Assembly: GCA_034440455.1 (NCBI GenBank)
Contig: JAWXCB010000066.1
Span: 2,807-66,806, forward strand
DNA length: 64,000 nt
Reading direction: 5' to 3'
DNA from: Chitinophagales bacterium
GTDB taxonomy: Bacteria; Bacteroidota; Bacteroidia; Chitinophagales; CAIOSU01
The notes under the pieces were generated by a model, which was not told the origin of the DNA, searched no databases, and worked only from the letters and a program-made list of their open reading frames with translations. How positions within the stretch are numbered: the first letter of the stretch is position 1; the number at the start of each line of letters is the position of its first letter. The position numbers and the translations under genes are program-made. Positions 1 to 64,000 of the stretch are shown here, piece after piece.

Positions 1-219
1 TAGCCTTCCTTGCCGAAATAAAGCATGAGAAAGCCTTGCGACAGGAGCGTAAAGCACAGGAAACAACCCATCCATACTAAGAAAAAGAGACTCGTATTTT
101 GTTGCGGGGTTCGTTCGGAAGGATTCATTAGTTGCGGGAATGATAGCGAGTAGGCAGAAGCATTTTTTAATAGAGGAATGCGTGCGTAAATTTACATCTC
201 CAAAAAGAAAACGAACAGC

Positions 220-1230
220 GTGGTAAAAATCAGTAACATCGAATTGAGTGAATTCCCCCTGCTGCTTGCCCCGATGGAAGACGTGAGCGACCCTCCCTTC
301 CGCGGGCTGTGCAAGAAGCATGGCGCGGATTTGATGTACACCGAGTTCATCTCTTCCGAAGGGCTGATTCGCTTTGCCGATAAGAGCGTGAAGAAGCTCG
401 ACATCTTCGACTACGAGCGACCTATCGGCATCCAGATTTTTGGGGGCGAAATTGAATCCATGCGCAGGGCGGCAGAGATTGTTGAGGAAGCAAAGCCCGA
501 TATTCTCGACATCAACTACGGCTGCCCGGTGCATAAAGTGGTTTGTAAAGATGCCGGAGCGGGCATTCTGCGTGATATTCCAAAAATGATAAAGCTCACG
601 GAAGAAATCGTGAAATCCACCTCCTTGCCCGTTACCGTGAAGACACGCCTCGGGTGGGATGAAAACACAAAATATGTGGTGGAGGTTGCCGAGCGGCTGC
701 AAGACATTGGCATCAAAGCCATCTCCATTCACGGGCGCACACGCAAACAGATGTATAAGGGCGATGCCGACTGGACGCTCATCGCAGCGGTGAAGAATAA
801 CCCCCGCATGAAGATTCCCGTGTTTGGCAATGGCGATGTGGACACTCCCCAAAAGGCAAAGCTCATGCGCGATACTTATGGCGTTGACGGCATTATGATT
901 GGCAGGGCATCCATCGGGCATCCGTGGATTTTCCGCGAGATAAAACACTTTCTCAAAACCGGAGAAATCCTTGCCCCGCCTACTGTTGCAGAGCGCGTGG
1001 AAGCCTGCTGCGAACACGTAATGCGCTCCGTGGAGTGGAAGGGACCGAAACTTGGCATCCTCGAAATGCGCAGGCATTACGCTAACTATTTCAGGGGTTT
1101 CCATAATATCAAGCCCCTTCGCCAGCAATTAGTAATGGCGGAAACGCTTGATGCCGTAATGGATATTTTAAACACCGTCACTTCTTCCGGGCTTTCCCTT
1201 GTTGCAGAATTGCAGGAACAGGCTGCCTGA
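220..1230 (+). CDS. dusB: tRNA-dihydrouridine synthase (Dus family, DusB-like)
   Basis: 336-aa ORF. LAPMEDVSDPPFR near the N-terminus, DINYGCP (catalytic Cys) and IHGRTR segments are typical of the Dus FMN TIM-barrel family. Confidence 0.85.
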   Translation: MVKISNIELSEFPLLLAPMEDVSDPPFRGLCKKHGADLMYTEFISSEGLIRFADKSVKKLDIFDYERPIGIQIFGGEIESMRRAAEIVEEAKPDILDINYGCPVHKVVCKDAGAGILRDIPKMIKLTEEIVKSTSLPVTVKTRLGWDENTKYVVEVAERLQDIGIKAISIHGRTRKQMYKGDADWTLIAAVKNNPRMKIPVFGNGDVDTPQKAKLMRDTYGVDGIMIGRASIGHPWIFREIKHFLKTGEILAPPTVAERVEACCEHVMRSVEWKGPKLGILEMRRHYANYFRGFHNIKPLRQQLVMAETLDAVMDILNTVTSSGLSLVAELQEQAA

Positions 1231-1256
1231 AAAGGGTGACATTTTAACAGGAAAAC

Positions 1257-1297
1257 CGCAAGGCACGTAATTTGAAAACCTTGCGTTGTATTTTTTA
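1257..1297 (+). terminator. candidate rho-independent terminator after dusB
   Basis: CGCAAGG (1257-1263) / CCTTGCG (1279-1285) stem followed by the T-rich run TTGTATTTTTT. The 15-nt loop makes it weak. Confidence 0.35.
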
Positions 1298-1315
1298 AAC
1301 TAAAACTGACGCAAA

Positions 1316-1987
1316 ATGTACATGATTCTTATCCTTTTAATTATGGGTGCAAGCTGGGCGGTTGGCGCACGGCTCAAAAGCAAATTCCAGAAATATTCAC
1401 AAGTGCCCACCTCCTCAGGACTGAGCGGCAAGGAAATCGCTGAGAAGATGCTGCGTGAAAACAACATCAGTGATGTGCAGGTGATTTCTGTGCCGGGGCA
1501 ACTCACCGACCACTACAACCCGATGAAACGCACCGTGAACCTCAGCCCCGAAGTGTATCATGGAAGGCACGTTTCCGCTGCTGCCGTTGCCGCCCATGAA
1601 TGCGGGCACGCGGTGCAGCACGCCAAATCATACCTCTGGCTGCAGATGCGCTCCACGCTCGTGCCTGTCGTGAGTTTCACCTCCGGCTGGATGCAGTGGG
1701 TGCTGCTTGCGGGCATCCTGCTGATACAGGTTTCGATTATTCCGCTCACGATTGGCGTGGCGCTCTTTGCGATGACAACGCTCTTCAGCTTCATCACGCT
1801 GCCTGTCGAGTTTGACGCTTCGCATCGCGCCCTGGTGTGGCTGCAAAGCGCGCGTATCACTACTGCGCAGGAACAAACGCAGGCGAAAGACGCCCTCAAG
1901 TGGGCTGCAATGACATACGTGGTTGCCGCGCTCGCCTCACTCGCTACGCTGCTCTACTACATCAGCATGTTGAACAGGAGAAGGTAA
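1316..1987 (+). CDS. membrane zinc metallopeptidase (YugP / Zn_peptidase_2-like)
   Basis: 223 aa. HECGHAVQH zinc motif, N-terminal TM segment and hydrophobic C-terminal segments. Confidence 0.75.
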   Translation: MYMILILLIMGASWAVGARLKSKFQKYSQVPTSSGLSGKEIAEKMLRENNISDVQVISVPGQLTDHYNPMKRTVNLSPEVYHGRHVSAAAVAAHECGHAVQHAKSYLWLQMRSTLVPVVSFTSGWMQWVLLAGILLIQVSIIPLTIGVALFAMTTLFSFITLPVEFDASHRALVWLQSARITTAQEQTQAKDALKWAAMTYVVAALASLATLLYYISMLNRRR

Positions 1988-2000
1988 AAATTTTTTGCAT

Positions 2001-2036
2001 AAAAAAGGGACGCTCTATGCGTCCCTTTTTTGTTTT
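2001..2036. terminator. hairpin terminator, possibly bidirectional
   Basis: GGGACGC (2007-2013) / GCGTCCC (2019-2025) stem with an A6 run upstream and a T6 run downstream. It sits between convergent genes. Confidence 0.55.
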
Positions 2037-2044
2037 CTTCTTTG

Positions 2045-2164
2045 CCGTTGGCTTTAGCCAACGGAATAAATGGCGTAGTGAACAAGGCTTTAGCCGCAAT
2101 TGCCTGTTCCTTTTGGCTAAAGCCCTTTGCTTTTGCATCTGATTCCGTTGGCTGAAGCCAACGG
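2045..2164. repeat. 120-bp palindromic intergenic element with hairpin termini CCGTTGGCTNNAGCCAACGG
   Basis: Perfect 20-nt hairpins at 2045-2064 and 2145-2164, exactly 100 bp apart. Inner GGCTTTAGCC (2086-2095) and GGCTAAAGCC (2115-2124). The two ~55-nt arms are imperfect reverse complements. A solo half copy (AAGCCAACGGCAAT) lies near 3388-3405. Confidence 0.7.
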
Positions 2165-2195
2165 CAATGAATAATTTAGAGGGTCGCTCTACAAT

Positions 2196-3089
2196 TTACC
2201 GCTCCCGCACAATCCTCTTTGCCACACTCCCTTTCCCGCTCTTGATTTGCAAAAGGTAAATGCCTTCGGGATATTGCCGCATCTCTATTTGCATGTTGCC
2301 GGAATGTTTTTCGCAAAACAATTCAACGCCCAGCATGGAGGAAAGGCACACTTCCACTTCCTCATTTGAAGGCAGGTCAACAAACAGAACATCCGAAACG
2401 GGGTTGGGGTATGTTCTTACTTCCGCTTCTAAAATATTTTTATCCGAGAGATAAATGATGGTGTCATAAAAGCAATCATTGTAAGCCGGGTTTTGATAAA
2501 CCAGTGCCCCGTTTTCAGAATAACAAAGCACTCGGTATTCCCCACCGTCAAAAACAAAGTCACGCTCAAAAGGGAAATAAAAAGTCGGGTTGATATTCCC
2601 TATTCCTTCTATCCCTATTTCACTTTGATAGTTACCACAATCGTCACAACTGAGAAACATTCTTTTTCTTGTCCTTCCCAAAATCACTGTGTCAACAGAG
2701 TTCACTTTCAGAAAAGAGAAATAATTTGGTCCGTTCCTCACATCAAAAGAATCACCTACATTCAGAGTGAAATCATAGAGCAGACGCTCTTGCTGCTGGT
2801 AGTTGAGATAATAGACCTTGCCGGAATCCTGCCTAACCCAAACCGGGTCACCTCCTGAACTAATGGTTTGATAAGTATGGTTATCAAAAACAGCATCACC
2901 TGTCACAGAATAGGTTCCAGTGGATATCTCAATTATAAGTGGAGAAGACATTGACATTAGACTTTCTGTAATCTGCTACACTCCCGAAGTGTCGGCAAAG
3001 CGATGGCTTTGCTGCGCGTTTGCTTGAAAGCAAAGCAGAAGAAAACAGGTGAACGGCAGAAGTGTTTGTGAGATTAATTTGCAAAACAT
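2196..3089 (-). pseudogene. T9SS C-terminal-domain cargo protein interrupted by an in-frame TAG
   Basis: The C-terminal ~80 aa (YPNPVSDVLFVDLP...GIYLLQIKSGKG) form a T9SS sorting domain. The body ORF 2196-2957 has no signal peptide. An ATG at 3089, in the same frame, encodes MFCKLISQTLLPFTCFLLLCFQANAQ. It is separated from the body by a single TAG (plus-strand cta at 2976-2978). Confidence 0.6.
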
Positions 3090-3273
3090 GGTTTCCTGTT
3101 TCCTGCAATTTACTAAGAACATATCTTAAAATTCATCCCGCAGCCCAGAAATGACTTCCACATGACAAATTCTCTTTTCCCTACATCCTTTTCCATCCCT
3201 GTGCAAAACTCCCCTTGACACATAACCTATCTCCCGCATATCTTTCTGTGAAGAAGGGCGGTGCGCGAAATTT

Positions 3274-3365
3274 CTCCCCTCTCCTTTGGAGCTTGCCTAT
3301 GCACACATTTATTTAGGAACTAATTTGTGCAAGTGACCAGCCTTTGCAGAGGGGCGAGGTGAGGC
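3274..3365. repeat. CCCCTCTCC...GGTGAGGC family repeat, copy split by a nested ~50-nt hairpin insert
   Basis: CTCCCCTCTCCTTTGGAG ... GCAGAGGGGCGAGGTGAGGC. The halves match the compact copy at 17499-17534. Confidence 0.6.
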
Positions 3366-3509
3366 AACACAGAGTTGTGCAACAAGCGCGAAAGCCAACG
3401 GCAATTAAAAGCCGCAACAACAACGAACATTTAACCACACGCGGTGATCTTCTTCCTTCCCTCCATTAAATCAAATCTCCGATATTAGCAGCAAGAATAA
3501 TTGCAACGG

Positions 3510-4988
3510 ATGCCTGCCAAACCCAAATCACCCCACGTGCTCGAATTCAACACCGGCTGGAGCTATGCGCCCGCGCCCGAAGGCGCGGAGCATGTTGAAT
3601 TGAAGGAGCGCTACGACCTGTTCATCAATGGCAAATTCGTGAAGCCCTCGAAAGAAAAATATTTCAAAACCATCAATCCCGCTACCGAAGAAAGAATAAG
3701 CGAAGTGGGGGAAGCGACTTCGGAAGATGTTGACCGCGCAGTGCGAGCAGCACGTGGCGCTTATGAAAACGTGTGGTCGAAAATGTCCGCGAAAGAACGC
3801 GGGAAATATATCTACCGCATCGCACGGTTGATGCAGGAACGTGCGCGCGAATTTGCCGTGCTGGAATCGCTCGATGGCGGCAAGCCGATACGCGAAGCGA
3901 AAACGGTGGATGTGCCGCTGGCAGCCGCGCACTTTTTTTATTATGCAGGATGGGCGGATAAACTGCGCTATGCTTTTCCGGGGAAAAAACCTGCGCCTCT
4001 CGGTGTGGCAGCACAAATTATCCCGTGGAATTTTCCGCTGCTGATGGCGGCATGGAAAATTGCGCCCGCGCTCGCCACAGGAAATACCGTTGTATTAAAA
4101 CCTGCGGAAACCACGCCACTCACCGCGTTGAAGCTGGCTGAATTAATCCAGGAAGCCGACCTGCCGCCCGGTGTGGTGAATATTATTACAGGCGCGGGCA
4201 AAACGGGAGCCGCATTGGTGGAGCATCCTGACGTTGACAAAATCGCATTCACCGGCAGCACGCAAGTCGGAAAAATGATTCAGAAAGCAATTGCAGGCAC
4301 GCAGAAAAAATATACGCTCGAGCTGGGGGGCAAAGCCGCCAACATCGTGTTTGAAGATGCCGCGCTTGATGAGGCGGTGGAAGGCATCGTAAATGGAATT
4401 TTCTTTAATCAAGGGCATGTGTGCTGCGCAGGTTCGCGCCTTTTTGTGCAGGAAGGAATTTACGGAAAGCTGATTCGCAAGCTGAAGGACAGGATGGAAA
4501 CGCTCATCGTTGGCGACCCGCTCGACAAGAACACCGACATCGGTGCGATTAACTCGAAAGCGCAATTGGAAACCATCGAAGGTTATTTGAAACTCGGGAA
4601 AAAAGAAGGCGCGGAAATTTATCAGTCGTCCTGCGCACTGCCGCAGAAAGGATACTGGTGCAAACCCACGCTCTTTCTCAATTGCTCGCAATCGCACCGC
4701 ATCGTGCAGGAAGAAATCTTTGGACCCGTGCTTGCCGTGCAGACATTTCGCACGGTGGATGAGGCGATTGAAAAAGCAAACAACACGCCCTATGGATTGT
4801 CGGGTGGCGTATGGACGGACAAAGGCTCAAAGATTTTTAAAGTAGCAAGCAAACTGCGTTCGGGCGTGGTGTGGGCAAATACCTATAATAAGTTTGACCC
4901 TGCTTCACCCTTCGGAGGATATAAAGAAAGCGGCATCGGCAGAGAGGGCGGCTTGCACGGACTGGGGGGATATGTGGAGTTGAATTGA
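3510..4988 (+). CDS. NAD(P)-dependent aldehyde dehydrogenase
   Basis: ELGGK and FFNQGHVCCAGSR (catalytic Cys) motifs, plus the FTGST-type segment IAFTGSTQVG. ATG 3510 is preferred over TTG 3501. Confidence 0.9.
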   Translation: MPAKPKSPHVLEFNTGWSYAPAPEGAEHVELKERYDLFINGKFVKPSKEKYFKTINPATEERISEVGEATSEDVDRAVRAARGAYENVWSKMSAKERGKYIYRIARLMQERAREFAVLESLDGGKPIREAKTVDVPLAAAHFFYYAGWADKLRYAFPGKKPAPLGVAAQIIPWNFPLLMAAWKIAPALATGNTVVLKPAETTPLTALKLAELIQEADLPPGVVNIITGAGKTGAALVEHPDVDKIAFTGSTQVGKMIQKAIAGTQKKYTLELGGKAANIVFEDAALDEAVEGIVNGIFFNQGHVCCAGSRLFVQEGIYGKLIRKLKDRMETLIVGDPLDKNTDIGAINSKAQLETIEGYLKLGKKEGAEIYQSSCALPQKGYWCKPTLFLNCSQSHRIVQEEIFGPVLAVQTFRTVDEAIEKANNTPYGLSGGVWTDKGSKIFKVASKLRSGVVWANTYNKFDPASPFGGYKESGIGREGGLHGLGGYVELN

Positions 4989-5084
4989 GGAAAGGAGGCA
5001 GCGGTATTTCTGCTGTGCGCCAGCATGTGCGGCAAGGCAACTTGCAGATACATTATTCCACTTTTAATATAAGTTTGTGCAGTA

Positions 5085-5321
5085 ATGAAAAACGAACAGA
5101 AAATTAAGTCGAGCATCATCAACAGGCTGGATAAAATTTCGCAGCGCAAGTTGAAAGATGTGTTGCATTTCATTGAGAAACTGGAAAACAGCAGTTCTGA
5201 CAAGAGCGACATCCTTTCCTTTGCCGGCTCGTGGAAAGAGATGGATGATTCTACTTTCAACGACCTCACGAAGCATCTGCACAAAAGAAGGAAAGCAAAC
5301 ACCACAAGACGCATCCTGTGA
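5085..5321 (+). CDS. putative antitoxin partner of the downstream PIN toxin
   Basis: 78-aa ORF whose stop overlaps the PIN gene start (GTGA at 5318-5321). Size and position fit an antitoxin; no family could be assigned by eye. Confidence 0.55.
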   Translation: MKNEQKIKSSIINRLDKISQRKLKDVLHFIEKLENSSSDKSDILSFAGSWKEMDDSTFNDLTKHLHKRRKANTTRRIL

Positions 5322-5728
5322 ACGAGCGCCTCATTGACACCGATATCCTGTCGTATTATATAAAAGGGAACAGCGCGGTTGTTCAGCGATTCAGCAACTA
5401 CCTGAATCACTTCCCCGCCATTAAAATCAGCATCATCACTTATTATGAAATCAAAAGCGGATTGCAGTTCAAAGGCGTCAAAAAACAACTCAGCGATTTT
5501 GAAAAATTCAGCGGCAAATGTGAAATCATGTCGCTTACAGAGATAAGCGCTGATGTTGCCGCCTTCTGGTATGCGCTGCTAAGAAAAAAAGGAACTCTGG
5601 TGGATGATATTGATTTATTGATTGCCGGAATCGCAATAGAGAACGAGCTAAGGTTAGTTACGAACAATGAAAAACATTTCGCCAATATCAGCGAATTTGA
5701 AATCGAAAACTGGGCTATGCCGCAATAA
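5318..5728 (+). CDS. vapC: PIN-domain ribonuclease toxin (VapC-like)
   Basis: 136 aa. Acidic PIN pattern: LIDTDIL at the N-terminus, DDIDLLIAGIA, and TNNEKHF near the C-terminus. Confidence 0.8.
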   Translation: MNERLIDTDILSYYIKGNSAVVQRFSNYLNHFPAIKISIITYYEIKSGLQFKGVKKQLSDFEKFSGKCEIMSLTEISADVAAFWYALLRKKGTLVDDIDLLIAGIAIENELRLVTNNEKHFANISEFEIENWAMPQ

Positions 5729-5750
5729 TCCGGAAGTGTATATTTGAGAT

Positions 5751-6692
5751 ATGGCAAAAGCACTCCTGAAAAAAGTGAAAGTAAATCCCGAAACGCTTTC
5801 GCATATCGCCATGAACGGAAAGCAGAGCAACGGTGCGCGCCTGAAGGTGCAGAAGACGTATAAGATTTACATTGACGGGAAATTTCCGCGCACCGAGTCG
5901 GGCAGGTACTACAAGCTGAAAAATAAAAAGGGCGCAACTATCGCGAACATCTGCCGCTCATCGCGAAAAGATTTTCGTGATGCGGTTGTCGCTGCGCGAA
6001 ATGCGTTTGAAAAATGGGCATCGCTCACCGCGTTTAATCGCGGGCAGATTATTTATCGCATTGCCGAAATGCTCGAAGGCAGAAGTGCGCAGTTTGTTTC
6101 GGAAATGATACAACAGGGATATGGCATTGACGAAGCCACGCGCGAAGTGGCGCTCGCCATTGACAGGCTGGTGTATTACGCAGGCTGGGCTGACAAGTAT
6201 CAGCAAATCTTCAGCAGCGTGAACCCCGTGAATGCCTCTTACTTCAACTTTTCCCTCTGCGAACCCACCGGTGTGGTGAGCATCATTGCTCCCGAAGAAA
6301 ATACATTGGCGGGATTGATTTCAACGGTGATTCCAGTTATCGCAGGTGGAAATACGTGCATCGCGCTTGCTTCCGAATCACTGCCGCTCTGCGCGGTAAC
6401 GCTGGCAGAAGTGCTCCATTCATCCGATGTTCCGGGTGGCGTGGTAAATATTTTAACCGGATTCAGGAAAGAGTTGCTCGGGCATTTCGCTTCGCACATG
6501 GATGTGAACGCAATCGTGTTTTGCGGTGAGGATAAAAAAGAAATCAAAGCCGTGCAGGAAAACGCAACGCTAAATGTGAAGCGCGTCATCTTGCGCAGAA
6601 ATGCCGAATGGCTGAATGAGTCCTACCAAAATCCTTACTTCATTCTCGACACGCAGGAAACCAAAACCACCTGGCATCCCGTTGGAGTCTGA
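5751..6692 (+). CDS. aldehyde-dehydrogenase-family protein lacking the catalytic domain
   Basis: 313 aa. It aligns by eye to the NAD-binding half of the upstream ALDH (YYAGWADK..., GGVVNILTG) and to the extreme C-terminal strand. It has no ELGGK segment and no catalytic Cys segment. Confidence 0.7.
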   Translation: MAKALLKKVKVNPETLSHIAMNGKQSNGARLKVQKTYKIYIDGKFPRTESGRYYKLKNKKGATIANICRSSRKDFRDAVVAARNAFEKWASLTAFNRGQIIYRIAEMLEGRSAQFVSEMIQQGYGIDEATREVALAIDRLVYYAGWADKYQQIFSSVNPVNASYFNFSLCEPTGVVSIIAPEENTLAGLISTVIPVIAGGNTCIALASESLPLCAVTLAEVLHSSDVPGGVVNILTGFRKELLGHFASHMDVNAIVFCGEDKKEIKAVQENATLNVKRVILRRNAEWLNESYQNPYFILDTQETKTTWHPVGV

Positions 6693-6736
6693 TTCGGTGA
6701 TTTGTTAATTCGATGATTCGATAATGTAAAAACCGC

Positions 6737-8041
6737 CTAAATCACCTTGCCGAGTATCAATGGAGTATTCTTAGGTTTTGCGGGTGAAAATGAATATGCA
6801 GCGAGTAATTTTTCTTCTGCTTCCGCAAGTTTGCTTTCATTGTTGGTATAAAGAATTGCAAGCTTCTCTCCTATTTTAATCTTCTCGCCAGCTTTTTTAT
6901 GCAATACGATTCCCGCTGACAAATCAATGGCATCTCCTTTCTGCAATCTGCCCGCGCCCAGCAACATGGCGGCATTGCCTATCCCTTCCGCGCGGATGGA
7001 TTTTATAAAACCGCTTTTCGGAGCGGTAACAATATGCTGGATATGCGCTTGCGGCAACAATTCTGTCTTCTCCGCCTGACCCACATCCCCACCCTGCGCA
7101 ACAATAAACTCTTTGAATTTCCCGAAAGCCTTCCCGTTTGAAAGTAGTCTTTGCAATTTCTTTTTCGCCTCCCCTTCATTCTTTGCCGCTTTTGCAAGCA
7201 GCAGCATCTGTGCTCCCATAGCGATACACAAGTCTTGCAAATCCTTTGGACCGTTTCCACGCAGCGTTTCAATTGCTTCTTTCACTTCCAGCGCATTCCC
7301 GATTGCATTTCCCAAAGGCTGTTCCATGTCCGTAATCACCGCCATCGTTTTTTTGCCCATGCTATTGCCGATGTCAACAAGCAGACGCGCGAGTTCAGTC
7401 GCCTCCTTTTTGTTTTTCATAAACGCGCCATCACCGCATTTCACGTCAAGCACAATTGCATCTGCTCCTGATGCAAGCTTCTTGCTCATGATGCTGGCAG
7501 CGATCAACGATTTGTTCTCAACCGTTGCGGTAACATCGCGCAGCGCATACAACTTCTTGTCAGCAGGAACAAGGTTTGCGCTTTGCGCAGCCACAGCGAT
7601 ACCGATGGATTTTACCTGTTCCAAAAATTCTTCTTTTGTCAATTCCACATGAAATCCTCTAAAGGATTCCAACTTGTCAATCGTGCCGCCAGTATGCCCG
7701 AGTCCTCTTCCCGAAAGCTTTGCAACCGGAACACCTGCTGCTGCAACCAATGGCGCAAGCACAAGCGTAGTTTTATCTCCAACCCCGCCTGTGCTGTGCT
7801 TATCCACTTTAATTCCGCGAATTGAGGAGAGGTCAAGCACTTCCCCTGATGTAATCATTGACTGCGTAAGCGCAATCGTTTCTTTCTTATTTAATCCTTG
7901 AAAATAGATAGCCATCAACAACGCTGACGCCTGGTAATCAGGAATTCGGTTTCCGGTAAAACCATGCACGAAGAATTCAATCTCTGCGTCAGTCAGTGCA
8001 TCTCCGCTGCGCTTTTTTAAGAGGATGTCTTTGATGGACAT
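6737..8041 (-). CDS. deoA: thymidine / pyrimidine-nucleoside phosphorylase
   Basis: 434 aa. DKHSTGGVGDKT and GRGLGHTGGTIDKLES motifs. Confidence 0.9.
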   Translation of the reverse strand: MSIKDILLKKRSGDALTDAEIEFFVHGFTGNRIPDYQASALLMAIYFQGLNKKETIALTQSMITSGEVLDLSSIRGIKVDKHSTGGVGDKTTLVLAPLVAAAGVPVAKLSGRGLGHTGGTIDKLESFRGFHVELTKEEFLEQVKSIGIAVAAQSANLVPADKKLYALRDVTATVENKSLIAASIMSKKLASGADAIVLDVKCGDGAFMKNKKEATELARLLVDIGNSMGKKTMAVITDMEQPLGNAIGNALEVKEAIETLRGNGPKDLQDLCIAMGAQMLLLAKAAKNEGEAKKKLQRLLSNGKAFGKFKEFIVAQGGDVGQAEKTELLPQAHIQHIVTAPKSGFIKSIRAEGIGNAAMLLGAGRLQKGDAIDLSAGIVLHKKAGEKIKIGEKLAILYTNNESKLAEAEEKLLAAYSFSPAKPKNTPLILGKVI

Positions 8042-8111
8042 GAATGCAAACTAAGAAAAATGCAAATACGTCTAACTATTCATTGCTATCTTAGAGCCTT
8101 TAGAATAAGGA

Positions 8112-9125
8112 ATGGCGCAAATTCGATTGGTGAAATATGAACCCGCTTTAGCAGAAAGGTGGGACAGCTTCATTGATAATTCCATCAATGGCACGTTGTT
8201 TCACAGGCAGCGTTTTATGAGCTATCATCCAGTCGGGAAGTTTGCGGATGCTTCTCTGTTATTTTACGAGGGCAATAAACTACTCTCTGTTTTTCCCGCA
8301 GCCATTATTAAAGCAGCCGATGGAAAAAAAGTGCTGAAGTCGCACCCCGGAACATCCTATGGCGGACTTGTATTCGAGCAGACCTTACCGCTGGAAGATA
8401 TTTTCAGCATTTTGGAAAGTCTGCATGAATATGCAAATCAAGAACAAGTTAACCAGATTGAATTTCGGCAGGGTCCAAAGATTTTCAATAAAGTTTTAGT
8501 TGACCAATTTGATTTTGCGCTCGTGCATTTTAATTATGAGAGAAAAGAGCAAGAACTCGCGACATTCTTTCCGCTGGAGCAATTCACCTTCAATGAAAAT
8601 TTTGAAGAATTTCTGATGCAGTTTCCGCAGAAAAACCGGAATGAAATAAGAAAAGGAATTAAGGAAGAACTTGTTTTCAAAAATCTTTCTGGGAATGCTG
8701 AGTTGGCAAATTTTTATGAAATCCTCTGCAAGTCGCTGGAAATGCGCTTTCAGAAAAAGCCCACACATACCTTTGAGGAATTTGAAACGATATTACGACT
8801 CTATCCTGAGCAATGTTTTGTAGCAGGAATTTTTAAAGGAGATATATTAACCGCAGGTTTTTTCATTATGCAGTTGAATGAGCGCGGCTGGCATATTTTT
8901 TACGCTCCGATGAATTATGAATACCAAAATTTGCGTCCTTTGAATTTCGGAGTTGCGCAACTCATTCATCTTGCGATGAAGAAGGGAATGAAAGTATTGA
9001 ACTACGGCATCTCGACAGAGCAAGGCGGCAAGCATATCAACTGGCCTCTTTTTAAGTTCAAAGAAAACTTCAACGGCACAGGCGTCATCAGAACCTATTG
9101 GGTGAAACATCTGCAAGAAGCGTGA
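8112..9125 (+). CDS. FemAB/BioF2-like GNAT-fold transferase (tentative)
   Basis: 337-aa cytoplasmic ORF whose length and general pattern resemble FemAB-like acyl/aminoacyl transferases. The family assignment is by recollection only. The stop overlaps the next gene's start. Confidence 0.45.
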   Translation: MAQIRLVKYEPALAERWDSFIDNSINGTLFHRQRFMSYHPVGKFADASLLFYEGNKLLSVFPAAIIKAADGKKVLKSHPGTSYGGLVFEQTLPLEDIFSILESLHEYANQEQVNQIEFRQGPKIFNKVLVDQFDFALVHFNYERKEQELATFFPLEQFTFNENFEEFLMQFPQKNRNEIRKGIKEELVFKNLSGNAELANFYEILCKSLEMRFQKKPTHTFEEFETILRLYPEQCFVAGIFKGDILTAGFFIMQLNERGWHIFYAPMNYEYQNLRPLNFGVAQLIHLAMKKGMKVLNYGISTEQGGKHINWPLFKFKENFNGTGVIRTYWVKHLQEA

Positions 9126-9958
9126 AGGAACAATTTCAACTTTGTTTACTTGAAGGTTTTGACCGTTGCGGTTCCTCCATGATTGCGCGGGTTCTCTCCT
9201 TGCATCCTGAAGTGAATTTAATTTTCCAGCCGTTCAACAGCACGGAAGTTTCAAAAACACAATGGCAACGATGGCAGGTAAATGAACAACATCCGCTGAC
9301 CGCGCAGTTCATTGAACATCTATTGAAGGGGGAAATAGACCACGATTATATTCAATCGGATTGGTTCAAGAATTACAGTAGTTCGCAACAGGTACAGCCG
9401 AAACTGAATCTGATTAAAGACACGAAATTTCATTTTAAAATTGACTGGCTGCAACACCATTTTCCGGCAGTAAGTGTCTATGGAATCTGGCGGCAACCTG
9501 AAGAAATTCTACATTCACTCGTACGTAATGGTTTTCACAAAACATGGTATGATTATCTAACACCGGAAATGCTGAACTGCGCTGTCGCATCGTATGAAAA
9601 CCTCTCACCGTATGCTCCTCTGCTGGAAAAAAATCTTGAAGATTATGAGGTGATTGCAATTGGCATAGCGCTTCGCACGGAAATTTTGCTTCTATCGGTT
9701 GTTCCGAAAAATTGGCTTGTATATGAAGATGTCATTACCCACCCGAATTTAATTTTGAATCAATTTCTCAGGCGGTTTAACTTGCCCTCGTTTGATTTCA
9801 GCAGTGCAATGCAAGAAGACTTTAATGTTGCCGGAAAGTTTTCAGCCGACAGAGTTTCTTGGAAAGATTTTTTTTCTTCTGCACAGCAACAAAAAATAGC
9901 AGCAATCCTTCAGCCTCTCAACCATCGCCCAATTCCCAAGACATTGATGAATGAATAA
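9122..9958 (+). CDS. sulfotransferase-family protein
   Basis: GFDRCGSSMIARVLSLHPEV fits the 5'-PSB loop, and GIWRQPEEILHSLV fits the 3'-PB motif (RxPxxxxxS). The GTG at 9122 overlaps the upstream stop (GTGA). The ORF track starts at 9098. Confidence 0.6.
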   Translation: MKEQFQLCLLEGFDRCGSSMIARVLSLHPEVNLIFQPFNSTEVSKTQWQRWQVNEQHPLTAQFIEHLLKGEIDHDYIQSDWFKNYSSSQQVQPKLNLIKDTKFHFKIDWLQHHFPAVSVYGIWRQPEEILHSLVRNGFHKTWYDYLTPEMLNCAVASYENLSPYAPLLEKNLEDYEVIAIGIALRTEILLLSVVPKNWLVYEDVITHPNLILNQFLRRFNLPSFDFSSAMQEDFNVAGKFSADRVSWKDFFSSAQQQKIAAILQPLNHRPIPKTLMNE

Positions 9959-10667
9959 GCAAAGCTGGTCGGTCGTCATCCCGTGTTACAATGAAAAAGG
10001 AACGCTCGAAGAGGTGGTTCAGCGCGTGAAAACCGTGCTTCAGCAAATCGCATCTGAGTTTGAAATCATCGTGATTAATGATGGCAGTAACGATGGCTCG
10101 AAAGAATTGATTGATACATTAGTAAAAGGAGATGCACATCTGCGCTGTATTCATCACCGCGAAAATCAAGGCTTAGGAACCGTGCTACGAAAAGGCTATT
10201 TCACAGCGCGTTTTGAAAATCTGATTTCCGTGCCGGGTGACGGGCAGTTTGATGTGCAGGAAATTATTCCATACGCGATTGTTCCGCAGAAAACTTTCAT
10301 CTCTTTTTACAGACAGGAAAACCTCACCTATTCTTTTTTTCGCAACAAACTTTCGTACTTCAATAAGTTCTTGAACAAAAAGCTCATCGGGCTTGATTTG
10401 AAGGATGTGAACTGGGCGCTTATTATTAAGCGTAATGAATTAGAAAACCTAAACCTCGAAATGAAAAGTACATTGATTAAAAGTGAAATCTGCGCCAAGA
10501 TGCAGTTGCTCGGCTATAAGCCCATTGAAGTTCAATCATATTACCACCCCCGCACGTATGGCGTCAGTAAAGGTTCTTCCCTTAAAATGATTGCGCAAGC
10601 CATAGCCGACCTGTGGCAACTTTCCGGTAGTGTAAGGAGATTCAGAAAAAAAGTGTCCAACCCCTGA
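9951..10667 (+). CDS. family 2 glycosyltransferase (polyprenol-phosphate sugar transferase-like)
   Basis: SVVIPCYNE...IIVINDGSNDGS and PGDGQFD motifs. There is an 8-nt overlap with the upstream gene. Confidence 0.8.
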   Translation: MNKQSWSVVIPCYNEKGTLEEVVQRVKTVLQQIASEFEIIVINDGSNDGSKELIDTLVKGDAHLRCIHHRENQGLGTVLRKGYFTARFENLISVPGDGQFDVQEIIPYAIVPQKTFISFYRQENLTYSFFRNKLSYFNKFLNKKLIGLDLKDVNWALIIKRNELENLNLEMKSTLIKSEICAKMQLLGYKPIEVQSYYHPRTYGVSKGSSLKMIAQAIADLWQLSGSVRRFRKKVSNP

Positions 10668-10730
10668 AACATTATCTTTTTCTATCCGTATCAGAGCGAG
10701 ATTTTGTAAACCATTTAAAAACTGAGAACT

Positions 10731-11234
10731 ATGAGAGGGATGAAAAACGTAATGCTATTCGTGCTGTTCGGGCTGATGGGCGTTTCTACAACCTTTGCGC
10801 AAGACGCAACCGTAACAACCGACAACGAACTTTCTACAATGACCAAAGGAATCAAGCAAGATTCCGGCTGGTTTGAGGATGAAGAAAATTATCACAAGAG
10901 CCTTGCTTTCAAAAAGCAGGTGGGCATTACGCAAGTTGCTACTGGCAGCGTGTTCCTACCTGCGGGGTTGACCATGATTGGTGTTGGGATGCACAAAATG
11001 AATGTTGCAGACCGCGAAGCTTCAAACGCTGAAACCGTAACGGAAGAAGCAATCATGGGCAGAAAAGCAGGCATCATCATGATTACTACGGGCAGTTTGA
11101 CAAGCGTTGCCGGTGCGTTGTTGATGATGAAGGGATTTGACACTATCAAAGAAATAAAAAATCGTAAGGGCGATGTGGTGGGCGAAGTTGGTTTATCCAA
11201 CTCCGGCATCATTGGCATGTCCATGAAATTTTAA
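10731..11234 (+). CDS. hypothetical secreted/membrane protein
   Basis: Signal peptide MLFVLFGLMGVSTTFAQ and two Gly-rich hydrophobic segments. No recognisable family. Confidence 0.4.
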   Translation: MRGMKNVMLFVLFGLMGVSTTFAQDATVTTDNELSTMTKGIKQDSGWFEDEENYHKSLAFKKQVGITQVATGSVFLPAGLTMIGVGMHKMNVADREASNAETVTEEAIMGRKAGIIMITTGSLTSVAGALLMMKGFDTIKEIKNRKGDVVGEVGLSNSGIIGMSMKF

Positions 11235-11255
11235 GGTTAGAAAAATGAAGAACGT

Positions 11256-11286
11256 AAAAAGGGCTGCACATGCAGCCCTTTTTATT
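11256..11286 (+). terminator. rho-independent terminator
   Basis: AAAAAGGGCTGCACATGCAGCCCTTTTTATTTT: a GC-rich palindromic stem followed by a T run. Confidence 0.55.
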
Positions 11287-11325
11287 TTAGTGCAGGTGTT
11301 CATTGAGAATATCTCAATTCATAGT

Positions 11326-11397
11326 GTCATGGCGGACTTGTTCCGCCATCCCCATGTAAATAATAAAGAGGGGATGCCGGAACAAGTCCGGCATGAC
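11326..11397. repeat. dual-hairpin inverted-repeat element (GTCATGSCGGACTTGTTCCGSCATCCCC family), clean copy
   Basis: GTCATGGCGGACTTGTTCCGCCATCCCC, a 16-nt spacer, then GGGGATGCCGGAACAAGTCCGGCATGAC. Confidence 0.8.
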
Positions 11398-11424
11398 AAT
11401 TTCACGACCTAATTTTGCCCCAGC

Positions 11425-12480
11425 ATGAATGAGGAAAGCAGAAAACAAATCGCGTGGTGGCTGCTTGTTGGCGTAGTGATGATCTATTTTCAAATCGTGA
11501 TTGGTGGCATCACGCGCCTTACAGGTTCGGGATTGTCTATCACAAAATGGGAAATAGTAACGGGCACTCTTCCTCCACTGAATGCTGAAAAGTGGAACAG
11601 CGAATTCGACCACTATAAAGCCACCCCGCAATATCACAAGCTCAACCACGGGATGTCGCTCTCTGAATTCAAATTCATTTATTTCTGGGAATATTTTCAC
11701 CGCCTGTGGGCGCGGCTTATGGGATTTGTATTCGCCATTCCGTTTGCGCTATTTCTTTTTCAGAAAAAACTATCCGCAGCCTTAGTCAAGAAATTAATCA
11801 TCCTGATATTGCTCGCGAGTCTTGTAGCATCGTTTGGCTGGATAATGGTGCAGAGCGGATTGGTGAACCGCCCGTGGGTGGATGCCTATAAACTTACAAT
11901 GCACCTTTCTCTTGCGCTCATCACCTATGGTTATCTGCTCTGGCTTTTCTTCTCCGTGTTTTTTGAAGAACAACAATTCACTTACAACAACGGTCTGAAA
12001 AAATTCTCGCACACATTACTGCTGCTCTTATCTTTTCAACTTGTTCTGGGCGGCTTGATGTCGGGAATGCGTGCGGGACTGCTCTATCCTACGTTTCCTG
12101 ATATGCACGGAAAATTTATTCCCGATGTGCTGCTCACCGTTTCCAACTGGTCGCTCGAATCATTCAAGCATTATGATTCCAACACGTTCGCTCCCACGCT
12201 TGTGCAGTTTTTGCATCGGATGACAGCGTACATTCTTGTTCTGTTCATTGTTGTTTTTTATTTCCGCGCAAAAAAATTCTTCTTGCAAAAACCGCTGAAT
12301 GTGGGTGTTGTAGTATTGGTGTTTCTTGTATTTGTGCAAGCGCTGCTTGGAATTCTTACCGTGTTGAATTTTGCAGGTGAAACGCCCGTGCTGCTGGGCG
12401 TGCTGCATCAGGCAGTCGGGATATTATTACTCACTGCCATGATGTGGGTGAATTTTTTTCTAAAAAAGCAGCCGGACTGA
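11425..12480 (+). CDS. ctaA: heme A synthase (COX15/CtaA family)
   Basis: 351-aa polytopic membrane protein. N-terminal GGITRLTGSGLSITKWE motif and conserved His in HRLWA / HRMTAY / LHQAVG. Confidence 0.85.
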   Translation: MNEESRKQIAWWLLVGVVMIYFQIVIGGITRLTGSGLSITKWEIVTGTLPPLNAEKWNSEFDHYKATPQYHKLNHGMSLSEFKFIYFWEYFHRLWARLMGFVFAIPFALFLFQKKLSAALVKKLIILILLASLVASFGWIMVQSGLVNRPWVDAYKLTMHLSLALITYGYLLWLFFSVFFEEQQFTYNNGLKKFSHTLLLLLSFQLVLGGLMSGMRAGLLYPTFPDMHGKFIPDVLLTVSNWSLESFKHYDSNTFAPTLVQFLHRMTAYILVLFIVVFYFRAKKFFLQKPLNVGVVVLVFLVFVQALLGILTVLNFAGETPVLLGVLHQAVGILLLTAMMWVNFFLKKQPD

Positions 12481-12491
12481 TTGCCTGAATG

Positions 12492-12995
12492 TCAGTGGTG
12501 GTGATGACCGCCTTCATGCACATGCCTGTGCGCTATCTCTTCGGGATGCGCAGCGCGCACTTCGATAATTTCTCCTGAAAAGAAAAGCGTTTTCCCGGCA
12601 AGCGGATGGTTCATATCAAACACCACTTCGGTTTCTGAGATAGACGTGACGCGCCCTTCAAACTGGTTGCCTTCCTGATCTTGCAATGGGATGACATTGC
12701 CCACGAAGAGCAACTGTTCCTGCGGCACGGGGCTGCCGGCAAACATTGCTTTGTCCACTTTCACGATTGCATTAAAATCATATTCTCCATAGCCTTCCTC
12801 AGCCGTTAATTCAAATTTGAACTGCTCGCCTGCGATCAGACCTTCAATGTTTTTTTCAAATTTTTCTAACAAGTTTCCATGCCCGTGCAGAAATGTCAGT
12901 GGATTGTCGCTTCCTGCGGTATCAAAGATTTCGCCCTGTGGCTCGGTTCTTAATTCATAAGTGATTTTAACTACGGTGTTAAAGGCTGCTTTCAT
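12492..12995 (-). CDS. slyD: FKBP-type peptidyl-prolyl isomerase, SlyD-like
   Basis: 167 aa. FKBP core with an insert-in-flap region and the His-rich tail HRHVHEGGHHHH. Confidence 0.85.
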   Translation of the reverse strand: MKAAFNTVVKITYELRTEPQGEIFDTAGSDNPLTFLHGHGNLLEKFEKNIEGLIAGEQFKFELTAEEGYGEYDFNAIVKVDKAMFAGSPVPQEQLLFVGNVIPLQDQEGNQFEGRVTSISETEVVFDMNHPLAGKTLFFSGEIIEVRAAHPEEIAHRHVHEGGHHHH

Positions 12996-13094
12996 AAAAT
13001 GAATTTCATTTTTTTGGGGTTCAAAAGTAGGGTTTTGGGTTGATTTCGGGTGAGGAATAACAACAGGTCGATCTTCCGAGGCAATAAAAAAAGA

Positions 13095-13523
13095 GGCTGC
13101 ATGACTGTAAGCCGGGTTCTGTTTCCCTGATTGCTCAGGGCTTCTATCATTTATCTGGGGCTGTAATCACTTACAGCCTCTATCAGCCAACCCCCTCCGG
13201 CATCCGCTTGCGCGAATTTGAGCGAGCCGCTCTGCCTGCCGAAACAGACCGGAGTATATTTGGCTTTTCAACTTGCAAGGTTTACCCCACCAGTGTGTTA
13301 CCACAACGATGCGTGAGCTTTTACCTCACGTTTTCACCTTTACCCACCGAAGCTTTAGCGAAGGCGGGCTTTACCAGCCTCGCAAAACTTCAACAGGCAG
13401 TTATTCTCTGTGGCACTCTCTGTATTCCGCTTGCGCGAAACCCCTGCCGTTAGCAGGTGCAACGCTCTTTGTTGCCCGGACTTTCCTCCCCGATTGCTCA
13501 AGGCGATAGAACATCATGCAGCC
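13095..13523 (-). ncRNA. rnpB: RNase P RNA (bacterial type A)
   Basis: The minus strand reads GGAGGAAAGTCCGGGC (plus 13474-13489) and ACAGAACCCGGCTTA (plus 13108-13122), the universal CR-I and CR-V motifs. A 10-bp P1 helix pairs GGCUGCAUGA (5' end, 13523-13514) with UCAUGCAGCC (3' end, 13104-13095). There are two GCAA-tetraloop hairpins. The ends are approximate. Confidence 0.85.
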
Positions 13524-13567
13524 ATATTTTCAAGGAACTGATTTAGAGGGCAAATCTAAATAGATAC

Positions 13568-13646
13568 CGTCATTCTGAGGGAGCGCAGCGACCGAAGAAT
13601 CTCACAAATAGGAAGAAGGAGATTCTTCGCTTCGCTCAGAATGACG
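13568..13646. repeat. inverted-repeat element CGTCATTCTGAG...GAAGAATCTC / GAGATTCTTC...CTCAGAATGACG
   Basis: ~33-nt arms around a 15-nt spacer. It shares the GTCAT...ATGAC termini with the dual-hairpin family. Confidence 0.7.
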
Positions 13647-13653
13647 AATCTAT

Positions 13654-14070
13654 TTACTTAAACACCACTTCCGTTGCGCCACCCTGCCGCGCTTTATCTT
13701 CCAGCAGGCGATAGTTTTTCACTGCGGGATGGTGCTTTAAATATTTCTCCACTGCGGCTTTCAGTTTTCCTGCGCCTTTGCCGTGAATCACTTCGATTTT
13801 GTGGTTGCCATTTGCGATGGCGCGGTTGATTTGTTTTTCCAAATGCTGGAGTTGCGCGTCTAATTTTTCGCTGTCAGCAAGCAGGTCATAATCGCGGGAA
13901 GTTTCATCAAGGTGCAAGTCAACTTTTGCGGAATGTTTTTTTGAAATTCGTTGCGCGTCTTTATCACTCGTGCCGCCCAGCATGAAATGGCGAATAAGGT
14001 CGGTGTCAATCTTCTCGCTCTTATTTTCAGACTTCTTTGACATCAGGGCAAATTTAAACTTGTAGCTCAT
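13654..14070 (-). CDS. Smr-domain protein
   Basis: The C-terminal ~80 aa (KIEVIHGKGAGKLKAAVEKYLKHHP...) fit the Smr domain. The N-terminal half is Lys/Ser-rich. Confidence 0.7.
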   Translation of the reverse strand: MSYKFKFALMSKKSENKSEKIDTDLIRHFMLGGTSDKDAQRISKKHSAKVDLHLDETSRDYDLLADSEKLDAQLQHLEKQINRAIANGNHKIEVIHGKGAGKLKAAVEKYLKHHPAVKNYRLLEDKARQGGATEVVFK

Positions 14071-14124
14071 GCAATTGAAACCATTCCTTACTCTTGTTGT
14101 TTATTGACGTAAATTGAAACTGCA

Positions 14125-15216
14125 ATGCTGGGTTATCATTTTTCCAAATTCATCCCCAATCCCGAAGGACAATCACCATTTGACAAGCTGTTGAATTTGT
14201 TCAAAGAGATGCTCGTTTACACATCAGGCGATGTGCAGGAAGCGCTTAGTTGGCTCAATGAAGTGGACAAAGAATACAAGCTCACCAAGGATGAGTATGG
14301 TATGGGTGACTTTATTGAAGATTTGAAGAAGGAGGGCTACATCAAAGAAAACGAGCAGGGTGAGTTTAAAATCACTTCTAAAACTGAGCAGACGATTCGC
14401 CAGAGTGCGCTCGAAGATGTGTTCGGCAAACTCCGCAAAACACGCAAAGGAAGTCACAGCACACCTTATACAGGTGTAGGCGATGAACAGGGCACTGACC
14501 GCAGACCATACGCATTTGGTGATTCGCTTGACCAGATTTCCGCTACCGACAGCATTCGCAATGCGCAAATCAATCAGGGCATCGGCAGCTTTTCGCTTAC
14601 TGAAAACGATTTGGAAATCATCGAAAAGGAAAATAAGTCGCAGGTGAGTACAGTGATGATGATTGACATTTCGCACAGCATGATTCTCTATGGCGAAGAC
14701 AGGATTACTCCTGCGAAAAAAGTGGCGATGGCATTAGCGGAGTTGATTACAACTAAATATCAAAAAGACACACTCGACATCATCGTGTTTGGTGATGATG
14801 CCTGGCAAATCGAAATCAAGGACTTGCCGTATTTACAAGTGGGTCCCTACCACACTAACACAGTTGCTGGTCTTGAACTCGCCATGGATATTTTGCGCAG
14901 GCGCAAAAATCCAAACAAGCAAATCTTCATGGTGACGGATGGCAAGCCCACGTGTATGAAAGAAGGTGGGCGTTATTATAAAAACAGTTTTGGTCTTGAC
15001 CGCAAAATCATCAACAAAACATTGACGCTCGCCAAATCATGCAGGCGTTTAAAGATGCCTATCACTACCTTCATGCTTGCCCGTGACCCGCATTTACAAC
15101 GGTTTGTGCGCGAGTTCACGGAAACCAACCACGGCAGGGCGTTCTATACCAGCCTGAAAGGGTTAGGTGAATATATTTTTGAGGATTACGAAAGGAATAA
15201 AAAGAAATGGATTTGA
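14125..15216 (+). CDS. VWA-domain protein (CoxE-like)
   Basis: MIDAS DxSxS motif in MMIDISHSM, and a later FMVTDGKPT segment. Confidence 0.75.
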   Translation: MLGYHFSKFIPNPEGQSPFDKLLNLFKEMLVYTSGDVQEALSWLNEVDKEYKLTKDEYGMGDFIEDLKKEGYIKENEQGEFKITSKTEQTIRQSALEDVFGKLRKTRKGSHSTPYTGVGDEQGTDRRPYAFGDSLDQISATDSIRNAQINQGIGSFSLTENDLEIIEKENKSQVSTVMMIDISHSMILYGEDRITPAKKVAMALAELITTKYQKDTLDIIVFGDDAWQIEIKDLPYLQVGPYHTNTVAGLELAMDILRRRKNPNKQIFMVTDGKPTCMKEGGRYYKNSFGLDRKIINKTLTLAKSCRRLKMPITTFMLARDPHLQRFVREFTETNHGRAFYTSLKGLGEYIFEDYERNKKKWI

Positions 15217-15363
15217 TGATATGCTAATGTGCCGATATGCCGATGCAGCGATTCGGAAAGTCCCCCTTGCGCACAGGCATTGCGTATATGCGAAGGGGGC
15301 TGCGCAAGCCACGAGCGTTTGCGGGGGGATGATGATTCGATAATTAAAAATGAAATAACTGAA

Positions 15364-16896
15364 ATGGAAAAAACTGTAATACAAAAACTGACTTCAATCA
15401 AAACTCTCGGAGAGTTGAAACGCTCAGGCTATCGCACGCGCACGATTAAAGATGAACTGCGTGAAAATCTTATCACGCATCTCAAAGGGAAGAAGCCGAT
15501 GTTTAGGGGTGTGCTCGGTTTCGACACGACTGTTATTCCGGATATTCAGCGCGCACTGCTTTCGCGCCACAATATGATTTTGCTCGGCTTGCGCGGACAA
15601 GCAAAGACACGCATCGCGCGCCAAATGACGCATCTGCTTGATGAGTATATTCCGGTAGTGGAAGGCTCCGAATTGAATGACGACCCGTTTCATCCCATTT
15701 CAAAATATGCCCGCGACCTTCTTGCTGAGAAAGGAGATGAAACGCCAATCGCGTGGCTGCACCGCGAGGAGCGTTATGCTGAAAAGCTCGCCACGCCAGA
15801 TGTTTCCGTGGCTGATTTAATAGGTGATGTTGACCCGATTCGCGCTGCGAATTTGAAACTCTCTTATGCCGATGAGCGTGTGATTCACTACGGATTGATT
15901 CCCCGTTCGAACCGCTGCATTTTTGTGATTAATGAATTGCCTGATTTGCAGCCGCGCATCCAGGTTTCGTTGTTTAACATTTTGCAGGAAGGCGATATTC
16001 AGATTCGTGGATTCAAGTTGCGCTTGCCGTTAGACATTCAGTTTGTATTCACTGCCAATCCGGAAGATTACACCAATCGCGGTTCAATAGTTACTCCGCT
16101 GAAAGACCGTATCGAAAGCCAAATCCTTACGCACTACCCAAAAGACATTGAAACCTCAAAGAAGATTACTGTTCAGGAAGTGCGCTCGCACGAAGCGCAG
16201 AAGTCTGCGGTGAAATACAACGATTTGATTTTAAACCTGAATGAGCAAATTGCAGTTGAAGCACGCAAAAGCGAATACGTGGATAAGAAAAGCGGAGTGT
16301 CAGCACGGCTCACCATTTCTTCTTTTGAAAATCTCCTGAGCGCAGCCGAAAGGCGTACGTTGCTGAACAATGAAGCAGAAACATTTGTGCGCATGAGTGA
16401 TTTCTGGGGCGTGGTTCCTGCTATCACAGGGAAGATTGAACTCGTATATGAAGGCGAGCAGGAAGGACCGATGATAGTGGCGCAAAATCTTATCAGCAAA
16501 GCAATCAGGACATTGTTTGTTCAGCATTTTCCCGACCCGGGAAAATTGAAAAAACAAAAACAGGAGAATCCCTATCGGAAAATTGGAGATTGGTTTGGCT
16601 CAGGAAATTCGATTGATTTAATGATGGACATTCCGGCAAAGCAATATGCCGCTGAGTTGAAAAAAGTGGTAGGGCTTGAAGAAGTCGTTAACAAATTTTA
16701 TCCCGATACGAAAGGCGATGAGAAACTTTTTTTGATGGAGTTTGTGTTGCATGGCTTGGCAGAACATTCGTTGTTAAGTAAATACATGCTGGAAGCGGGC
16801 ATACAATTTAAAGATGTGCTGGGCGCTATGTTCACCGGAAAGACAACTGATTTTGATAAGGAAGATGATTTTAATGATGAAGAGTTCAATAATTAA
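15364..16896 (+). CDS. ChlI/BchI/MoxR-like AAA+ ATPase (often annotated as magnesium chelatase or sigma-54-interaction-domain protein)
   Basis: LLGLRGQAKTR (deviant Walker A), CIFVINELPDL (Walker B-like) and FVFTANPEDYTNRGSIVTPLKDR. ATG 15364 is preferred; the ORF-track extension from 15229 runs through a hairpin-rich spacer. Confidence 0.7.
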   Translation: MEKTVIQKLTSIKTLGELKRSGYRTRTIKDELRENLITHLKGKKPMFRGVLGFDTTVIPDIQRALLSRHNMILLGLRGQAKTRIARQMTHLLDEYIPVVEGSELNDDPFHPISKYARDLLAEKGDETPIAWLHREERYAEKLATPDVSVADLIGDVDPIRAANLKLSYADERVIHYGLIPRSNRCIFVINELPDLQPRIQVSLFNILQEGDIQIRGFKLRLPLDIQFVFTANPEDYTNRGSIVTPLKDRIESQILTHYPKDIETSKKITVQEVRSHEAQKSAVKYNDLILNLNEQIAVEARKSEYVDKKSGVSARLTISSFENLLSAAERRTLLNNEAETFVRMSDFWGVVPAITGKIELVYEGEQEGPMIVAQNLISKAIRTLFVQHFPDPGKLKKQKQENPYRKIGDWFGSGNSIDLMMDIPAKQYAAELKKVVGLEEVVNKFYPDTKGDEKLFLMEFVLHGLAEHSLLSKYMLEAGIQFKDVLGAMFTGKTTDFDKEDDFNDEEFNN

Positions 16897-17410
16897 AACA
16901 GGGACATTGTTTGTTGATAGAGGGTTGATGCCTTTTCTATTTTTATTACTCACATTCAGTTTCGTGTCATCCGCTCAGATTGTCCCTGTTCTTACCTTCG
17001 ATGTATTTCAAAAGCATCTTCAGCCCGCCAATGATAACGACACTGTTTATGTCATCAACTTCTGGGCTACATGGTGCAAGCCGTGTGTTGAAGAACTGCC
17101 TGCATTTGAAAAGCTCAATGAAACCTACGCAAATCAAAAAGTAAAAGTGCTGCTCGTGAGCATTGATTTCAGAAGCCAGTATGAAAAGCAGGTTGTTCCG
17201 TTTGTACAAAAGAACAAACTCAAATCACAGGTCATGCTTATGGACGCGCAAGGCGATAACGATTTCATAGACAAAGTGAATCCAGCATGGCAGGGTACAA
17301 TTCCCGCAACGACTGTCATTCAGGCAAGTTCCAAGACAAATAAGTTCTACGAAAAGCAATTCACTTTCGAGGAATTGGAAAATATTATTCAACCACTTAT
17401 AAAAAAGTAA
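16874..17410 (+). CDS. TlpA-like thiol:disulfide oxidoreductase (thioredoxin fold)
   Basis: VINFWATWCKPCVEELP (WCxPC active site) and a signal peptide ending SSAQ. The start is ambiguous (16865, 16874, 16877 or 16928). Confidence 0.7.
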   Translation: MMKSSIIKTGTLFVDRGLMPFLFLLLTFSFVSSAQIVPVLTFDVFQKHLQPANDNDTVYVINFWATWCKPCVEELPAFEKLNETYANQKVKVLLVSIDFRSQYEKQVVPFVQKNKLKSQVMLMDAQGDNDFIDKVNPAWQGTIPATTVIQASSKTNKFYEKQFTFEELENIIQPLIKK

Positions 17411-17413
17411 ATC

Positions 17414-18079
17414 ATGAGATTAATCAAATCAACATTGTCATTTCTGACTGTTATCGTAGTAGCACTCTTTTCGTTTGGATTTATCAATCATGCAAGGACT
17501 CCCCTCTCCTTTGGAGAGGGTGCGCGGGTGAGGCAGCCCGGCTATAATGTTGGTGATTATGCAGCTGACTTCAAACTGAAAAACATTGACGACAAAATGG
17601 TTTCACTTGCAGATTATACAGAAGCCATAGGCTTTGTTGTTGTATTTACTTGTAATCATTGCCCCTATGCGAAGTTGTATGAAGACCGTCTTGTTGCGCT
17701 TGACAAGGTTTCCAAAAAGAAAGGTTATCCGGTTATTGCTATCAATCCGAATGATGCGGCAAGCCATCCTGAAGATTCATTTGACAACATGAAGAAACGC
17801 GCGAAAGACAAAGGCTTCACATTTCCGTATCTCGTTGACGAAACGCAGGAAGTAGCACAGGCTTTTGGCGCAGCAAAAACTCCGCATGTTTATCTCTTAC
17901 AAAAAGAAGAAGGCAAGTTGAAAGTCGTCTATATCGGTGCAATCGATGACGATACCGAAAACACGAAGAAAGATAAAGTGAAGTATGTAGAAAATGCGAT
18001 TGATGCAGTGGAGAAAGGAGAAAAACCGAATCCTGATTTTACAAAAGCTGTTGGATGTACGATTAAGTGGAAAAGCTGA
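17414..18079 (+). CDS. thioredoxin-fold protein, peroxiredoxin-like (PRX_like1-type, CxxC)
   Basis: Signal/anchor MRLIKSTLSFLTVIVVALFSFGF, then an AhpC/TSA-like fold with VVFTCNHCPYAK. It carries an in-frame repeat insertion (see findings). Confidence 0.75.
   Translation: MRLIKSTLSFLTVIVVALFSFGFINHARTPLSFGEGARVRQPGYNVGDYAADFKLKNIDDKMVSLADYTEAIGFVVVFTCNHCPYAKLYEDRLVALDKVSKKKGYPVIAINPNDAASHPEDSFDNMKKRAKDKGFTFPYLVDETQEVAQAFGAAKTPHVYLLQKEEGKLKVVYIGAIDDDTENTKKDKVKYVENAIDAVEKGEKPNPDFTKAVGCTIKWKS
17499..17534. repeat. CCCCTCTCC...GGTGAGGC family repeat, compact 36-nt copy inside a CDS
   Basis: CTCCCCTCTCCTTTGGAGAGGGTGCGCGGGTGAGGC, translated in frame as ..TPLSFGEGARVRQ.. Confidence 0.75.
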
Positions 18080-18098
18080 GATATATTTTTCAATTTGG

Positions 18099-18128
18099 AA
18101 AGCCTGCCGAACTCCGGCAGGCTTTTTC
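18099..18128 (+). terminator. rho-independent terminator
   Basis: AGCCTGCCG (18101-18109) / CGGCAGGCT (18115-18123) stem followed by TTTTT. Confidence 0.6.
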
Positions 18129-18165
18129 ATTTCATTGAAACGTAAAGCTATTTTTGCCACCGCCA

Positions 18166-19191
18166 ATGACTGCCATTTCAAAAAAGAAGAAACACTTTCT
18201 TATTAACGAACAATTACGGGGGTATCTGAAAAAATACGACCGTGAATCAAAACTGCCCGTGAGCTACAATGATTTGCTGCGCTACAACGAAACTGTGCCG
18301 CACCGCGATAAGAGCGGGAAAGAAACGCTGTGGGAAACGGTGATTTACGACCGCTCCATGACAGATGAGTTGAACAAGGGGCTAACGATGATTTATTCCA
18401 TCCTGAAGTCGGATGGAGATACGGATGTTTTGGAGCACCTTTATGTTTCGCGCATTGACTATTGCACCTTTGGGAATTCAAATCCGTTTCGTGTTCGCAT
18501 TGTCAACCTGTTTAATGACAACTATGATTATTTCTATGTAAAGAAAGATGACGCTTCGCGTGTTTATGGGCTTGAATTAGAGCATATCCTTTCTCCCAAC
18601 CGCATCAATTATTTTGTGGACGATGACACGCTGATTGAAGAACACATTCCCGGCATTCCCGGTAATGACTTTATTGCGGGTTATCTAAAAAAACCAGAAT
18701 GCAATAAAGTGCGCATCGCCAAAGAATTTGTGAAATTCAACGAGCGCTGCTTTGTGCGGCTGCTGGGCGACATGCGTTCCTATAATTATGTCGTTGACAT
18801 CACGCCCGATTTTGAGGATGAGCAATACCGCATTCGCCCGATTGATTTCGACCAGCAATCTTATGAAGGGAAGAAAACGATGTATCTCCCGCAGTTTTTC
18901 AAAGAAAACAACGCGGTGGTCAACCTGTGCATGGAATTGATGACTCCCGAAACATTCAGCCAATACCGCAACGAGGAAAGAACGTTGATTGCGCACCGCT
19001 TAAAAGCCGAACGTACCCGTTTTGAAGAACTGCTGGCATGCATGAAAAATGATACGATTTCACTTGCTGACAAAGAAGAACAACTCAAACAGGAACTTGC
19101 AAAGCACCACAACGACCCCGCCTTCAAAGCTTGTAAGAACATGGGCGAAATTGTGAGCTATCACCTTGAAGTGGTGCTTGCGGGTAAATAG
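18166..19191 (+). CDS. hypothetical protein with kinase-like catalytic-loop pattern
   Basis: 341-aa cytoplasmic ORF from ATG 18166 (the ORF track starts at TTG 18154). LLGDMRSYNYVVD ... IRPIDFDQ resembles the D-x4-N catalytic loop plus metal-binding Asp of atypical kinases. No family assigned. Confidence 0.5.
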   Translation: MTAISKKKKHFLINEQLRGYLKKYDRESKLPVSYNDLLRYNETVPHRDKSGKETLWETVIYDRSMTDELNKGLTMIYSILKSDGDTDVLEHLYVSRIDYCTFGNSNPFRVRIVNLFNDNYDYFYVKKDDASRVYGLELEHILSPNRINYFVDDDTLIEEHIPGIPGNDFIAGYLKKPECNKVRIAKEFVKFNERCFVRLLGDMRSYNYVVDITPDFEDEQYRIRPIDFDQQSYEGKKTMYLPQFFKENNAVVNLCMELMTPETFSQYRNEERTLIAHRLKAERTRFEELLACMKNDTISLADKEEQLKQELAKHHNDPAFKACKNMGEIVSYHLEVVLAGK

Positions 19192-19272
19192 CTTTAGTTT
19201 TAACGAAATTTTTAGCAAACGGCTTGACATTCTTGATTTTCTTCCGTTTCTTTACGAGCGAAAATTGTACAG

Positions 19273-19326
19273 ATGTATTCAAGGGTCTCCATTGTTATCG
19301 TCATTAGCGTCACGCGCAAGCGGTGA
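19273..19326 (+). promoter_or_regulatory. ilv operon leader peptide (MYSRVSIVIVISVTRKR)
   Basis: 17-codon ORF with 7 Ile/Val codons. It lies upstream of a terminator and of ilvE. Confidence 0.65.
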
Positions 19327-19351
19327 GGATGGATACGTATTAATAAAACGG

Positions 19352-19390
19352 GAGCCATTCTCACAGCGGGAATGGCTCTTTTGTTTTTTA
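19352..19390 (+). terminator. attenuator terminator of the ilv leader
   Basis: GAGCCATTC (19352-19360) / GAATGGCTC (19370-19378) stem followed by TTTTGTTTTTT. The alternative pairing 19323-19332 with 19355-19364 is possible. Confidence 0.7.
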
Positions 19391-19418
19391 AAGGTTTGAG
19401 TATTAAAAAACCCAGCGT

Positions 19419-20309
19419 ATGTATTTCTCAGACAAAACAGTCGTCTTCGTAAACGGAAAGTTCGTGCAGGCGAAAGATGCTACGGCAAGTCTTTACAACC
19501 AGACAATTCATTATGGCAATGGAGTGTTTGAAGGGATACGCTCTTATTCTAATCCCTTTGGTACAAGAATTTTCAAGGCAAAAGAGCATTATGAACGTCT
19601 CAGAGAGTCTGCCAAAAAGATGCATATGAAATTTGATTACTCCGTGCAAGACCTCGTGGATGCTTCTTATGAATTGCTCAAGAAAAATAACCTCACGGAT
19701 GCTTACATCAGACCGGTTGTTTATTCAGGCATCAATATGAAATTGCTTCCGAGTAATGAGTCAAATATTTTTATTGGTGGATGGAAATGGGGGAGGTATT
19801 TGGGCAACAAGTTGTTGAATGTTACCGTGTCGCCCTATGAGCGTCCAAATCCTCATTCCTGCCATGTGGAAGCGAAGGTGACGGGGCATTATGTGAACTC
19901 AATTCTTGCAACAACAGAAGCAAGAAAAAGAGGCTTTGACGAAGCACTGTTGCTTGATTTGAATGGCTATGTTGCCGAAGGTCCCGGAACGAATTTTTTC
20001 TACGAAAAGAACAAGGTGTTATACACAGCGCCATTAGGAAGCATTCTCGCGGGGATTACGCGCGCAACCGTAATGGAAATTGCAAAGGACCTGCATCTCG
20101 AAGTGAAAGAAAAATTCTTCACTACCGATGAGCTTTTTGAAGGCGACAGTGCTTTTTTCACAGGAACAGCGTCAGAGGTTGCGGGCATCGCAAGCATTGA
20201 CGGTTATAAATTTCCTTTAGCATGGGAGAATTCATTGGGAAATATTTTGGCGCAGAAATATAAACAGTTAATTAAAACAGGAGATTACACACATAGCACG
20301 ATAATATAG
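19419..20309 (+). CDS. ilvE: branched-chain amino acid aminotransferase (class IV)
   Basis: 296 aa. Fold-type IV aminotransferase pattern (EGIRSY..., GTNFF, GITR, TGTA). Confidence 0.9.
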   Translation: MYFSDKTVVFVNGKFVQAKDATASLYNQTIHYGNGVFEGIRSYSNPFGTRIFKAKEHYERLRESAKKMHMKFDYSVQDLVDASYELLKKNNLTDAYIRPVVYSGINMKLLPSNESNIFIGGWKWGRYLGNKLLNVTVSPYERPNPHSCHVEAKVTGHYVNSILATTEARKRGFDEALLLDLNGYVAEGPGTNFFYEKNKVLYTAPLGSILAGITRATVMEIAKDLHLEVKEKFFTTDELFEGDSAFFTGTASEVAGIASIDGYKFPLAWENSLGNILAQKYKQLIKTGDYTHSTII

Positions 20310-20383
20310 TCGCGGGTTTACGGGTCGCGAGTTACGAGTCAATAAAATGGTTTGACTCGTGACTGAATGACTCGTGACTCGCA
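20310..20383. repeat. stutter/hairpin repeat between ilvE and ilvD
   Basis: GCGAGTTACGAGTC (20327-20340) is the near-perfect complement of GACTCGTGACTCGC (20369-20382). There is also a tandem GACTCGTGACT. Confidence 0.6.
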
Positions 20384-20398
20384 GACCAAACAGTACAA

Positions 20399-22078
20399 AT
20401 GAACGAACTCAATAAATATTCTCGCACAATCACGCAAGACGAAACGCAGCCTGCCGCGCAAGCGATGCTGCATGGCATCGGTTTGTCAGATGCGGATATG
20501 AAAAAAGCGCAGGTAGGAATTGCCAGCACCTGGTATGAAGGTAATACCTGCAACATGCACCTGAATGATTTGTCAGATTGGGTTAAAAATGGAGTAAAAG
20601 AATCAGGATTTGTTGGTTTGCGATTCAACACGATTGGCGTGAGCGATGGTATCTCGATGGGCACAAAAGGAATGCGCTACTCGCTTCCTTCTCGCGAAAT
20701 CATTGCCGATTCAATTGAAACTGTCGTCAGTGCGCATTGGTATGATGGCGTGATTACGATTGCCGGTTGTGATAAAAATATGCCCGGAGCATTGATTGCG
20801 ATGGCGCGCTTGAACCGTCCGTCACTGATGGTGTATGGCGGTACGATTGCTTCGGGAAAATACAAAGGTAAAAAGTTGGATGTTGTTTCTGCGTTTGAAG
20901 CATTAGGTGAAAAGTTTGCCGGAAAAATTTCAGATGAAGATTTTCACAATATCATAAAAAATGCCTGTCCCGGGGCGGGAGCATGTGGCGGTATGTACAC
21001 TGCAAATACAATGGCATCCGCGATTGAAGCGATGGGAATGAGTTTACCTTATAGCTCATCCAATCCTGCGTTGAGCGCGGAAAAGAAAAACGAGTGTGTG
21101 CAAGCGGGGAAAGCCATTCGCTTGTTACTTGAAAAAAATATCAAGCCGAGCGATATCATGACGAAGAAAGCGTTTGAAAACGCAATGACGATTGTAATGA
21201 TTCTGGGTGGTTCCACGAATGCAGTGCTGCATTTGATTGCAATGGCAAAAGCTATTGGAGTGAAATTGACGATTGATGATTTCCAGAAAATCAGCGATAA
21301 GACCCCTTTCCTTGCAGATTTAAAACCAAGCGGAAAATTTTTGATGGAAGATTTATACGCAGTGGGCGGAGTGCCGGCTGTACTCAAAATGTTGCTGAAA
21401 GAAAAAATGATTCATGGAGATTGTCTGACAGTAACCGGAAAAACGATTGCCGAAAATCTGAAAGAAGCAAAACCGCTTTCCGATGGACAGCAAGTGATTC
21501 TTTCTATTAAAAATCCAATTAAGAAAAGCGGGCACATTCAAATCTTGTATGGCAATCTCGCGCCACAAGGTTCTGTCGCAAAGATTACCGGAAAAGAAGG
21601 GGAAAAATTTGAAGGCACAGCGCGGGTGTTTGATGACGAGTTCGCAGCGATTGAAGGTATCCAAAAAGGAAAAGTGAAAAAGGGAGATGTCATTGTCATC
21701 CGCTACGAAGGACCCAAAGGCGGACCCGGTATGCCGGAAATGCTGAAGCCAACTTCTGCAATCATGGGCGCGGGATTAGGAACTGAAGTAGCGCTGATTA
21801 CCGATGGCAGATTTTCAGGTGGCACACACGGTTTTGTAGTAGGACATATCACACCTGAAGCACAGGAAGGCGGGTTGATTGGCTTGTTGAAAAATGGCGA
21901 CCGCATCACGATAGATGGAACAAAGAATAAAATTCAGGCGCATCTCACAGGCGAAGAAATAAAAAAACGAAAAGCAAATTGGAAACCGCGCAAGATAAAA
22001 GTGAAAAACGGATACTTGTATAAATATATGAAGTTGGTTTCTTCGGCTTCGGAGGGATGCGTGACGGATGGGGACTAA
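20399..22078 (+). CDS. ilvD: dihydroxy-acid dehydratase
   Basis: 559 aa. The [22 protein letters not shown] and TDGRFSGGT motifs are all present. Confidence 0.95.
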
Positions 22079-22103
22079 GAATAGAAATTAACTTTGATCG
22101 AAT

Positions 22104-22406
22104 ATGAAGCTCGAAAAAAATAAGCTGCAATCCTTAAAGGTTTTTTTCTCGGACAAGCCGGTGAAGCGAGCATACTTATTTGGCTCTTTTGCGCGGGGTG
22201 ATGCAAATGAGAGGAGCGATGTAGATATTTTGGTTGAGTTGGACTATTCGCAAAAAATCGGATTGAAATTTCTGAGCATGCAAATCGCATTGGAAGAAAT
22301 GCTTGAAAGGAAAGTGGACTTTGTTACGGATCGCTCGCTTGAGGCTTTTATGAAGCCATTTGTTGACAAAGAAAAAATGCTTCTTTATGAAAGGCAAAGC
22401 GGCTGA
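22104..22406 (+). CDS. MNT-type nucleotidyltransferase (antitoxin of a HEPN/MNT pair)
   Basis: LFGSFARGDANERSDVDILVE, i.e. the GSxxRG...SDxD motif. Confidence 0.8.
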   Translation: MKLEKNKLQSLKVFFSDKPVKRAYLFGSFARGDANERSDVDILVELDYSQKIGLKFLSMQIALEEMLERKVDFVTDRSLEAFMKPFVDKEKMLLYERQSG

Positions 22407-22734
22407 CAAAACGCGACTCCGGCATATTCTTGAAGCAATCAGGGAAATTGAAAAGTATCTCGCTGTTGCCGGAAGTGAGGATGATTTTTACAATAATTCC
22501 GCATTGAAGTTTGCAACAGTTAAACAATTGGAAATTATCGGTGAAGCGGCAGGGAAACTTTCTAACGAAATATAAAAACGTGCAGTAGAATTAAACTGGA
22601 AAGCCATCATTTCAATGCGTAACAGGTTAGTGCATGATTATGAAAATATTGATTTCACGATTGTCTATCAGATTGCAGCAGATGAGTTACCTGCCTTGAA
22701 AGAAGCAGTTGATAAAATGCTTCTTGCTTTTTAA
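22387..22734 (+). pseudogene. HEPN (DUF86) toxin gene with an in-frame TAA
   Basis: The single frame reads MKGKAADKTRLRHILEAIREIEKY...IIGEAAGKLSNEI * KRAVELNWKAIISMRNRLVHDYENID...LLAF. The stop is at 22573-22575. The catalytic R-x4-H motif (RNRLVH) lies downstream of it. Confidence 0.7.
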
Positions 22735-22757
22735 TTAGTTAAAAGAATATAAATTCA

Positions 22758-24494
22758 ATGACCGAAACCCTCACAAAAAAGAAGTCAACTCAAAAGCAGC
22801 CCAAAAAGAAAACCATCACCGGCTCTGAAGCAGTGATTCTCTCCTTGCTTGAAGAAGGCGTTGACACCATCTTCGGCTACCCCGGTGGCGCGATTATGCC
22901 GATTTATGATGCGCTCTATCATTACCGGAATAAAATCAATCACATCCTCGTGCGCCATGAACAAGGCGCAACACATGCTGCTCAGGGATATGCCCGCGTA
23001 AAGGGAAAGGCAGGAGTTTGCTTTGCAACATCAGGTCCCGGAGCTACAAATTTGATTACAGGAATTGCTGATGCGCAGATTGATTCTACTCCAATGGTGT
23101 GTATCACAGGGCAAGTGCCGGTTCATCTTCTCGGCACGGATGCTTTTCAGGAAACAGATGTGATTGGCATTTCAATGCCCATCACAAAATGGAATTACAA
23201 AGTCACCAAGCCTGAAGAAATTCCGTGGGCGATTGCACAAGCGTTTTATATCGCCAACAATGGTCGTCCCGGTCCTGTGCTGATTGACATTGCAAAGAAT
23301 GCGCAATTCGGAGAACTGGAATATTCGTATGAAAAGTGTCAGAAGATTCGCAGCTATCGCCCCAAGCCGAAGGCGCATGAAAAGGATATTACTGCGGCCG
23401 CTGAACTTATTAATCAGGCGAAAAAACCATTCTTACTTATTGGTCATGGTGTGTTGATTTCAGGCGCAGAAAAGGAGTTGCAAAAATTTATTGAGAAAAC
23501 AGGAATCCCTTCCGCATCAACGCTGCTTGGATTATCTGCAATGCCATGTGACCATCCGCTGTATGTCGGCTATCTCGGGATGCATGGCAATTATGGACCT
23601 AACATCAAAACAAACGAATGTGATTTACTTATTGCTATCGGAATGCGCTTTGATGATCGCGTGACGGGTGATTTAAAAAAATATGCGCGACAGGCAAAAG
23701 TGATTCACATTGAAATTGATCCTTCGGAGATTGATAAAAACGTAAAGACTACTGTCGGGATAAATGCAGACGCGAAAGAAGCGCTGAAAGCATTGCTTCC
23801 TAAAGTGAAAAAAAATAATCACAAAAAGTGGTTGCAGGAATTCAGGGATTGCGACAAGATTGAATTTGATAAAGTAACCCGCCATGAATTTTTTCCCGGA
23901 AAAGGAGAAATAAAAATGGCGGAAATCATCAACGTGCTTTCTGAAAAAACGAAAGGAGAAGCGGTGCTTGTGACAGATGTGGGTCAGCACCAGATGGTCG
24001 CAACCCGTTATTACAAATTCAAAAAACCAAACAGCAACATTTCATCCGGTGGTCTTGGTACAATGGGTTTTGCATTGCCCGCAGCGCTGGGCGCTAAAAT
24101 CGGAAGACCTGATAGACAAGTAGTTGCCGTGATTGGTGATGGCGGTTTCCAAATGACGTTGCAGGAGATGGCGACTATTTTTCAAACGCAAGCCGCAGTG
24201 AAAATCATTATTCTGAACAATGACTTTCTTGGCATGGTGCGTCAGTGGCAGCAATTATTTTTCGAGAAAAGGTATTCTTTCACCGAAATCGTGAATCCTG
24301 ATTTCGTTGCGCTTTCAAAGGCATTCGGAATTGAGGCGCACCAACTTTCTAAGCGCGAGAATATTAATTCATCAATAGATAAACTGCTTTCACACAAAGG
24401 ACCTTATCTGCTTGAAGTGAAGGTGGAGAAAGAAGAGAATGTTTTCCCGATGGTTCCTTCGGGGGCGAGTGTTTCTGAAATAAGACTTGAATAA
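22758..24494 (+). CDS. ilvB: acetolactate synthase, large (catalytic) subunit
   Basis: 578 aa. ThDP enzyme: FGYPGGAIMPIYD and the GDGGFQM...NN ThDP-binding motif. Confidence 0.92.
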   Translation: MTETLTKKKSTQKQPKKKTITGSEAVILSLLEEGVDTIFGYPGGAIMPIYDALYHYRNKINHILVRHEQGATHAAQGYARVKGKAGVCFATSGPGATNLITGIADAQIDSTPMVCITGQVPVHLLGTDAFQETDVIGISMPITKWNYKVTKPEEIPWAIAQAFYIANNGRPGPVLIDIAKNAQFGELEYSYEKCQKIRSYRPKPKAHEKDITAAAELINQAKKPFLLIGHGVLISGAEKELQKFIEKTGIPSASTLLGLSAMPCDHPLYVGYLGMHGNYGPNIKTNECDLLIAIGMRFDDRVTGDLKKYARQAKVIHIEIDPSEIDKNVKTTVGINADAKEALKALLPKVKKNNHKKWLQEFRDCDKIEFDKVTRHEFFPGKGEIKMAEIINVLSEKTKGEAVLVTDVGQHQMVATRYYKFKKPNSNISSGGLGTMGFALPAALGAKIGRPDRQVVAVIGDGGFQMTLQEMATIFQTQAAVKIIILNNDFLGMVRQWQQLFFEKRYSFTEIVNPDFVALSKAFGIEAHQLSKRENINSSIDKLLSHKGPYLLEVKVEKEENVFPMVPSGASVSEIRLE

Positions 24495-24503
24495 AATAAG
24501 ACA

Positions 24504-25079
24504 ATGAGCAATCTCAATTCCATTTACAACGACCAAACCGATTTTTCGCGTGAGCGGGAATTCACGATTTCCGTTTTTACCGAAAATAATATCGGTCTGT
24601 TGAATCACATCACTATTGTGTTCACGCGCAGAAATTTGAATATCAATAGTCTTACAACTTCAGAATCAGAGATTAAAGGCATTTTTCGTTTCACCATCAC
24701 CATTCGCACTACGCACGACACTGTTAAAAAACTTATCAAGCAATTGGAGAAGATAGTGGATGTCATCAAAGCGTTTGTACACGAGGAGAAAGATATTATC
24801 ACTCAGGAAATTGCACTCTACAAAGTTCCGGTGAAGGCAGCGCACAACGGAGTGAACATCGAGCAAATCGTTCGCGAAAGTCACGCGCGCATTCTGGCGA
24901 TTGAGAACGGATATATCGTGATTGAAAAAACGGGACATCAGCGTGATACGCAGAAGTTGTTTGAGAAATTAGAACCGCACGGTGTGCTGGAGTTCGCACG
25001 TTCGGGAAGGGTTGCAGTAATGCGCTCGGCAGATAACTTGGATAAATTTTTAAAAGAGATAGAGAAGAAGCATAAATAA
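24504..25079 (+). CDS. ilvN: acetolactate synthase, small (regulatory) subunit
   Basis: 191 aa. ACT-domain start FTISVFTENNIGLLNHITIVFTRRNLNI, immediately after ilvB. Confidence 0.85.
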   Translation: MSNLNSIYNDQTDFSREREFTISVFTENNIGLLNHITIVFTRRNLNINSLTTSESEIKGIFRFTITIRTTHDTVKKLIKQLEKIVDVIKAFVHEEKDIITQEIALYKVPVKAAHNGVNIEQIVRESHARILAIENGYIVIEKTGHQRDTQKLFEKLEPHGVLEFARSGRVAVMRSADNLDKFLKEIEKKHK

Positions 25080-25102
25080 ACCATAAACAACAAACGAATA
25101 AC

Positions 25103-26140
25103 ATGGCACAAATTTATTTTGGCGGAGTTCTTGAAAACGTAGTGACGCGAGAAGAATTCCCTTTGAAAAAAGCGCTCGACATTCTGAAAGATGAAACAAT
25201 CGCTATTCTCGGCTATGGCGTTCAGGGTCCGGGGCAGGCGTTGAATCTGAAAGACAATGGATTCAACGTGATTGTCGGGCAGCGCAAAGGCACAAAAAGC
25301 TGGGACAAAGCAGTGAAAGATGGTTTTGTTGAAGGCAAAAATCTTTTTGAATTGGAAGAAGCAGCAAACAAAGGAACCATTCTGCAATTCCTTTTATCTG
25401 ATGCAGGACAAATTTCGTTTTGGCCCACGCTGAAAAAGTATCTTACGAAGGAGAAAACTCTTTATTTCTCCCACGGCTTTGGTATCACTTACAACGACCA
25501 AACCGGAATCAATCCACCTGCCGATGTAGATGTAGTGCTTGTTGCACCGAAAGGTTCAGGCACGAGTCTGCGCAGAAAATTCTTGCAAGGCAAAGGCTTG
25601 AATGCAAGTTTTGCGATTTATCAGGATGCAAGTGGTAATGCAAAAGACAAAGTCGTTGCGCTGGGTATCGGTATCGGTTCAGGATTTTTGTTTGAAACAA
25701 ATTTCAAAAAAGAAGTTTTCAGCGACCTTACCGGTGAGCGAGGAACATTAATGGGTGCACTTGCAGGAATTCTTGAAGCGCAGTATAATCTATTGCGCAA
25801 AAAGGGACATCTGCCGAGTGAAGCATTTAATGAAACAGTTGAAGAACTCACCGAAAGTTTGATTTTGCTTGTTGCTGAAAATGGCATGGATTGGATGTTT
25901 GCGAATTGCTCCACCACTGCACAACGTGGCGCTTTGGATTGGCGGCACAAATTCAGAAAAGCGGTTGAGCCTGTGTTTGAAGAACTGTATGAAAGCGTAG
26001 CCTCCGGGGAGCAAGCGAAAATTGTTATCAAAGCAAACAGCGACCCGGATTATCGCGCGAAACTTGAAGAGGAATTGAAAGAAATGCGTGAATCGGAAAT
26101 GTGGAAGGCGGGAGCGCAGGTGCGGAAGTTGAGACCGTAA
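25103..26140 (+). CDS. ilvC: ketol-acid reductoisomerase
   Basis: 345 aa. ILGYGVQGPGQALNL Rossmann motif and the HGF...APKG.G segments. Confidence 0.95.
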   Translation: MAQIYFGGVLENVVTREEFPLKKALDILKDETIAILGYGVQGPGQALNLKDNGFNVIVGQRKGTKSWDKAVKDGFVEGKNLFELEEAANKGTILQFLLSDAGQISFWPTLKKYLTKEKTLYFSHGFGITYNDQTGINPPADVDVVLVAPKGSGTSLRRKFLQGKGLNASFAIYQDASGNAKDKVVALGIGIGSGFLFETNFKKEVFSDLTGERGTLMGALAGILEAQYNLLRKKGHLPSEAFNETVEELTESLILLVAENGMDWMFANCSTTAQRGALDWRHKFRKAVEPVFEELYESVASGEQAKIVIKANSDPDYRAKLEEELKEMRESEMWKAGAQVRKLRP

Positions 26141-26189
26141 ACTCAAGTTGCCTGGCTATTTAAACAATGAAAATCTGTAATTTGGAGCT

Positions 26190-26423
26190 ATGCTAAACAT
26201 TCAAAATTATATTGAGTCAGACCCCAAAATCATAATGGGCAAGCCTGTCATTAAGGGAATGAGAATAACGGTTGAGTTGATTTTGGAAAAATTGTCGGAA
26301 GGGGAAACGGTGGAAGATTTATTGGAAGCGCATCCCCGCCTTACGACTGAGGGCATCAATGTCGCGCTTGCTTTTGCGGCTCATAACCTCAGAGCGGATA
26401 ACATCTATCCAATAGCAAGTTGA
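26190..26423 (+). CDS. DUF433-family protein (antitoxin-like)
   Basis: DPKIIMGKPVIKGMRITVELILEKLSEGETVEDLLEAHPRLT matches the DUF433 pattern. Confidence 0.75.
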   Translation: MLNIQNYIESDPKIIMGKPVIKGMRITVELILEKLSEGETVEDLLEAHPRLTTEGINVALAFAAHNLRADNIYPIAS

Positions 26424-26776
26424 TGCTCCAGTTTGTTGCTGATAAAGGTGTTGACGCGCCAATTGTGCATGTCTTGGGAGGTGCGGGGTATAATGTTCTT
26501 TACATCGCAGAAGAAGCCCCAAAGACAGGCGATGATAAAGTTCTTCTCATGGCAAACGACCAGCAACGTATCTTAATCACTCTTGATAAGGATTTCGGTG
26601 AGTTGGTTTATAGGTTGCATCAATCACATACAGGGGTTATGCAGGTGAGATTAGGCGGATTCAAGCCGAAACGTAAAGCTGAGATTGTGTTGGAAGCGGT
26701 TAAAAAGCATGAAGAAAAGTTGATTGATGCTTTCACTGTAATTCATAAAGGAATAATTAAGCTAAGAAACAGGTGA
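26423..26776 (+). CDS. DUF5615-family PIN-like protein (toxin-like partner of DUF433)
   Basis: FVADKGVD...GYNVLYI...DDKVLLMANDQQRILITLDKDFGELV pattern. ATG 26423 shares one base with the upstream TGA. The ORF track starts at TTG 26420. Confidence 0.7.
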   Translation: MLQFVADKGVDAPIVHVLGGAGYNVLYIAEEAPKTGDDKVLLMANDQQRILITLDKDFGELVYRLHQSHTGVMQVRLGGFKPKRKAEIVLEAVKKHEEKLIDAFTVIHKGIIKLRNR

Positions 26777-28029
26777 ATTCAATTAAACTCATTCCGATTG
26801 AGCAAATCCGAAAAGCGCATGAGCGGCTGTGCAAAATTGTAACGCGCACCCCGCTCGTGTACAGTGCGAATCTCTCGCAAGAGTATGGATGCAATGTTTA
26901 TCTGAAACGCGAGGATTTACAGGTGGTACGCTCTTACAAATTGCGTGGCGCTTACAACAAAATTTCAACCTTACCGAAAGAAGTAACTGCAAAAGGTGTG
27001 GTGTGTGCAAGCGCAGGTAATCATGCGCAGGGCGTTGCATACTCGTGCAACGCGCTCGGCATTCACGGAAAGATTTACATGCCGAATCCCACCACCAAAC
27101 AGAAAGTGGACAAGGTGAAGATGTTCGGGAAAGAATTTGTCGAAGTGATTCTCACGGGCGATACCTACGATGATGCGTATCGCGAAGCAATGGAGGATTG
27201 CAATCGCAATGGCAAAACATTCATCCATCCTTTTGAGGATGAAAAAGTGATGGAAGGGCAGGGCACCGTTGGCTTAGAAATTCTCGAAGACATCCAGGTG
27301 CCGATTGATTATTTGTTTGTGCCGATTGGCGGGGGAGGCTTGGCATCGGGAACAGGAAGTTGTTTCAAACAATTAAGCCCTGATACAAAAATCATCGGGG
27401 TGGAACCGGCAGGCGCGCCTGCAATGGAGAAATCGCTGAAGCTGGGCAACGTGGTAACGCTCGAGGAGATTGATAGCTTCGTAGATGGCGCAGCAGTAAA
27501 GAGAGTAGGGGAGAAGACATTTGAAATCTGTAAAGAAGTGCTGGATGATATGGTGCTTGTTCCTGAGGGAAAAGTTTGCACAATTATCTTGCGTCTGTAT
27601 AACGAAGAAGGAATTGTGGTAGAGCCGGCTGGCGCGCTCACTGTCAGTGCGCTGGGTTTTTGCAAAGAAAAAATAAAAGGGAAGAATGTAGTGTGCGTGG
27701 TGAGCGGTGGCAACAACGACATCATGCGTACTGCTGAAATCAAAGAGCGCTCGATGCTCTATGAAGGCTTGAAGCATTACTTCATTATCCGCTTTCCGCA
27801 ACGTGCGGGCGCATTGCGTGAGTTTTTAAATCATGTGCTCAGTCCAACAGACGACATCTGCCATTTTGAATACACCAAAAAGAACAGCCGTGAAAACGGT
27901 CCCGCTTTAATCGGCATTGAATTGGTAAAGCGCGATGACTATGACGGATTGATTGAGCGAATGAAAAAGTATCACATCAATTTCGAAGAGGTGAACAGTA
28001 ACCCGAATCTGTTTAATTATTTTGTGTAG
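26773..28029 (+). CDS. ilvA: threonine ammonia-lyase (threonine dehydratase)
   Basis: 418 aa. PLP-lysine motif VVRSYKLRGAYN, SGGNND, and a C-terminal ACT-like regulatory domain. The GTG start overlaps the upstream stop (GTGA). Confidence 0.9.
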   Translation: MNSIKLIPIEQIRKAHERLCKIVTRTPLVYSANLSQEYGCNVYLKREDLQVVRSYKLRGAYNKISTLPKEVTAKGVVCASAGNHAQGVAYSCNALGIHGKIYMPNPTTKQKVDKVKMFGKEFVEVILTGDTYDDAYREAMEDCNRNGKTFIHPFEDEKVMEGQGTVGLEILEDIQVPIDYLFVPIGGGGLASGTGSCFKQLSPDTKIIGVEPAGAPAMEKSLKLGNVVTLEEIDSFVDGAAVKRVGEKTFEICKEVLDDMVLVPEGKVCTIILRLYNEEGIVVEPAGALTVSALGFCKEKIKGKNVVCVVSGGNNDIMRTAEIKERSMLYEGLKHYFIIRFPQRAGALREFLNHVLSPTDDICHFEYTKKNSRENGPALIGIELVKRDDYDGLIERMKKYHINFEEVNSNPNLFNYFV

Positions 28030-28030
28030 C

Positions 28031-28110
28031 ACGATGCTGCACTTGTTCCGGCATCCTCTGATTTTTAGTTGTAATGGCTTCAGGGGTTTGTGGAACAAGT
28101 CCGCAATGAC
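28031..28110. repeat. dual-hairpin element, degenerate copy
   Basis: ...GATGCTGCACTTGTTCCGGCATCCTC, a spacer, then GGGGTTTGTGGAACAAGTCCGCAATGAC. Confidence 0.6.
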
Positions 28111-28119
28111 AAACAAATC

Positions 28120-29046
28120 CTACGGCTTCATAATCTTTGCATACTTACCGCTGTTCACAGGGTCGCATTTGTAGAGCAACTGCACTGCGTTTGCTTTCTC
28201 ATTTGGTGGCGCAGCGGCAAAAATATTAATCAGCTCTTCTGACTTTGCATTGAAAATAAGCCGGATAAAAGGGGAATTGGGGTATTCCGCTGCAACTTCA
28301 CCAATCTGGCGCAAGCAATTCAACACCACCTGCCTGCCATTGTTCATGTTATCATACATCACATCCATGCCGCTGCGGTGATAGAGATACATGGATTCAC
28401 GAATAGGGCTGAGGCGTGTGTTCAGCAAATTGTCAATTATCCAGTAGCGATTATTCACGTTTTCAAACGGTCGCCAGCCGGGAGCAATATCACTGCTTAA
28501 GTTGCTGGGAATACTATTTACTACTGCTTGCGCTTTTTGATAGTAAGGTGTGCCCGCATTCAGCGAGTAGGTGTCATAATCAAGTCCGATAATGAGATAG
28601 GCATAGTAGGCAAGCATCGCAGTGAGGTTCGAGCGGAAATCATTATCGCTGAACTCCAATTGCTCAAATTCTTTGTATTCAAAAATCCAGTCCTTATCGG
28701 CATAGTTGAAAACTACCGAATTGTAATCGCTGTTAAACACCGGACGCGATGACTGAATGCTCACCTGTGCGCGAAAAATATTTGCGCTCGATTCTTCGGT
28801 AACATTGATAAAGATGCTGCACTCAATTTTTTCTTCCAACTTGAAAACATCACTCGTCCACTTGCGGGTGTTCATGAATTCAAAAATGGCGGTCTCAAGC
28901 GTTTGAAAAACCCTGACATCCGTGGTTTGCAGCTTCTGCGCAATAATCTCCACCGTGCATTTCAATTCCTGAGCGCGAATTGTTGCAGACGAAAATAAAA
29001 ACAGTACAACTGCAAGGAGTTTTAAGGGAAGAAATTTTCGCGTCAA
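28120..29046 (-). CDS. DUF4835-family protein (T9SS-associated, PorD-like)
   Basis: Signal peptide ...LLAVVLFLFSSATIRAQ, then ELKCTVEIIAQKLQTTDVRVFQTLE... The position after coaBC matches the conserved Bacteroidetes synteny. The TTG start at 29046 is preferred because the ORF-track N-terminus (to 29103) translates a stutter repeat. Confidence 0.6.
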   Translation of the reverse strand: MTRKFLPLKLLAVVLFLFSSATIRAQELKCTVEIIAQKLQTTDVRVFQTLETAIFEFMNTRKWTSDVFKLEEKIECSIFINVTEESSANIFRAQVSIQSSRPVFNSDYNSVVFNYADKDWIFEYKEFEQLEFSDNDFRSNLTAMLAYYAYLIIGLDYDTYSLNAGTPYYQKAQAVVNSIPSNLSSDIAPGWRPFENVNNRYWIIDNLLNTRLSPIRESMYLYHRSGMDVMYDNMNNGRQVVLNCLRQIGEVAAEYPNSPFIRLIFNAKSEELINIFAAAPPNEKANAVQLLYKCDPVNSGKYAKIMKP

Positions 29047-29079
29047 CTTCAAACTATAAACTTCAAACTGTAAACTCGC
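29044..29079. repeat. ACTTCAAAC stutter repeat
   Basis: CAACTTCAAACTATAAACTTCAAACTGTAAACTCGC. The same word family occurs at 30314-30401. Confidence 0.55.
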
Positions 29080-29095
29080 AAAGCCCGTGCGCTGA

Positions 29096-30313
29096 TTAAG
29101 CATTCATCATATTTATTACTTCGTCAATAATGTCTCTTGCAACATCGGACTTGCCTTTAAGAGAGTAGGAGTGTTCATCTCCTTTTTTGTTGATGACGGT
29201 GATTTTATTGGTATCAAATCCAAACCCTGCGCCTTTGTCGCGTAACGAGTTCAGCACAATCATGTCGAGGTTTTTCTTTTTCAGTTTGGCGCGGGCGTTG
29301 TTCAGTTCATCTTCTGTTTCAAGCGCGAAGCCGACTAAAAACTGTTTCTTGGTTTTCTTCTTTCCTAAGCTTTCCAAAATGTCAGGATTTTTCACCAATT
29401 GGATAAGCAGAGAATCATCAGCCTTTTTGATTTTTTGATTGGATACCGAAACAGGTCTGTAATCCGAAACTGCCCCTGCAAGAATCGCCACGTCTGCTTT
29501 TGGAAATGCCTTCACCGAAGCGTCATACATTTCCTGCGCTGTGGTAACGGGAATAATTTTAATTCCTTTCACTTGTGGGTTGAATGATGTAGGACCTTTC
29601 ACCACCGTAACCTGCGCGCCCAATGCGGCTAAACCTTCGGCAAGCGCAAGCCCCATTTTTCCGGTGGAGTGATTGCTGATAAAACGAACAGGGTCAATTG
29701 GCTCAACGGTGGGACCAGCGGTAATTAATATCTGTTTGCCTACAATTTTTTTATAGGTGTCCTCTCTTTTTTTTTGAACTGCAAAATGCTTCTCAAGCCA
29801 GTCGAAAATTTCTTCCGGCTCTGCCATTCTTCCCTCGCCCACTAAGCCGCTTGCCAACTCACCGGCATTCACGGAGATTACTTCATTTCCGAATCGCTTC
29901 AGCGCATTCAAATTATATTGCGTTGCAGGATGCTTCCACATGTCTAAGTCCATTGCGGGAGCAAGCAGGACTAAACACTTTGCTGACAGATAAGTGGCAG
30001 CGAGCAGGTTATCGCACATCCCTGAAGCCAGCTTGGCAATGGTGTTTGCTGAAGCGGGCGCAATCAGAAAAACATCAGCCCACAAACCAAGCTCTACATG
30101 ACTGTTCCAGGTTTTGTCATCGCGGGTGAAAGAAGTAAGCACCGGGTTTTTTGAAAGCGTGGAGAAGGTAAGCGGGTCAACGAAATCATGAGCCGATTGC
30201 GTCATCACCACCTTCACTTCCGCGCCTGCCTTCACCAGCAACCGCACGAGAAAAGCGCTTTTGTATGCGGCAATGCTGCCACATACGCCTAAGAGTATTT
30301 TCTTTCCTTTCAT
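29096..30313 (-). CDS. coaBC: bifunctional phosphopantothenoylcysteine decarboxylase / phosphopantothenate-cysteine ligase
   Basis: 405 aa. Flavoprotein N-domain (ILLGVCGSIAAYK, PAMD..MW) and CoaB C-domain (ITAGPT.EPIDPVRFISNHSTGKMG). Confidence 0.92.
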   Translation of the reverse strand: MKGKKILLGVCGSIAAYKSAFLVRLLVKAGAEVKVVMTQSAHDFVDPLTFSTLSKNPVLTSFTRDDKTWNSHVELGLWADVFLIAPASANTIAKLASGMCDNLLAATYLSAKCLVLLAPAMDLDMWKHPATQYNLNALKRFGNEVISVNAGELASGLVGEGRMAEPEEIFDWLEKHFAVQKKREDTYKKIVGKQILITAGPTVEPIDPVRFISNHSTGKMGLALAEGLAALGAQVTVVKGPTSFNPQVKGIKIIPVTTAQEMYDASVKAFPKADVAILAGAVSDYRPVSVSNQKIKKADDSLLIQLVKNPDILESLGKKKTKKQFLVGFALETEDELNNARAKLKKKNLDMIVLNSLRDKGAGFGFDTNKITVINKKGDEHSYSLKGKSDVARDIIDEVINMMNA

Positions 30314-30401
30314 TGCTCAGTTTGAAGTTTGAAGTCTCAAGTTTGAAGTGAGTTCAAAGTTGCTCTAAAACTTCAAACCTCAAACTTTAACCTCTAAACT
30401 T
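30314..30401. repeat. inverted stutter repeat (GTTTGAAGT / ACTTCAAAC words)
   Basis: AGTTTGAAGTTTGAAGTCTCAAGTTTGAAGTGAG faces CTAAAACTTCAAACCTCAAACTTTAACCTCTAAACT, which gives a long imperfect hairpin between rpoZ and coaBC. Confidence 0.6.
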
Positions 30402-30734
30402 TTACTGTTGGGGTTGTTCGGATTCCGGCTCGCGGAAATAAATATCGCCTTCCAAAAATTCTTTAGTGGCAACGAGCGCGGGATTCGGCATCCTTTCATA
30501 GTGGCGTGAAATTTCAATCTGTTCGCGGTTTTCAAACACTTCTTCCAGATTGTCGCTTGCAGAGGCAAACTCATTCAGCTTTGAATGAAGTTCTTCGCGC
30601 GTCTTGAGATTAATCTGGTTCGCGCGTTTTGACATCACCACTAATGACTTGTAGAGATTTCCGGTCTTGTTGGTGATTTCTTCCAAATCTCTCGTTTCAA
30701 TAAACGAGGATGTTGACGGCACATTCTTTTTCAT
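30402..30734 (-). CDS. rpoZ: DNA-directed RNA polymerase subunit omega (Bacteroidetes type)
   Basis: 110 aa. The NLYKSLVVMSKRANQI segment, and a position between bamD and coaBC as in other Bacteroidetes. Confidence 0.7.
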   Translation of the reverse strand: MKKNVPSTSSFIETRDLEEITNKTGNLYKSLVVMSKRANQINLKTREELHSKLNEFASASDNLEEVFENREQIEISRHYERMPNPALVATKEFLEGDIYFREPESEQPQQ

Positions 30735-30737
30735 ATT

Positions 30738-31577
30738 TCAATTGGGATTTTTAAGTTTTTCAATTTTCTCCATTGCCGAATCGTAAAATTCAGTTACGTC
30801 TTTCAGATACTTGCTTTCTTTATAGCGGTACAAAAATTCATCATAATATTTTCGCGCCTCCTGAAATCGCTCCAACTGTTTTTCGGGAATGCTATTGTTT
30901 GCATAGAGATAATGTGCTTTCACTACGAGAAAAGATGCTTCTTCAGCATACCCTGTATCCGGATATTTTCTAAGCAAATTAGTGAACGCGTTTGCCGCAG
31001 CGCGGTATTGACCTGTTTTCAAATAAAGCTGCGCACTTTTAAAATCTTTCGTTTCTAACTTCTTTCTGAGGTTATCAATCAGGTTATTGCACTCCGGGAT
31101 TTTGGCGCTTTCAGGATAGCTGTTAATGAACAGTTGAAAGTAATCCATCGCTTTCTCGGTGTAGGTTTGATCGAGGTTTGCTTCCGGTGAAAGCATGTAG
31201 TGGCAGTAGGCATTCATGTAAAGACATTCCTCTGCATACGTGCTCAAAGGATAAGAGTCGTAGATATTCTTGAAGTGAAAAGCCGCGATGAGATAGTCGC
31301 CCTGCTGAAAATGACAATCTGCATATTGATAGTAGATGTCGTCAATGCTTTTGGTGCCTTTGTAAATCGGAATCACTTCTTCAAAAAGCGGAATTGCTTT
31401 CATGCAATCGCCCTTCTCGTAAAGTTCCTTCGCTGTGGCGAGTTTCTTGTCCGGGTCGCTTCCCTTCGCAATCTTTTGATAACTGTTGTTGCAGGAAAAG
31501 GAAAGGAAAACGGCAGACATAAATAAAGCGTAAGTACCTGATTTTGACACGGGCTGCAAAGATAAGGAGTTCCGCAT
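30738..31577 (-). CDS. bamD: outer membrane protein assembly factor BamD (TPR lipoprotein)
   Basis: Lipobox FLSFSC, then TPR-like repeats (AKELYEKGDCMKAIPLFE...). Start at M45 of the ORF-track protein; the longer ORF would overlap dapA by about 100 nt. Confidence 0.75.
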   Translation of the reverse strand: MRNSLSLQPVSKSGTYALFMSAVFLSFSCNNSYQKIAKGSDPDKKLATAKELYEKGDCMKAIPLFEEVIPIYKGTKSIDDIYYQYADCHFQQGDYLIAAFHFKNIYDSYPLSTYAEECLYMNAYCHYMLSPEANLDQTYTEKAMDYFQLFINSYPESAKIPECNNLIDNLRKKLETKDFKSAQLYLKTGQYRAAANAFTNLLRKYPDTGYAEEASFLVVKAHYLYANNSIPEKQLERFQEARKYYDEFLYRYKESKYLKDVTEFYDSAMEKIEKLKNPN

Positions 31578-31606
31578 GAACGCCAAATGCAGAAAGTTAT
31601 TCTGTT

Positions 31607-32512
31607 TTATGCCGGAACCTTCGATTTCAGGGCGTTTATCGCCCCCTGCAAATCTTTCCGCAGGCTGTCGGTAGCGGGAGCGAGCGGCATCCGCACCTCT
31701 GAGCCACATACGCCCAGAATTTCGAGCGCGGCTTTGATGCCCGCAGGGTTTCCTTCGCGGAAAATTAACGACATGACTTCAAGCAGTTTGTAGTGTAGTT
31801 TTCTGCCGCGCACCACATCATAGTTTAACGCTGCGCGCACCATCTCGCTGAACTCTTTCGGGAAGGCATTTGCCACCACTGAAATCACGCCATCGCAGCC
31901 GAGGAAAACGAGCGGAAACGTGATGGCATCATCGCCTGATATTACGCAGAAATCCTGCTGCTTATCGCGGAGAATCGTCATCACCTGCTGAAAATCGCCT
32001 GATGCTTCTTTGATACCGATAATGTTTTTGGAGTCTTTTGCCAAGCGCAAAGTAGTAGCTGCCAGAATATTTGATGCAGTACGACTCGGCACGTTGTAAA
32101 GAATCACAGGCACGGGCGAAGCATCCGCAATTGCGCGGTAGTGCCTGTAAATTCCTTCCTGCGTAGGTTTGTTATAGTAAGGACTTACTGATAATACTGC
32201 GTCAATTCCCCTGAGTTCGGTGTATTTCAGGGTATCAATAATCTCAGCAGTGTTGTTTCCACCAAAGCCTGCCACCAAAGGCACACGACCCTTCACGGCT
32301 TCAACGGTAAATTCAAGCACCTTGCTCTTTTCTTCTTTAGTTAGCGTCACCGACTCGCCCGTGGTGCCGAGTGTAACTAAATATTCCACCTTGCCCTTGA
32401 TGGTATGGTCAATCACGCGCTTCAGCCCGACATAATCCACCGAGCCATTTTCTTTGAAAGGCGTTACGAGCGCCACCCCTGTTCCTCTGAATTTACGCAG
32501 CATATTTTTCAC
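31607..32512 (-). CDS. dapA: 4-hydroxy-tetrahydrodipicolinate synthase
   Basis: 301 aa. GTGVALVTPF, LGTTGES and GIKEASGD (Schiff-base Lys) motifs. Confidence 0.92.
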   Translation of the reverse strand: MKNMLRKFRGTGVALVTPFKENGSVDYVGLKRVIDHTIKGKVEYLVTLGTTGESVTLTKEEKSKVLEFTVEAVKGRVPLVAGFGGNNTAEIIDTLKYTELRGIDAVLSVSPYYNKPTQEGIYRHYRAIADASPVPVILYNVPSRTASNILAATTLRLAKDSKNIIGIKEASGDFQQVMTILRDKQQDFCVISGDDAITFPLVFLGCDGVISVVANAFPKEFSEMVRAALNYDVVRGRKLHYKLLEVMSLIFREGNPAGIKAALEILGVCGSEVRMPLAPATDSLRKDLQGAINALKSKVPA

Positions 32513-32685
32513 TGAATTATTTTCTGAAATGAGTGCGCTAAGTTAAGGTGAGTTAGAGAGAAGAACAAAGCAGTTTGCGGCAGAGAGAATGTGGAGTATT
32601 ACCTTTATAGCAGCGCGAGAGATTACTGCGGAAGGAAAGCGTTAATAAAAAAAGGTACTCCACGACCTGTTTCCTTATTGTACCT

Positions 32686-32944
32686 TGTGCTGAGGCACTT
32701 CGATTTCGTCCATCTTTTTTTGCCAAGCCTTACCACAGTTGGGAGCGGGGGAATCAATGAAAACTATAACAGGCTGCTCAGACAATATTTTCCTAAAAAA
32801 ACATCCTTTGAAAATATTACTGAGAAAGAATTGAAAGCGGTGCAGGACAAACTCAACCACCGTGTAAGAAAACGATTAGGCTTTCTGTCGCCTATTCAAT
32901 ATCTTCATTCCCTTTTACTCACCAAAGTTGCATTTGCAACTTGA
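32686..32944 (+). mobile_element. IS30-family transposase 3' remnant (5'-truncated, frameshifted)
   Basis: Two frames read ..AEALRFRPSFFAKPYHSWERG and INENYNRLLRQYFPKKTSFENITEKELKAVQDKLNHRVRKRLGFLSPIQY...KVAFAT*. This is the conserved C-terminal third of IS30 DDE transposases. The frames join if one G is removed from GGGGG at 32747-32751. The DDE N-terminal two-thirds are absent. Confidence 0.65.
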
Positions 32945-33055
32945 ATTTTAGATACAATTCATCACAAGATTACGTTAAGGCTTGCGTCTGCCTTTATTGA
33001 AGTGACGAAACTCTGCTAATTTTATTTCAATAAATTTCAACAGACCTTCCTGCTA

Positions 33056-34027
33056 ATGAGAAAAACTCTTTCTCTGTTTTTTTTATTTTTAGTTTATCAA
33101 TTTTCTGCTGCGCAAAACTCGCCTGTCCTTTCACATTTCATGTTTTTTAAGCAACAGGTAAATCCTGCATCGGTTGGAAGTGAAGACGCTTTGGATATTG
33201 CCGCAGTATATCGTGCACAATGGGTAGGGATTAGTGGAAACCCAACCGTTCAGGCGTTGTCCGTTCAGTCTCCGCTTAATGTGCTTAATTCCAGCGCGGG
33301 TCTTATTGTCATTAATGAAATGCAAGGCGAGGAACGCTATACGTCTGCAATGCTTTCGTATGCGTATCGCCATTCGTTTAAAAAAATCAGTTTAGCAGGA
33401 GGTGTAAGCGCAGGCATTTTTCAGAGAGCGATTGATGGAAGTAAATTGAGGTCACCTGAGGGCAATTATGCAGATGGAGGAATTAACCATGGAGATGATT
33501 TTATTCCTGATAAATTATCAAGCGCTGTTGCTGCTGATTTGAATGTAGGTATTTATTTAAGTTCAAGAAAACTATATGCTGGTATCTCGGCAAATAATGT
33601 TTTAGAAAGCAACGTGAAATTAGTTGGGCAAGGATTGCAAACGGAGATTGAAAATCCCCGCTATTACACGGCTGTGGCGGGTTACAGGATAAAAGTGGGA
33701 AAGAAACTAAACCTTATTCCAAACGTATCATTGCGCACTGATTTTATCAACACCCAGGCTGAAGTCAATACAATTTTACAATTCAAAGACAATATCTACG
33801 GGGGCATGTCGTTTAGAGGGTTTGCACCAAACTTAAAAGATGCAGTTGTGTTGATGGCAGGTTTCAAAATATTTAAGAACTTGAGAGTGGGATATAGTTA
33901 TGATATAGCGCTTTCATCGTTGAATGAAGTCAACAGCGGTTCCCATGAAGTTTATTTGCGCTACGCGATAAATATCAAGGAACTTATGAATCCGGGTAAA
34001 ATAATTTACAACCCGAGAAATTTGTAG
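33056..34027 (+). CDS. PorP/SprF-family T9SS membrane protein
   Basis: 323 aa. Signal peptide, then the SHFMFFKQQVNPASVGS...YRAQWVGISGNP pattern. It lies directly upstream of gldK. Confidence 0.8.
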   Translation: MRKTLSLFFLFLVYQFSAAQNSPVLSHFMFFKQQVNPASVGSEDALDIAAVYRAQWVGISGNPTVQALSVQSPLNVLNSSAGLIVINEMQGEERYTSAMLSYAYRHSFKKISLAGGVSAGIFQRAIDGSKLRSPEGNYADGGINHGDDFIPDKLSSAVAADLNVGIYLSSRKLYAGISANNVLESNVKLVGQGLQTEIENPRYYTAVAGYRIKVGKKLNLIPNVSLRTDFINTQAEVNTILQFKDNIYGGMSFRGFAPNLKDAVVLMAGFKIFKNLRVGYSYDIALSSLNEVNSGSHEVYLRYAINIKELMNPGKIIYNPRNL

Positions 34028-34189
34028 GCAGGTAAATTGTTTGGAAAATATTATTTTGGCGGGCGACTATGTTGATTGTGGAAGGTGTTGGAAATAAAGG
34101 GGAGAAGATTTTTTTGTTTTTTGCCAAAACGTGTATATTTACACGCCTTATCAGGGGCGTTTACCTTTAAGTTTAAAACAAACATTAGA

Positions 34190-35467
34190 ATGAAAAGGAA
34201 TCTCGTAATCTTATCAGCAATTACAGCGCTGTTTCTTACAGGCTGTAGCAGCGGTTACAACGGACAACTCATCGGAACGCAAGACCGTCCAGGTTGGACA
34301 AATGTTATTCCATTTGGAATGATTTATGTTCCATCCGGCACATTGCATATCGGTCCCAGCGATCAGGATGTGAATAACTCCATGATTCAAAGAAGCAAAT
34401 CTATTTCGATTCAGGGCTTCTATATGGATGACACAGAAATTACTAACAACGAGTATCGCCAGTTTGTGAACTGGGTAAGAGACTCTATTACTGCAAAAAC
34501 AATCGGAGAAGATTATCTCTTGTCTGACGAAAATGATGACGGCAGTGTTGACGAAGGAAGGATTGATTGGGAAAGAATGCAAAATTTTGATTATGCTGAT
34601 GAGGAAAATGCGGAAACAATTGAAGACATGTATTATGCGGAGAACGAAAGATTGATGGGTAAAAAAGAGTTTGATGTCAGCAAGTTCACGTATGAGTATT
34701 ACTGGGTGGACATCAAAGAAGCGGCTAAAGTTTCAAATAGAGGAAAGCCAAGAAGCGAATTTTTCAAGAAAGCCAGCGTGAATGCCTATCCCGATACGCT
34801 CGTTTGGGTGAGGGATTTCTCTTACTCTTATAATGAGCCGATGACGAGAAATTACTTTTGGCATCCTGCATTTGATGATTATCCAGTTGTAGGTGTTACT
34901 TGGGATCAGGCAAACGCTTTCAGCGCGTGGAGAACAAGATTTTGGGATGATTATAGAACCCAAAAAGGAGAAGTTATCAATGATCCATTCAGACTGCCGA
35001 CAGAACAAGAATGGGAATATGCTGCAAGGGGTGGAAAGAAGTTGGCTCCTTATCCGTGGGGAGGTCCTTACTTAAGAAATACAAAAGGGTGTTTGTTGGC
35101 AAACTTCAAACCTGGTAGAGGAAATTATCCTGAGGATGGTGGATTCTACACTGTTAGAGCCGATGCTTATTGGCCCAATGATTATGGTCTTTACTGCATG
35201 GCAGGAAATGTTTCAGAATGGACATCTACGGCTTTTTATGAAAATGCCTATGCATTCGTGCATGATTTAAACCCTGATATCAGATATGATGCAGACGAGA
35301 ATGACCCGATTACAATGAAGAGAAAAGTAATCAGAGGCGGCTCATGGAAAGATATCGGATATTATCTGCAAACGGGAGCGAGGCACTGGGAATATCAGGA
35401 CTCTGCGAAATCCTATGTTGGGTTCAGAAACGTACTTACCTTCCTCGGAAGATCATTTAATGATTAA
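34190..35467 (+). CDS. gldK: gliding motility/T9SS lipoprotein GldK (FGE-sulfatase/SUMF1 fold)
   Basis: Lipobox LFLTGCSSG and FGE-like segments (RGGSW, GFR). First gene of the gldKLMN order. ATG 34190. Confidence 0.85.
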   Translation: MKRNLVILSAITALFLTGCSSGYNGQLIGTQDRPGWTNVIPFGMIYVPSGTLHIGPSDQDVNNSMIQRSKSISIQGFYMDDTEITNNEYRQFVNWVRDSITAKTIGEDYLLSDENDDGSVDEGRIDWERMQNFDYADEENAETIEDMYYAENERLMGKKEFDVSKFTYEYYWVDIKEAAKVSNRGKPRSEFFKKASVNAYPDTLVWVRDFSYSYNEPMTRNYFWHPAFDDYPVVGVTWDQANAFSAWRTRFWDDYRTQKGEVINDPFRLPTEQEWEYAARGGKKLAPYPWGGPYLRNTKGCLLANFKPGRGNYPEDGGFYTVRADAYWPNDYGLYCMAGNVSEWTSTAFYENAYAFVHDLNPDIRYDADENDPITMKRKVIRGGSWKDIGYYLQTGARHWEYQDSAKSYVGFRNVLTFLGRSFND

Positions 35468-35549
35468 TGAATTGGTAAGTTTTTTTATTTCAATCAGATA
35501 TTGTACTTCATTTTAACCTTTAAATAAAATTTAAAACACAATACTAATT

Positions 35550-36356
35550 ATGAGAAATCTTGCAATTTTCTTTGAATCTGAAAAAGGAAAGCGCCTTAAA
35601 AACATGATTATCGGTGTAGGTGCTGCCGTGGTGATGATGGGTGCATTGTTTAAATTGGAATCATGGCCTGGTGCGAGTCAAATGTTGATTGCCGGTCTTA
35701 GTGTAGAAGCATTCATCTTCATGTTGCAAGGGATATTGCCCCCGCACAAAGATTATTACTGGGAGAAGGTTTACCCTGACCTTGATGTTGCTCCTGAGTT
35801 GGAAGGCGGTGCAGGAGCGCATGGTTTTAAAAAATCTATTACTGAAGAATTAGACAGCATGTTAGAGAAATCCAACGTGGAGTCAAAGTTGATTGAAAGA
35901 CTTGGCGCAAATTTGGGTAAATTAGGAAGCAGTGTTGAGAAAATGGCTGAAATGGGAGATGTGTCCGCAGCAACTTCTCAATATGCGGCTAAAGCTAAAG
36001 AAGCTACTATTGCATTGAGCAGTATGAAAGACGCATATGTTGGCGCAACCAGTTCAATTACTGCGCTTGCAGGCGCTGCTGGGGATGTTAAGAATTTTCA
36101 TACGCAGATGCAGTTGGTTACAAAAAACTTATCGTCTTTGAACTCAATCTACGAAGTGGAATTGCAAGATGCTACTAAACACATTTCGGTAATTAATAAA
36201 TTCTACGGAACACTTGTTGATACAACTGAAAACCTTAAAGGTTCGGCTAATGATGCGAAGGCTGCTAAAGAACAGATGAGCAAACTTGCCGGCAACTTAG
36301 CATCCTTGAATGCAGTTTACGGCAATATGTTATCGGCAATGGCTGTAAGACAATAA
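35550..36356 (+). CDS. gldL: gliding motility/T9SS motor protein GldL
   Basis: Two N-terminal TM helices (GVGAAVVMMGALFKLESWPGA...AGLSVEAFIFML) and a YPDL segment. Position within gldKLMN. Confidence 0.8.
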   Translation: MRNLAIFFESEKGKRLKNMIIGVGAAVVMMGALFKLESWPGASQMLIAGLSVEAFIFMLQGILPPHKDYYWEKVYPDLDVAPELEGGAGAHGFKKSITEELDSMLEKSNVESKLIERLGANLGKLGSSVEKMAEMGDVSAATSQYAAKAKEATIALSSMKDAYVGATSSITALAGAAGDVKNFHTQMQLVTKNLSSLNSIYEVELQDATKHISVINKFYGTLVDTTENLKGSANDAKAAKEQMSKLAGNLASLNAVYGNMLSAMAVRQ

Positions 36357-36414
36357 GGATTAAAGCACTTCGTTTAGAAATAATTTCCCCACTTAAAAAA
36401 AATTCTGAAAAGAA

Positions 36415-38061
36415 ATGGGTATTCCTAAAGAGCCACGGCAACAGATGATCAACATGATGTATCTGGTGCTCACCGCCCTTCTCGCACTGAACATCTCTGC
36501 CGAAGTGTTGAACGCTTTTAAACTTGTAAGCGATGGCATGCAAACAAGCAACAATGCGATTGACAAGAAGAACTTTTCTTTGATGGACGCATTTCAAAGA
36601 CAAAGTGATAATGACAAAGATAAAACCGCCAAGTATATTCGCGATGCTAAAAAAGCCATGATATATTCGGATCAGTTTGTCGTAAATGTGCAATCCATAA
36701 GAGATTTGGTGATTAAGAAGAGTGGTGGGTTTATTGATAATGATAGTATATCCGGTGAGTTAAAAGGCAAGCGCAATTACGATGTGCCGACACGATTATT
36801 AGTTGATGAAGAAAATGGACGTAACTTGAAAGCTGCAATTACAGCACTAAGAGATTCGTTGCTTGCTCTTCCTGCTTTAGATCAAGCTGATAAAGATGCG
36901 CTTTCAAAACAATTTACTCTCAGTACGGAATATAATGAGAGTGCTGCAAAGAAATTAGGCAAAAAAAGTTGGGAAGAATATCTTTTTGACCACGTTCCCG
37001 TTATTGCTGTAAATACAATTCTCACTAAATTTCAGGGAGATGCAAAAAATTCATCCGGTTTGGTAGTTGAAACGCTTTACAAGAAGATTGGTGCTGCTGA
37101 TTACAAATTCGATGCGCTTTCTGCCAAAGTAATTGCGCCCAGTAGTTATGTGCTTGCCGGTCAGGAATATAAAGCAGACATTTTCGTTTCTGCAACAAGT
37201 TCAACTCAAAATCCCGAAGTTTTTCTTGGATCTTTCGATCCGAAATTTAATTTGAATACAAAAGCGGTAGGTCCACTTCCTAAGTTGGAAGAAAATCCTT
37301 TGAAGCCAGGCTTTGAAACAGTCCCTGTGAGTGGTGGAATGGGTCTATATTCGGATAAATCGTCTGCGGTAGGGATGAAAGAAAAAACGGGTGTTATTAA
37401 AGTAAAGAAGCCACAAGGCGATGGTTATGATTATTACCCGTTTAAATTAGAATACCAAATTGCGGAAGCGGGTCTTGTAGTTTCTCCCGATAAGATGAAC
37501 GTGTTCTATATTGGCGTAGATAATCCTGTATCTGTTTCAGTTCCTGGATTTCCGGCTGATAAGGTAACTGCTGCGTTTAATAAAAACGGAACACTCAAGC
37601 AAGTAAAGCCCGGTAACTTCATTGCAAATGTTACAACTGTAGATTTAAAAGGAGAAACAGAAGTTCAGGTGTATGTTCAAACACCTGATGGTTCAAAAAA
37701 AATGATGGGTTCAAAGCCTTTCCGTATCAAACGCGTTCCGGATCCGACTGCTATGATTGGTCCTGATAAAGGGGGTAGCGTAAAAGCTCCAAACTTCAAA
37801 GTACAAAAGGGGATGCAAGCGGTGCTTGAAAATTTTGATTTTGATATTCGTTTTAATATCGTGAGTTTTGAAATGACTTATGCTGCCGCTCGTCAGGATT
37901 TGTTGAGTACCTCAACGGACGGTCCACTTTTTTCACAAAAGATGACTGATTATCTTTCAAAGGCTAAACCGGGAGATGTTTTTTACTTTGATAAAATCAA
38001 AGCGAAAGGTCCTGATGGAACTATCAGAAATCTTCCTGGTATTGTGTTCAAATTAATGTAA
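36415..38061 (+). CDS. gldM: gliding motility/T9SS protein GldM
   Basis: N-terminal PRQQMINMMYLVLTALLALNIS signature and a length of 548 aa. Confidence 0.85.
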   Translation: MGIPKEPRQQMINMMYLVLTALLALNISAEVLNAFKLVSDGMQTSNNAIDKKNFSLMDAFQRQSDNDKDKTAKYIRDAKKAMIYSDQFVVNVQSIRDLVIKKSGGFIDNDSISGELKGKRNYDVPTRLLVDEENGRNLKAAITALRDSLLALPALDQADKDALSKQFTLSTEYNESAAKKLGKKSWEEYLFDHVPVIAVNTILTKFQGDAKNSSGLVVETLYKKIGAADYKFDALSAKVIAPSSYVLAGQEYKADIFVSATSSTQNPEVFLGSFDPKFNLNTKAVGPLPKLEENPLKPGFETVPVSGGMGLYSDKSSAVGMKEKTGVIKVKKPQGDGYDYYPFKLEYQIAEAGLVVSPDKMNVFYIGVDNPVSVSVPGFPADKVTAAFNKNGTLKQVKPGNFIANVTTVDLKGETEVQVYVQTPDGSKKMMGSKPFRIKRVPDPTAMIGPDKGGSVKAPNFKVQKGMQAVLENFDFDIRFNIVSFEMTYAAARQDLLSTSTDGPLFSQKMTDYLSKAKPGDVFYFDKIKAKGPDGTIRNLPGIVFKLM

Positions 38062-38073
38062 AAATTATTGAGT

Positions 38074-38901
38074 ATGAAATTACTTACATCAGCTTTTTTG
38101 ATTTCAATTTTGATTGTTTCAAGTTTGTTTGCGCAGACGGTACAATCACAAACTCCCAGAGATGGAGCTTATGATGAGGTTACCATTGAAGAAAGACAGA
38201 TTGTTCCTTATGACCATATTCGTGAAGCTGACGTGTTTTGGTCAAAAAGGATTTGGAGAGTTGTTGATACTCGTGAAAAAATGAATCTCTCGTTCAAGTA
38301 TCCTAAACAATATTTGGTAGATATCCTTAGGAAAAATGCTATGGAGGGAGTTATTACAGTGTATGACCCGATTGATGATGAGTTCACAAGACCAAATACA
38401 CCTGATGAGGTTGCAAAATTGGGAGTAGGTGAAGCGGATACAATTCGCGTAATTGACCCGGTTACGCTCGAAGAAAAAATTGAAATTACAAAACCTGAAT
38501 TTGATGCCAATAAGGTTACCAAATTCAGAATAAAAGAAGATTGGATTTTTGATGAAGAAACTTCTACGATGGTTGTCCGCATTATCGGAATTGCTCCTAT
38601 CATGGAAGAATATAACTCAGATGGTTCATTCCGAGGTGATAAGGTGTTGTTTTGGGCTTATTATCCGGAACTGCGCCCTGTGTTAGCTAAGTATCAGGTG
38701 TTCAATAACCAGAATGATGCCGTTACCATCAGTTGGGAAGACCTCTTTGAGATGCGCTATTTTTCCAGCTACATTTACAAAGAATCAAATGTGCATGATC
38801 GCAGAGTGCAGGATTACGTTTCAGGCGTGGATGCATTACTCGAATCAGACAATATCAAGAACAAGATTTTTACCTTCGAGCATGACCTTTGGTCATACTG
38901 A
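38074..38901 (+). CDS. gldN: gliding motility/T9SS protein GldN
   Basis: Signal peptide, the KRIWRVVDTREKMNLSFKYP segment, and last position in the gldKLMN order. Confidence 0.8.
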   Translation: MKLLTSAFLISILIVSSLFAQTVQSQTPRDGAYDEVTIEERQIVPYDHIREADVFWSKRIWRVVDTREKMNLSFKYPKQYLVDILRKNAMEGVITVYDPIDDEFTRPNTPDEVAKLGVGEADTIRVIDPVTLEEKIEITKPEFDANKVTKFRIKEDWIFDEETSTMVVRIIGIAPIMEEYNSDGSFRGDKVLFWAYYPELRPVLAKYQVFNNQNDAVTISWEDLFEMRYFSSYIYKESNVHDRRVQDYVSGVDALLESDNIKNKIFTFEHDLWSY

Positions 38902-40692
38902 TTTGGTAGCTTGGGCAGAATAGTATTCAATTACTTTCTTCGCCTTCGCAGAACCTATCAATGCGGCAAGTTCATCGAAAGATGCTTGTCGCATTTTTTT
39001 TTCAGAGCGAAATATTTTTAACAACAACTCGCTTGTCTTTTTTCCGATGCCTGTAATCTCTGTCAAGGAAGTTTTTAGTGTAGCATCGTCCCGCTTCTTT
39101 TTATGAAATGTTATTGCAAAACGATGAGTCTCATCCCGTATCTGCTGAACCAATTTCAAAGCCGGTGAGCGCTTATTAATATGGAGCGGCAATGGGTCAT
39201 CGGGGAAATAAATTTCTTCTAATCGCTTTGCAATTCCAGCAAGAGGAATTTTCCCCTCAAGATTTAGTTTTGCTAACGCGCTTCTTGCTGCGCTTAGTTG
39301 TCCTTTTCCTCCATCAATTATGGTAAGTTGTGGAAGCGGTAATTTTTCTTCTACTAATTTGAAATATCTACGGTAAACGACTTCTTCCATTGACGCGAAA
39401 TCATTAGGACCTTCTACAGTTTTAATATTGAAGAGGCGGTAATCTTTTTTTGCTGGTTTGCCATTTTTAAAAACAACAAGCGCTGCAACGGGATTGCTCC
39501 CTTGGAAATTTGAGTTATCAAAACACTCGATATGCACAGGTAACGCGGCAAGGCGAAACTCTTTTTGCAAAATTTCCAGCACAGCTTCACGCTTGGGTCT
39601 GTCTTTATCCGGTTGGTGTGCTTGCTTATAATAAGCGGCATTGGCAGAGGACAGCTCAAGCAGTTTTTTCTTATCTCCACGCTGAGGCACAGTAATACTT
39701 AGTGTTTCATCGGGTAGTGTAATAGGAAAGGGTAGAATCAATTCCATTGAGTTGCTTTCAAATTCTACCCGTAGCGCGGTAATCGCAAAGACTAAAACTT
39801 CTTCAGCGGATTCATTCAGCTTTTTGCGCAGCTCAATGGTTTTTGTTTGGGTGATGCCGCCATTCACTACTTTCAGATAATTTACAAACGCGCTTTGCTC
39901 TTCATTGAGAATTGAAAATACATCTACGTTTTCAATCATGGGGCTGACTACTGTAGATTTGCTCTGGTATTCTTCCAGCAGCGTGATTTTATGCTTAATA
40001 AGATGCGCCTTTTCAAATTTAAAACTTTCAGAAAACTCCTGCATCAGCTTTTTTAAATCGCGCATCACTGCGGAGATATTCCCTCTGAGGATGCTGCGGA
40101 TGTGCGCAATATTTTCGTTGTAAGATTCTTCCGTTTGCTTGCTTTCGCAGGGGCCCAAGCAATTGCCAATGTGATATTCGAGACACACTTTGAATTTGCC
40201 CTCGTTGATTTTGCGTTGAGCAAGGTTGAGATTGCACGTGCGTAAAGGAAAAATATTTTGGAGTAACTGAATGATGCTGCGCACTTTTTTCACAGATGTA
40301 TAGGGACCAAGATACTCGGAGCCGTCCCGGATAAAAGTTCTTGTGAGGAAAATGCGGGGAAAGCGTTCTTTTTTGATACAGATGTGCGGATAGGTCTTAT
40401 CATCGCGCAGTTGAATATTGTATCGAGGCTGGTTTTCTTTAATCAGTAGGTTTTCAAGCAGCAGCGCGTCTTTCTCTGTTTCTACTATCGTGCATTCCAG
40501 GCGTGTTGCTTTCTTTACAAGCGTATAGGTTTTATAGTTGTCGTGGTTTGCTTTGAAATAAGAAGAAACCCGGTTTCGCAGGTTTTTGGCTTTGCCTACA
40601 TAAATCAAAACATCCTGCTCGTCAATGAATTTATAAATGCCGGGCGCGGTGGGGAGGGTAGGCTGAATTTCCCTGAAATCTTCGGCTGTCAT
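38893..40692 (-). CDS. uvrC: excinuclease ABC subunit C
   Basis: GIY-YIG motif (PGIYKFIDEQDVLIYVGKAKNLRNRV), UVR domain, and C-terminal RNase H-like and HhH segments. ATG 40692 is preferred over TTG 40743. There is a 9-nt convergent overlap with gldN. Confidence 0.92.
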   Translation of the reverse strand: MTAEDFREIQPTLPTAPGIYKFIDEQDVLIYVGKAKNLRNRVSSYFKANHDNYKTYTLVKKATRLECTIVETEKDALLLENLLIKENQPRYNIQLRDDKTYPHICIKKERFPRIFLTRTFIRDGSEYLGPYTSVKKVRSIIQLLQNIFPLRTCNLNLAQRKINEGKFKVCLEYHIGNCLGPCESKQTEESYNENIAHIRSILRGNISAVMRDLKKLMQEFSESFKFEKAHLIKHKITLLEEYQSKSTVVSPMIENVDVFSILNEEQSAFVNYLKVVNGGITQTKTIELRKKLNESAEEVLVFAITALRVEFESNSMELILPFPITLPDETLSITVPQRGDKKKLLELSSANAAYYKQAHQPDKDRPKREAVLEILQKEFRLAALPVHIECFDNSNFQGSNPVAALVVFKNGKPAKKDYRLFNIKTVEGPNDFASMEEVVYRRYFKLVEEKLPLPQLTIIDGGKGQLSAARSALAKLNLEGKIPLAGIAKRLEEIYFPDDPLPLHINKRSPALKLVQQIRDETHRFAITFHKKKRDDATLKTSLTEITGIGKKTSELLLKIFRSEKKMRQASFDELAALIGSAKAKKVIEYYSAQATKSV

Positions 40693-40802
40693 GTAAGGTA
40701 AAATTACGAAGAGCGCATTATGCCATCTTTCTGTTTCGCTCAAAAGATACTTTGCTTGCCTAACTCAGAATTATGCGAGGGCATTGAAATGCAAGTGCCT
40801 CT

Positions 40803-41192
40803 TTAATTTTTTTCTTCCGGTTCCTGCGCAAACTTCAGCAGCATCCACGTTTCAAACGCCTTATAAATAATAAAGAGGAGAAAAAATGGTACCACAAACA
40901 TTTTGCTTTCGGGTTTGAATCCAAATAAGAAAACAACAATGAACATGAGGCTTAAAAAAAACTTTAACGCCAGCGTACCCATATAGATATTGAAGAAGAA
41001 GGGCTTTTTGATGCTGCGCGAATTATAATAGCCGGAGACCAATGTGATTGCAAAGAAGAACACCAATGCTGCCCACGTAAACAACCGGAACGGCTGGAAA
41101 AACTCAAATGCAGGCGCACTCAAAATCGAAAGCGCGATGATGAGGACGAACGTGAGCTTCAGGATTTTCTTTACAAAGTTGCGATACTTCAT
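40803..41192 (-). CDS. hypothetical 4-TM membrane protein
   Basis: 129 aa from MKYRNFVKK. The 32 upstream codons of the ORF-track call are translation of a repeat element. Confidence 0.4.
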   Translation of the reverse strand: MKYRNFVKKILKLTFVLIIALSILSAPAFEFFQPFRLFTWAALVFFFAITLVSGYYNSRSIKKPFFFNIYMGTLALKFFLSLMFIVVFLFGFKPESKMFVVPFFLLFIIYKAFETWMLLKFAQEPEEKN

Positions 41193-41210
41193 TGCTGCGT
41201 TTTTCCTTGA

Positions 41211-41286
41211 GTCATGCCGGACTTGTTGCGGCATCCCCACCAAAGGCGTCAATTTTAAGGAGATGGCGGAATAAATTCGCCATGAC
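41211..41286. repeat. dual-hairpin element
   Basis: GTCATGCCGGACTTGTTGCGGCATCCCC, a 20-nt spacer, then GGAGATGGCGGAATAAATTCGCCATGAC. Confidence 0.75.
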
Positions 41287-41292
41287 AAAAAC

Positions 41293-41517
41293 TTACGACT
41301 TCTTCAAAAGGTCTTTCACCGTCAAAACTAATGAAGCGATTACAAAAAAAAGAGAAAGGGTGATAGTAAACACGGGCTTTTCAGTGTTGAATTTTCTATC
41401 AAGCCACTGCCCAAGAAATACCCCGAGTAGAATAGCACCGAGAAACTGGAATGCCATTCCGGAGTATTTGAGGTAGTCGTTAGACGGCTTCTTTTTTGAA
41501 GGCGGAAGATTGCTCAT
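41293..41517 (-). CDS. AtpZ/AtpI-family small membrane protein
   Basis: 74 aa. KKKPSNDYLKYSGMAFQFLGAILLGVFLG pattern and two TM helices. Confidence 0.6.
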   Translation of the reverse strand: MSNLPPSKKKPSNDYLKYSGMAFQFLGAILLGVFLGQWLDRKFNTEKPVFTITLSLFFVIASLVLTVKDLLKKS

Positions 41518-41887
41518 TTTCCATTTGGTAAACGCCCATGCTGCACGTGCCGTTGAAGCGCGCCCCCGCTTCCACTACGAGTTTGGTGGCGATAATATCG
41601 CCCTCAACAAATGCGGTGGCTTTGAGGAAAAGCATGTCTTGCACCGTTACGCGACCTTTCACTGTTCCTGAGATGTCGGCATTCTGGCAACGCAACTCGC
41701 CTTCCAGCTTGCCCTTTTGCCCGATTACCACTTTGGCGCTTGAAATTACATTGCCCTGCACAGAGCCGTCAAGGCGGATGTCGTTGCTGGATTTAATTTC
41801 TCCTTCAATCACCGTTCCTTCGCAAAACTGGTTGGTGGCGTTGGGGTTCTGGGGTTTTGGAGTTTCTTTGGCGTTGAACATGCCCAT
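41480..41887 (-). CDS. bactofilin (polymer-forming cytoskeletal protein)
   Basis: 135 aa. Repetitive beta-helix pattern: G.V.G.I.S...V.I...G.V.G.L.. repeated. Confidence 0.8.
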   Translation of the reverse strand: MGMFNAKETPKPQNPNATNQFCEGTVIEGEIKSSNDIRLDGSVQGNVISSAKVVIGQKGKLEGELRCQNADISGTVKGRVTVQDMLFLKATAFVEGDIIATKLVVEAGARFNGTCSMGVYQMENEQSSAFKKEAV

Positions 41888-41898
41888 CGGAATTTATT

Positions 41899-42765
41899 TT
41901 AAAATACGATGTAATCCTCGGGGTTCACAGGCGAGCCTTCATGCCACAGTTCAAAGTGCAAATGCGGACCTGTTGTCAACTCGCCACTGCTGCCGATAAT
42001 TGCTATTGCGTCACCGGCTTTCACGAAGTTACCTGTTTTCTTTAAAAGAACGGAGTTATGCTTATAGAAGGAAACTAAGTTGTACTCATGCTGAATGCCA
42101 ATGACATATCCTGTTTCCAGCGTCCATGTAGCAAGGATAACGTACCCGTCCATCGCGTTTTTAATCGGAACATCTACAGCAGCCACAATATCAACGCCAA
42201 AATGGTCTTCCTGCGCATTAAAGCCGGAAGTGATGTATCCTAAAAGGGGTGGAAAGAAATTCAACTGCGAAAGCGAGACTTCACCTTTCTTTTGCAGGTT
42301 TGAAAAACTGAGCGAATACCGCTGCTCTTGCTCCATCTCCTCGCGCAGCCGCAATTCTTCTTCTGAAACATTCTCCAGATTTATGGTGTCATAATATCCC
42401 GTTTTCCCGCTCACAATCTGCGCTGCCGTATCAATATTCCCAGTCAGGATATTTCGCATGTTGGTAATCCATAATTCCTGCTGTCGCACCACGCGTTGCA
42501 GCGAATCAGACCGCAATTCCATTTCTACTAAATCTTTTCGCAGATGCACATCGCCATAGCCGGGAATATATTCTTTAAGAGGAGTAAATACGACCAAAGA
42601 AAAGATGGCAGAAACAGTAATTACTAAAATGCTGCTGAACAGCACATACACATTAAACCGATTAAGCCGGAACGATGCGCGCTCTTCAAAGGTCTGGTCA
42701 TCAAGAATCACCAGGCGGTATCTGTTCCGCAACTTGTCCAAAAACCGTTTCTTTTGCTCGCTCAC
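41899..42765 (-). CDS. M23-family peptidoglycan metalloendopeptidase
   Basis: N-terminal membrane anchor and C-terminal LytM motifs (HFGVDI..., GSSGELTTGPHLHFELW). Confidence 0.85.
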   Translation of the reverse strand: MSEQKKRFLDKLRNRYRLVILDDQTFEERASFRLNRFNVYVLFSSILVITVSAIFSLVVFTPLKEYIPGYGDVHLRKDLVEMELRSDSLQRVVRQQELWITNMRNILTGNIDTAAQIVSGKTGYYDTINLENVSEEELRLREEMEQEQRYSLSFSNLQKKGEVSLSQLNFFPPLLGYITSGFNAQEDHFGVDIVAAVDVPIKNAMDGYVILATWTLETGYVIGIQHEYNLVSFYKHNSVLLKKTGNFVKAGDAIAIIGSSGELTTGPHLHFELWHEGSPVNPEDYIVF

Positions 42766-42846
42766 CGTTGATTATCAGATTATTCTTTTGGGAAAAATTA
42801 AAATAATTTTGGTGTTTAGGAGTTTATCAGTGACTAAAAATACCGC

Positions 42847-45657
42847 GTGATCAAGGCAGCCAAAGTACCGTTTTTTTGGGCGATTTTCTTTGCCATTTTA
42901 ATTTCTGTAGGATGTTCCTCCGGGAAAAAGTCGCAAGACCCTTCCCTCGCTGGGCAGGTTTATCATGACATCACCGCCCGCAACAATGCCTACTTCAACG
43001 GCACGCAGAAAATAAAAACCATCCAGAAAAGCATCGAAACATCCTACCAGGATAATTTCGACACCATCCTTGTGTTGCGCACCAACCGCGATCCTGCTAT
43101 GGCAAAAACCTACGGCAGCGATTTGGATGAAGTGGTAAAGAAAGCCTCTGCCGCCATCAAGCGCCACGAACCCAGCAAATGGACGGACGATGCCTATCTG
43201 CTTGTGGGCAAATCTTATTTCCTCAAAGGCGATTATGACGCTGCGCTGGAAACATTCAAGTTCGTGAACACCACCTTCAAAGAAGAGTTGAAGAAATCAG
43301 AGAAGAAAAAAGAGGTGAAGAAAAAAAAGAAGAAAAAATCAAACAGTAAAAAGAAGAAGAGCAGCAAAAAGAAAAAGAAGAAGAAAAAATCAAGCAGCAA
43401 GAAAAATATTCCGATAAAGACAACAAGCACACAGCCGCAACCCACCGCCATAGCTAAAAAGCCCGCAGATGAAAAGAAGAAGTCAAGCTCAGGTTTGTTG
43501 AAGCCTGTGCCCGTGCGCCCGCAGGCATGGGTTTGGCTGGTTGACACTTACACTGAAATAGACAAGTTTAAAGAAGCCGATGCGGTAGTTACGTTTATCG
43601 AAGCCGATGAAGAGTTTCCGAAAAAACTGAAGCGCGAGTTTGAAATATCAAAAGCGCATCTGGCAGTCAAACGCGGCAACTTGGAAAGTGCCATTGAGCC
43701 GCTCACGCAGGCAATTGAATTTACAAAGAAGAAAAAATACAAAGCGCGTTATTACTATGTGCTTGCGCAGATTTATGAAAACACTGCTCAATATCCCAAC
43801 GCGATTACAAATTATCAGGAGGTGTTGAAGAATCGTCCCAAGTTTGATTTGGAGTTTAATGCCAAAATCAGCATCGCGCGTATTGCAAGAAAAGACCGGT
43901 CGCTTTCAACAAATGAAATCACCGTGCTGCTCAAGAAGCTGCTGAAGGATGCCAAGAATCAGGACTTCTTTGACCAGGTGTATTATTCGCTTGCCGAGTT
44001 TGCCCTAAGCCGAGGCAATAAAGAGGAAGCGCTTGATTACCTTGAAAAGTCAGTGAAAAGCTCAACAACCAACGTGCTGCAAAAAGCGCTTTCCTACAAT
44101 AAGATGACAGAGATTTATTTCAACGACCAGTTGTATGTAAAAGCGCAGCCATACTCCGATAGCACGATGGCGATTCTCCCTACCGATTATAAGGGCTTTG
44201 ATGCCATTGCGCAGCGCGATGAAGTGCTGCGCGAGTTGGTGCGCCACTTGCAAACCATTGAAGAGCAGGATAGCATGTTGCGCATCGCCTCCATGACGGA
44301 AGACGAGCGTGAAAAGCTTGTGGATGATATCATCCGCAAGAAAGAAAAAGAGTTGGAAAGAAATGATATTGCTAACGACCCTTCGCAAATTGACCCGATG
44401 GTAAATGATAAGACGAAGCGGGAAGACCCCAATGCAACAGCTTCCACATCAGGATGGTATTTCTATAACGTCAATGCAAAATCAACAGGATTTAACAACT
44501 TCATCAAGCGCTGGGGCAACCGCAATTTAGAAGACGACTGGAGGCGCAACAATAAAAGTTCAGCCGCCTTTGATGATCAGGCAAGTTTCGATGATGACAG
44601 CTTGCAGCAAACAGCGAGCCTCTCCGATGCAAACCTTGATAAAGAAGCATTGCTGAAAGCCATCCCGCTCACCAATGAACAGGTGCAGAGATCCAATGCT
44701 TATATCATTGATGCGCTCTATCGCCTTGGAAATATTTACCGCATTGATTTGAAGAACTACAAAAAAGCGGTGGAGGCTTTTGAAGAATTGCTCAAGCGTT
44801 TCCCCGGCAACAAACATGAGCCGGAAACTTATTACAGCCTTTATCTGCTTCATGCGGAAATGGGCAATGCAGGCAAAGCTGTAGATTACAAAAACAGCTT
44901 GCTCAACAAATATCCCAACAGCCGCTATGCGCAGTATTTATTAAACCCTGATTTGCTTGAAACAGAAAAACGCAAAGACAGAAAGTTGCAGGATTATTAC
45001 AGTGGCGCGTATGAAATGTATCTGAATAATCAGCTTGCAGAAGCACTCGTTACCATCAATCAGGCTGACAGCATTTTTCCGCGTAATGAACTGCAATCAA
45101 AGTTTGCGCTGCTTGAAGCGCAGGTGATTGCAAAAACGCAGGATGTGCCAAAATATCTTGATGCGCTGCAAAGCGTGATTGACGATTTTCCCACCACACC
45201 GGAGCGCAACAAAGCCGAAGAAATTCTCAACTACCTGAAGGTGAAGGAAGATTCTTCTTTCCTTATGCAAATCAACATCAGCGAATACAAATATGATGTG
45301 GATGCCACGCACTTCTTCGTTGCATCTTACAATACCGATTCGGTGAACACAAATAATTTAATCAACGCAGTTGCTTCCTACAACGACCTCAACCGCAGCC
45401 TCGAAGATTTAAAAATCAACTCCGTTGCGCTGGATGATAAACATGCGTTTCTTGTGGTGAAGAGTTTCAAGAACATGAAAACCTCCATCAATTATTACAA
45501 TGCCATTTCCGCCAGCGCAGATACGTTTAAAGATTTCCCACCCGGCACGCTTGAGTTCTGCGTTATCTCCGATGTCAACTTCAACAAAGTAATCATGCAC
45601 TCCGAAATCGAATCCTATTTCAGATTTTTTGAAGCGCGTTACATCACGAATCAATAA
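42847..45657 (+). CDS. large TPR lipoprotein, PorW/SprE-like (tentative)
   Basis: GTG start, lipobox LISVGCSSG, the N-terminal YHDITARNNAYFNG pattern, multiple TPR-like repeats, 936 aa. It contains a Lys/Ser low-complexity insert. Confidence 0.55.
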   Translation: MIKAAKVPFFWAIFFAILISVGCSSGKKSQDPSLAGQVYHDITARNNAYFNGTQKIKTIQKSIETSYQDNFDTILVLRTNRDPAMAKTYGSDLDEVVKKASAAIKRHEPSKWTDDAYLLVGKSYFLKGDYDAALETFKFVNTTFKEELKKSEKKKEVKKKKKKKSNSKKKKSSKKKKKKKKSSSKKNIPIKTTSTQPQPTAIAKKPADEKKKSSSGLLKPVPVRPQAWVWLVDTYTEIDKFKEADAVVTFIEADEEFPKKLKREFEISKAHLAVKRGNLESAIEPLTQAIEFTKKKKYKARYYYVLAQIYENTAQYPNAITNYQEVLKNRPKFDLEFNAKISIARIARKDRSLSTNEITVLLKKLLKDAKNQDFFDQVYYSLAEFALSRGNKEEALDYLEKSVKSSTTNVLQKALSYNKMTEIYFNDQLYVKAQPYSDSTMAILPTDYKGFDAIAQRDEVLRELVRHLQTIEEQDSMLRIASMTEDEREKLVDDIIRKKEKELERNDIANDPSQIDPMVNDKTKREDPNATASTSGWYFYNVNAKSTGFNNFIKRWGNRNLEDDWRRNNKSSAAFDDQASFDDDSLQQTASLSDANLDKEALLKAIPLTNEQVQRSNAYIIDALYRLGNIYRIDLKNYKKAVEAFEELLKRFPGNKHEPETYYSLYLLHAEMGNAGKAVDYKNSLLNKYPNSRYAQYLLNPDLLETEKRKDRKLQDYYSGAYEMYLNNQLAEALVTINQADSIFPRNELQSKFALLEAQVIAKTQDVPKYLDALQSVIDDFPTTPERNKAEEILNYLKVKEDSSFLMQINISEYKYDVDATHFFVASYNTDSVNTNNLINAVASYNDLNRSLEDLKINSVALDDKHAFLVVKSFKNMKTSINYYNAISASADTFKDFPPGTLEFCVISDVNFNKVIMHSEIESYFRFFEARYITNQ

Positions 45658-45703
45658 AGTGAATAGAATTTTTCTTGCTTTTGGAAAAGCGTTACAGTTT
45701 GGA

Positions 45704-45737
45704 CTCCCTCGCCCTTGGGAGAGGGGCGGGGTGAGGC
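45704..45737. repeat. CCCTC...GGTGAGGC family repeat flanked by a 10-bp direct repeat
   Basis: CTCCCTCGCCCTTGGGAGAGGGGCGGGGTGAGGC. AAGCGTTACA occurs at 45687-45696 and again at 45747-45756. Confidence 0.7.
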
Positions 45738-45771
45738 AATTCAAAGAAGCGTTACAACAGTGAATTAATAA

Positions 45772-48033
45772 ATGAGCAACCCCAAAAAGAAATCCTCTAA
45801 AGGCAGTTCAAATGACTTGTGGAAATATAACGCGTATTTCTGGCTTTTCTTTCTCGCGTGTGTCGGCTCGGTAGGTTTGTTTTTCTATTTGATTTCGATT
45901 GATGTGTTTGGCAAGCTGCCTACGTTTGAATCGCTTGAAAACCCCAAGAGCGAGCTTGCTTCTGAAATCATCTCCAGCGATGGCGAGGTGCTGGGGAAAT
46001 ATTTCAGCCAAAACAGAACCAACGCAAAATACAGCGAGTTGCCGCCCAATTTGGTAAACGCGCTGATTGCGACCGAAGATATCAGGTTTTATAATCACAG
46101 CGGAGTAGATGTGCGGGCTATTGCCAGAGCTGTCAGCGGGTTAGGCAGTAAGGGTGGCGGCAGCACGTTATCGCAACAGTTGGCAAAAAATCTTTTCCCC
46201 CGTGAGAACCTCAACAAGATAAAATTGATCATTCGGAAGTTAAAGGAATGGATTATCGCGGTGCGACTGGAGAAGTGCTACACGAAAGATGAAATCCTCA
46301 CGATGTATCTCAACACGGTGGAGTTCAGCAGCAATTCTTACGGTATCAAATCAGCGGCAAAAACCTATTTCAATAAGCAGGTGGATTCATTGAATGTAGA
46401 AGAAGGAGCAATATTAGTAGGGATGCTGCAGGCTCCATCTAAATATAACCCCAAACGAAATCCCGAACGCGCATTCAATCGCAGGAATACCGTGCTCGCG
46501 CAAATGAAGAAATATGAATACCTCAAGCCCGAAGAATTCGACAGCCTCAAATCGCTTCCCATCACGCTCAATTATCAAGCGCCTTCACACACCGAAGGGC
46601 TTGCGCCTTACTTCCGCGAGCGCCTGCGCCTTGAAGTGCAGCAGTGGCTCAATGAGTATGGAAAGCTGGATACTTCCCGTAAGTATAATCTCTACACCGA
46701 TGGATTAAAAATTTACACCACCATTGATTCACGCCTGCAGAGCCTTGCGGAGAAAGCAGTGACGCAGCACATGAAAATGCTGCAAACAGAATTCGCCAAG
46801 CAATGGGAAAAAGATGACCCGTGGAAAGACCAGAAAGAAGAATTTCAAAAAGCCATTAAAAACTCAGAGCGCTATCGCGCCATGAAAGAGCAGGGCGCAT
46901 CGCATGATTCCATCATGGCGAGTTTCAAAACAAAAATTCCCATGAGCATCTTCACATGGGAAGGCGAGCGCGACACCGTTATCACCCCGCTTGATTCGCT
47001 GCGCCATCACCGCATGTTTTTGCAGGCAGGCTTCCTTGCTGTTGACCCGCTCAACGGGCAGGTGCGCGCATGGGTGGGCGGCATCAACTATAAATATTTT
47101 CAGTATGACCACGTCACCACGCATCGCCAAATCGGCTCCACGTTCAAGCCTTTCATTTATACCGCAGCGATTGATAACGGCTGGTCGCCCTGTTTCAAGA
47201 TTCTTGATGTAGCCTACACGTTTGAAGATTTTAATAACTGGACTCCGCAAAATGCCGAGCGCGAAGGATTTACCAACGAGCGCTACACGCTCATGGATTG
47301 CCTTGCCGATTCGCGCAACTCCTGCTCAGCCTACCTGATGAAGCAAATCGGTCCGCAGCCTATTATTGACCTTGTGCGTAAGCTCGGCATCGAAAGCCAC
47401 ATTGATCCTTATCCTTCTATTTGCCTCGGCACGCCCGACCTCACGCTGCAAGAGATGGTGGGCGCATACACCGCATTTGCAAACAAGGGCGTTTTCTCAA
47501 AGCCCACTTACATCACGCGCATTGAAGATAAAAACGGCAACGTCATCCAGGAGTTTCCCACCGAATCCATCGAGGCGATGAGCGAGCAAACCGCCTTCAT
47601 CATGGTGGAGATGTTGCGCTATGTGGTGAGGCACGGCACGGGCGTGCGCCTGTGGATTCCCAAATATGAATATCAACTGCAAGCCGACATGGGCGGCAAA
47701 ACCGGCACCACGCAAAACCATAGCGATGGCTGGTTTATGGGCATCACCCCGCAGCTTATCGCTGGCGTGTGGGTGGGAGGTGAAGACCGCTTCATGCGCT
47801 TCGAGAGCATGAAATACGGGCAGGGCGCAAGTTCTGCGCTGCCCATCTGGGCGCTGTTTTTCAAGAGCCTCTATGCAGATTCTACATTAGGATACAGTCA
47901 GGAGGTGTTATTTGAACGCCCGCAGGAACGCCTCACCATCGAGCTTGACTGCTCCAAGTATGGCAAGTTCGGCACCAAAGAAGACCCCTTCAAATCCCCG
48001 AAGGGTTATGGGGAAGCTGAGTTTGAGAAATAG
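45772..48033 (+). CDS. mrcA: penicillin-binding protein 1A (bifunctional transglycosylase/transpeptidase)
   Basis: GT51 motifs EDIRFYNHSGVD, GGSTLSQQ and RKLKEW. Transpeptidase motifs STFKP, SRNS and KTGTT. Confidence 0.9.
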   Translation: MSNPKKKSSKGSSNDLWKYNAYFWLFFLACVGSVGLFFYLISIDVFGKLPTFESLENPKSELASEIISSDGEVLGKYFSQNRTNAKYSELPPNLVNALIATEDIRFYNHSGVDVRAIARAVSGLGSKGGGSTLSQQLAKNLFPRENLNKIKLIIRKLKEWIIAVRLEKCYTKDEILTMYLNTVEFSSNSYGIKSAAKTYFNKQVDSLNVEEGAILVGMLQAPSKYNPKRNPERAFNRRNTVLAQMKKYEYLKPEEFDSLKSLPITLNYQAPSHTEGLAPYFRERLRLEVQQWLNEYGKLDTSRKYNLYTDGLKIYTTIDSRLQSLAEKAVTQHMKMLQTEFAKQWEKDDPWKDQKEEFQKAIKNSERYRAMKEQGASHDSIMASFKTKIPMSIFTWEGERDTVITPLDSLRHHRMFLQAGFLAVDPLNGQVRAWVGGINYKYFQYDHVTTHRQIGSTFKPFIYTAAIDNGWSPCFKILDVAYTFEDFNNWTPQNAEREGFTNERYTLMDCLADSRNSCSAYLMKQIGPQPIIDLVRKLGIESHIDPYPSICLGTPDLTLQEMVGAYTAFANKGVFSKPTYITRIEDKNGNVIQEFPTESIEAMSEQTAFIMVEMLRYVVRHGTGVRLWIPKYEYQLQADMGGKTGTTQNHSDGWFMGITPQLIAGVWVGGEDRFMRFESMKYGQGASSALPIWALFFKSLYADSTLGYSQEVLFERPQERLTIELDCSKYGKFGTKEDPFKSPKGYGEAEFEK

Positions 48034-48844
48034 ATGATTTAGAGAATTAGGAATTACGAATTATTTTTCATTCGCCTCCCTCCACACATATTTGGCGCGT
48101 ACTTATCTTCTTTCATTTGTGGCTCTGTTTGGCAGCGCTGACAGCGGAAAATCAACACTTTTTTTTTGCGAAAACAAAAAGCGCCTTCCGGTTTTAGCGG
48201 TGAGCGCTTTTGAAATTTGTGAGCGCATTACGCGCGAAGTTGAAAGACTTCTCACCATCCTTCGCGCCAAGTCTCCCTGCGGAAGAATTGATACAACCGA
48301 GGTGTTTAGATGTCTGTATCAGTAGTGCAACTATGATAGCGCAATTCAGGCTGCACTCACTGCCTGCGGGGAATCCTGCGCTAAAATGACGAGCGCTTCT
48401 TTCCCAAATCTTTCTACTTTTGTCAGAACCTCCTTCTTACCTGAATGCGCCCGACAAGAATCAACATCTTTCTTGCACTATTTTTTTCAGCGTCAGCGTT
48501 TGCGACAACGATCCCAACCGACTCAACAAACAATGGCAATGATTCCATTCAACATTCTATTTCCGGATTTGAATCTTATTTTGAAAAGGATGTAATCCAA
48601 CAATCTCTGCTTGAACGGCTTTCGTTCAGAAGTATTAACCGGCTTGTGTTGTTACAGCCGGGTTCATTTTATGTCGGCAATGACACCTATTCTTCCTTCG
48701 GGTTGCTGTATGGAGAAAATGCAAATGAAAGCAAGATGATGGCGTGTTCGATGTTATGAGGAGTACTTGGATGCTAATAACTTCTATGTATGGAGAAGCC
48801 GACTGTGAAGTAGCGCAGCTTTCTTATTTCGTATAGTATCACTG

Positions 48845-51800
48845 CTAAAAAAGTTTCTGTTGAGAGTTATCAGCAATCTCTTTTTCATTGAATTGCTTTC
48901 CGAATTTCATTTTCCAGTAGGTATCGAGAATTTTCTTTTGAAGTTTTGATTCACTGGAAATTTCACGCGCAAGTTTTTCAAGTTGCTTGGCAAATTTCAA
49001 AGTGTCTTTTGCTTCATAATTCCCTTCGATAAGCAGTTGTTTAAGTTGCTCAACATATACGCTGAACTCAACTTTATTTCGTTGAGCTTTTACTCCTTTC
49101 ATGCTTTGCGCTTTGAGCAGTCGCGCGTCAATGAGTTTATAGGTAGCGCGATAAAGCTCAAGTAAAGTTTCATCGCGTTCTTTTTTGTTTTTATATCCAA
49201 GAGCTTCAAGTATAACGCTGTCTAATTTTATCCTTTGGGGATTTACTGTTTTCAGCGAATCAAGCGCGCCCAGTTCTTCTTTGTAGTTTTTTGTTTCTCC
49301 AAGTTCAACTTCTAAATGGTCAATGTTAATGTCAGGAACAAGAAAAGCAGCTAACTCATAAGTTTCAATTTTTCCTGCGCCATCTCCTAAGTTGCTGCGC
49401 ATAATCAGTTGTTGGATGAGCCAACTGATCGTTGAGTTCATGTAAAGCCAAATTGAATTTGTGTGTTTACGGGGATAGATGTTGTGAAAATTGTTGTTGG
49501 TGAAAACTTTGCCCTTGAATGTTCTGCCAAAATCGTTAATCATGTAATTGAAGGACATTGCAGGCAAGTCATGTTCGCCTAAATCATACCATAGTTTTCT
49601 TGAACTGCAAGTTGGACGGTGATGAATGTTTTGGCGTTCCCCATGCTTTATGTATTTGAATAAAAGCGGAAAGTCATTACGTAATGATTTTTTTGCTTCA
49701 TGCGTCAGCACGAATTTATTTTGAACCGCCTTTTGGCTTATCAGGTAAGCGCTAACGTCTTTCGGGCTGGTAAGAATTGGTTGCAAGCATTCTTCTTCAA
49801 TCAGCCACAACTCGCTGTAGCCGTTAAGCATCAACTTCAGTTTTGCATCCTTCAACTGTTTTGTAGAAGTGAACGCGTCCGTATTATTCATTGCTGCTTG
49901 TAGCAGAGCGCTGTTAGCAGTAGCTGTTTTGTCTTCTAAAATAAAAAACTCATTGCATCCGGTCTTTATCCCAAATTTTACATCAGCTAATTGTTTGAGT
50001 GGAACAAATTTGTTCGCGCCTTTTTCAATGATGTCGAAATAAACTTTTGGAGCTTTCAGAAATTGCCCCCACTTGGTAAAATTGGAGAGCGTTTCTTGTT
50101 TAACGCAATTGATGCGAAAAAAATCATTAGTCGTGTTTTCAGTTACATTCTCTAAAAATTCCTGCAACTGCGTTACTCCTTTATGGTTTTTAATTGCGTT
50201 GGCAACGGGCGCTGTGAACCAAATAAACTTTACGGTGCTGTTGTTTCTAACTTCTTCAATTCGCTGCTTCCGCAAAATAACAATCGTAGTGTTGACGGAA
50301 GCGGAAGGGAAAAAGCGTTCTACTTCACTATCCATAATGGCTACAATTTCAAAATTGCGCATCAGGTAGCGTTGCATATCAATTCCGTAATCTGTATCCA
50401 GCCAAGAGTTTTGACAGATGTAAGCAAGATAGCCGCCATCTTTTAAGAATGCGCTTGCATGGTAAAAGAAGTAAGCAAAGATGGATGTGCGCTGCGATGG
50501 TTCAAAACCACACTCAGATTTAATCAGTGCTTGAATTTTTGTTTTGCCAACTGTGCCGTGCATTGTCCCGATGTCCTCTTGTCGGGTATAGGGCGGGTTC
50601 CCTATCACTGCATCGAACTTTGGCAATGTTTTATTTTCCTTTTCACCTTGTTGATTGTGCAGTTCAATTTTTGTGTGCTCAGAAATCGCAAAAAAATCTT
50701 TGTTTGAAATGCGTGGGTAACTTGGCTTGCGCGTGTTGCGTATTGCGAGGTTAAGCATACTGAGGTATGCCGGGTAATTTGAAAGGTCGTTGCCGTAAAT
50801 CTCATTTAGCAAAATATCGTGCTTTGCTCCTTTCTCCTCTTTTGCGCACAACATTTTTTTGCGCTCGTAGGCGCGAACTAAAAAAGTGCCTGAGCCGCAA
50901 GATGGGTCGAAAACTTTATCGTTGCTTTTGCGAATAGCAAAGGCATTGATTAAGTCAATTACGTGTGGCGGTGTAAAGTATTGTCCGAGTTTGTGCCGCT
51001 CATCTTCACGGATGAGTTCTTCAAAAATTCGTCCGATGATGTCAAAGGGAATGTTGCTGAAATTGTAATGACCGCCTGTGTCAAGAATTTCTTTAACTAA
51101 ATCAAGAACAGCATCGCTGACAAAAGGGATTTTGAAAATAATATCGGAGCGTTCACCGATTAGGAGCTCAAAGTTTCCCGTTACCTCTTTAAACTCGTCA
51201 AAGTATTTCCAAATGAGTTCTTCCAAGCTGTCGGGGGTATTGACAGATTCGGGAACTTGCATAGGATGAAGCGCGTGCCATGTCTGATTGTCAACATACG
51301 TTTTATAAAAAATGAGTTTTGAAATCAGCATCAGCACACCAATGTGCGTGAGGTTTTCTATTTCCTCAAAGGTGGTGGGCTTATTCCATAACTGACTTTG
51401 CGCGTATCTCGTAATATCTTTTTCAAACGATTTGTTATGCTTGTATTTGTCCCAAACCTTGTTGCTGATTGGATGCGAATAAACTTCAATCAGCTTTCGA
51501 GTCTTGAAAATGAAAAGTTCATCAAGGTTGCTGAACTTAATCGGCTTACGCTCTAAAATTTCAATAGCGCGGTCAAGATAAAATTCCGCAATGCTGTGGA
51601 GTTTTGCGAGAACTTCTTTATTTGGCGCGTAGCTCTGGCTTAGTCGCGCAATGTCAGTAAGGGTAAAAAAACCTTCATTGACGCTCACTTTTTCATAGAG
51701 CTTGTCTTTGTCGAAAAATGCGCAAGCAAGAAAATTGCAGTTGCCAAAATATTTTATGTCAATGCGCTGCGCTCTTTCTACTTCCCGCATTAGAACGCTG

Positions 51801-52009
51801 CTGTCAAAAACACTTTTGCCGTCTTTTGCTGTCGGGTCTTTCAACTCGATAAAGAAAAGCGGAGTGCCGTTTTTATTTTTGAGCGTGATATCTGCGCGAT
51901 TCTCTTCTAAAGCAGGGTAAGGCAAAATCCGACCTTCCAATCCTCTTGCCTTAATGAGTTCTGTGAAGATTGTATTGAGCGTTCCCTGTAATTGGCGTTC
52001 TATCTGCAT
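48845..52009 (-). CDS. Type IIG restriction-modification enzyme (fused PD-ExK nuclease, N6-adenine methyltransferase and TaqI_C-like specificity domain)
   Basis: 1054 aa. N-terminal ADITL...FFIELKDP (D...ExK), FDPSCGSGTFLV (SAM motif I), VIGNPPYTRQED (motif IV NPPY), LADVKFGIKTGCNEFF (TaqI_C-type TRD). Confidence 0.8.
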   Translation of the reverse strand: MQIERQLQGTLNTIFTELIKARGLEGRILPYPALEENRADITLKNKNGTPLFFIELKDPTAKDGKSVFDSSVLMREVERAQRIDIKYFGNCNFLACAFFDKDKLYEKVSVNEGFFTLTDIARLSQSYAPNKEVLAKLHSIAEFYLDRAIEILERKPIKFSNLDELFIFKTRKLIEVYSHPISNKVWDKYKHNKSFEKDITRYAQSQLWNKPTTFEEIENLTHIGVLMLISKLIFYKTYVDNQTWHALHPMQVPESVNTPDSLEELIWKYFDEFKEVTGNFELLIGERSDIIFKIPFVSDAVLDLVKEILDTGGHYNFSNIPFDIIGRIFEELIREDERHKLGQYFTPPHVIDLINAFAIRKSNDKVFDPSCGSGTFLVRAYERKKMLCAKEEKGAKHDILLNEIYGNDLSNYPAYLSMLNLAIRNTRKPSYPRISNKDFFAISEHTKIELHNQQGEKENKTLPKFDAVIGNPPYTRQEDIGTMHGTVGKTKIQALIKSECGFEPSQRTSIFAYFFYHASAFLKDGGYLAYICQNSWLDTDYGIDMQRYLMRNFEIVAIMDSEVERFFPSASVNTTIVILRKQRIEEVRNNSTVKFIWFTAPVANAIKNHKGVTQLQEFLENVTENTTNDFFRINCVKQETLSNFTKWGQFLKAPKVYFDIIEKGANKFVPLKQLADVKFGIKTGCNEFFILEDKTATANSALLQAAMNNTDAFTSTKQLKDAKLKLMLNGYSELWLIEEECLQPILTSPKDVSAYLISQKAVQNKFVLTHEAKKSLRNDFPLLFKYIKHGERQNIHHRPTCSSRKLWYDLGEHDLPAMSFNYMINDFGRTFKGKVFTNNNFHNIYPRKHTNSIWLYMNSTISWLIQQLIMRSNLGDGAGKIETYELAAFLVPDINIDHLEVELGETKNYKEELGALDSLKTVNPQRIKLDSVILEALGYKNKKERDETLLELYRATYKLIDARLLKAQSMKGVKAQRNKVEFSVYVEQLKQLLIEGNYEAKDTLKFAKQLEKLAREISSESKLQKKILDTYWKMKFGKQFNEKEIADNSQQKLF

Positions 52010-52126
52010 GTGAAATCTTCAACTCAAAAGTAGGTTTTTATACCATCCTGAATAGCTTCAGTTATCCTTTCTATGAAACAGTAGCAGGTTGCCTAACATA
52101 CAAAATGCGTATTCGTAATTTTCACA

Positions 52127-54562
52127 TCACGGGTCAACATCCACGTCCACTCGCACTGATTTGTATTCTACTTTCAACTTCAGCTTTTCAATGCTTTGCA
52201 CGAGTGCATGTTTATTCGCATTGAGTGCTGCCGTCTTTGGAATTTTCAAAAGGATGTCCTGTAAGTAAAGATTCTTCATCATACTGATGGGCGGAGTAAC
52301 CGGTCCAAGAATTGTTCCCTGAAAATTTTCAGCGAGCAGCCGCGCGAAATCCCGTGCGGCATTCTGCACAGTTTTCCGCTCTTTGTGTTTCAGCACAAGA
52401 TGAATCAGCCGCGTGTAAGGCGGATAGTCAAACTCTTTCCTGAAATTCATTTCGCGGTAAAAGAAATTCTCAAAATCATTTTTCAGGATAAAATCCAACA
52501 CAGGATGTTCGGCATCAAAGGTCTGAATAAGCACTTTGCTCGCATGTCCCTTTCTGCCTGCGCGTCCGCTCACCTGTTGTATCAATTGAAAGCCGCGCTC
52601 ATTCGCTCGAAAGTCGGGGAAGCCAAGCAGTTGGTCAGCGCTCAGGATGCCGACTAAACTTACCGTGTCGAAATCCAATCCCTTTGTCACCATCTGTGTG
52701 CCCACGAGAATATCAAACTTCCTGTTTTCAAAATCAGCGATGATTTGCTCGTAAGCCTCGCGTGAACGCGCAGCATCCAAATCGAGGCGCATCACGCCCG
52801 CATCCGGAAAAAAGATTTTGATTTCTTCTTCAATCTTTTCCGTGCCGAAGCCGCGAATGCGAATGTCGGTTGATTCGCACTCCACGCATTTATTCACTAC
52901 TTCCGTTGCGTAACCGCAATAGTGGCAGCGCAATGTGTTGAGATGTTTGTGATAAGAAAGGCTCACATCACAGTTCACGCATTTCGGAATCCAGCCGCAA
53001 TGATAACAACTCAGGTATGGGGCAAACCCGCGCCTGTTTTGAAACAGAATCACCTGCTCTTTTTTTACAAGCGTTGCTTTGATTTCTTCGAGCAGCACAG
53101 AAGAAAAGTCAGATTGCATTTTATGCTTCTTCGTTTCCTCGCGCAGGTTCACGATTTCCATGCGCGGCAGTTGCACACCTCCAAAGCGCTCGGTGAGTTT
53201 CACGAAACCATACTTGCCATGCCGCGCATTTTCATAACTCTCCAACGAAGGAGTTCCTGTGCCGAGCAAAACTTTCGCGCCTGTATCATGCGCGAGATAA
53301 ATCGCAGCATCACGCGCCTGGTAGCGTGGCGCAGGGTCGAATTGCTTGTAAGAGGGATCATGCTCTTCATCAACGATTACCAAACCAAGCTCGGAGAAAG
53401 GCAGGAACAACGCGGAGCGCGCGCCAATCACGGCTTTATATTCTTTGCGCAACAGTTTATTCCAAATTTCCACGCGCTCGTTTGCCGTGAACTTAGAGTG
53501 ATAAATGCCAATCGTTTCTCCAAACACTTCGCGCAGCCGCCTGACAAGTTGCGTGGTCAGCGCAATTTCAGGAAGCAGGTAGAGCGCTTGTTTCCCATTG
53601 GCGAGCGCCTCTTTTATCAACTCCATGTAGAGTTGCGTTTTCCCCGATGATGTCACGCCATGCAGGAGAACAACATCCTTTTTCTCAAACCATGTTTTTA
53701 TTTCGTGTAAAGATTTCTGCTGCACTTCGCTTAAAATGTATTCCTTCTTTTCAGAAACCACAACATCCCACGTAAGCCTGTCTACTTCTTTTTTCTGCTC
53801 ATGCAGAATACCTTTTTGTATCAACTGTTTAAGAGCGGCAGATGAAATACCTGATGTTTCAATGAGTTTCGACTTTTTGATTTCTGCTGCGCCCGCCTGG
53901 AGAAAAGCCATCAACGCTTCTTGCTGCCGTTTGGCTTTGTTTAATTCATCTAATGTTTTATTCAGTAGTTCTTCATCGCTGTATTCTGCGGCAAGCTCGA
54001 TATAGTTCTCTGTTTTCGGCTTGTATTTCTCCACGAGTTTTTCAAACGCATACACCGCATTTTTTTCAATCAGTGATTTAATCAGCGCGTGAACTGTTTT
54101 CCTCCGCGTCAGTTTTTCAAGCTGTTGAACGCTCAGCGACTTTTTAATGCGCAATGCTTCCATCACTAAAAACTGCGCATTGTCCAGCTTCGATTCGTCT
54201 TCATCCCATTCGGGATGCAGCGCGATATTGGTTTCGCTGTCGAGCTTCAAGCCTTGCGGCATGGCGGCATTCATCACTTCGCCCAGCGTACACAGGTAGT
54301 AGGATGCAATCCATTTCCAGAACTCAATGTTATGCGGATGCACCACCGGCTCGTCATCAAGCACTTCAAGAATTGGTTTTGCTTTGTGCAGTTCCGGTTG
54401 GTTGTTGTGCAGCCTGCCGACCAACGCGGTATAAATCTTTCGTGCGCCAAACTGCACCACCACGCGCTTGCCGATAGCAATGTGTTCGCTGAATTCCTGC
54501 GGAACCAAGTAAGTGAACATTCCCGGAACGGGAAGCGGAAGAATAACGTCAGCGAAGAGCAT
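52127..54562 (-). CDS. priA: primosomal protein N' (replication restart helicase PriA)
   Basis: 811 aa. Walker A GVTSSGKT, VDEEH box, and the Cys-rich zinc region CYHCG..CVNCD...CHYCG. Confidence 0.92.
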   Translation of the reverse strand: MLFADVILPLPVPGMFTYLVPQEFSEHIAIGKRVVVQFGARKIYTALVGRLHNNQPELHKAKPILEVLDDEPVVHPHNIEFWKWIASYYLCTLGEVMNAAMPQGLKLDSETNIALHPEWDEDESKLDNAQFLVMEALRIKKSLSVQQLEKLTRRKTVHALIKSLIEKNAVYAFEKLVEKYKPKTENYIELAAEYSDEELLNKTLDELNKAKRQQEALMAFLQAGAAEIKKSKLIETSGISSAALKQLIQKGILHEQKKEVDRLTWDVVVSEKKEYILSEVQQKSLHEIKTWFEKKDVVLLHGVTSSGKTQLYMELIKEALANGKQALYLLPEIALTTQLVRRLREVFGETIGIYHSKFTANERVEIWNKLLRKEYKAVIGARSALFLPFSELGLVIVDEEHDPSYKQFDPAPRYQARDAAIYLAHDTGAKVLLGTGTPSLESYENARHGKYGFVKLTERFGGVQLPRMEIVNLREETKKHKMQSDFSSVLLEEIKATLVKKEQVILFQNRRGFAPYLSCYHCGWIPKCVNCDVSLSYHKHLNTLRCHYCGYATEVVNKCVECESTDIRIRGFGTEKIEEEIKIFFPDAGVMRLDLDAARSREAYEQIIADFENRKFDILVGTQMVTKGLDFDTVSLVGILSADQLLGFPDFRANERGFQLIQQVSGRAGRKGHASKVLIQTFDAEHPVLDFILKNDFENFFYREMNFRKEFDYPPYTRLIHLVLKHKERKTVQNAARDFARLLAENFQGTILGPVTPPISMMKNLYLQDILLKIPKTAALNANKHALVQSIEKLKLKVEYKSVRVDVDVDP

Positions 54563-54572
54563 TGTTCAAATT

Positions 54573-54605
54573 TCACGTAAAGGAGCGAAGGCGCAAAGCG
54601 GAAGT
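54573..54605. repeat. GCAAAG-word repeat
   Basis: TCACGTAAAGGAGCGAAGGCGCAAAGCGGAAGT. A related inverted copy lies at 55907-55934. Confidence 0.4.
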
Positions 54606-54676
54606 GTCCTGCCGGACTTGTTCCGGCATCCGCAAATTATTCTGATGAGGGGATGGCGGAACGAGTCCGCCATGAC
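54606..54676. repeat. dual-hairpin element
   Basis: GTCCTGCCGGACTTGTTCCGGCATCCGC, a 15-nt spacer, then GGGGATGGCGGAACGAGTCCGCCATGAC. Confidence 0.75.
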
Positions 54677-54682
54677 AACGAA

Positions 54683-55598
54683 TCACTTAAACAAAAAATC
54701 AAGCGCGCCTTCGGGCTTGTAAATGCCACCCTCCGAATAGTTTCCCAACACGGGATTTTTCGGATAGAGCGGGTCTTGGTTCAGCAGCTTTTTCATGGAG
54801 GCATACACTTCGGGAAGTTCAGTATTAAATTGTTGCGGCAGTTCAAAAAAACATTCCGCGCATACGGCAAGAAACTCATCGCGGTTTTGCACGAGTCGGT
54901 TTTTTAGAAATTCAATCTTTTTGCTTTTGAGTTTCAGCATCTCCACAGTAGCAAGTTTTTCGATGATTTCATTGTTGTCATAAAAAGTGAAATCAACATG
55001 GTGTTGCAGCGCATATACTTTCAGCGTGCATGAGTTCGTGCAAGCCGAGGTTCACGCCATCATCAGGAAAGAGATAACCCTTTTCAAAGTTGTTCCACGA
55101 AAGATGAATGCTGCCATATTCGGAAACATGCCCTCTGAATTTTACTTTGTAATGCTTGTAGAGATAGGATTCGGGATACACATAAATCTGATGAAATTCT
55201 TTCAGCCGGAAATAGCTCAACCCGAACGTGAGTTGAATTGCAGAGGCGCTGATGAGAATCTTCATGCGCTCCGTAAGAATTAACCCGTTTTTAGGAATAA
55301 ATTTTTTGCTTTGCATGAACATTAGCAGGCGCAACTCAAACCTGCGCCTGTTCGCATTATCCAATTTGTTGTAATAAGGAAAATACTGCACCAGTGTGCG
55401 GATAATTTCAGGAGGATGGTGATAGGAGAAAAAATTATAGCGCCAGTAAACCAGTTTATCTCTCACCGGAGAGATGATGAAGTAAGCGATACCGATGAAG
55501 GGAAGGGAAAGGAAAGTATTCCCATGAATATCAGCAGAAAGACAAACCCGAATAGGAGACCGAGGATTTCTTCCAAAGTAGTGCAGTGTTTTCCTCAA
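54683..55598 (-). pseudogene. M90 (MtfA-like) zinc peptidase split by a frameshift
   Basis: ORF 54993-55598 carries the family N-terminal pattern up to NLGLHELMHA (HExxH). ORF 54683-54946 and its upstream extension carry YALQHHVDF...DEFLAVCAECFFELPQQF...LYPK, the family C-terminus. The frames meet at GCTGAAAGTATATGCG, around 54995-55010. Confidence 0.6.
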
Positions 55599-55649
55599 GA
55601 TAAAAATATCTCAGGAAAAAATCAGCAAACTATTTTGTTGCAGTTAGAA

Positions 55650-55847
55650 TTAAGCGGTCAGGATTTTTTCTGCCATCTCAAGCACACTCACAGCCTGTTT
55701 ATGCTTCACGCTGGAAAATTCATCCAGAAATTTTTCAAGCGGATGTCCTGCTTCCAAATAATCAAAAAGGTTCTTCACGGGTACGCGGATGCCGGTAAAC
55801 ACAGGTGTTCCACTTAACACATCTTTTTTTACGGAGATAATATTCAT
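55650..55847 (-). CDS. DUF433-family protein (orphan, antitoxin-like)
   Basis: KDVLSGTPVFTGIRVPVKNLFDYLEAGHPLEKFLDEF matches the DUF433 core. Confidence 0.7.
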   Translation of the reverse strand: MNIISVKKDVLSGTPVFTGIRVPVKNLFDYLEAGHPLEKFLDEFSSVKHKQAVSVLEMAEKILTA

Positions 55848-55906
55848 GATTTCAAATTTTAAACTTCTTCACCGCTCATTGGCTATCCCCGCCAGCCGCA
55901 ACCATT

Positions 55907-55934
55907 CCTTAGCGTCTTTGCGCCTTTGCGTGAA
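55907..55934. repeat. GCAAAG-word repeat (inverted copy)
   Basis: The minus strand reads TTTCACGCAAAGGCGCAAAGACGCTAAGG. Confidence 0.4.
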
Positions 55935-55941
55935 ATCATTC

Positions 55942-57102
55942 TCACTCCTCCAGCTTCGCCCGTTTGAACTCTTTTGTTTCATCAAACAGCTTGCGATACG
56001 TAGCGTGAGTTTTGATGATACGCGCGCCAAGATTTTCAGCCACTTTCATCATTTTGGGATTGAAGTCGGCAATCCAGGTGAGTTCGATGTCGTCCCAGCG
56101 AAGTTGCGGCTGCACTATATAATTCGCTGCAATCACAATGCTACCTTCCACACCCTTGCCTTGAAAATCCGGTATCACGCCAAATACGAAACCAAACACT
56201 TTGCGGCATGTTCCCTTCCATCGGTGATACGCGAACTTCAACTTGCCAAATAAATCCATCTTGCCATTGACATACTTGAAATACTTGTTCAATTCCGGCA
56301 GCATAAAGAAAATCGCAATCGGCTCTTCCTTGTGATAGCCAAACCAAAACAAATCTTCCACAATCACGGGCTTCATTGATTGCATCAGCTTGGTTGCCTG
56401 CTCTTTGCTTAATTCTTTCACGCCTGCTCTGCCGCTAAACGCTTTATTATAGATGTAGCGAAAGTCTTCCGCAAACTTGTCCACGCGCTTCATGTCGAGA
56501 TGGCAAAACGAAAAGTCCTTGTCTTCCATCAGCTTCTCCGATTTTTCATAAAACTTTTTCGGACGCGGCTCATTCATTCCCAATCCATAAGAATATTGAT
56601 AGAAATAAACCTGAAACCCATATGCATCAAACAACTCTTTATAGTAAGGCAGGTTGTAATTTATTTGATAGGTAGGCTCGGTGAATCCGTCAATCAACAT
56701 ACCCCACCAGGCGTTGCGCTCGCCAAAATTCACCGGACCGTCCATCGCTTCCATTTTCCGTTCTTTCAGCCACTCCTTGCATTTATCAAAAAGCAGGAAC
56801 GCAGCTTTCTTATCATTGACGCACTCAAAAAATCCCATGCCGCCCGTAGGCTGCTCAAAGGTGTATGCCTTGCTTTCATTGATGAAAGCAGCCACACGAC
56901 CGATTATTTTCCCCGAAATGTCTTTTAATATCCAACGCACAGCAGAGCCGTGTTTGAAAAACTTGTTGCGCTCCGTGTCAAACACCTTGCGGATGTCATC
57001 ATCAAGCGGGCGGATATAGTTGAGGTCATTTTTATAAAGCGGAACAGGAAAGGTGATAAACTCCTCGCCCACTGCTTTGGTCGTTACTTCGATTAATTGC
57101 AT
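55942..57102 (-). CDS. conserved hypothetical protein, possibly GNAT-fold
   Basis: 386-aa cytoplasmic ORF. The C-terminal third (VFGFVFGVIPDFQGKGVEGSIV) loosely resembles an acetyl-CoA-binding GNAT segment. No firm family. Confidence 0.45.
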   Translation of the reverse strand: MQLIEVTTKAVGEEFITFPVPLYKNDLNYIRPLDDDIRKVFDTERNKFFKHGSAVRWILKDISGKIIGRVAAFINESKAYTFEQPTGGMGFFECVNDKKAAFLLFDKCKEWLKERKMEAMDGPVNFGERNAWWGMLIDGFTEPTYQINYNLPYYKELFDAYGFQVYFYQYSYGLGMNEPRPKKFYEKSEKLMEDKDFSFCHLDMKRVDKFAEDFRYIYNKAFSGRAGVKELSKEQATKLMQSMKPVIVEDLFWFGYHKEEPIAIFFMLPELNKYFKYVNGKMDLFGKLKFAYHRWKGTCRKVFGFVFGVIPDFQGKGVEGSIVIAANYIVQPQLRWDDIELTWIADFNPKMMKVAENLGARIIKTHATYRKLFDETKEFKRAKLEE

Positions 57103-57217
57103 GGGCGCAAAAGTAGTGAACAGTCAACTCAGAAAGCACAGATTCTATTTTTCAAAGAGATTGAATCTGTTTTATGCTGCATGAAATTTTGAAAACAGTT
57201 TTTGTAATTTTAACCCT

Positions 57218-57460
57218 ATGATTCTCGAATACATGCAAGCTGCAATGCGCAAAGCCCGCTATGAGTATTTGCCTGATGATAAGTTGTATTCTGGTGAAAT
57301 CCCCGGATTCAAAGGCGTGTATGCTTCATCAAAACATCTTGAAGATTGCCGCAAAGAATTACATGCAGTGCTGGAAGACTGGCTGCTTATCAGCCTGCAA
57401 AGAAACCTTCCCATTCCGGTAGTAAATAAGATTTCTCTTAAAATCAAGAACGTGGCATAG
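57218..57460 (+). CDS. hicB: HicB-family antitoxin
   Basis: 80 aa. The YSGEIPGFKGVYASSKHLEDCRKELHAVLEDWL pattern is typical of short HicB proteins. Its stop abuts the next ATG. Confidence 0.7.
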   Translation: MILEYMQAAMRKARYEYLPDDKLYSGEIPGFKGVYASSKHLEDCRKELHAVLEDWLLISLQRNLPIPVVNKISLKIKNVA

Positions 57461-57678
57461 ATGCCATCGCTGAAACCCGTAAAAAGAAATGAGCTTATCC
57501 GCTTTTTACAAATGCGCGGATTTGAAGAACCGTTTGCAGGAGGGAAACATCAGTTTCTGATTAAAGGGCCACTACGCCTTACATTACTCAATCCACACCA
57601 TCAGATATTGGAGTGAACCTGCTTGCTAAAATTCTTAAACAAGCGGAGATACCTAAATCGGAGTGGAACAAAATCTAA
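57461..57678 (+). pseudogene. hicA: HicA-family toxin gene with a frameshift
   Basis: MPSLKPVKRNELIRFLQMRGFEEPFAGGKHQFLIKGPLRLTLLNPHHQ reads into a stop at 57614-57616. The family C-terminus DIGVNLLAKILKQAEIPKSEWNKI* continues in the +1 frame from 57604. Adding one A after 57603 restores NPHHQDIG. Confidence 0.65.
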
Positions 57679-57761
57679 GTCAGGTTTGCTGCAAGAAAAT
57701 TTTTGCGTTCAACTAAATTTCATTCAATTCCATAAATTAGTGTAATCAAAATCTCATTCCC

Positions 57762-60557
57762 ATGAAATGTCTTTCAGTATCCTTCTCCATTCTTTTCAGT
57801 TTCGTATTAATTGTAAATGCACAGGTCAATCAGGACGCACCTTCTGTGCTTCATCAAATGGAAAACCTCAACAGCTATTGGAAAGGAAAACAAATCCAGG
57901 AGCCGATTCTAAAGGAAAAAACTTTTCTGCCGGATGATGTTTCGCTCATTCAAACGCATTTGTCGCTCGTTGAAAAAACATTGCGGGAAAAAGACACAAA
58001 GAATCTTTCAGCAGAACAACAGTACAACAGAAATCAGTGTTTGAATATTTTGCATGATTACAGGCTGAATGGTGTTTTTCCAAAGAATACACATCATGCC
58101 GCGCGCACACCTTATTTCATTGACAACTTCGGCACTGCCTGCGCAGTGGGGCAGTTGATTGTTTCAACAGGCTATGAAAGCGTTGCGCAAAAAATCCGCT
58201 CAGGAAATAATTACGCATACATCAGTGAACTGAATCAGCAATATCCTGAACTGCAACTCTGGGCTGATGCCTATGGTTTTGAAATAGATGAACTGGCGTG
58301 GATACAGCCGGGGTATTGCTTCAACCCCTGCGTTGGTTATATCCGGAATGTAAGTTGCTATGGCGTCAATGATGGCTGCATCGGCACATATCCAGACATG
58401 ACCGGTGTGGGCGTTTCGCCCTATGTTTATCAAGAGCAGATGTGGAATGGCAATCAATGGGGACAACCACCCATGTTTAGTTCGGGCTTGTGCGATTTAC
58501 CCGCAGGTCTCTACCGTCATTTGGTGATTGATGCCGTGAGCGATTCCTTTTCATTTGAATACACGCTCACTCAACCTGATTCTATTTCCATTGCTATCAG
58601 TTCAACCGATGATGCAGGCGGTTGTCATGGCACCGCGTTTGCGCAGGCTTCGGGCGGTGTGCCTCCTTATTCTTATCTGTGGTCAACAGGTGACACAACA
58701 CAATCTATTGCTGATGCTTGCTTCGGAACCTATTCCCTTACTGTAACTGACTCCAACGACTGCGAAAAATATGCAAGCATTATCGTTACTTCAATTTCAA
58801 CACCAACAGCATCAGTCACCCACGGTCCGATTATCGGAGGTGTTACTCCAACTATTGCGCGTGTTTTCGTGCGCACAGATTCTGTTGCAACTGTGGCGAT
58901 TCAATTTTCCACCGACAATACTTTTTCTTCCATCGCAAAAACCGTTTCCGGGCAAACGCTTGCTGCGCGTGATTCATCCAATATCTTTAACGCAACCGGA
59001 CTTGCGCCCGACACGCGCTATCATGTGCGTGTGCTTATCAACGGAACAGAATCAGGCAATCGTTCTTCCTTTAAAACATTTCCGCAAGCAGGACAGCCGG
59101 GGCATTACAAATTTTTATTCGGCTCGTGTCAATATGAATTGTCTGATTTTGACAGCTCGCTGTTTGTGCAAATGAAAACGGAAGATGCTAATATCTATAC
59201 GCCCACGGGCGACTGGGGCTATCCTGACAAAGACGATGGCACAAACGATTTGTATCTCGCAAATCCACCTACCTCGTGGGCTGTTGATTACAACAAGATA
59301 AGCGCGATTTACAAGGAGCGGTACGCGAGCAGCAACAGCGCGTTTTTCATCCGCAACATCGCGATGGATTACACGCATGATGACCATGATTATCTGAATG
59401 ATAATTCAGCGCGTGATGCCGCAAACATTTTTGAAATCAATCCCTTCGGGGGAAATTTTGGTGAGCCCAAAGTAGCTTCGCAACCACCGCAGGCGCGGTT
59501 GAATCTTCTGCAAGCATACCGGGAAATTTTCCCAAGCTATTCACTTGTTGATTCAACTGAAGGAATTTTTCACAGCTACGTGATGGGTAATTGTGAAGTG
59601 TTTGTATTGGATACAAGAAGCGCGCGCAGCCCGCAACATGCTGCGATTGTAGAATCGGGCGGTGAGTGGATGATTCAGGAACCCGCTGGACATTCCCTCC
59701 TTGGGCAAATACAAATGAACTGGCTGCTCAACGGCTTGCTCAACTCCACTGCCGATTGGAAAATCATTGTGTCGAGCGTTACGTTCAATGCTGGTTACAA
59801 AGCGGTGATGGACTCGCTTTTTTCAATCGGGAAAGGTTCCAGTCCGATATTGGGAGCCGATGTGGGCGGAATCTATATTTCAACCGGATTGCTTGGAGCA
59901 TCACAGATGTCTGATTTGTGGTTAGGCTTTCCTTCCGACCAACAAGCGCTGCTTGATTTGGTGGAGACGAATAATTTGAAAAACATTTTCATCGTGAGCG
60001 GTGATGCGCACTCTGCCGCTTTGGATGATGGCACAAACTCCGGCATTCCAGAATTGATGTCGGCAAACCTCAAGAAGTCGAACAGTCAGGACCCGCTCAT
60101 TCTCAGCAATTTCATCGGCTATCCGCTATGGAATAAAGGCGCAAGCGGCATGGGCAATCAAAATTTCAACAGCACGTATGGAAAGGTAGAAGTGTTTGGC
60201 AGCGATTCCGTGCGCTTAAGCGCGGTAGATGCTGATGGCGTAGAAGTGTGCGGGCATACGTTCAACTATGAATCTGCGGATACGAATACAAGCGTTGCGC
60301 CTGTTGCTTCAAAAGAAAAATTCAAAGTGTTCCCCAATCCCTCGTCTGATAAATTATTTGTGGAGACAACAAACCCGGAGCAACAATTCTATTTTATCCT
60401 TATCTCTCCCGAAGGAAAAGAAATCAGCAGGAAATTTTTCTCCGGCAAAGGCGAACTGGATTTAAGCGGTTTGCCTAACGGCAATTATCTCTATCGCATT
60501 CTGAATGAAAAATATTTGCACCTGAGTTCGGGCGTGGTGAGCGTGATAAAGCATTGA
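57762..60557 (+). CDS. PhoD-like phosphatase with SprB-type repeat and T9SS C-terminal sorting domain
   Basis: Signal peptide. GGCHGTAFAQASGGVPPYSYLWSTGDT...TVTDSNDCE (SprB-type repeat). PhoD_N-like beta domain. Metallophosphatase motifs (FLFGSCQ, HDDHDY, SGDAHSAA). C-terminal FKVFPNPSSDKLFVE...NGNYLYRI. Confidence 0.8.
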   Translation: MKCLSVSFSILFSFVLIVNAQVNQDAPSVLHQMENLNSYWKGKQIQEPILKEKTFLPDDVSLIQTHLSLVEKTLREKDTKNLSAEQQYNRNQCLNILHDYRLNGVFPKNTHHAARTPYFIDNFGTACAVGQLIVSTGYESVAQKIRSGNNYAYISELNQQYPELQLWADAYGFEIDELAWIQPGYCFNPCVGYIRNVSCYGVNDGCIGTYPDMTGVGVSPYVYQEQMWNGNQWGQPPMFSSGLCDLPAGLYRHLVIDAVSDSFSFEYTLTQPDSISIAISSTDDAGGCHGTAFAQASGGVPPYSYLWSTGDTTQSIADACFGTYSLTVTDSNDCEKYASIIVTSISTPTASVTHGPIIGGVTPTIARVFVRTDSVATVAIQFSTDNTFSSIAKTVSGQTLAARDSSNIFNATGLAPDTRYHVRVLINGTESGNRSSFKTFPQAGQPGHYKFLFGSCQYELSDFDSSLFVQMKTEDANIYTPTGDWGYPDKDDGTNDLYLANPPTSWAVDYNKISAIYKERYASSNSAFFIRNIAMDYTHDDHDYLNDNSARDAANIFEINPFGGNFGEPKVASQPPQARLNLLQAYREIFPSYSLVDSTEGIFHSYVMGNCEVFVLDTRSARSPQHAAIVESGGEWMIQEPAGHSLLGQIQMNWLLNGLLNSTADWKIIVSSVTFNAGYKAVMDSLFSIGKGSSPILGADVGGIYISTGLLGASQMSDLWLGFPSDQQALLDLVETNNLKNIFIVSGDAHSAALDDGTNSGIPELMSANLKKSNSQDPLILSNFIGYPLWNKGASGMGNQNFNSTYGKVEVFGSDSVRLSAVDADGVEVCGHTFNYESADTNTSVAPVASKEKFKVFPNPSSDKLFVETTNPEQQFYFILISPEGKEISRKFFSGKGELDLSGLPNGNYLYRILNEKYLHLSSGVVSVIKH

Positions 60558-60636
60558 GGTTTAATTATCAGACTTAACTTTCATTATGCGCATGTTTATT
60601 GTAAATTTTCCCCTCAAATTAATTAGAAGAAGAGCG

Positions 60637-61062
60637 ATGATTAACAAAGTTTTCTTTTTCCTCCTGCTTTTATCCTGTTGTCTTTCTTCCTGCAAAGACG
60701 AAGAGCAACTTGACGCAACTCTCTTTGGCACATGGAATGTAACCAAAGTGCATGGGCAGCAATATGTAAACGGCAACGCGGGACTGCAACTTACTGACAA
60801 CAATCCCACCGGCTACATCCGATTTGATGAAGATGGCACAGGCGAGCAGAATTATACATTTACGCTGTTCGGCACAGCCTATCCCACCGTAAATGAATTC
60901 AGTTGGGAAGCAGATGCTGCCGAAATACGAGTTGACCGCTTCAATGCATCTGACCTTGTGTGGCGCAGAATCACCAATGAAGCCAACAAGCAGGAAGCCA
61001 CCTACAACATCGTGGTGGATGCAACTCAAAACTGGGACTACACGCTTACCCTTGAGAAGTAA
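60637..61062 (+). CDS. hypothetical lipoprotein
   Basis: MINKVFFFLLLLSCCLSSC lipobox and a mature protein of about 140 aa. No family assigned. Confidence 0.5.
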   Translation: MINKVFFFLLLLSCCLSSCKDEEQLDATLFGTWNVTKVHGQQYVNGNAGLQLTDNNPTGYIRFDEDGTGEQNYTFTLFGTAYPTVNEFSWEADAAEIRVDRFNASDLVWRRITNEANKQEATYNIVVDATQNWDYTLTLEK

Positions 61063-61440
61063 TCGCTCTGTTTGAAACTTTTTTTCACAACACACGTTTG
61101 TGTTGAAAATATTTCTGAAAAATATTGCAGGAATAATAATTTTACTCCTTCAAATTTTTGCTAAGACATAGATGAAGAAAATCAGGCACAATGAAATCAA
61201 TTCCTTCGCGCAGGGCGTAGCAGGGAATTTAGTGTCATCTCTCCTCAAAGGCGAAGTGCTTGCCTTCAACTCGCACTCGTTCAATCCCATTATCCTTCCA
61301 TTTTTTATCAGGCTCTGAATCGCGGCAATGTTTCGTGCCGGAGGTTGCCAGACAGCCGAACGTGTTTTCGTTTTTTCCTGTTGCGGGAAAATTCGTTCTC
61401 ATTTTTTTATTTGTTTGATTTAAAAATGTTCAGTTAGTAA

Positions 61441-62076
61441 ATGGAAGAAAAAAAATTCAACATTCTTGTTGCAAATGAAAGCCACAGCAGCTTTGCAGAG
61501 ACCATCTGCGCAGAAATTGAATCCTCTGCAAAAGCGCGCGGCACGGGAATCGCAAAACGTTCGCCCGAATACATCTGCAAAAAAATGAGCGAAGGAAAAG
61601 CGGTGATTGCTTTTTCCAACGAGGGCGAATGGGCGGGCTTTTGCTACATCGAAACCTGGAGCGATGAAACGCAGGTGGTGAATTCGGGTTTGATTGTGGC
61701 GCCTGCTTTCAGAAAAGACGGCTTGGCGAAAGCCATCAAAACAAAAATTTTCGAGCTGTCGCGAAAAAAATATCCACACGCAAAAATTTTCGGACTTACC
61801 ACAGGGCTTGCCGTAATGAAAATAAACTCCGATTTGGGCTACGAGCCGGTGACATATTCCGAACTGACAACTGACGAAGCATTTTGGAATGGCTGCAAAA
61901 GCTGCGTGAATTATGAAATCCTGATGAGTAAAGAGCGGAAGAACTGTCTGTGTACTGCGATGCTTTATGACCCGGTAGAAAAGGAAATAGAAAAAGAAGC
62001 GAAGGTGGTTGAAATGCAACGCAAAGCAGGTCTGTTTAGACGACTGAAACAAGTCGTAAATTTTCTTTTCTTTTAA
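61441..62076 (+). CDS. GNAT-family N-acyltransferase of the arginine cluster (putative N-acyl-glutamate synthase)
   Basis: 211 aa. VAPAFRKDGLAKAI (R-x-x-G-x-A acyl-CoA motif). It sits immediately upstream of argG-argC, as in Bacteroidetes arg clusters. Confidence 0.65.
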   Translation: MEEKKFNILVANESHSSFAETICAEIESSAKARGTGIAKRSPEYICKKMSEGKAVIAFSNEGEWAGFCYIETWSDETQVVNSGLIVAPAFRKDGLAKAIKTKIFELSRKKYPHAKIFGLTTGLAVMKINSDLGYEPVTYSELTTDEAFWNGCKSCVNYEILMSKERKNCLCTAMLYDPVEKEIEKEAKVVEMQRKAGLFRRLKQVVNFLFF

Positions 62077-62091
62077 GCAACAATTCCTGAG

Positions 62092-63294
62092 ATGAAAAAA
62101 GAAAAAGTAGCGCTCGCCTTCAGTGGCGGGCTTGACACGTCCTTCTGTGTATTGTATCTGAAGAACAAATTGAATCTTGAAGTGCATGCGCTCACCGTGA
62201 ACACAGGCGGATTCAGCGAGGAGGAAATAGAAAAGATAAAGCAACACGCGCTTGCGCTTGGCGCTGCATCCTTTCAATGTGTGGATGCGAGAGATGAATA
62301 TTATCAAAAGGTGATTCGCTTTTTGATTTTCGGAAATGTGCTGAAGAACAACACATACCCGCTTTCTGTCAGCGCAGAACGTATCGTGCAGGCATTGGCA
62401 ACTGCGCGTTTCGCGAAAGAAATCGGTGCGGAGCATGTTGCACACGGCAGTACGGGAGCAGGGAATGACCAGGTGCGCTTCGATATGGTGTTCAATATTA
62501 TTCTGCCAAATGCAAAAATCATTACGCCCATTCGTGATTTGAAATTGTCGCGCGAAGAGGAAATTAACTTCCTGAAAGAAAATGGCGTGCAGATGAATTT
62601 TGAAAAAGCAAAGTACAGTATCAATAAAGGAATCTGGGGTACATCGGTAGGCGGCAGAGAAACATTAAACTCAAAAGATTCTTTACCTGAAGATGCTTTT
62701 CCTACACAACTTTCAAAAAAGGAAAATCAAAACATTACTCTGCATTTTGACAAAGGCGAATTGAAAGGAGTGAACGAGCAGCAATTTGAAAATCCTGTTG
62801 TCGCAATTCAAAAGGTAAACGAAATTGCCGCGCCTTTCGCAATCGGCAGGGATATTCATGTTGGCGATACGATTATTGGTATTAAAGGTCGTGTTGGATT
62901 TGAAGCTGCCGCACCACTCATTATTGTGAAGGCGCATCATCTTTTGGAAAAGCACGTGCTCACCAAATGGCAGATCTATTGGAAAGACCAAATGGCTGCG
63001 TGGTATGGCAACTGGCTGCATGAAGGTCAGTATCTTGACCCGGTGATGCGCGATATGGAAGCATTCATGGCGCACATGCAACAGAATGTTACAGGCGATG
63101 TTTTTGTCACGCTGAAGCCTTACCAATTTTCTGTAACGGGCATTGAATCAGCGCATGATTTGATGTCAGCTAAATTCGGAAGCTATGGCGAAATGAATCG
63201 CACCTGGAGCGGTGATGACGTAAAAGGCTTCACCAAAATTTTCGGCAATCAAGCGAGCATTTATTATCAGGTGAACAACGAGACCATAGAGTGA
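62092..63294 (+). CDS. argG: argininosuccinate synthase
   Basis: 400 aa. AFSGGLDTS ATP-binding motif and GSTGAGNDQVRF. Confidence 0.95.
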   Translation: MKKEKVALAFSGGLDTSFCVLYLKNKLNLEVHALTVNTGGFSEEEIEKIKQHALALGAASFQCVDARDEYYQKVIRFLIFGNVLKNNTYPLSVSAERIVQALATARFAKEIGAEHVAHGSTGAGNDQVRFDMVFNIILPNAKIITPIRDLKLSREEEINFLKENGVQMNFEKAKYSINKGIWGTSVGGRETLNSKDSLPEDAFPTQLSKKENQNITLHFDKGELKGVNEQQFENPVVAIQKVNEIAAPFAIGRDIHVGDTIIGIKGRVGFEAAAPLIIVKAHHLLEKHVLTKWQIYWKDQMAAWYGNWLHEGQYLDPVMRDMEAFMAHMQQNVTGDVFVTLKPYQFSVTGIESAHDLMSAKFGSYGEMNRTWSGDDVKGFTKIFGNQASIYYQVNNETIE

Positions 63295-64000
63295 AGAGTA
63301 AAACTGCTCGGATTCCCTTTAGGAGCGGGGTGAGGCTTTCAGCCGGCATCATCGGCAGCGGAGGCTACACAGGTGGTGAGTTGATTCGCTTGCTGGTAAA
63401 TCATCCGTCTGTTGAAATTGCTTTTGCGCATAGTAAAAGCAATGCGGGTGAATTTATTTACAAGGTGCATACTGACTTGCTTGGAGAAACCGATTTGAAA
63501 TTCACCAACAAAATTGGAAGCGATATTGATGTTTTATTTCTCTGCACGAGTCATAACGATTCAAGGAAATTTCTGGACGCAAATTCTATTTCTCACAAAA
63601 CAAAAATTATTGACTTGAGCCAGGATTTCCGGCTGAAGAAAAATAACGGAATTAAAGGGAGAGAATTTATCTACGGTTTGCCGGAATTGAATCGCGGTGA
63701 AATAAAAAAGTCAAACAGCATTGCCAATCCCGGATGCTTTGCGACTTGCATTCAATTGGCTTTGCTTCCGCTTGCGAAACAAAAATTATTAAACGGAGAA
63801 GTTCATGTTTCTGCAACAACCGGCTCAACCGGTGCAGGACAAGCGCCAAGCGAAACCACGCATTTCAGTTGGCGGCAAAATAATCTCTCTGTTTACAAAG
63901 CTTTCGAGCATCAGCATTTAAATGAGATTGGCGAATCGCTTAAACAACTTCAAAAGAATTTTGAGTGTGAAATCAACTTCATTCCGCATCGCGGAAGTTT
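63291..64000 (+). CDS. argC: N-acetyl-gamma-glutamyl-phosphate reductase (partial; runs off the window)
   Basis: GIIGSGGYTGGELIRLL Rossmann start and NPGCFATCIQLAL (catalytic Cys). The start is either GTG 63291 (overlapping the argG stop) or GTG 63330 (inside the repeat). There is no stop before the window end. Confidence 0.9.
   Translation, partial: MKSKTARIPFRSGVRLSAGIIGSGGYTGGELIRLLVNHPSVEIAFAHSKSNAGEFIYKVHTDLLGETDLKFTNKIGSDIDVLFLCTSHNDSRKFLDANSISHKTKIIDLSQDFRLKKNNGIKGREFIYGLPELNRGEIKKSNSIANPGCFATCIQLALLPLAKQKLLNGEVHVSATTGSTGAGQAPSETTHFSWRQNNLSVYKAFEHQHLNEIGESLKQLQKNFECEINFIPHRGS
63313..63336. repeat. partial CCCTC...GGTGAGGC family repeat at the argG/argC junction
   Basis: TTCCCTTTAGGAGCGGGGTGAGGC. 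Confidence 0.5.

Follow-up and report, generated by a model that had tools for sequence, protein, structure and literature searches.

Head-to-head TGTC-tagged repeat dimers in a Chitinophagales genome and their probable relation to Ssn-type nucleases

A 64,000-nt stretch of DNA, called the window here, was analysed over its whole length and contained four copies of a short inverted-repeat element. The elements are probably head-to-head dimers of CGTC/TGTC-tagged REP sequences of the class CGTC-2, within the NTS/Ssn-related superfamily, and their arms are putative single-stranded DNA (ssDNA) modules for a nuclease of the Ssn type (Chenal et al. 2025, Nat Commun 16:2388; PMC11893778). Membership of the family was established by the anatomy of the elements, the covariation of the arm hairpin, an identical arm at ssn-like genes elsewhere, and gain and loss of the element in an orthologous spacer. 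Binding and cleavage of the window arms only as ssDNA would follow from the literature on related repeats. The host of the window is a Chitinophagales (Bacteroidota) MAG, which was derived from Antarctic microbial-mat metagenomes.

When the 64-kb window was searched for the 28-nt module with up to eight substitutions allowed, eight arms were obtained, which formed four inverted pairs with no singletons. The 21-nt core, ATGSCGGACTTGTTCCGSCAT, had seven matches in the window at three or fewer mismatches, whereas 0.01 were expected from dinucleotide shuffles. All four loci proposed in a sequence-only reading of the window, including the degenerate one, were present at the positions below. The module was composed of GTCATG[G/C]CGGACTTGTTCCG[C/G]CATCCCC and was followed 15–24 nt downstream by its reverse complement, which ended with ATGAC and then AA. 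The elements and their arms are given with their coordinates in the window, strand, and main features:

11326–11397, minus strand: copy 1, a complete head-to-head dimer and the cleanest copy; the minus strand reads C-type arm, spacer, G-type arm
11326–11353, plus strand: G-type arm of copy 1, GTCATGGCGGACTTGTTCCGCCATCCCC; tag TGTC, 8-bp hairpin perfect, 0 substitutions
11370–11397, minus strand: C-type arm of copy 1, GTCATGCCGGACTTGTTCCGGCATCCCC; tag TGTC, 8-bp hairpin perfect
28031–28110, plus strand: copy 4, a degenerate dimer with 6 and 4 substitutions in its arms
28031–28058, plus strand: decayed C-type arm of copy 4, ACGATGCTGCACTTGTTCCGGCATCCTC
28083–28110, minus strand: decayed G-type arm of copy 4, GTCATTGCGGACTTGTTCCACAAACCCC
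41211–41286, plus strand: copy 2, a dimer with one stem mismatch per arm
41211–41238, plus strand: C-type arm of copy 2, GTCATGCCGGACTTGTTGCGGCATCCCC; tag AGTC, one stem mismatch
41259–41286, minus strand: G-type arm of copy 2, GTCATGGCGAATTTATTCCGCCATCTCC; tag TGTC, one stem mismatch, loop now TTTAT
54606–54676, plus strand: copy 3, a dimer with the first stem pair missing in one arm
54606–54633, plus strand: C-type arm of copy 3, GTCCTGCCGGACTTGTTCCGGCATCCGC; tag TGTC, starts with GTCC, by which the first stem pair is lost
54649–54676, minus strand: G-type arm of copy 3, GTCATGGCGGACTCGTTCCGCCATCCCC; tag TGTC, 8-bp hairpin perfect, loop CTCGT

The architecture first proposed, a 28-nt module, an unrelated spacer and the module inverted, was seen in all four elements, with spacers of 16, 24, 20, and 15 nt in order of position. 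When the copies were aligned by polarity, the spacers showed a trace of common sequence. The 3′ end of each element was (C/A)ATGAC followed by AA in four of four cases; the terminal AA was invariable, as had been claimed, while CATGAC was not universal. The stem of the arm hairpin, ATGSCGGA paired with TCCGSCAT, enclosed the loop CTTGT, and it was perfect in three arms and carried one to three changes in the rest. Two perfect 8-bp hairpins in one element were found in copy 1 only, so the claim that the small hairpins are perfect in all three clean elements did not hold. The unpaired tag before the stem was TGTC in six of the eight arms, AGTC in one and degenerate in one. The tail after the stem was CCC (also CCG, CTC, and CCT) and then C, and was C-rich without A. 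All clean arms had GTC before the stem and C directly after it.

Each element contained one arm with a GCCGG stem (C-type) and one arm with a GGCGG stem (G-type). This combination had been noticed for the clean elements and extended to all four. When copy 1 was read as its reverse complement, all four copies ran from a C-type arm (5′) to a G-type arm (3′). Over 26 nt, the C-type arm of copy 1 did not differ from arms found in Sphingomonas and in other phyla.

CGTC-tagged REPs were described by Di Nocera, De Gregorio & Rocco (2013, BMC Genomics 14:522; PMC3733652) in five phyla including Bacteroidetes. The published tag is CGTC, often TGTC or CCTC, and it precedes a stem of 8–9 bp that starts with A-T and T-A, a loop of 4–5 nt, and a 3-nt tail near CCA; the class CGTC-2 has an 8-bp stem and a 5-nt loop (PMC3733652). 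Most of these REPs form tags-outward "HH" dimers, and heterodimers are the prevailing form in the classes CGTC-2 and CGTC-3, a preference that "has no obvious explanation" and that may shield long palindromes from SbcCD-type cleavage (PMC3733652). Judged by these features, the window elements are best classed as CGTC-2-type REP dimers, a family already described, because they have all of the published defining features except the tail, which is CCC.

The conservation of the arm hairpin was analysed with arms gathered by their unpaired anchors alone, namely GTCA, a loop with at most one change from CTTGT, and TCC. Arms that matched a search query were dropped from this set to avoid circularity. 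Complementary stems, at all positions or at all but one, were found in 92 of the 94 anchor-found arms, which had more than 35 stem sequences. In the 34 distinct 26-nt arms, 95.6% of cells were paired, compared with 21–57% when the 3′ partner was slid, and six of the eight stem pairs were changed on both sides. The observed covariation score was reached by none of 500 shuffles, which is strong covariation but not formal proof because related sequences inflate such counts. The variable G/C pair of the window arms was C-G in 30, G-C in two, and U-G in one of the 34 distinct arms. In the metagenome scan it was C…G 56 times, G…C twice, and C…A twice (one locus in two assemblies), with no G…G or C…C.

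These data strongly support the view that the small hairpin is the conserved unit of the family, as had been suggested from the window alone for a stem-loop of RNA or ssDNA; the RNA form of that suggestion found no support, and the hairpin was most likely selected as ssDNA. The G/C difference was compensated within the local stem, as had been claimed, but the four window copies were not independent observations of it. All four share one polarity, and they therefore represent one heterodimer, with one compensated base-pair difference, that was inherited four times. The swap within the window is weak evidence for local stems.

The two mismatches between the arms had been taken to disfavour arm-to-arm pairing. 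However, when the folds of copy 1 were compared, the long arm-to-arm hairpin was the minimum-energy fold at −50.7 kcal/mol as RNA and −32.4 kcal/mol as DNA. The two local hairpins gave −25.9 and −17.8 kcal/mol, respectively. Despite the two mismatches the arms can pair, and at equilibrium the small hairpins gain no advantage from these mismatches. A four-way junction, composed of an outer stem, the first hairpin, an inner stem, and the second hairpin, had −33.7 kcal/mol as RNA and −18.0 kcal/mol as DNA. It was set aside as energetically far worse than the long hairpin, and was kept as a kinetic possibility.

All four elements were intergenic, and three of them began 1–31 nt from a stop codon. 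Copy 1 was located 27 nt before the start of ctaA, and a bidirectional terminator-like hairpin (11255–11284) preceded it by 35 nt. Copy 4 was located between two convergent genes, ilvA (stop at 28029) and a DUF4835 gene (stop at 28120), and copy 3 between the start of priA (54562, minus strand) and the stop of a peptidase M90 gene (54683, minus strand). Copy 2 was located between a bactofilin gene (41480–41887, minus strand) and a 133-aa ORF (40803–41204, minus strand). The neighbours named earlier were correct for ctaA, ilvA, and priA/M90, while the "4-TM gene" and "atpZ" assigned to copy 2 were confirmed by none of the tests run, which gave the bactofilin gene and left the 133-aa ORF unassigned. 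The assignment of the host rests on a class A RNase P RNA, DUF4835, and gliding and T9SS genes, together with source names.

Some E. coli REPs form hairpins that protect upstream mRNA from 3′ exonucleases, attenuate transcription, or give small RNAs. If the window elements acted mainly as RNA, they would likewise be hairpins of 3′ or intercistronic untranslated regions that stabilise mRNA, attenuate read-through, or produce small RNAs. The location of three copies next to stop codons and the very strong fold of the whole element as RNA (z = −11 for copy 1) agree with this role, and such functions are discussed for REPs generally (PMC3733652). Nevertheless, action mainly as RNA is unlikely on the other evidence, and mRNA 3′ protection or attenuation may at most be a side effect. 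None of the four elements was called terminator-like and none had a T-run, by which intrinsic terminators were rejected, and copy 1 is already preceded by a separate canonical terminator. With respect to the adjacent, possibly co-transcribed genes, the polarity from C-type to G-type arm was judged to be mixed: copy 1 lies antisense to ctaA, as do copies 2 and 3 to their minus-strand neighbours. The same arm also stands beside unrelated genes in many phyla. Furthermore, the unpaired tag, the tail, and the strict orientation are accounted for by an ssDNA nuclease that does not bind RNA (PMC11893778).

The Rfam search that had been proposed as a check gave no RNA family at the elements; at the gathering threshold, RNase P RNA alone passed in the window. 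When the search at the element was ranked by E-value, the best match was AaHKsRNA41, with 60.7 bits against a gathering threshold of 97, and the remainder was noise from miRNA hairpins. The match to AaHKsRNA41 was rejected as sub-threshold and resting on a generic long hairpin. Promoter-like matches in which the terminal ATGACA served as a −35 box were disregarded because Bacteroidota are not known to use a −35 consensus of that type.

Palindromes in intergenic positions may also be immobile binding sites of host regulatory or architectural proteins, operator-like or of the IHF/gyrase type. E. coli BIMEs bind IHF and gyrase (summarised in PMC3733652). The window elements are palindromic and intergenic as such sites would be, but this reading is highly improbable, since the neighbouring genes are unrelated in function (haem A synthesis, isoleucine synthesis, cytoskeleton, and replication restart), an identical arm recurs across phyla, and the element is missing from the closest orthologous spacer.

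The orthologous ctaA spacers were compared between relatives, a comparison that had been suggested from the sequence, and differences in presence and absence were seen. The element was absent in a relative with a 90% identical CtaA and in a relative at 78% ctaA identity, and the right arm alone was left in the spacer at 79% ctaA identity. These differences are consistent with gain and loss of the element. Insertion boundaries, a clean empty site, and a target-site duplication were not definable in the orthologous ctaA spacers because these are too diverged. The ends of two independent short-read assemblies coincided exactly with the inner edge of a copy 1 arm, which is what a high-copy repeat would produce.

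Small inverted-repeat units with a presence that varies between orthologous spacers could also be ordinary MITEs, that is, internally deleted forms of a classical DDE insertion sequence that are mobilised via their terminal inverted repeats. This origin is extremely unlikely for the window elements. A target-site duplication was not seen at the ctaA spacers, and neither an insertion sequence nor a transposase was found in the window. Each arm is itself a covarying hairpin, which plain terminal inverted repeats do not need. Moreover, the longer relatives of the element carry a nuclease gene of 100 aa and no DDE transposase.

The distribution of the arm was wide. The arm GTCATGCCGGACTTGTTCCGGCATCC was present unchanged in more than 100 genomes at least, in other phyla and in the same tags-outward dimers. 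The genome scan, which used TGNCGGACTTGTTCCGNCA as the query with one genome per species, gave at least 119 stretches, mostly from Sphingomonas and Hyphomicrobiales. Among the matches listed, Sphingomonas, Hyphomicrobiales, and Ectothiorhodospiraceae carried the arm, as did MAGs of Gammaproteobacteria, actinobacteria, Fibrobacter, and Dehalococcoidia. A few matches of the genome scan were coincidences in coding sequence, such as a conserved gene in Bordetella and Achromobacter. The genuine matches extended beyond the searched core, with the GTCA tag, the TCC(A) tail, and tags-outward pairing. A metagenome scan gave 56 more stretches, and the contigs of the window itself were not among them.

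The partner of the arm in the genuine matches was nearly always another perfect hairpin, for example TGCCGGA/TCCGGCA together with CCCCGGA/TCCGGGG. In the fetched loci, 87 of the 92 distinct tags-outward dimers were heterodimers, and the commonest difference between their arms involved four stem positions, which correspond to two compensated pairs. The tags-outward dimers of the window were heterodimers in four of four cases.

The Ssn proteins are single-domain GIY-YIG nucleases, the genes of which are flanked by hairpins of the NTS/Ssn-related motif (PMC11893778). The repeat is a substrate of SsnA only when single-stranded: the protein binds it on one strand and cuts a few nucleotides upstream of the tag, and neither double-stranded DNA nor RNA is acted on by Ssn (PMC11893778). 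Repeats were found near 71% of the ssn homologues, the layout of repeat, gene, and repeat was likened to an insertion sequence or a domesticated RAYT system, and the demonstrated effect of Ssn in Neisseria is the modulation of natural transformation (PMC11893778).

Genes of the same kind were found here as well: GIY-YIG genes of about 100 aa (PF01541, E = 2.5e-13) lay between the paired arms of a dimer in the fetched loci. The 26-nt arm of the window was located 20–25 nt upstream of PF01541 GIY-YIG genes at three loci (L117, L038, and L183), where an inverted arm followed the stop codon. These three loci belong to Sphingomonas, where the C-type arm of the window itself occurs in the arm-gene-arm layout. 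When 15 ssn-like loci were fetched by protein similarity alone, from Alpha-, Beta-, and Gammaproteobacteria, Cyanobacteria, and Bacteroidota, eight genes were inside a tags-outward dimer and three were between two dimers, against a background of 0.47 tagged hairpins per kb. Within Bacteroidota, the ssn-like gene of a Chitinophagaceae MAG (L204) was enclosed by TGTCATGCC…GGCATC arms, and the ssn-like genes of a Cyclobacteriaceae genome (L207) and of Spirosoma (L196) were flanked by other GTCAT-tagged arms. No arms were found around the ssn-like homologue of Saprospiraceae (L202). Small GIY-YIG ORFs at two further loci (L171 and L085) were set aside, as they lay between tRNA genes and were not enclosed by arms. 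The pairing of repeat and nuclease is a confirmation and not a discovery because it is described by Chenal et al. 2025 (PMC11893778), and the claim that a GIY-YIG gene between arms is new was dropped.

When the window, contigs of the same species, and the fetched Antarctic mat contigs were searched by tblastn and with a purpose-built HMM, no ssn homologue was found, and the sole GIY-YIG domain in the window was that of UvrC. This Chitinophagales genome presumably has, or once had, a cognate Ssn.

The arms of the window were also compared with the published degenerate string for Ssn-related motifs (the SRM string), HGTCWYN(0-2)YYVSBRHN(0-5)WNVSBRGN(0-2)RNCYNB. Arms of both types failed the string: their third stem position is G, and the string demands a pyrimidine there. 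The string was matched by the CCCCGGA arm of Sphingomonas, NTS, and the Shinella arm, and was also failed by the TGCCGGA arm that flanks ssn-like genes. Because an arm flanking ssn-like genes fails it, the SRM string is narrower than the family, which is a new but small detail.

Strict REPINs, in which REP dimers are mobilised in trans by a single-copy RAYT (a Y1 HUH transposase of the IS200/IS605 type) elsewhere in the genome, have the same architecture as the window elements, with two inverted REP hairpins, a short spacer, intergenic location, and high copy number. Hairpins of ssDNA that carry an unpaired tetranucleotide are, according to the literature, also recognised by RAYTs. Nevertheless, such an origin is very unlikely here, as the tag is (T/C)GTC and not GTAG, and the gene actually seen between such arms encodes a GIY-YIG nuclease. 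A transposase domain was found in none of the approximately 60 window genes that were checked or covered by precomputed matches. The CGTC repeats "apparently lack a dedicated transposase", and a tyrosine transposase gene flanked by CGTC repeats was absent from all CGTC-positive species surveyed, including a Bacteroidetes genome (PMC3733652). The sequence-only reading had set against its proposal a match to a described REP or MITE family with a known transposase. One half of this was found, since the REP family is described (PMC3733652); the enzyme associated with it is a nuclease.

The reading of the elements as dimers of arms for an Ssn-type nuclease leads to the following putative mechanism. 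Each arm would be an oriented ssDNA recognition module, composed of the unpaired GTC tag, the 8-bp hairpin with the CTTGT loop, and the C residue right after the stem. When the DNA becomes single-stranded during replication, transformation, or repair, each arm may fold locally and would then be bound by an Ssn-family enzyme, a small nuclease with a single GIY-YIG domain. The nick would fall on the strand of the folded arm, at a position outside the element and a few nucleotides upstream of the tag. The short dimers would be non-coding, non-autonomous relatives of the arm-ssn-arm units and would accumulate in intergenic spacers, as REPINs do around RAYT genes; Ssn may drive the copying of the repeats. 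The two arms with different, internally compensated stems, which form a heterodimer throughout the family, would weaken a perfect long palindrome, and this would be the reason for heterodimers.

Two further readings are offered jointly and tentatively, as a pair that is possible rather than likely: the heterodimer may be a selected design, and the identical 26-nt arm may reflect recent transfer between phyla. In the former case, each arm would fold alone as an Ssn substrate while the locus would never be a perfect long palindrome, and the pair of C-type and G-type arms in the window would be the minimal, one-base-pair version of the rule. In the latter case, an arm-ssn-arm unit would have moved between Alphaproteobacteria and Chitinophagales, possibly leaving orphan repeats without the nuclease.

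In itself the finding is of small importance: a superfamily catalogued in 2013, and linked to a nuclease in 2025, gains a Chitinophagales lineage and the GGCGG stem variant. There are some practical consequences for annotation and for surveys of the family. One frame of the inverted arm encodes MPEQVRHD, as read directly from the sequence, in agreement with the spurious ORF peptide noted before. Short-read assemblies break at the edges of these repeats, and false ORFs (…MPEQVRHD…) arise from them; annotators should therefore mask the repeats. Because the SRM string misses an arm type that flanks ssn-like genes, the size of the family is underestimated in censuses that rely on it. In the fetched loci the bias towards heterodimers, which has been called unexplained since 2013, was very strong, and the cognate Ssn enzymes make it testable.

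The window elements were well matched to the CGTC-2 REPs (PMC3733652). Both have an unpaired tag, with TGTC noted in that study as a common variant of CGTC, an 8-bp stem starting from A-T and T-A, a 5-nt loop, and a C-rich tail. Both form HH dimers that are mainly heterodimers, are intergenic near stop codons, and occur in Bacteroidetes. However, the tail in the window is CCC while the consensus is CCA, one window arm has AGTC, and the window spacers of 15–24 nt are at the short end of the reported 20–100 nt. The Chitinophagales host lineage and the GGCGG stem variant are absent from the catalogue, so far as can be judged from its text.

The resemblance to the NTS/SRM repeats (PMC11893778) lies in the oriented hairpin with GTC upstream and C directly after the palindrome, which are the determinants of cleavage and binding there. 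Like the repeat family described here, the NTS/SRM repeats have hundreds of copies per genome and an arm-gene-arm layout, and the Ssn genes in that study belong to cd10448 and are typically flanked by repeats. In contrast, the window has no ssn gene, and its arms fail the SRM string at one stem position. The parts of that article available for comparison do not mention Bacteroidota.

Neisseria dRS3 (CGTC-1) and Rickettsia RPE-4 and RPE-6 (CGTC-4) belong to the same CGTC superfamily (PMC3733652). They differ from the window elements in having other stems and either 4-nt loops or 9-bp stems, and the RPEs are often located inside genes. Outside the superfamily, the REPIN-RAYT system (Bertels & Rainey 2011) is unlike the window elements in its GTAG tag and its Y1 HUH transposase, the window tag being TGTC. 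Both REPIN-RAYT and the E. coli BIMEs share with the CGTC dimers the unit of two inverted REP hairpins and a spacer. REPIN-RAYT further resembles the arm-ssn-arm layout in having one associated gene for an ssDNA-acting enzyme that is flanked by repeats, and in the BIMEs the two arms of a pair differ (Y and Z REPs), as they do in the dimers of the window.

In copy 1, a head-to-head dimer of CGTC-2-type REP arms located 5' of ctaA, the inner edge of the right arm (11370–11397) coincided with the exact end of two independent Logan assemblies of the same organism. These ends, at window position 11370, were the first bases of the comparison loci L005 and L006. The stop of two independent assemblies precisely at the arm edge suggests a copy number for this arm that is high enough to interrupt de Bruijn assembly.

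Copy 3, located between priA and a peptidase M90 gene, was adjoined by the latter:

54683–55598, minus strand, peptidase M90 gene in two ORFs (54993–55598 and 54683–54946)

These two ORFs matched the N-terminal and the C-terminal portion of PF06167, and the split reflected either pseudogenization by a frameshift or a fault in the assembly.

A second type of dual-hairpin inverted repeat, unrelated to copies 1–4, was located between convergent genes:

2043–2170, inverted repeat with arms TTGCCGTTGGCTTTAGCCAACGGAAT … ATTCCGTTGGCTGAAGCCAACGGCAA

Each arm was itself an 8-bp hairpin, and the 74-nt spacer held an inner inverted repeat, GGCTTTAGCC/GGCTAAAGCC. The element occurred once in the window; two contigs of the same species, L001 and L002, also carried it, and it was absent from all other fetched loci. 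Clusters of ACTTCAAACT-like decamers, in direct and inverted orientation, were located at 29032–29076 and 30319–30400, on either side of a coaBC-like gene (29096–30313). The window further contained the following features:

48845–52009, minus strand, fused type IIG/IIL-like restriction-modification gene with N6_Mtase, Eco57I, and MmeI-type methylase domains
5318–5728, 22104–22406, 26420–26776, and 57218–57460, several scattered small toxin-antitoxin-like genes (PIN, MNT/HepT, DUF5615, and UPF0150)
13092–13522, minus strand, bacterial class A RNase P RNA (Rfam, 235.5 bits)

In the Rfam search of the whole window, no family other than RNase P RNA reached the threshold.

Among the comparison loci, the metagenome contig Ga0256839_1002295 (L167) carried three units of ~260 nt in tandem at ~9800–10500, each of which started with TTTGCCGGACTTGTTCCGGCATCCCC. 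The units, in which the hairpin of the REP arms is arranged differently, adjoined a GIY-YIG gene fragment (9290–9472; E = 2.4e-13 with the Ssn profile built for this analysis). Small GIY-YIG ORFs were located between tRNA genes in two Bacteroidota contigs, L171 (1820–2077) and L085 (~136–423). These ORFs belonged to a more distant subfamily, and a hairpin dimer was located near them but did not enclose them.

The degenerate string of Chenal et al. (2025) for the Ssn-related motif (SRM) missed the GTCATGCCGGACTTGTTCCGGCATCC arm when tested on the window arms and on two Sphingomonas loci, L117 and L183, even though ssn-like genes were directly flanked by this arm. Therefore, the GTCATGCCGGACTTGTTCCGGCATCC arm subfamily will be undercounted in censuses based on the SRM string.

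Follow-up and report, generated by a model that had tools for sequence, protein, structure and literature searches.

BoxC, PIT and TMECO repeats (Bachellier et al., 1990s; Hoyne et al., 2000; Holder et al., 2015) are G/C-rich class II intrastrand-triplex motifs, and surveys of them have covered chiefly Proteobacteria and Cyanobacteria (PMC4666352). The TMECO copies of E. coli K-12 are described as always intergenic, and E. coli oligonucleotides of the motif form a stable triplex in vitro, as judged by CD and NMR (PMC4666352). In published tests the family showed no promoter, terminator or regulatory activity, nor any triplex that was stable in vivo, and no mobility mechanism is known (PMC4666352). 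The Rickettsia palindromic elements (RPEs; Ogata et al., 2000, 2002) are ~100–150 bp long, occur only in Rickettsia, and encode a conserved peptide (PMC10969869).

Here we describe a BoxC/PIT/TMECO copy that lies within a 48-nt in-frame insertion in a conserved gene of a Chitinophagales bacterium. We propose that the insertion is probably translated as a disordered tether and tolerated as a passenger whose peptide has no function. The stretch of DNA analyzed, hereafter the window, comprises 64,000 nucleotides of contig JAWXCB010000066.1; its features are collected in Table 1.

Table 1. Host gene, insertion and repeat copies in the window.
Feature	Positions	Strand	Remarks
Exported thioredoxin-fold thiol-disulfide oxidoreductase gene, ResA/TlpA-like, CNHC motif	17414–18079	+	221 aa ORF
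Signal peptide/anchor coding region, residues 1–25 (MRLIKSTLSFLTVIVVALFSFGFIN)	17414–17488	+	aligns with orthologue N-termini
In-frame insertion relative to nearest orthologues, 48 nt, H26–Q41 (HARTPLSFGEGARVRQ)	17489–17536	+	65% GC
Flagged 36-nt repeat, class II purine-motif intrastrand triplex motif (BoxC/PIT/TMECO type)	17499–17534	+	
Pyrimidine stem Y, CCCTCTCC	17502–17509	+	Watson-Crick complement of 17513–17520
First loop, TTT	17510–17512	+	
Purine stem R, GGAGAGGG	17513–17520	+	
Second loop, TGCGC	17521–17525	+	
Mirror G-rich third stem, GGGTGAGG	17526–17533	+	reverse-Hoogsteen strand
In-frame GTG (V39) inside the repeat	17528–17530	+	17528 − 17414 = 114 = 38 codons
Conserved mature thioredoxin-fold domain, PGYNVGDY... 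to ...GCTIKWKS	17537–18076	+	from alignment; pLDDT >90 from about residue 44
Linker-spanning peptides of the predicted product, RTPLSFGEGAR / VRQPGYNVGDYAADFK			
Split copy, upstream of aldehyde dehydrogenase gene	3274–3365	+	
Intergenic canonical copy, between TPR protein gene and PBP1A gene	45704–45737	+	
Truncated copy in argG–argC spacer	63313–63336	+	

A BoxC-type repeat inside a thioredoxin-fold gene

The initial annotation placed a hairpin repeat inside a thioredoxin-fold gene, between the hydrophobic N-terminus and the conserved domain, and we confirm this placement. The 36-mer is found by exact match on the forward strand, the 221-aa ORF has an AhpC-TSA/Redoxin match beginning at residue 46, and the protein reads ..TPLSFGEGARVRQ.. 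and then PGYNVGDY. The Pfam matches (AhpC-TSA at 1e-19, and Redoxin) extend over residues 46–184, and a ResA-like NCBIfam model is matched weakly. AlphaFold models a helix over residues 3–20. The product is 100% identical to P0001, recorded as ‘thioredoxin family protein [Chitinophagales bacterium]’. An assembly artefact is ruled out because 20 contigs in public assemblies encode the identical protein and the gene DNA, including the element, is identical in the six loci listed, from six different samples, apart from one silent-region SNP in one of them. The element has a GC content of 69%, whereas the remainder of the gene has 40%; the source genome has 44%.

The repeat belongs to the known pan-bacterial BoxC/PIT/TMECO family and is neither lineage-specific nor local. 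At least 119 genome contigs, drawn from many phyla, contain its 3′ 19-mer together with the complete hairpin-plus-tail architecture. Relative to a subfamily consensus from intergenic copies in related genomes, GGACTCCCCTCTCCTTTGGAGAGGGGGCGGGGGTGAGGC, the in-gene copy carries two substitutions. All eight triads, read directly from the sequence, are of the allowed types (G∗G.C, A∗A.T, T∗A.T). The pyrimidine stem falls within the length of about 8–9 nt typical of the motif and complements the purine stem that follows, across a first loop within the range of 3–6 nt; the third stem is a 3′ G-rich mirror of the purine stem in which every triad is possible. The published pattern, CCCTCNCCC N3-6 GGGNGAGGG N3 GGGNGAGGG, is matched inexactly, the in-gene copy being one base out of register with a second loop of 5 nt. 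The sister copy at 45706–45737 fits it except in its last base and in having a first loop of 2 nt, and many cross-phylum matches fit it exactly.

The in-gene element surpasses chance expectation. Allowing up to 3 mismatches, the 36-mer occurs once in the window, against 0 occurrences expected by chance. An ITxF-like scan for G/C-rich class II triplex motifs whose stems reach 8 nt or more returned two in the window (17502–17534 and 45706–45736) and none in 60 Markov-shuffled windows. This triad-based scan, which reports the in-gene motif as a 9-nt stem with one mismatch, detects a copy that a strict motif regex misses. The predicted RNA hairpin has 8 bp and the 47-nt segment a minimum free energy of −21.7 kcal/mol, a folding energy unexceptional against shuffles (z = −1.4). 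At the Rfam gathering threshold, RNase P RNA was the sole match in the whole window, and no RNA family covers the element. We rejected a G-quadruplex reading: with only two GGG runs, the in-gene copy would give a two-tetrad structure at best, and published biophysics favours a triplex.

With its three other copies, all found and all on the forward strand, the repeat is present four times in 64 kb, and related contigs hold more, some of them at contig ends. The description of these other copies as intergenic applies in part, as the truncated copy at 63313–63336 overlaps the probable GTG start (63330) of argC. The sister copy at 45706–45737 differs from E. coli K-12 TMECO no. 1 by two substitutions and two one-base gaps. 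The copy reported as split is a single element with a 50-nt insert (3292–3341) in its first loop, flanked by the direct repeats CTTTGGAG (3284–3291) and CTTTGCAG (3342–3349); the window contains no further copies of this 50-nt insert. A separate, REPIN-like doublet family is also present in the window. Inverted repeats at about 29046–30349 were considered as a possible IS element and dismissed, the enclosed gene being coaBC.

Filled and empty junctions in orthologous genes

The nearest orthologues (P0002, P0005–P0012), 88–89% identical in the mature domain, lack the 16 inserted residues: ..FIN is followed directly by PGYNVGD. At the DNA level, the empty sites read ..ATCAAC followed by CCCGGCTAT (L204) and ..ATCAAT followed by CCGGGTTAC (L205), and the coding sequence on both flanks of the insert is homologous. 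Comparison of the filled junction with these two reveals zero duplicated bases and no terminal inverted repeats. The gap therefore measures 16 residues (48 nt) and not the 12 residues that had been expected. The repeat is 36 nt long, as first described, but is not aligned with the codons, running from codon position 2 of T29 to codon position 1 of Q41. The N-terminus may be either a cleaved signal peptide or an uncleaved anchor, and the sequence before the insert, INHA, differs from a classic AxA site. AlphaFold predicts disorder in the inserted stretch, with pLDDT below 50 at residues 24–33 and an average of 48 in the 10-residue blocks covering residues 21–40. Together, the clean orthologue gap, the conserved signal peptide and the predicted disorder support the original core reading of a dispersed hairpin repeat inserted in frame, translated as a linker and tolerated there.

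Six further orthologues bear the same motif or its decayed relics at this junction, in differing reading frames, and the junction peptides are TPLSFGEGARVRQ, TPSPSETDGVRQ, TSSPPESGGVRL, TPSPSGEGRGEV, TPTHSGKERGQA and LTSLFFSKGAGERL. The copy in L003 shows no change from the consensus; in L001, L002, L206, L207 and L208 the stems are decayed and the peptide has changed freely. The element occupies the junction in two sub-clades. The signal peptide of the window protein is about 4 residues longer than in the nearest orthologues, a feature common to the insert-bearing alleles, and its signal-peptide region is 70% identical to that of L002 vs 58% to that of the nearest genome, L204. N-termini of orthologues are typically 19–23 residues. 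In a tree of the mature domain, filled and empty genes are mixed (P0001 with P0005, 86/100; P0001 with P0003 and P0004, 2/100).

This mixed tree, the longer signal peptide and the flanks shared by insert-bearing orthologues of two clades (GF-x-N-x-A-R/L-T ... R-Q/L-A/P-V) could be taken to mean that no insertion took place: the linker would be ancestral, its likeness to the repeat due to chance or compositional convergence, and the short orthologues would have lost it. We regard this as highly improbable. The segment is nearly identical in sequence to intergenic copies scattered through this and related genomes, it is an island of high GC, and the insert is absent from all distant orthologues across Bacteroidota. 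The mixed tree and shared flanks do make one old event, followed by losses or recombination, possible, but an old insertion is still a repeat insertion. None of 80 more distant metagenomic orthologues (≤63% identity) has the motif, so they give no help on the history of gain and loss. A second homologue search, with P0014 as the query, returned no additional insert-bearing orthologues, and a protein search with the N-terminal 68 residues alone gave no match.

Probable translation and fate of the insert

Read-through from ATG 17414 across the element is favoured over a restart within it, because the signal peptide is conserved, the ATG is tightly coupled to the upstream gene, and the frame is open in seven of seven insert-bearing orthologues despite inserts of different lengths. 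It had been stated that no alternative start codon exists downstream before the domain. This is true of ATG and TTG but not of GTG, as one such codon lies in frame within the repeat and is the sole start-type codon between signal peptide and domain. An insertion could thus have split the gene, with translation starting at this GTG, 4 codons ahead of PGYNVGD, to give a cytoplasmic, signal-less enzyme, and with the upstream ORF left as a relic or as a separate small peptide. The truncated copy at 63313–63336 would be a parallel, as it appears to provide the argC start in the same register (GTG 63330–63332, in frame with argC and 4 residues ahead of the Pfam domain start). Moreover, gene callers easily stretch ORFs across stop-poor elements, as at the N-terminus of the TlpA-like gene in L001 and L002. 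We nonetheless consider a split gene unlikely. The GTG is in frame in L001 and L002 (GGG GTG AGG) but out of frame in the L003/L004 copy, and all seven insert-bearing orthologues (60–90% overall identity) have a homologous, hydrophobic signal-peptide region of 25 codons with an open frame. The ATG, 3 nt past the stop of the upstream TlpA-like gene, is still coupled to it as at all orthologous loci, with or without the insert (0–3 nt apart or overlapping), and ResA/TlpA-type CxxC proteins, with the co-transcribed upstream partner, are exported proteins. The GTG within the element could still yield a second, signal-less product.

The mechanism we propose is accordingly one of passive accommodation at what would be the gene's most permissive place, the junction where the export signal meets the folded thioredoxin-like domain. 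The element has three arms, the first C-rich, the second G/A-rich and complementary to the first, and the third G-rich and a mirror image; as single-stranded DNA it may fold into a hairpin or form an intrastrand purine-motif triplex. Starting at the normal ATG, translation would continue straight through the insertion, because its length is a multiple of three and the BoxC-type element is stop-free in two of three sense frames. The product would be a 16-residue disordered tether rich in Pro, Ser, Gly, Glu and Arg, or an N-terminal extension of the mature protein, and the catalytic domain would be unchanged. The mRNA would gain an 8-bp G/C hairpin, and the gene a potential non-B DNA structure. 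The encoded peptide itself would be functionless, and mutation would erode the copy in some lineages.

The initial annotation left it open whether the element is tolerated or exapted. As the orthologues carry the motif or its relics in different frames, the peptide appears to be unconstrained, which argues for tolerance and against exaptation. The window and L003 copies are almost intact beside decayed copies at the same junction, so that pure neutrality would require recent or repeated insertion, gene conversion, or else some selection on DNA or RNA structure. Under exaptation, selection would keep the element for its structure or for the linker, which might act through an mRNA hairpin that pauses translation after the signal peptide emerges, a DNA triplex serving as a mutation or recombination hotspot, or a membrane spacer. 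The eight triads and 8-bp hairpin kept in the window copy and the consensus-perfect L003 copy, both within coding sequence, would fit such a role, as would the recurrence at one junction in two sub-clades and the shared longer signal peptide. Exaptation is difficult to reconcile with the decayed stems and freely changed peptides of the other five orthologues, with the lack of the element in almost every other orthologue, the closest relatives included, and with the ordinary hairpin energy; published family tests, as cited above, found neither regulatory activity nor a stable triplex in vivo (PMC4666352). Retention by selection therefore seems to us quite improbable, and we prefer the tolerated passenger.

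In-frame copies are also found as loop insertions in proteins from other phyla: in MnmE (22 extra residues relative to PDB 3geh), in HrpA (13 and 7 extra residues relative to E. coli HrpA, 9ggr) and in a GH106 enzyme. A broader reading, which we offer tentatively and think somewhat doubtful, is that BoxC/PIT motifs are pan-bacterial, coding-compatible repeats that recurrently form in-frame loop and linker insertions, and that in related lineages the present junction was hit, or refreshed through gene conversion by other copies, more than once. If true, repeated hits or conversion would suggest that BoxC/PIT spreads by a homology-driven or site-directed mechanism.

The repeat itself is known, and any claim to novelty rests on the literature searched, in which we found no report of in-frame BoxC-type copies in proteins and nothing on encoded peptides. 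New relative to that literature are a sequence close to E. coli BoxC/TMECO in a low-GC Bacteroidota genome and in many phyla, the possibility that copies are translated in frame within conserved proteins, and a single junction at which related species have the element variously decayed and in several frames while the nearest relative is cleanly empty. To our knowledge, the dispersal mode of BoxC/PIT has gone unexplained for 30 years. Pairs of filled and empty coding sequences provide base-exact boundaries (48 nt, no target duplication) and a built-in test of neutrality, which could help explain how the family spreads. The case also carries a warning for annotation, as stop-poor elements lengthen ORFs and create ‘PSPxGEGxGV’-type segments in predicted proteins.

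Comparison with known repeat systems

The small dispersed repeats of cyanobacteria, treated by Elhai and colleagues in 2008, are reportedly very short, nested and occasionally located inside genes. The split copy at 3274–3365 is nested in a similar manner, but sequences and hosts differ, and the likeness is a lead only. REP/REPIN sequences and MITEs are likewise short, structured, dispersed, mainly intergenic and strain-variable repeats. The present element, however, lacks the GTAG-type head of REPs, and the boundary between filled and empty sites has neither the terminal inverted repeats nor the target-site duplication of MITEs. In the search for a RAYT, those window ORFs that were scanned with Pfam gave no Y1_Tnp match; the only match, a weak one, is in the related contig L001 (1844–2392).

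RPEs are a parallel in behaviour, being palindromic dispersed repeats found in frame in unrelated protein-coding genes, where they are translated as additional surface or loop segments that leave fold and function viable. The 48-nt insert similarly keeps the frame at a permissive site, a predicted disordered linker. It differs in size (an element of 34–37 nt, with 36–48 nt at this locus), in its Chitinophagales host and spread over many phyla, in being read in several frames, and in its unrelated sequence.

The closest system is BoxC/PIT/TMECO, with which the element shares its architecture and nearly its sequence, the common layout being CCCTC(N)CC(C), a short loop, GG(G)AGAGGG, a short loop and GGGTGAGG(G). 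Like that family, it is dispersed and multi-copy, sometimes in inverted pairs, with copies variably deleted or decayed. The in-gene copy departs from it in having a 5-nt second loop and 8-nt stems, where BoxC/PIT/TMECO has 3 nt and 9-nt stems. Unlike the E. coli copies, it lies inside a conserved ORF of a member of the Chitinophagales; the intergenic position of the former is a descriptive feature and not a structural criterion of the family.

The repeat, its host gene and its family

The 36-nt repeat lies exactly where the initial annotation had placed it, within the reading frame of a thioredoxin-fold protein whose Pfam matches, from residue 46 on, are AhpC-TSA (1e-19) and Redoxin, and which weakly matches the ResA-type thiol-disulfide oxidoreductases of NCBIfam. 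The database record 'thioredoxin family protein [Chitinophagales bacterium]' is identical to this protein (P0001), which is on record from 20 contigs. The gene DNA, element included, is identical in six loci compared from six different samples, with one SNP elsewhere in one of the six; this recurrence, together with the 20 contigs, therefore rules out an assembly artefact. The gene string at 14125-19191 (VWA-like, AAA_5 ATPase, TlpA-like thioredoxin, thioredoxin-fold gene) is conserved at the orthologous loci L001, L002, L003, L206 and L208; in every one of these loci the two thiol-disulfide oxidoreductase genes are adjacent and tightly coupled, and in most of them a 341-345-residue protein without a Pfam match comes next.

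The repeat consists of a C-rich arm (CCCTCTCC), a complementary purine arm 3' of a TTT loop (GGAGAGGG), and a third arm, 3' of a TGCGC loop, that mirrors the purine arm (GGGTGAGG), such that a G*G.C, A*A.T or T*A.T triad is possible at every position. Our own triplex-scanning script, modelled on published ITxF criteria (G/C-rich class, stems of at least 8 nt), picked out the flagged copy and 45706-45736 as the window's two G/C-rich motifs, against none in 60 composition-matched random windows.

An exact search with the 3' 19-mer GGAGAGGGGCGGGGTGAGG, using one genome per species, matched at least 119 contigs. The matches listed include Enterobacteriaceae, Alpha-, Beta- and Gammaproteobacteria, Acidobacteriota, Verrucomicrobiota, Myxococcota, Chloroflexota, Planctomycetota, Bacteroidota, Gastranaerophilales and others, and almost all of them have the full architecture, (C)TCCCTCTCC(C), a loop of 3-8 nt, and (G)GGAGAGGGGCGGGGTGAGG(G). 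This is exactly the E. coli BoxC repeat, renamed the PIT element and later 'TMECO' (Holder et al. 2015, PMC4666352), whose published pattern is CCCTCNCCC N3-6 GGGNGAGGG N3 GGGNGAGGG. TMECO occurs 23 times in E. coli K-12, where it is 'always located intergenically', and 3610 times across 262 proteobacterial genomes; it forms a triplex in vitro, though none is detected in vivo, lacks promoter or terminator activity, is not associated with known mobile elements, and has been linked to local sequence instability (PMC4666352). Cyanobacteria are also rich in G/C-rich triplex motifs in general (PMC4666352). Two substitutions and two one-base gaps separate window copy 45706-45737 from K-12 TMECO no. 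1. The three further copies that had been reported all exist, all on the + strand; given the match to the published element and this near-identity, the family is therefore real, but known and nearly universal rather than local. Copies in related genomes yield a subfamily consensus, GGACTCCCCTCTCCTTTGGAGAGGGGGCGGGGGTGAGGC, from which the flagged copy departs by two substitutions only. Contigs of related Chitinophagaceae assemblies end within motif copies (L002 at 6609-6638, its end; L069 at 1-19, its start), which suggests that the motif is so frequent there that short-read assemblies break at it.

Repeat copies and other features, in window coordinates unless a locus (L) is named
Feature	Location	Strand	Details
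Flagged 36-mer	17499-17534	+	CTCCCCTCTCCTTTGGAGAGGGTGCGCGGGTGAGGC; unique at ≤3 mismatches
Host ORF	17414-18079		221 aa
Motif copy	3274-3365	+	First loop split by 50 nt; upstream of aldehyde dehydrogenase gene
Motif copy	45704-45737	+	Between TPR protein and PBP1A genes
Truncated motif copy	63313-63336	+	Between argG and argC
Motif copy	L001 ~5403	-	
Motif copy	L002 ~2776	-	
Motif copy	L002 6625	+	Contig end (6609-6638)
Junction, P0003	L001		ACACCCTCTCCTTCGGAGACGGACGGGGTGAGGC, read TPSPSETDGVRQ
Junction, P0004	L002		ACATCTTCTCCTCCGGAGAGTGGAGGGGTGAGGC, read TSSPPESGGVRL
Junction, P0014	L003/L004		Consensus-perfect ACTCCCTCTCCTTCAGGAGAGGGGCGGGGTGAGGT, read in another register, TPSPSGEGRGEV
Junction, P0040	L207		Decayed, read TPTHSGKERGQA
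Junction, P0025	L206		Decayed, read LTSLFFSKGAGERL
Junction, P0027	L208		Short remnant, read HPSSPGAHP
Verrucomicrobiae MnmE	L087 4521-5975	-	PDB 3geh match broken by 22-residue excess containing LTPPLSPQGGER
Methylophilaceae HrpA	L039 3955-7776	+	13 extra residues (TPSPLVGEGRGEG) relative to E. coli HrpA 9ggr
Cyclobacteriaceae GH106 rhamnosidase-family enzyme	L119 1851-4808	+	SLSFGEGRGEV within catalytic domain span
Second, unrelated repeat family	11318-11399, 28023-28112, 41203-41288, 54598-54678		Weaker: 29437-29468, 41950-41986
RNase P RNA, bacterial class A	13092-13522	-	235 bits; sole Rfam match in window

Boundaries and probable translation of the insert

In an alignment of the window protein with 25 homologues, its closest relatives (P0002 and P0005-P0012, all 201-202 residues) read ..SFIN directly followed by PGYNVGDY, where the window protein has ..GFIN-HARTPLSFGEGARVRQ-PGYNVGDY. 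The DNA of two orthologous loci without the insert agrees (..ATCAAC then CCCGGCTAT in L204; ..ATCAAT then CCGGGTTAC in L205). Measured against these empty sites the insert is 48 nt long (17489-17536), and the gap is thus 16 residues, not the 12 that had been expected. No bases are duplicated at its boundaries relative to L204 and L205, and hence there is no target-site duplication. The insert has a GC content of 65%, against 40% for the remaining gene, and the signal peptide is some four residues longer than in the closest relatives. From Met1 to the conserved G-Y-x-V-G-D there are normally 19-23 residues (about 180 homologues), compared with 42 in the window protein; the motif is absent from all 80 of 80 more distant metagenomic orthologues. 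An AlphaFold2 model (mean pLDDT 86.6) has a helix at residues 3-20, a pLDDT of about 48 at residues 21-40, and values above 90 for the remainder, starting near residue 44, and the insert is thus predicted to form part of a disordered tether joining the export signal to the thioredoxin fold.

The claim that no alternative start exists downstream holds for ATG and TTG codons, but not for GTG, one of which (17528-17530) lies in frame within the third arm. Such a codon can matter, because GTG 63330-63332 of the truncated copy, which occupies the 33-nt argG-argC spacer, is in the argC frame, four residues ahead of the Pfam Semialdhyde_dh (NAD-binding) domain; the truncated repeat may supply the argC start, an alternative being the GTG at 63291, further upstream and overlapping the argG stop. 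For the thioredoxin-fold gene, initiation at the internal GTG appears less well supported than read-through from 17414, since the first 25 codons encode a segment homologous to the orthologous signal peptides, and the ATG lies 3 nt past the stop of the upstream TlpA-like gene, a spacing (0-3 nt or overlap) kept in all orthologous loci, filled and empty alike. Moreover, all seven insert-bearing orthologues have a single open frame from the ATG into the domain despite differing insert lengths, and the element's GTG is out of frame in L003/L004.

Recurrent occupation of one junction

The junction is occupied in six further orthologues as well, by the element or by a relic (table). Because the junction reads vary among them, the encoded peptide appears to be unconstrained, and stems have decayed in several lineages. 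Both points favor a passenger that is tolerated over a peptide that has been exapted; of the initial suggestion that the element is tolerated or exapted as coding sequence, the first half is supported and the second is disfavored.

In a bootstrapped NJ tree of the mature domain, the window protein groups with the insert-free P0005 (86/100) and P0003 with P0004 (93/100), and the three clade-B insert bearers (P0001, P0003, P0004) form one group in 2/100. A second clade (P0014, P0040, P0025, P0027; 100/100) bears the insert in every member. Insert bearers of both clades have a longer signal peptide and share GF-x-N-x-A-R/L-T before the insert and R-Q/L-A/P-V after it; a single old insertion with several subsequent clean losses is one possible scenario. 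Alternatively, lineages may have exchanged the 5' segment. In the flanks of the gene the window is nearest to the genome of L204, the P0005 locus (78% upstream, 92% downstream), yet over the gene's first 60 nt it is at 70% to L002 versus 58% to L204. Thirdly, the element may have been inserted repeatedly, or 'refreshed' by gene conversion from other copies in the genome, which would account for the young-looking window and L003 copies as against the decayed others.

Reverse copies at L001 5380-5430 and L002 2745-2790 lie immediately past the AAA_5 gene stop, within the N-terminus annotated for the upstream TlpA-like gene (MMKSLIIEPHPRPLSK...); gene callers have probably extended this ORF too far through the stop-poor repeat.

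Other coding copies, other repeats and known elements

In the low-GC contigs matched by the 19-mer, the element is traversed by several long ORFs, three of which clearly encode real proteins containing it (table); one of the three, HrpA, has a second excess of seven residues relative to 9ggr (PSPQPSPTRGEG region). In L038, L098, L109 and the L001/L002 TlpA-like gene, the open frame is probably a 5' leader absorbed by gene callers. A literature search found nothing on the encoded peptides, and coding copies are unmentioned in the one detailed paper on the family (PMC4666352).

The copy at 3274-3365 is one motif with a hairpin-containing 50-nt insert (3292-3341) in its first loop, bordered by 8-nt direct repeats (CTTTGGAG / CTTTGCAG) that look like a target-site duplication; the insert has no second copy within the window. 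A motif copy in L001 (~5360-5430, - strand) also has a hairpin within that loop, but a different one. The second repeat family forms inverted doublets of a ~29-nt hairpin unit (TGTCATGGCGGACTTGTTCCGCCATCCCC / GGGGATGCCGGAACAAGTCCGGCATGACA) in a REPIN-like layout. Pfam scans of window ORFs revealed no Y1 transposase gene; in L001, a 182-aa gene (1844-2392, - strand) 3.6 kb upstream of the thioredoxin-fold orthologue has a weak IS200-like Y1_Tnp match (2e-05) and could be of RAYT type. Short inverted runs of ACTTCAAACT-like units at 29032-29076 and 30319-30400 were suspected to be IS ends, but the gene they bracket (29096-30313, - strand) is coaBC. The 936-aa TPR protein gene (42847-45657) contains a lysine-rich low-complexity stretch at 43291-43406 (AAGAAAAAGAAG... 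repeats).

The initial observation is thus largely correct. The motif family is already known, as are in-frame translated repeats as a general phenomenon in other elements; what seems new is that a nearly universal motif, BoxC/PIT/TMECO, occurs within coding sequence and, close to its E. coli form, in Bacteroidota, and that one junction is recurrently occupied among orthologues, a point that would gain in interest if it were due to a site-directed or conversion-based spreading mechanism. Terminal repeats and a target duplication, as in MITEs, are absent, and so, among the window ORFs scanned, is a RAYT gene as in REPs. The Rickettsia palindromic elements (PMC10969869) are similar in behavior, the present repeat too being in frame, probably translated, palindromic and at a permissive site, but it is unrelated to them in size, sequence and host. 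By sequence and architecture, though with a register shifted by one base and a 5-nt second loop relative to the published pattern, it is a member of BoxC/PIT/TMECO, from whose described features the flagged copy otherwise departs only in not being intergenic.

Follow-up and report, generated by a model that had tools for sequence, protein, structure and literature searches.

What controls the branched-chain amino-acid genes of this Chitinophagales bacterium? Directly before ilvE lies a short ORF dense in Ile and Val codons, followed by an RNA that can fold in more than one way. An earlier note had read this arrangement as a candidate ribosome-mediated attenuator of an ilv operon. We examined that reading in the window, by which we mean the whole 64,000-nt stretch of DNA analysed, and by comparison with ilvE loci elsewhere. 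The sequence-level hallmarks of such an element are all present, namely a control-codon ORF, a terminator, an antiterminator exclusive with it and an anti-antiterminator over the control codons. Together with the geometry of a ribosome on the leader and the comparative test, they support the proposal. It is very likely that the element is a functional, classical ribosome-mediated (leader-peptide) transcription attenuator controlling the ilvE-ilvD-ilvBN-ilvC-ilvA operon. The mechanism is classical, not new, and the element is a compact new case of a known design. What is added here is a helix-level model, an alignment across the clade and the finding that this design occurs widely in Bacteroidota.

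Leader ORF, operon and competing hairpins

The leader ORF and the genes that follow it are arranged as below.

19224-19254, + strand: putative promoter, with TTG at 19224-19226, 20 nt, then a T(T/A)nnTTTA box at 19247-19254; a conserved block
19273-19326, + strand: leader ORF MYSRVSIVIVISVTRKR, 17 codons plus TGA, read from the sequence
19285-19311, + strand: control codons Val5, Ile7, Val8, Ile9, Val10, Ile11 and Val13, read from the sequence
19419-20309, + strand: ilvE (Pfam)
20399-22078, + strand: ilvD (Pfam)
22758-24494, + strand: ilvB (Pfam)
24504-25079, + strand: ilvN (Pfam)
25103-26140, + strand: ilvC (Pfam)
26773-28029, + strand: ilvA (Pfam)

The leader opens with ATG at 19273 and closes with TGA at 19324-19326, its codons reading ATG TAT TCA AGG GTC TCC ATT GTT ATC GTC ATT AGC GTC ACG CGC AAG CGG TGA. 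Seven of the 17 encode Ile or Val (4 Val and 3 Ile) and none encodes Leu; the 17-codon ORF, its seven Ile/Val codons and its stop had been recognised before, and every coordinate agrees with the sequence. When both strands of the 64-kb window were scanned for amino-acid runs with a strong terminator behind them, the leader was the sole non-genic short ORF recovered, the two other matches being in-frame 3′ ends of genes. Downstream lie genes for making Ile and Val, in keeping with a leader that encodes both residues and not Leu. The ilvE protein shows 100% identity to one from a 'Chitinophagales bacterium' MAG. They occupy 19419-28029, all on the + strand, with two small toxin-antitoxin-like gene pairs inserted among them, and their common orientation suggests that ilvE to ilvA form one transcription unit.

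The putative promoter block is conserved in the 13-sequence alignment described below, its TTG and TTTA(C) being invariant or nearly so. It resembles the Bacteroidota -33/-7 type, for which the consensus is -33 TTTG / -7 TAnnTTTG (PMC9723704), and would place the transcription start near 19261, about 12 nt before the leader ATG. A scan with a sigma-70 model, which excludes the Bacteroidota promoter type, found promoter-like sites no commoner than in shuffles.

Between the control codons and ilvE, four segments and a U-tract can be delimited.

19288-19301, + strand: segment 1, 5′ strand of the 1:2 anti-antiterminator, inside the Ile/Val codons (MFE and centroid folds, RNAalifold)
19320-19333, + strand: segment 2, GCGGUGAGGAUGGA, which contains the leader stop codon and has segment 1 or segment 3 as partner; CGGTGAG is invariant in 13 sequences
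19350-19362, + strand: segment 3, terminator 5′ arm; 19355-19364, extended by 19366-19367, also pairs with segment 2
19368-19380, + strand: segment 4, terminator 3′ arm; 13-pair stem with 6 G-C pairs and a loop of 5
19379-19389, + strand: U-tract TTTTGTTTTTT, predicted 3′ end of the attenuated leader RNA

The strong intrinsic terminator spans 19350-19389. Its core, in which GAGCCATTC (19352-19360) pairs with GAATGGCTC (19370-19378), had been described previously, and the stem proves to be longer, with 13 pairs joining 19350-19362 to 19368-19380 around a loop of 5. From the end of the U-tract to the ilvE ATG (19419) there are 29 nt. The terminator thus stops clear of the initiation region without overlapping it, and we rejected the idea that the hairpins control ilvE translation directly.

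The antiterminator of the earlier note is likewise real and its coordinates exact: GTGAGGATGG (19323-19332) is complementary to CCATTCTCAC (19355-19364) over 10 bp that include one G-U, and this 2:3 helix is extended by 19320-19321 pairing with 19366-19367. To these we add helix 1:2 (19288-19301 with 19320-19333), which the note lacked and with which the four-segment design is complete. The energies of the three alternative helices are balanced, at -19.1 kcal/mol for 1:2, -20.2 kcal/mol for 2:3 with its flanking pairs (-13.5 for the bare 10-bp helix) and -19.4 to -20.4 kcal/mol for the 3:4 terminator, and 2:3 is mutually exclusive with the terminator. Control codons, stop-codon segment and two terminator arms would together make up a complete four-segment attenuator.

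The 141 nt from 19260 to 19400 fold at -44.3 kcal/mol (z = -4.3), and none of 200 shuffles was as stable. Both the MFE and the centroid fold of this region consist of two hairpins, 1:2 plus 3:4. The complementarity of segment 2 to the terminator arm in the window has a z of -3.2 and was matched by 1% of shuffles.

Ribosome position and the proposed mechanism

The earlier note had supposed that a ribosome stalled on the Ile/Val codons leaves the antiterminator strand free, that one at the stop codon masks it, and that folding the leader under both constraints would reveal this. We ran that comparison by masking a ribosome footprint in silico, with an assumed size of 30 nt, and refolding the RNA. 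The refolded RNAs follow the supposed logic. With the A-site on Ile7, Ile9 or Ile11 and RNA extending to 19368, the 2:3 antiterminator is the minimum-energy fold, and with the A-site on Val13 a 9-bp antiterminator still forms. A ribosome at the UGA covers segment 2 and abolishes the antiterminator but leaves the terminator arm (from 19350) clear. The stop codon itself is part of segment 2 and ends 24 nt before the start of the terminator arm. On this masking model the consecutive run Ile7-Ile11 (19291-19305) would provide the best-placed control codons.

Without a ribosome, the full-length leader adopts 1:2 plus 3:4, at about -44 kcal/mol, and on full-length RNA the terminator state is the more stable even with a stalled ribosome. 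Since the terminator state is always favoured once the RNA is complete, read-through would have to depend on the antiterminator forming first, by co-transcriptional kinetics.

We propose the following course of events. Transcription would start at the probable site near 19261, and the first ribosome would translate the 17-codon leader as RNA polymerase nears the terminator. When Ile- and Val-tRNA are plentiful, the ribosome would reach the UGA and cover segment 2 (19320-19333), so that segment 3 pairs with segment 4 and transcription ends at the U-tract (19379-19389), yielding an RNA of ~125-130 nt. When charged Ile- or Val-tRNA is scarce, it would instead stall on Ile7-Val8-Ile9-Val10-Ile11, that is, on segment 1. 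Segment 2 would then be free to take segment 3 as it emerges, no terminator would form and the polymerase would enter ilvE. Were the leader left untranslated, helix 1:2 and the terminator would form and transcription would stop (superattenuation). Leader translation, the coupling of ribosome and polymerase, premature termination and the response to Ile and Val are thus all parts that this scheme predicts.

Conservation among close relatives and across Bacteroidota

Loci of ilvE proteins 69-86% identical gave 12 distinct relatives, which were aligned with the window (alignment A2, 13 sequences). A metagenome scan with a single ilvE protein returned two loci, one of them identical to L089. The leader peptides of the relatives are as follows.

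L081: MLLVSLIILVIRVTRQR
L096 and L097: MKQVVSIIIVISGSRKR
L088: MNRIVSIIIVVGICPKR
L086: MNSAITIIIVISVTRQR
L087: MLCVVSIIIIVISGTRWR
L089: MKHIVSIIIVVIDSRQR
L090: MKYLVSILIEVICARQR
L085: MNGSLAILIVVLMHQRPR
L083: MKHIVNILICAGLPLSGRYR
L093: MSRIFPILIVAFSLQYR
L094: VNRILLILIMALNLRQR (GTG start)

An intact Ile/Val/Leu-rich ORF of 17-20 codons occupies the same columns of the alignment in all 13 sequences. Twelve begin with ATG and one with GTG, and the TGA is invariant within an invariant CGGTGAG. Indels in A2 measure only 3 or 9 nt within the ORF, and 1, 2, 2, 2, 4 and 13 nt outside it. In-frame indels between fixed start and stop columns are characteristic of a translated frame.

The three helices are preserved as well. 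In the relatives the terminator has 97% of cells paired, with compensatory changes at 3 pairs, and a T-rich tract follows the stem in every one of them. The antiterminator 2:3 is 95.4% paired, against 39-50% in slid controls, and the 1:2 helix 88.8%, against 34-66%. RNAalifold, with no structure supplied, returns 1:2 plus 3:4. Position 19357, which is A or G, bears on all the folded states: its terminator partner changes with it (G-C in 9 sequences, A-U in 4), and the segment-2 U opposite can pair with either. Among the 13 sequences the antiterminator shows G-U-wobble-compatible changes only and no double (compensatory) substitution, so its support is conserved pairing, not covariation. Moreover, segments 1 and 2 overlap the coding sequence and its stop, and part of their conservation could therefore reflect the peptide and not the RNA. 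The earlier expectation that the mini-ORF and hairpins should recur in related Bacteroidota is borne out by these 12 relatives and, for the design as a whole, by the wider survey that follows.

A nascent-peptide arrest motif, in the form of a conserved C-terminal R-x-R before the stop, was considered and rejected as unnecessary; the codons concerned are accounted for by the invariant CGGTGAG and a small GCG/CGC hairpin.

For the survey we took one genome per species, located ilvE with a profile and retained 53 usable Bacteroidota loci and 20 from other phyla. A locus was scored when the 350 nt upstream of ilvE contained a short ATG-ORF with 6 or more Ile/Val among 8 consecutive codons. Such an ORF precedes ilvE in 34/53 Bacteroidota loci, compared with 2/53 reverse complements, 7/1060 shuffles and 0/20 non-Bacteroidota loci; a run as dense as that of the window is thus found in 0.7% of shuffled ilvE upstream regions. 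At least 4 of the leader-less loci have ilvE directly after a ~380-residue gene, and ilvE is therefore internal to an operon there. Representative leader peptides are given below; between Bacteroidota classes the leader sequences cannot be aligned.

Chitinophagaceae: ...IIIVVVIIIPA.GGG
Flavobacterium: MKNLATSIIVVIIIIRSM
Cyclobacteriaceae: MINIITISLIIVVVIMITTPGMV
Fulvivirga: MKNQIIISLVIVSVIIMAAKGDW

A terminator was detectable after the run in 32 loci. In 27 of these, a spacer segment shows complementarity to the 5′ arm of the terminator at z < -2 (median z = -3.2). This segment lies -20 to +13 nt from the leader stop codon. With the complementary segment so close to the stop in 27/32 loci, a stop codon in or beside the antiterminator strand is a recurrent design. 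On balance we favour the view that most of the sampled Bacteroidota ilvE loci rely on sensing by the lead ribosome, with the stop codon so placed, and that the unit in the window (17 codons, ~130 nt) is a minimal version.

These data bear on three other explanations. Terminator/antiterminator pairs serve many sensor types, and the same hairpins could be switched by a trans-acting sensor, be it an amino-acid-binding RNA-binding protein, T-box-like uncharged tRNA or a small-molecule riboswitch, with the mini-ORF incidental. Bacteroidota are not known to use Shine-Dalgarno-led initiation, and in the absence of a Shine-Dalgarno signal the translation of an ORF with a 12-nt leader is not obvious. 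However, the ORF is kept open in all 13 sequences by fixed start and stop columns and in-frame indels, and Ile/Val runs recur across the phylum despite diverged nucleotides, which a non-translational sensor leaves unexplained. Nor could an aptamer fit between the hairpins, the intervening sequence being short and little conserved. Moreover, a search of the whole window against Rfam at the gathering score gave nothing matching the leader, and one of 19150-19450 at E <= 10 gave no leader, T-box, riboswitch or other family, where only chance matches driven by the terminator hairpin appeared. We regard such a sensor as quite unlikely.

The leader peptide is hydrophobic with a basic C-terminus, and membrane peptides of similar small size exist. 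It might then be a functional small peptide (e.g. a membrane micropeptide) with the hairpin as its own terminator, read-through into ilvE being constitutive or controlled elsewhere. Yet outside the Ile/Val run there is no phylum-wide conservation of the peptide, whose length varies from 16 to 40 residues, and the mini-ORF is specific to the position before ilvE. The invariant CGGTGAG with its two pairing partners accounts for the conserved C-terminal Arg-TGA, and the complementarity between stop region and terminator arm in 27/32 loci would be left without a role. This makes a functional micropeptide very unlikely.

It could also be supposed that the hairpin terminates the upstream gene (18154-19191), with the Ile/Val ORF and the alternative pairings arising by chance, given that this gene is on the same strand and that no other obvious terminator is found before 19350. 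Against this, a conserved promoter-like block separates the gene from the leader, and the controls on the fold, the run, the complementarity and the window scan exclude chance. Among the relatives, moreover, the upstream neighbour varies (FA_hydroxylase, SnoaL, CHAD, esterase) and is often on the opposite strand, sometimes divergent, but the ORF and hairpins persist beside ilvE. Since the synteny upstream changes and the element stays, the hairpin is extremely unlikely to serve the upstream gene, and this explanation is effectively refuted. We therefore return to the leader-peptide attenuator in what follows.

Relation to known attenuators

The attenuators of trp, ilvGMEDA (ilvL) and ilvBN (ivbL) in E. 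coli and Salmonella embody the classical 1:2/2:3/3:4 model, and Rfam holds curated enterobacterial leader families for Leu, Thr, His, Trp and Phe. The element in the window appears to work like these amino-acid leaders, although it is no homologous member of them. In common with the E. coli and Salmonella attenuators it has a short leader ORF with codons for the end products of the pathway, four segments forming exclusive hairpins with the control codons in segment 1, a segment 2 blocked by a ribosome at the stop, and a U-tract terminator just before the first structural gene. In contrast, it shows no sequence or covariance-model similarity to them. Its peptide has 17 codons, compared with 32 for ilvL, and lacks Leu codons; its stop codon is embedded in segment 2 instead of preceding it. 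Its putative promoter belongs to the Bacteroidota type, a Shine-Dalgarno sequence is missing and the operon runs in the order ilvE-D-B-N-C-A.

A closer counterpart has been reported within the phylum. From transcriptome maps, Guerin et al. (2021, ISME Commun; PMC9723704, SI Appendix D9, Table S7) described an attenuation element with an Ile-rich leader peptide ahead of ilvE in Flavobacterium psychrophilum. The same maps gave Trp-, Phe/Tyr- and His-rich leaders (PMC9723704). The peptide of survey locus L069 is near-identical to the F. psychrophilum peptide MNNLIIIPSIIIAIVIITSAGGMV. Phylum, first gene (ilvE), mini-ORF within a structured 5′ region and proposed mechanism are shared with the element studied here (PMC9723704), and the window fits the definition of a Bacteroidota ilvE leader peptide, with an Ile/Val-run mini-ORF and a structured, terminator-containing 5′ region directly before ilvE. 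Unlike the F. psychrophilum element, which belongs to the Flavobacteriia, ours is from the Chitinophagia; neither peptide nor RNA can be aligned between the two, and only the Ile/Val run is common. In F. psychrophilum the 5′ region measures 437 nt and apparently holds two tandem leader ORFs, whereas the window has one compact unit of ~130 nt. The F. psychrophilum report gives no helix-level or comparative analysis (PMC9723704).

Outside the Proteobacteria, other ilv operons carry comparable leaders. PMC11857589 and PMC10272879 describe a three-hairpin model for the Corynebacterium glutamicum ilvBNC attenuator, which has experimental mutational support, and leader-peptide attenuators of actinobacteria are treated in PMC1262725. 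There too, a BCAA-rich leader peptide or uORF is combined with alternative hairpins before an ilv operon. The C. glutamicum element differs in phylum, operon (ilvBNC) and sequence, and the one described here is predicted from sequence.

In Bacillus, the ilv-leu operon has a T-box leader that senses uncharged tRNA by direct RNA-RNA contact. For Staphylococcus aureus ilv-leu, PMC5794164 describes a Leu-rich attenuator peptide together with CodY. This Firmicute control resembles our model in that premature intrinsic termination in a BCAA leader is tied to the availability of charged tRNA. Unlike Bacillus, the leader in the window gives no T-box match, and unlike that of S. aureus it is rich in Ile and Val, not Leu.

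As to Bacteroidota in general, attenuators were reportedly predicted in Bacteroidetes/Chlorobi by Vitreschak et al. in 2004, and again by Lopatovskaya et al. in 2010. Neither Bacteroidetes nor ilv is mentioned by Naville & Gautheret 2010, and the B. thetaiotaomicron transcriptome of Ryan et al. 2020 contributes only a remark on leader-peptide-like sORFs (PMC7366714). Our literature search found no mutational or biochemical test of such attenuation in Bacteroidota, nor a demonstration there that the lead ribosome and RNA polymerase are coupled. The earlier note had held that Bacteroidetes examples are comparative predictions only; this stands as regards mutational and biochemical tests, but not in full, as the F. 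psychrophilum ilvE leader comes from transcriptome maps (PMC9723704).

The present model supplies a regulatory logic for the branched-chain amino-acid operon of an uncultured Chitinophagales lineage, and the survey suggests that leader-peptide attenuation of ilvE extends beyond one Flavobacterium to several Bacteroidota classes. Because the mechanism needs the first ribosome to be in step with RNA polymerase, elements of this kind are a testable read-out of transcription-translation coupling, which is of interest in a phylum with unusual, Shine-Dalgarno-independent initiation. If verified, the element would be the first of the ribosome-mediated attenuators of Bacteroidota to be dissected mechanistically and would give direct evidence of physical or kinetic transcription-translation coupling there. 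Moreover, the 130-nt element and the clade alignment could serve as the starting point for an Rfam-type model and help small ORFs to be better annotated in genomes of Bacteroidota.

The window also encodes gldL, gldM, gldN and PorP/SprF, type IX secretion/gliding genes typical of Bacteroidota.

Tandem leaders and predicted coding antiterminator strands in Bacteroidota

In the phylum-wide Bacteroidota survey, the Ile/Val leader unit occurs twice in succession, complete each time, 5' of ilvE at some loci from Flavobacteriia and their relatives (L048, at about 2707-2967; L045; L012; L069; L001); ilvE starts at 3001 in these loci. In the Chryseobacterium locus L048 the first unit encodes MNFTNQKNIIVISIINTIVIQ and has its terminator at -186..-160, and the second, lying 3' of the first, encodes MYLLAIIIIVIIIPLRL and has its terminator at -60..-34. 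The transcription start site table for F. psychrophilum likewise holds a further ORF downstream of the reported 25-aa leader, reading ATG ACA ACA AAT ACA ATT ATT ATT ATT ATT AGC ATT ATT ATT ... (PMC9723704). These arrangements are putative tandem leader-peptide attenuators, from which a steeper or a two-input response would result.

The leaders of Chitinophagaceae share a peptide of the form ...IIIVVVIII(P/S)...GGG, found about 180-330 nt upstream of ilvE (survey loci L016, L023, L030, L031, L033, L037, L046 and L047). At most of these loci, a complement of the CCCGCCTCC arm of the terminator is found 4-20 nt ahead of the leader's stop codon, at the position of the Gly (GGN) codons, so that the predicted antiterminator strand would itself be coding sequence there.

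Survey loci where ilvE follows another gene

No leader was found directly upstream of ilvE in the survey loci L018, L034, L042 and L043. Here ilvE lies directly 3' of a gene of ~380-395 residues (about 5-70 nt upstream of ilvE), which places ilvE inside a larger operon. The product of this preceding gene ends ...ELRKST(I/L/V)I, a C-terminal motif from which the gene is possibly leuB.

Genes around and within the ilv operon of the window

Upstream of the leader in the window lies a gene (18154-19191) for a 345-residue protein with no match in Pfam, and a 341-residue protein, also without a Pfam match, is encoded at the equivalent place in the close relatives L086, L087, L088 and L096. The ilv operon of the window contains two toxin-antitoxin-like gene pairs (22104-22575 and 26190-26776).

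Toxin-antitoxin-like genes within the ilv operon
22104-22406, MNT-type nucleotidyltransferase (pair 1, ilvD/ilvB interval)
22360-22575, truncated HepT-like ORF, covering profile positions 1-47 of 120 only (pair 1, ilvD/ilvB interval)
26190-26423, DUF433 (pair 2, ilvC/ilvA interval)
26420-26776, DUF5615 (pair 2, ilvC/ilvA interval)

The nucleotidyltransferase after ilvD is also present in the 86%-identical relative L081; in the relative L087, ilvD directly adjoins ilvB.

Elsewhere in the window, a bacterial RNase P RNA of class A was matched at full length on the minus strand (13092-13522, 235.5 bits). A type IX secretion and gliding gene cluster (33056-38901), comprising PorP/SprF, an FGE-sulfatase-domain (GldK-like) protein, GldL, GldM and GldN, is consistent with a Bacteroidota origin of the window.
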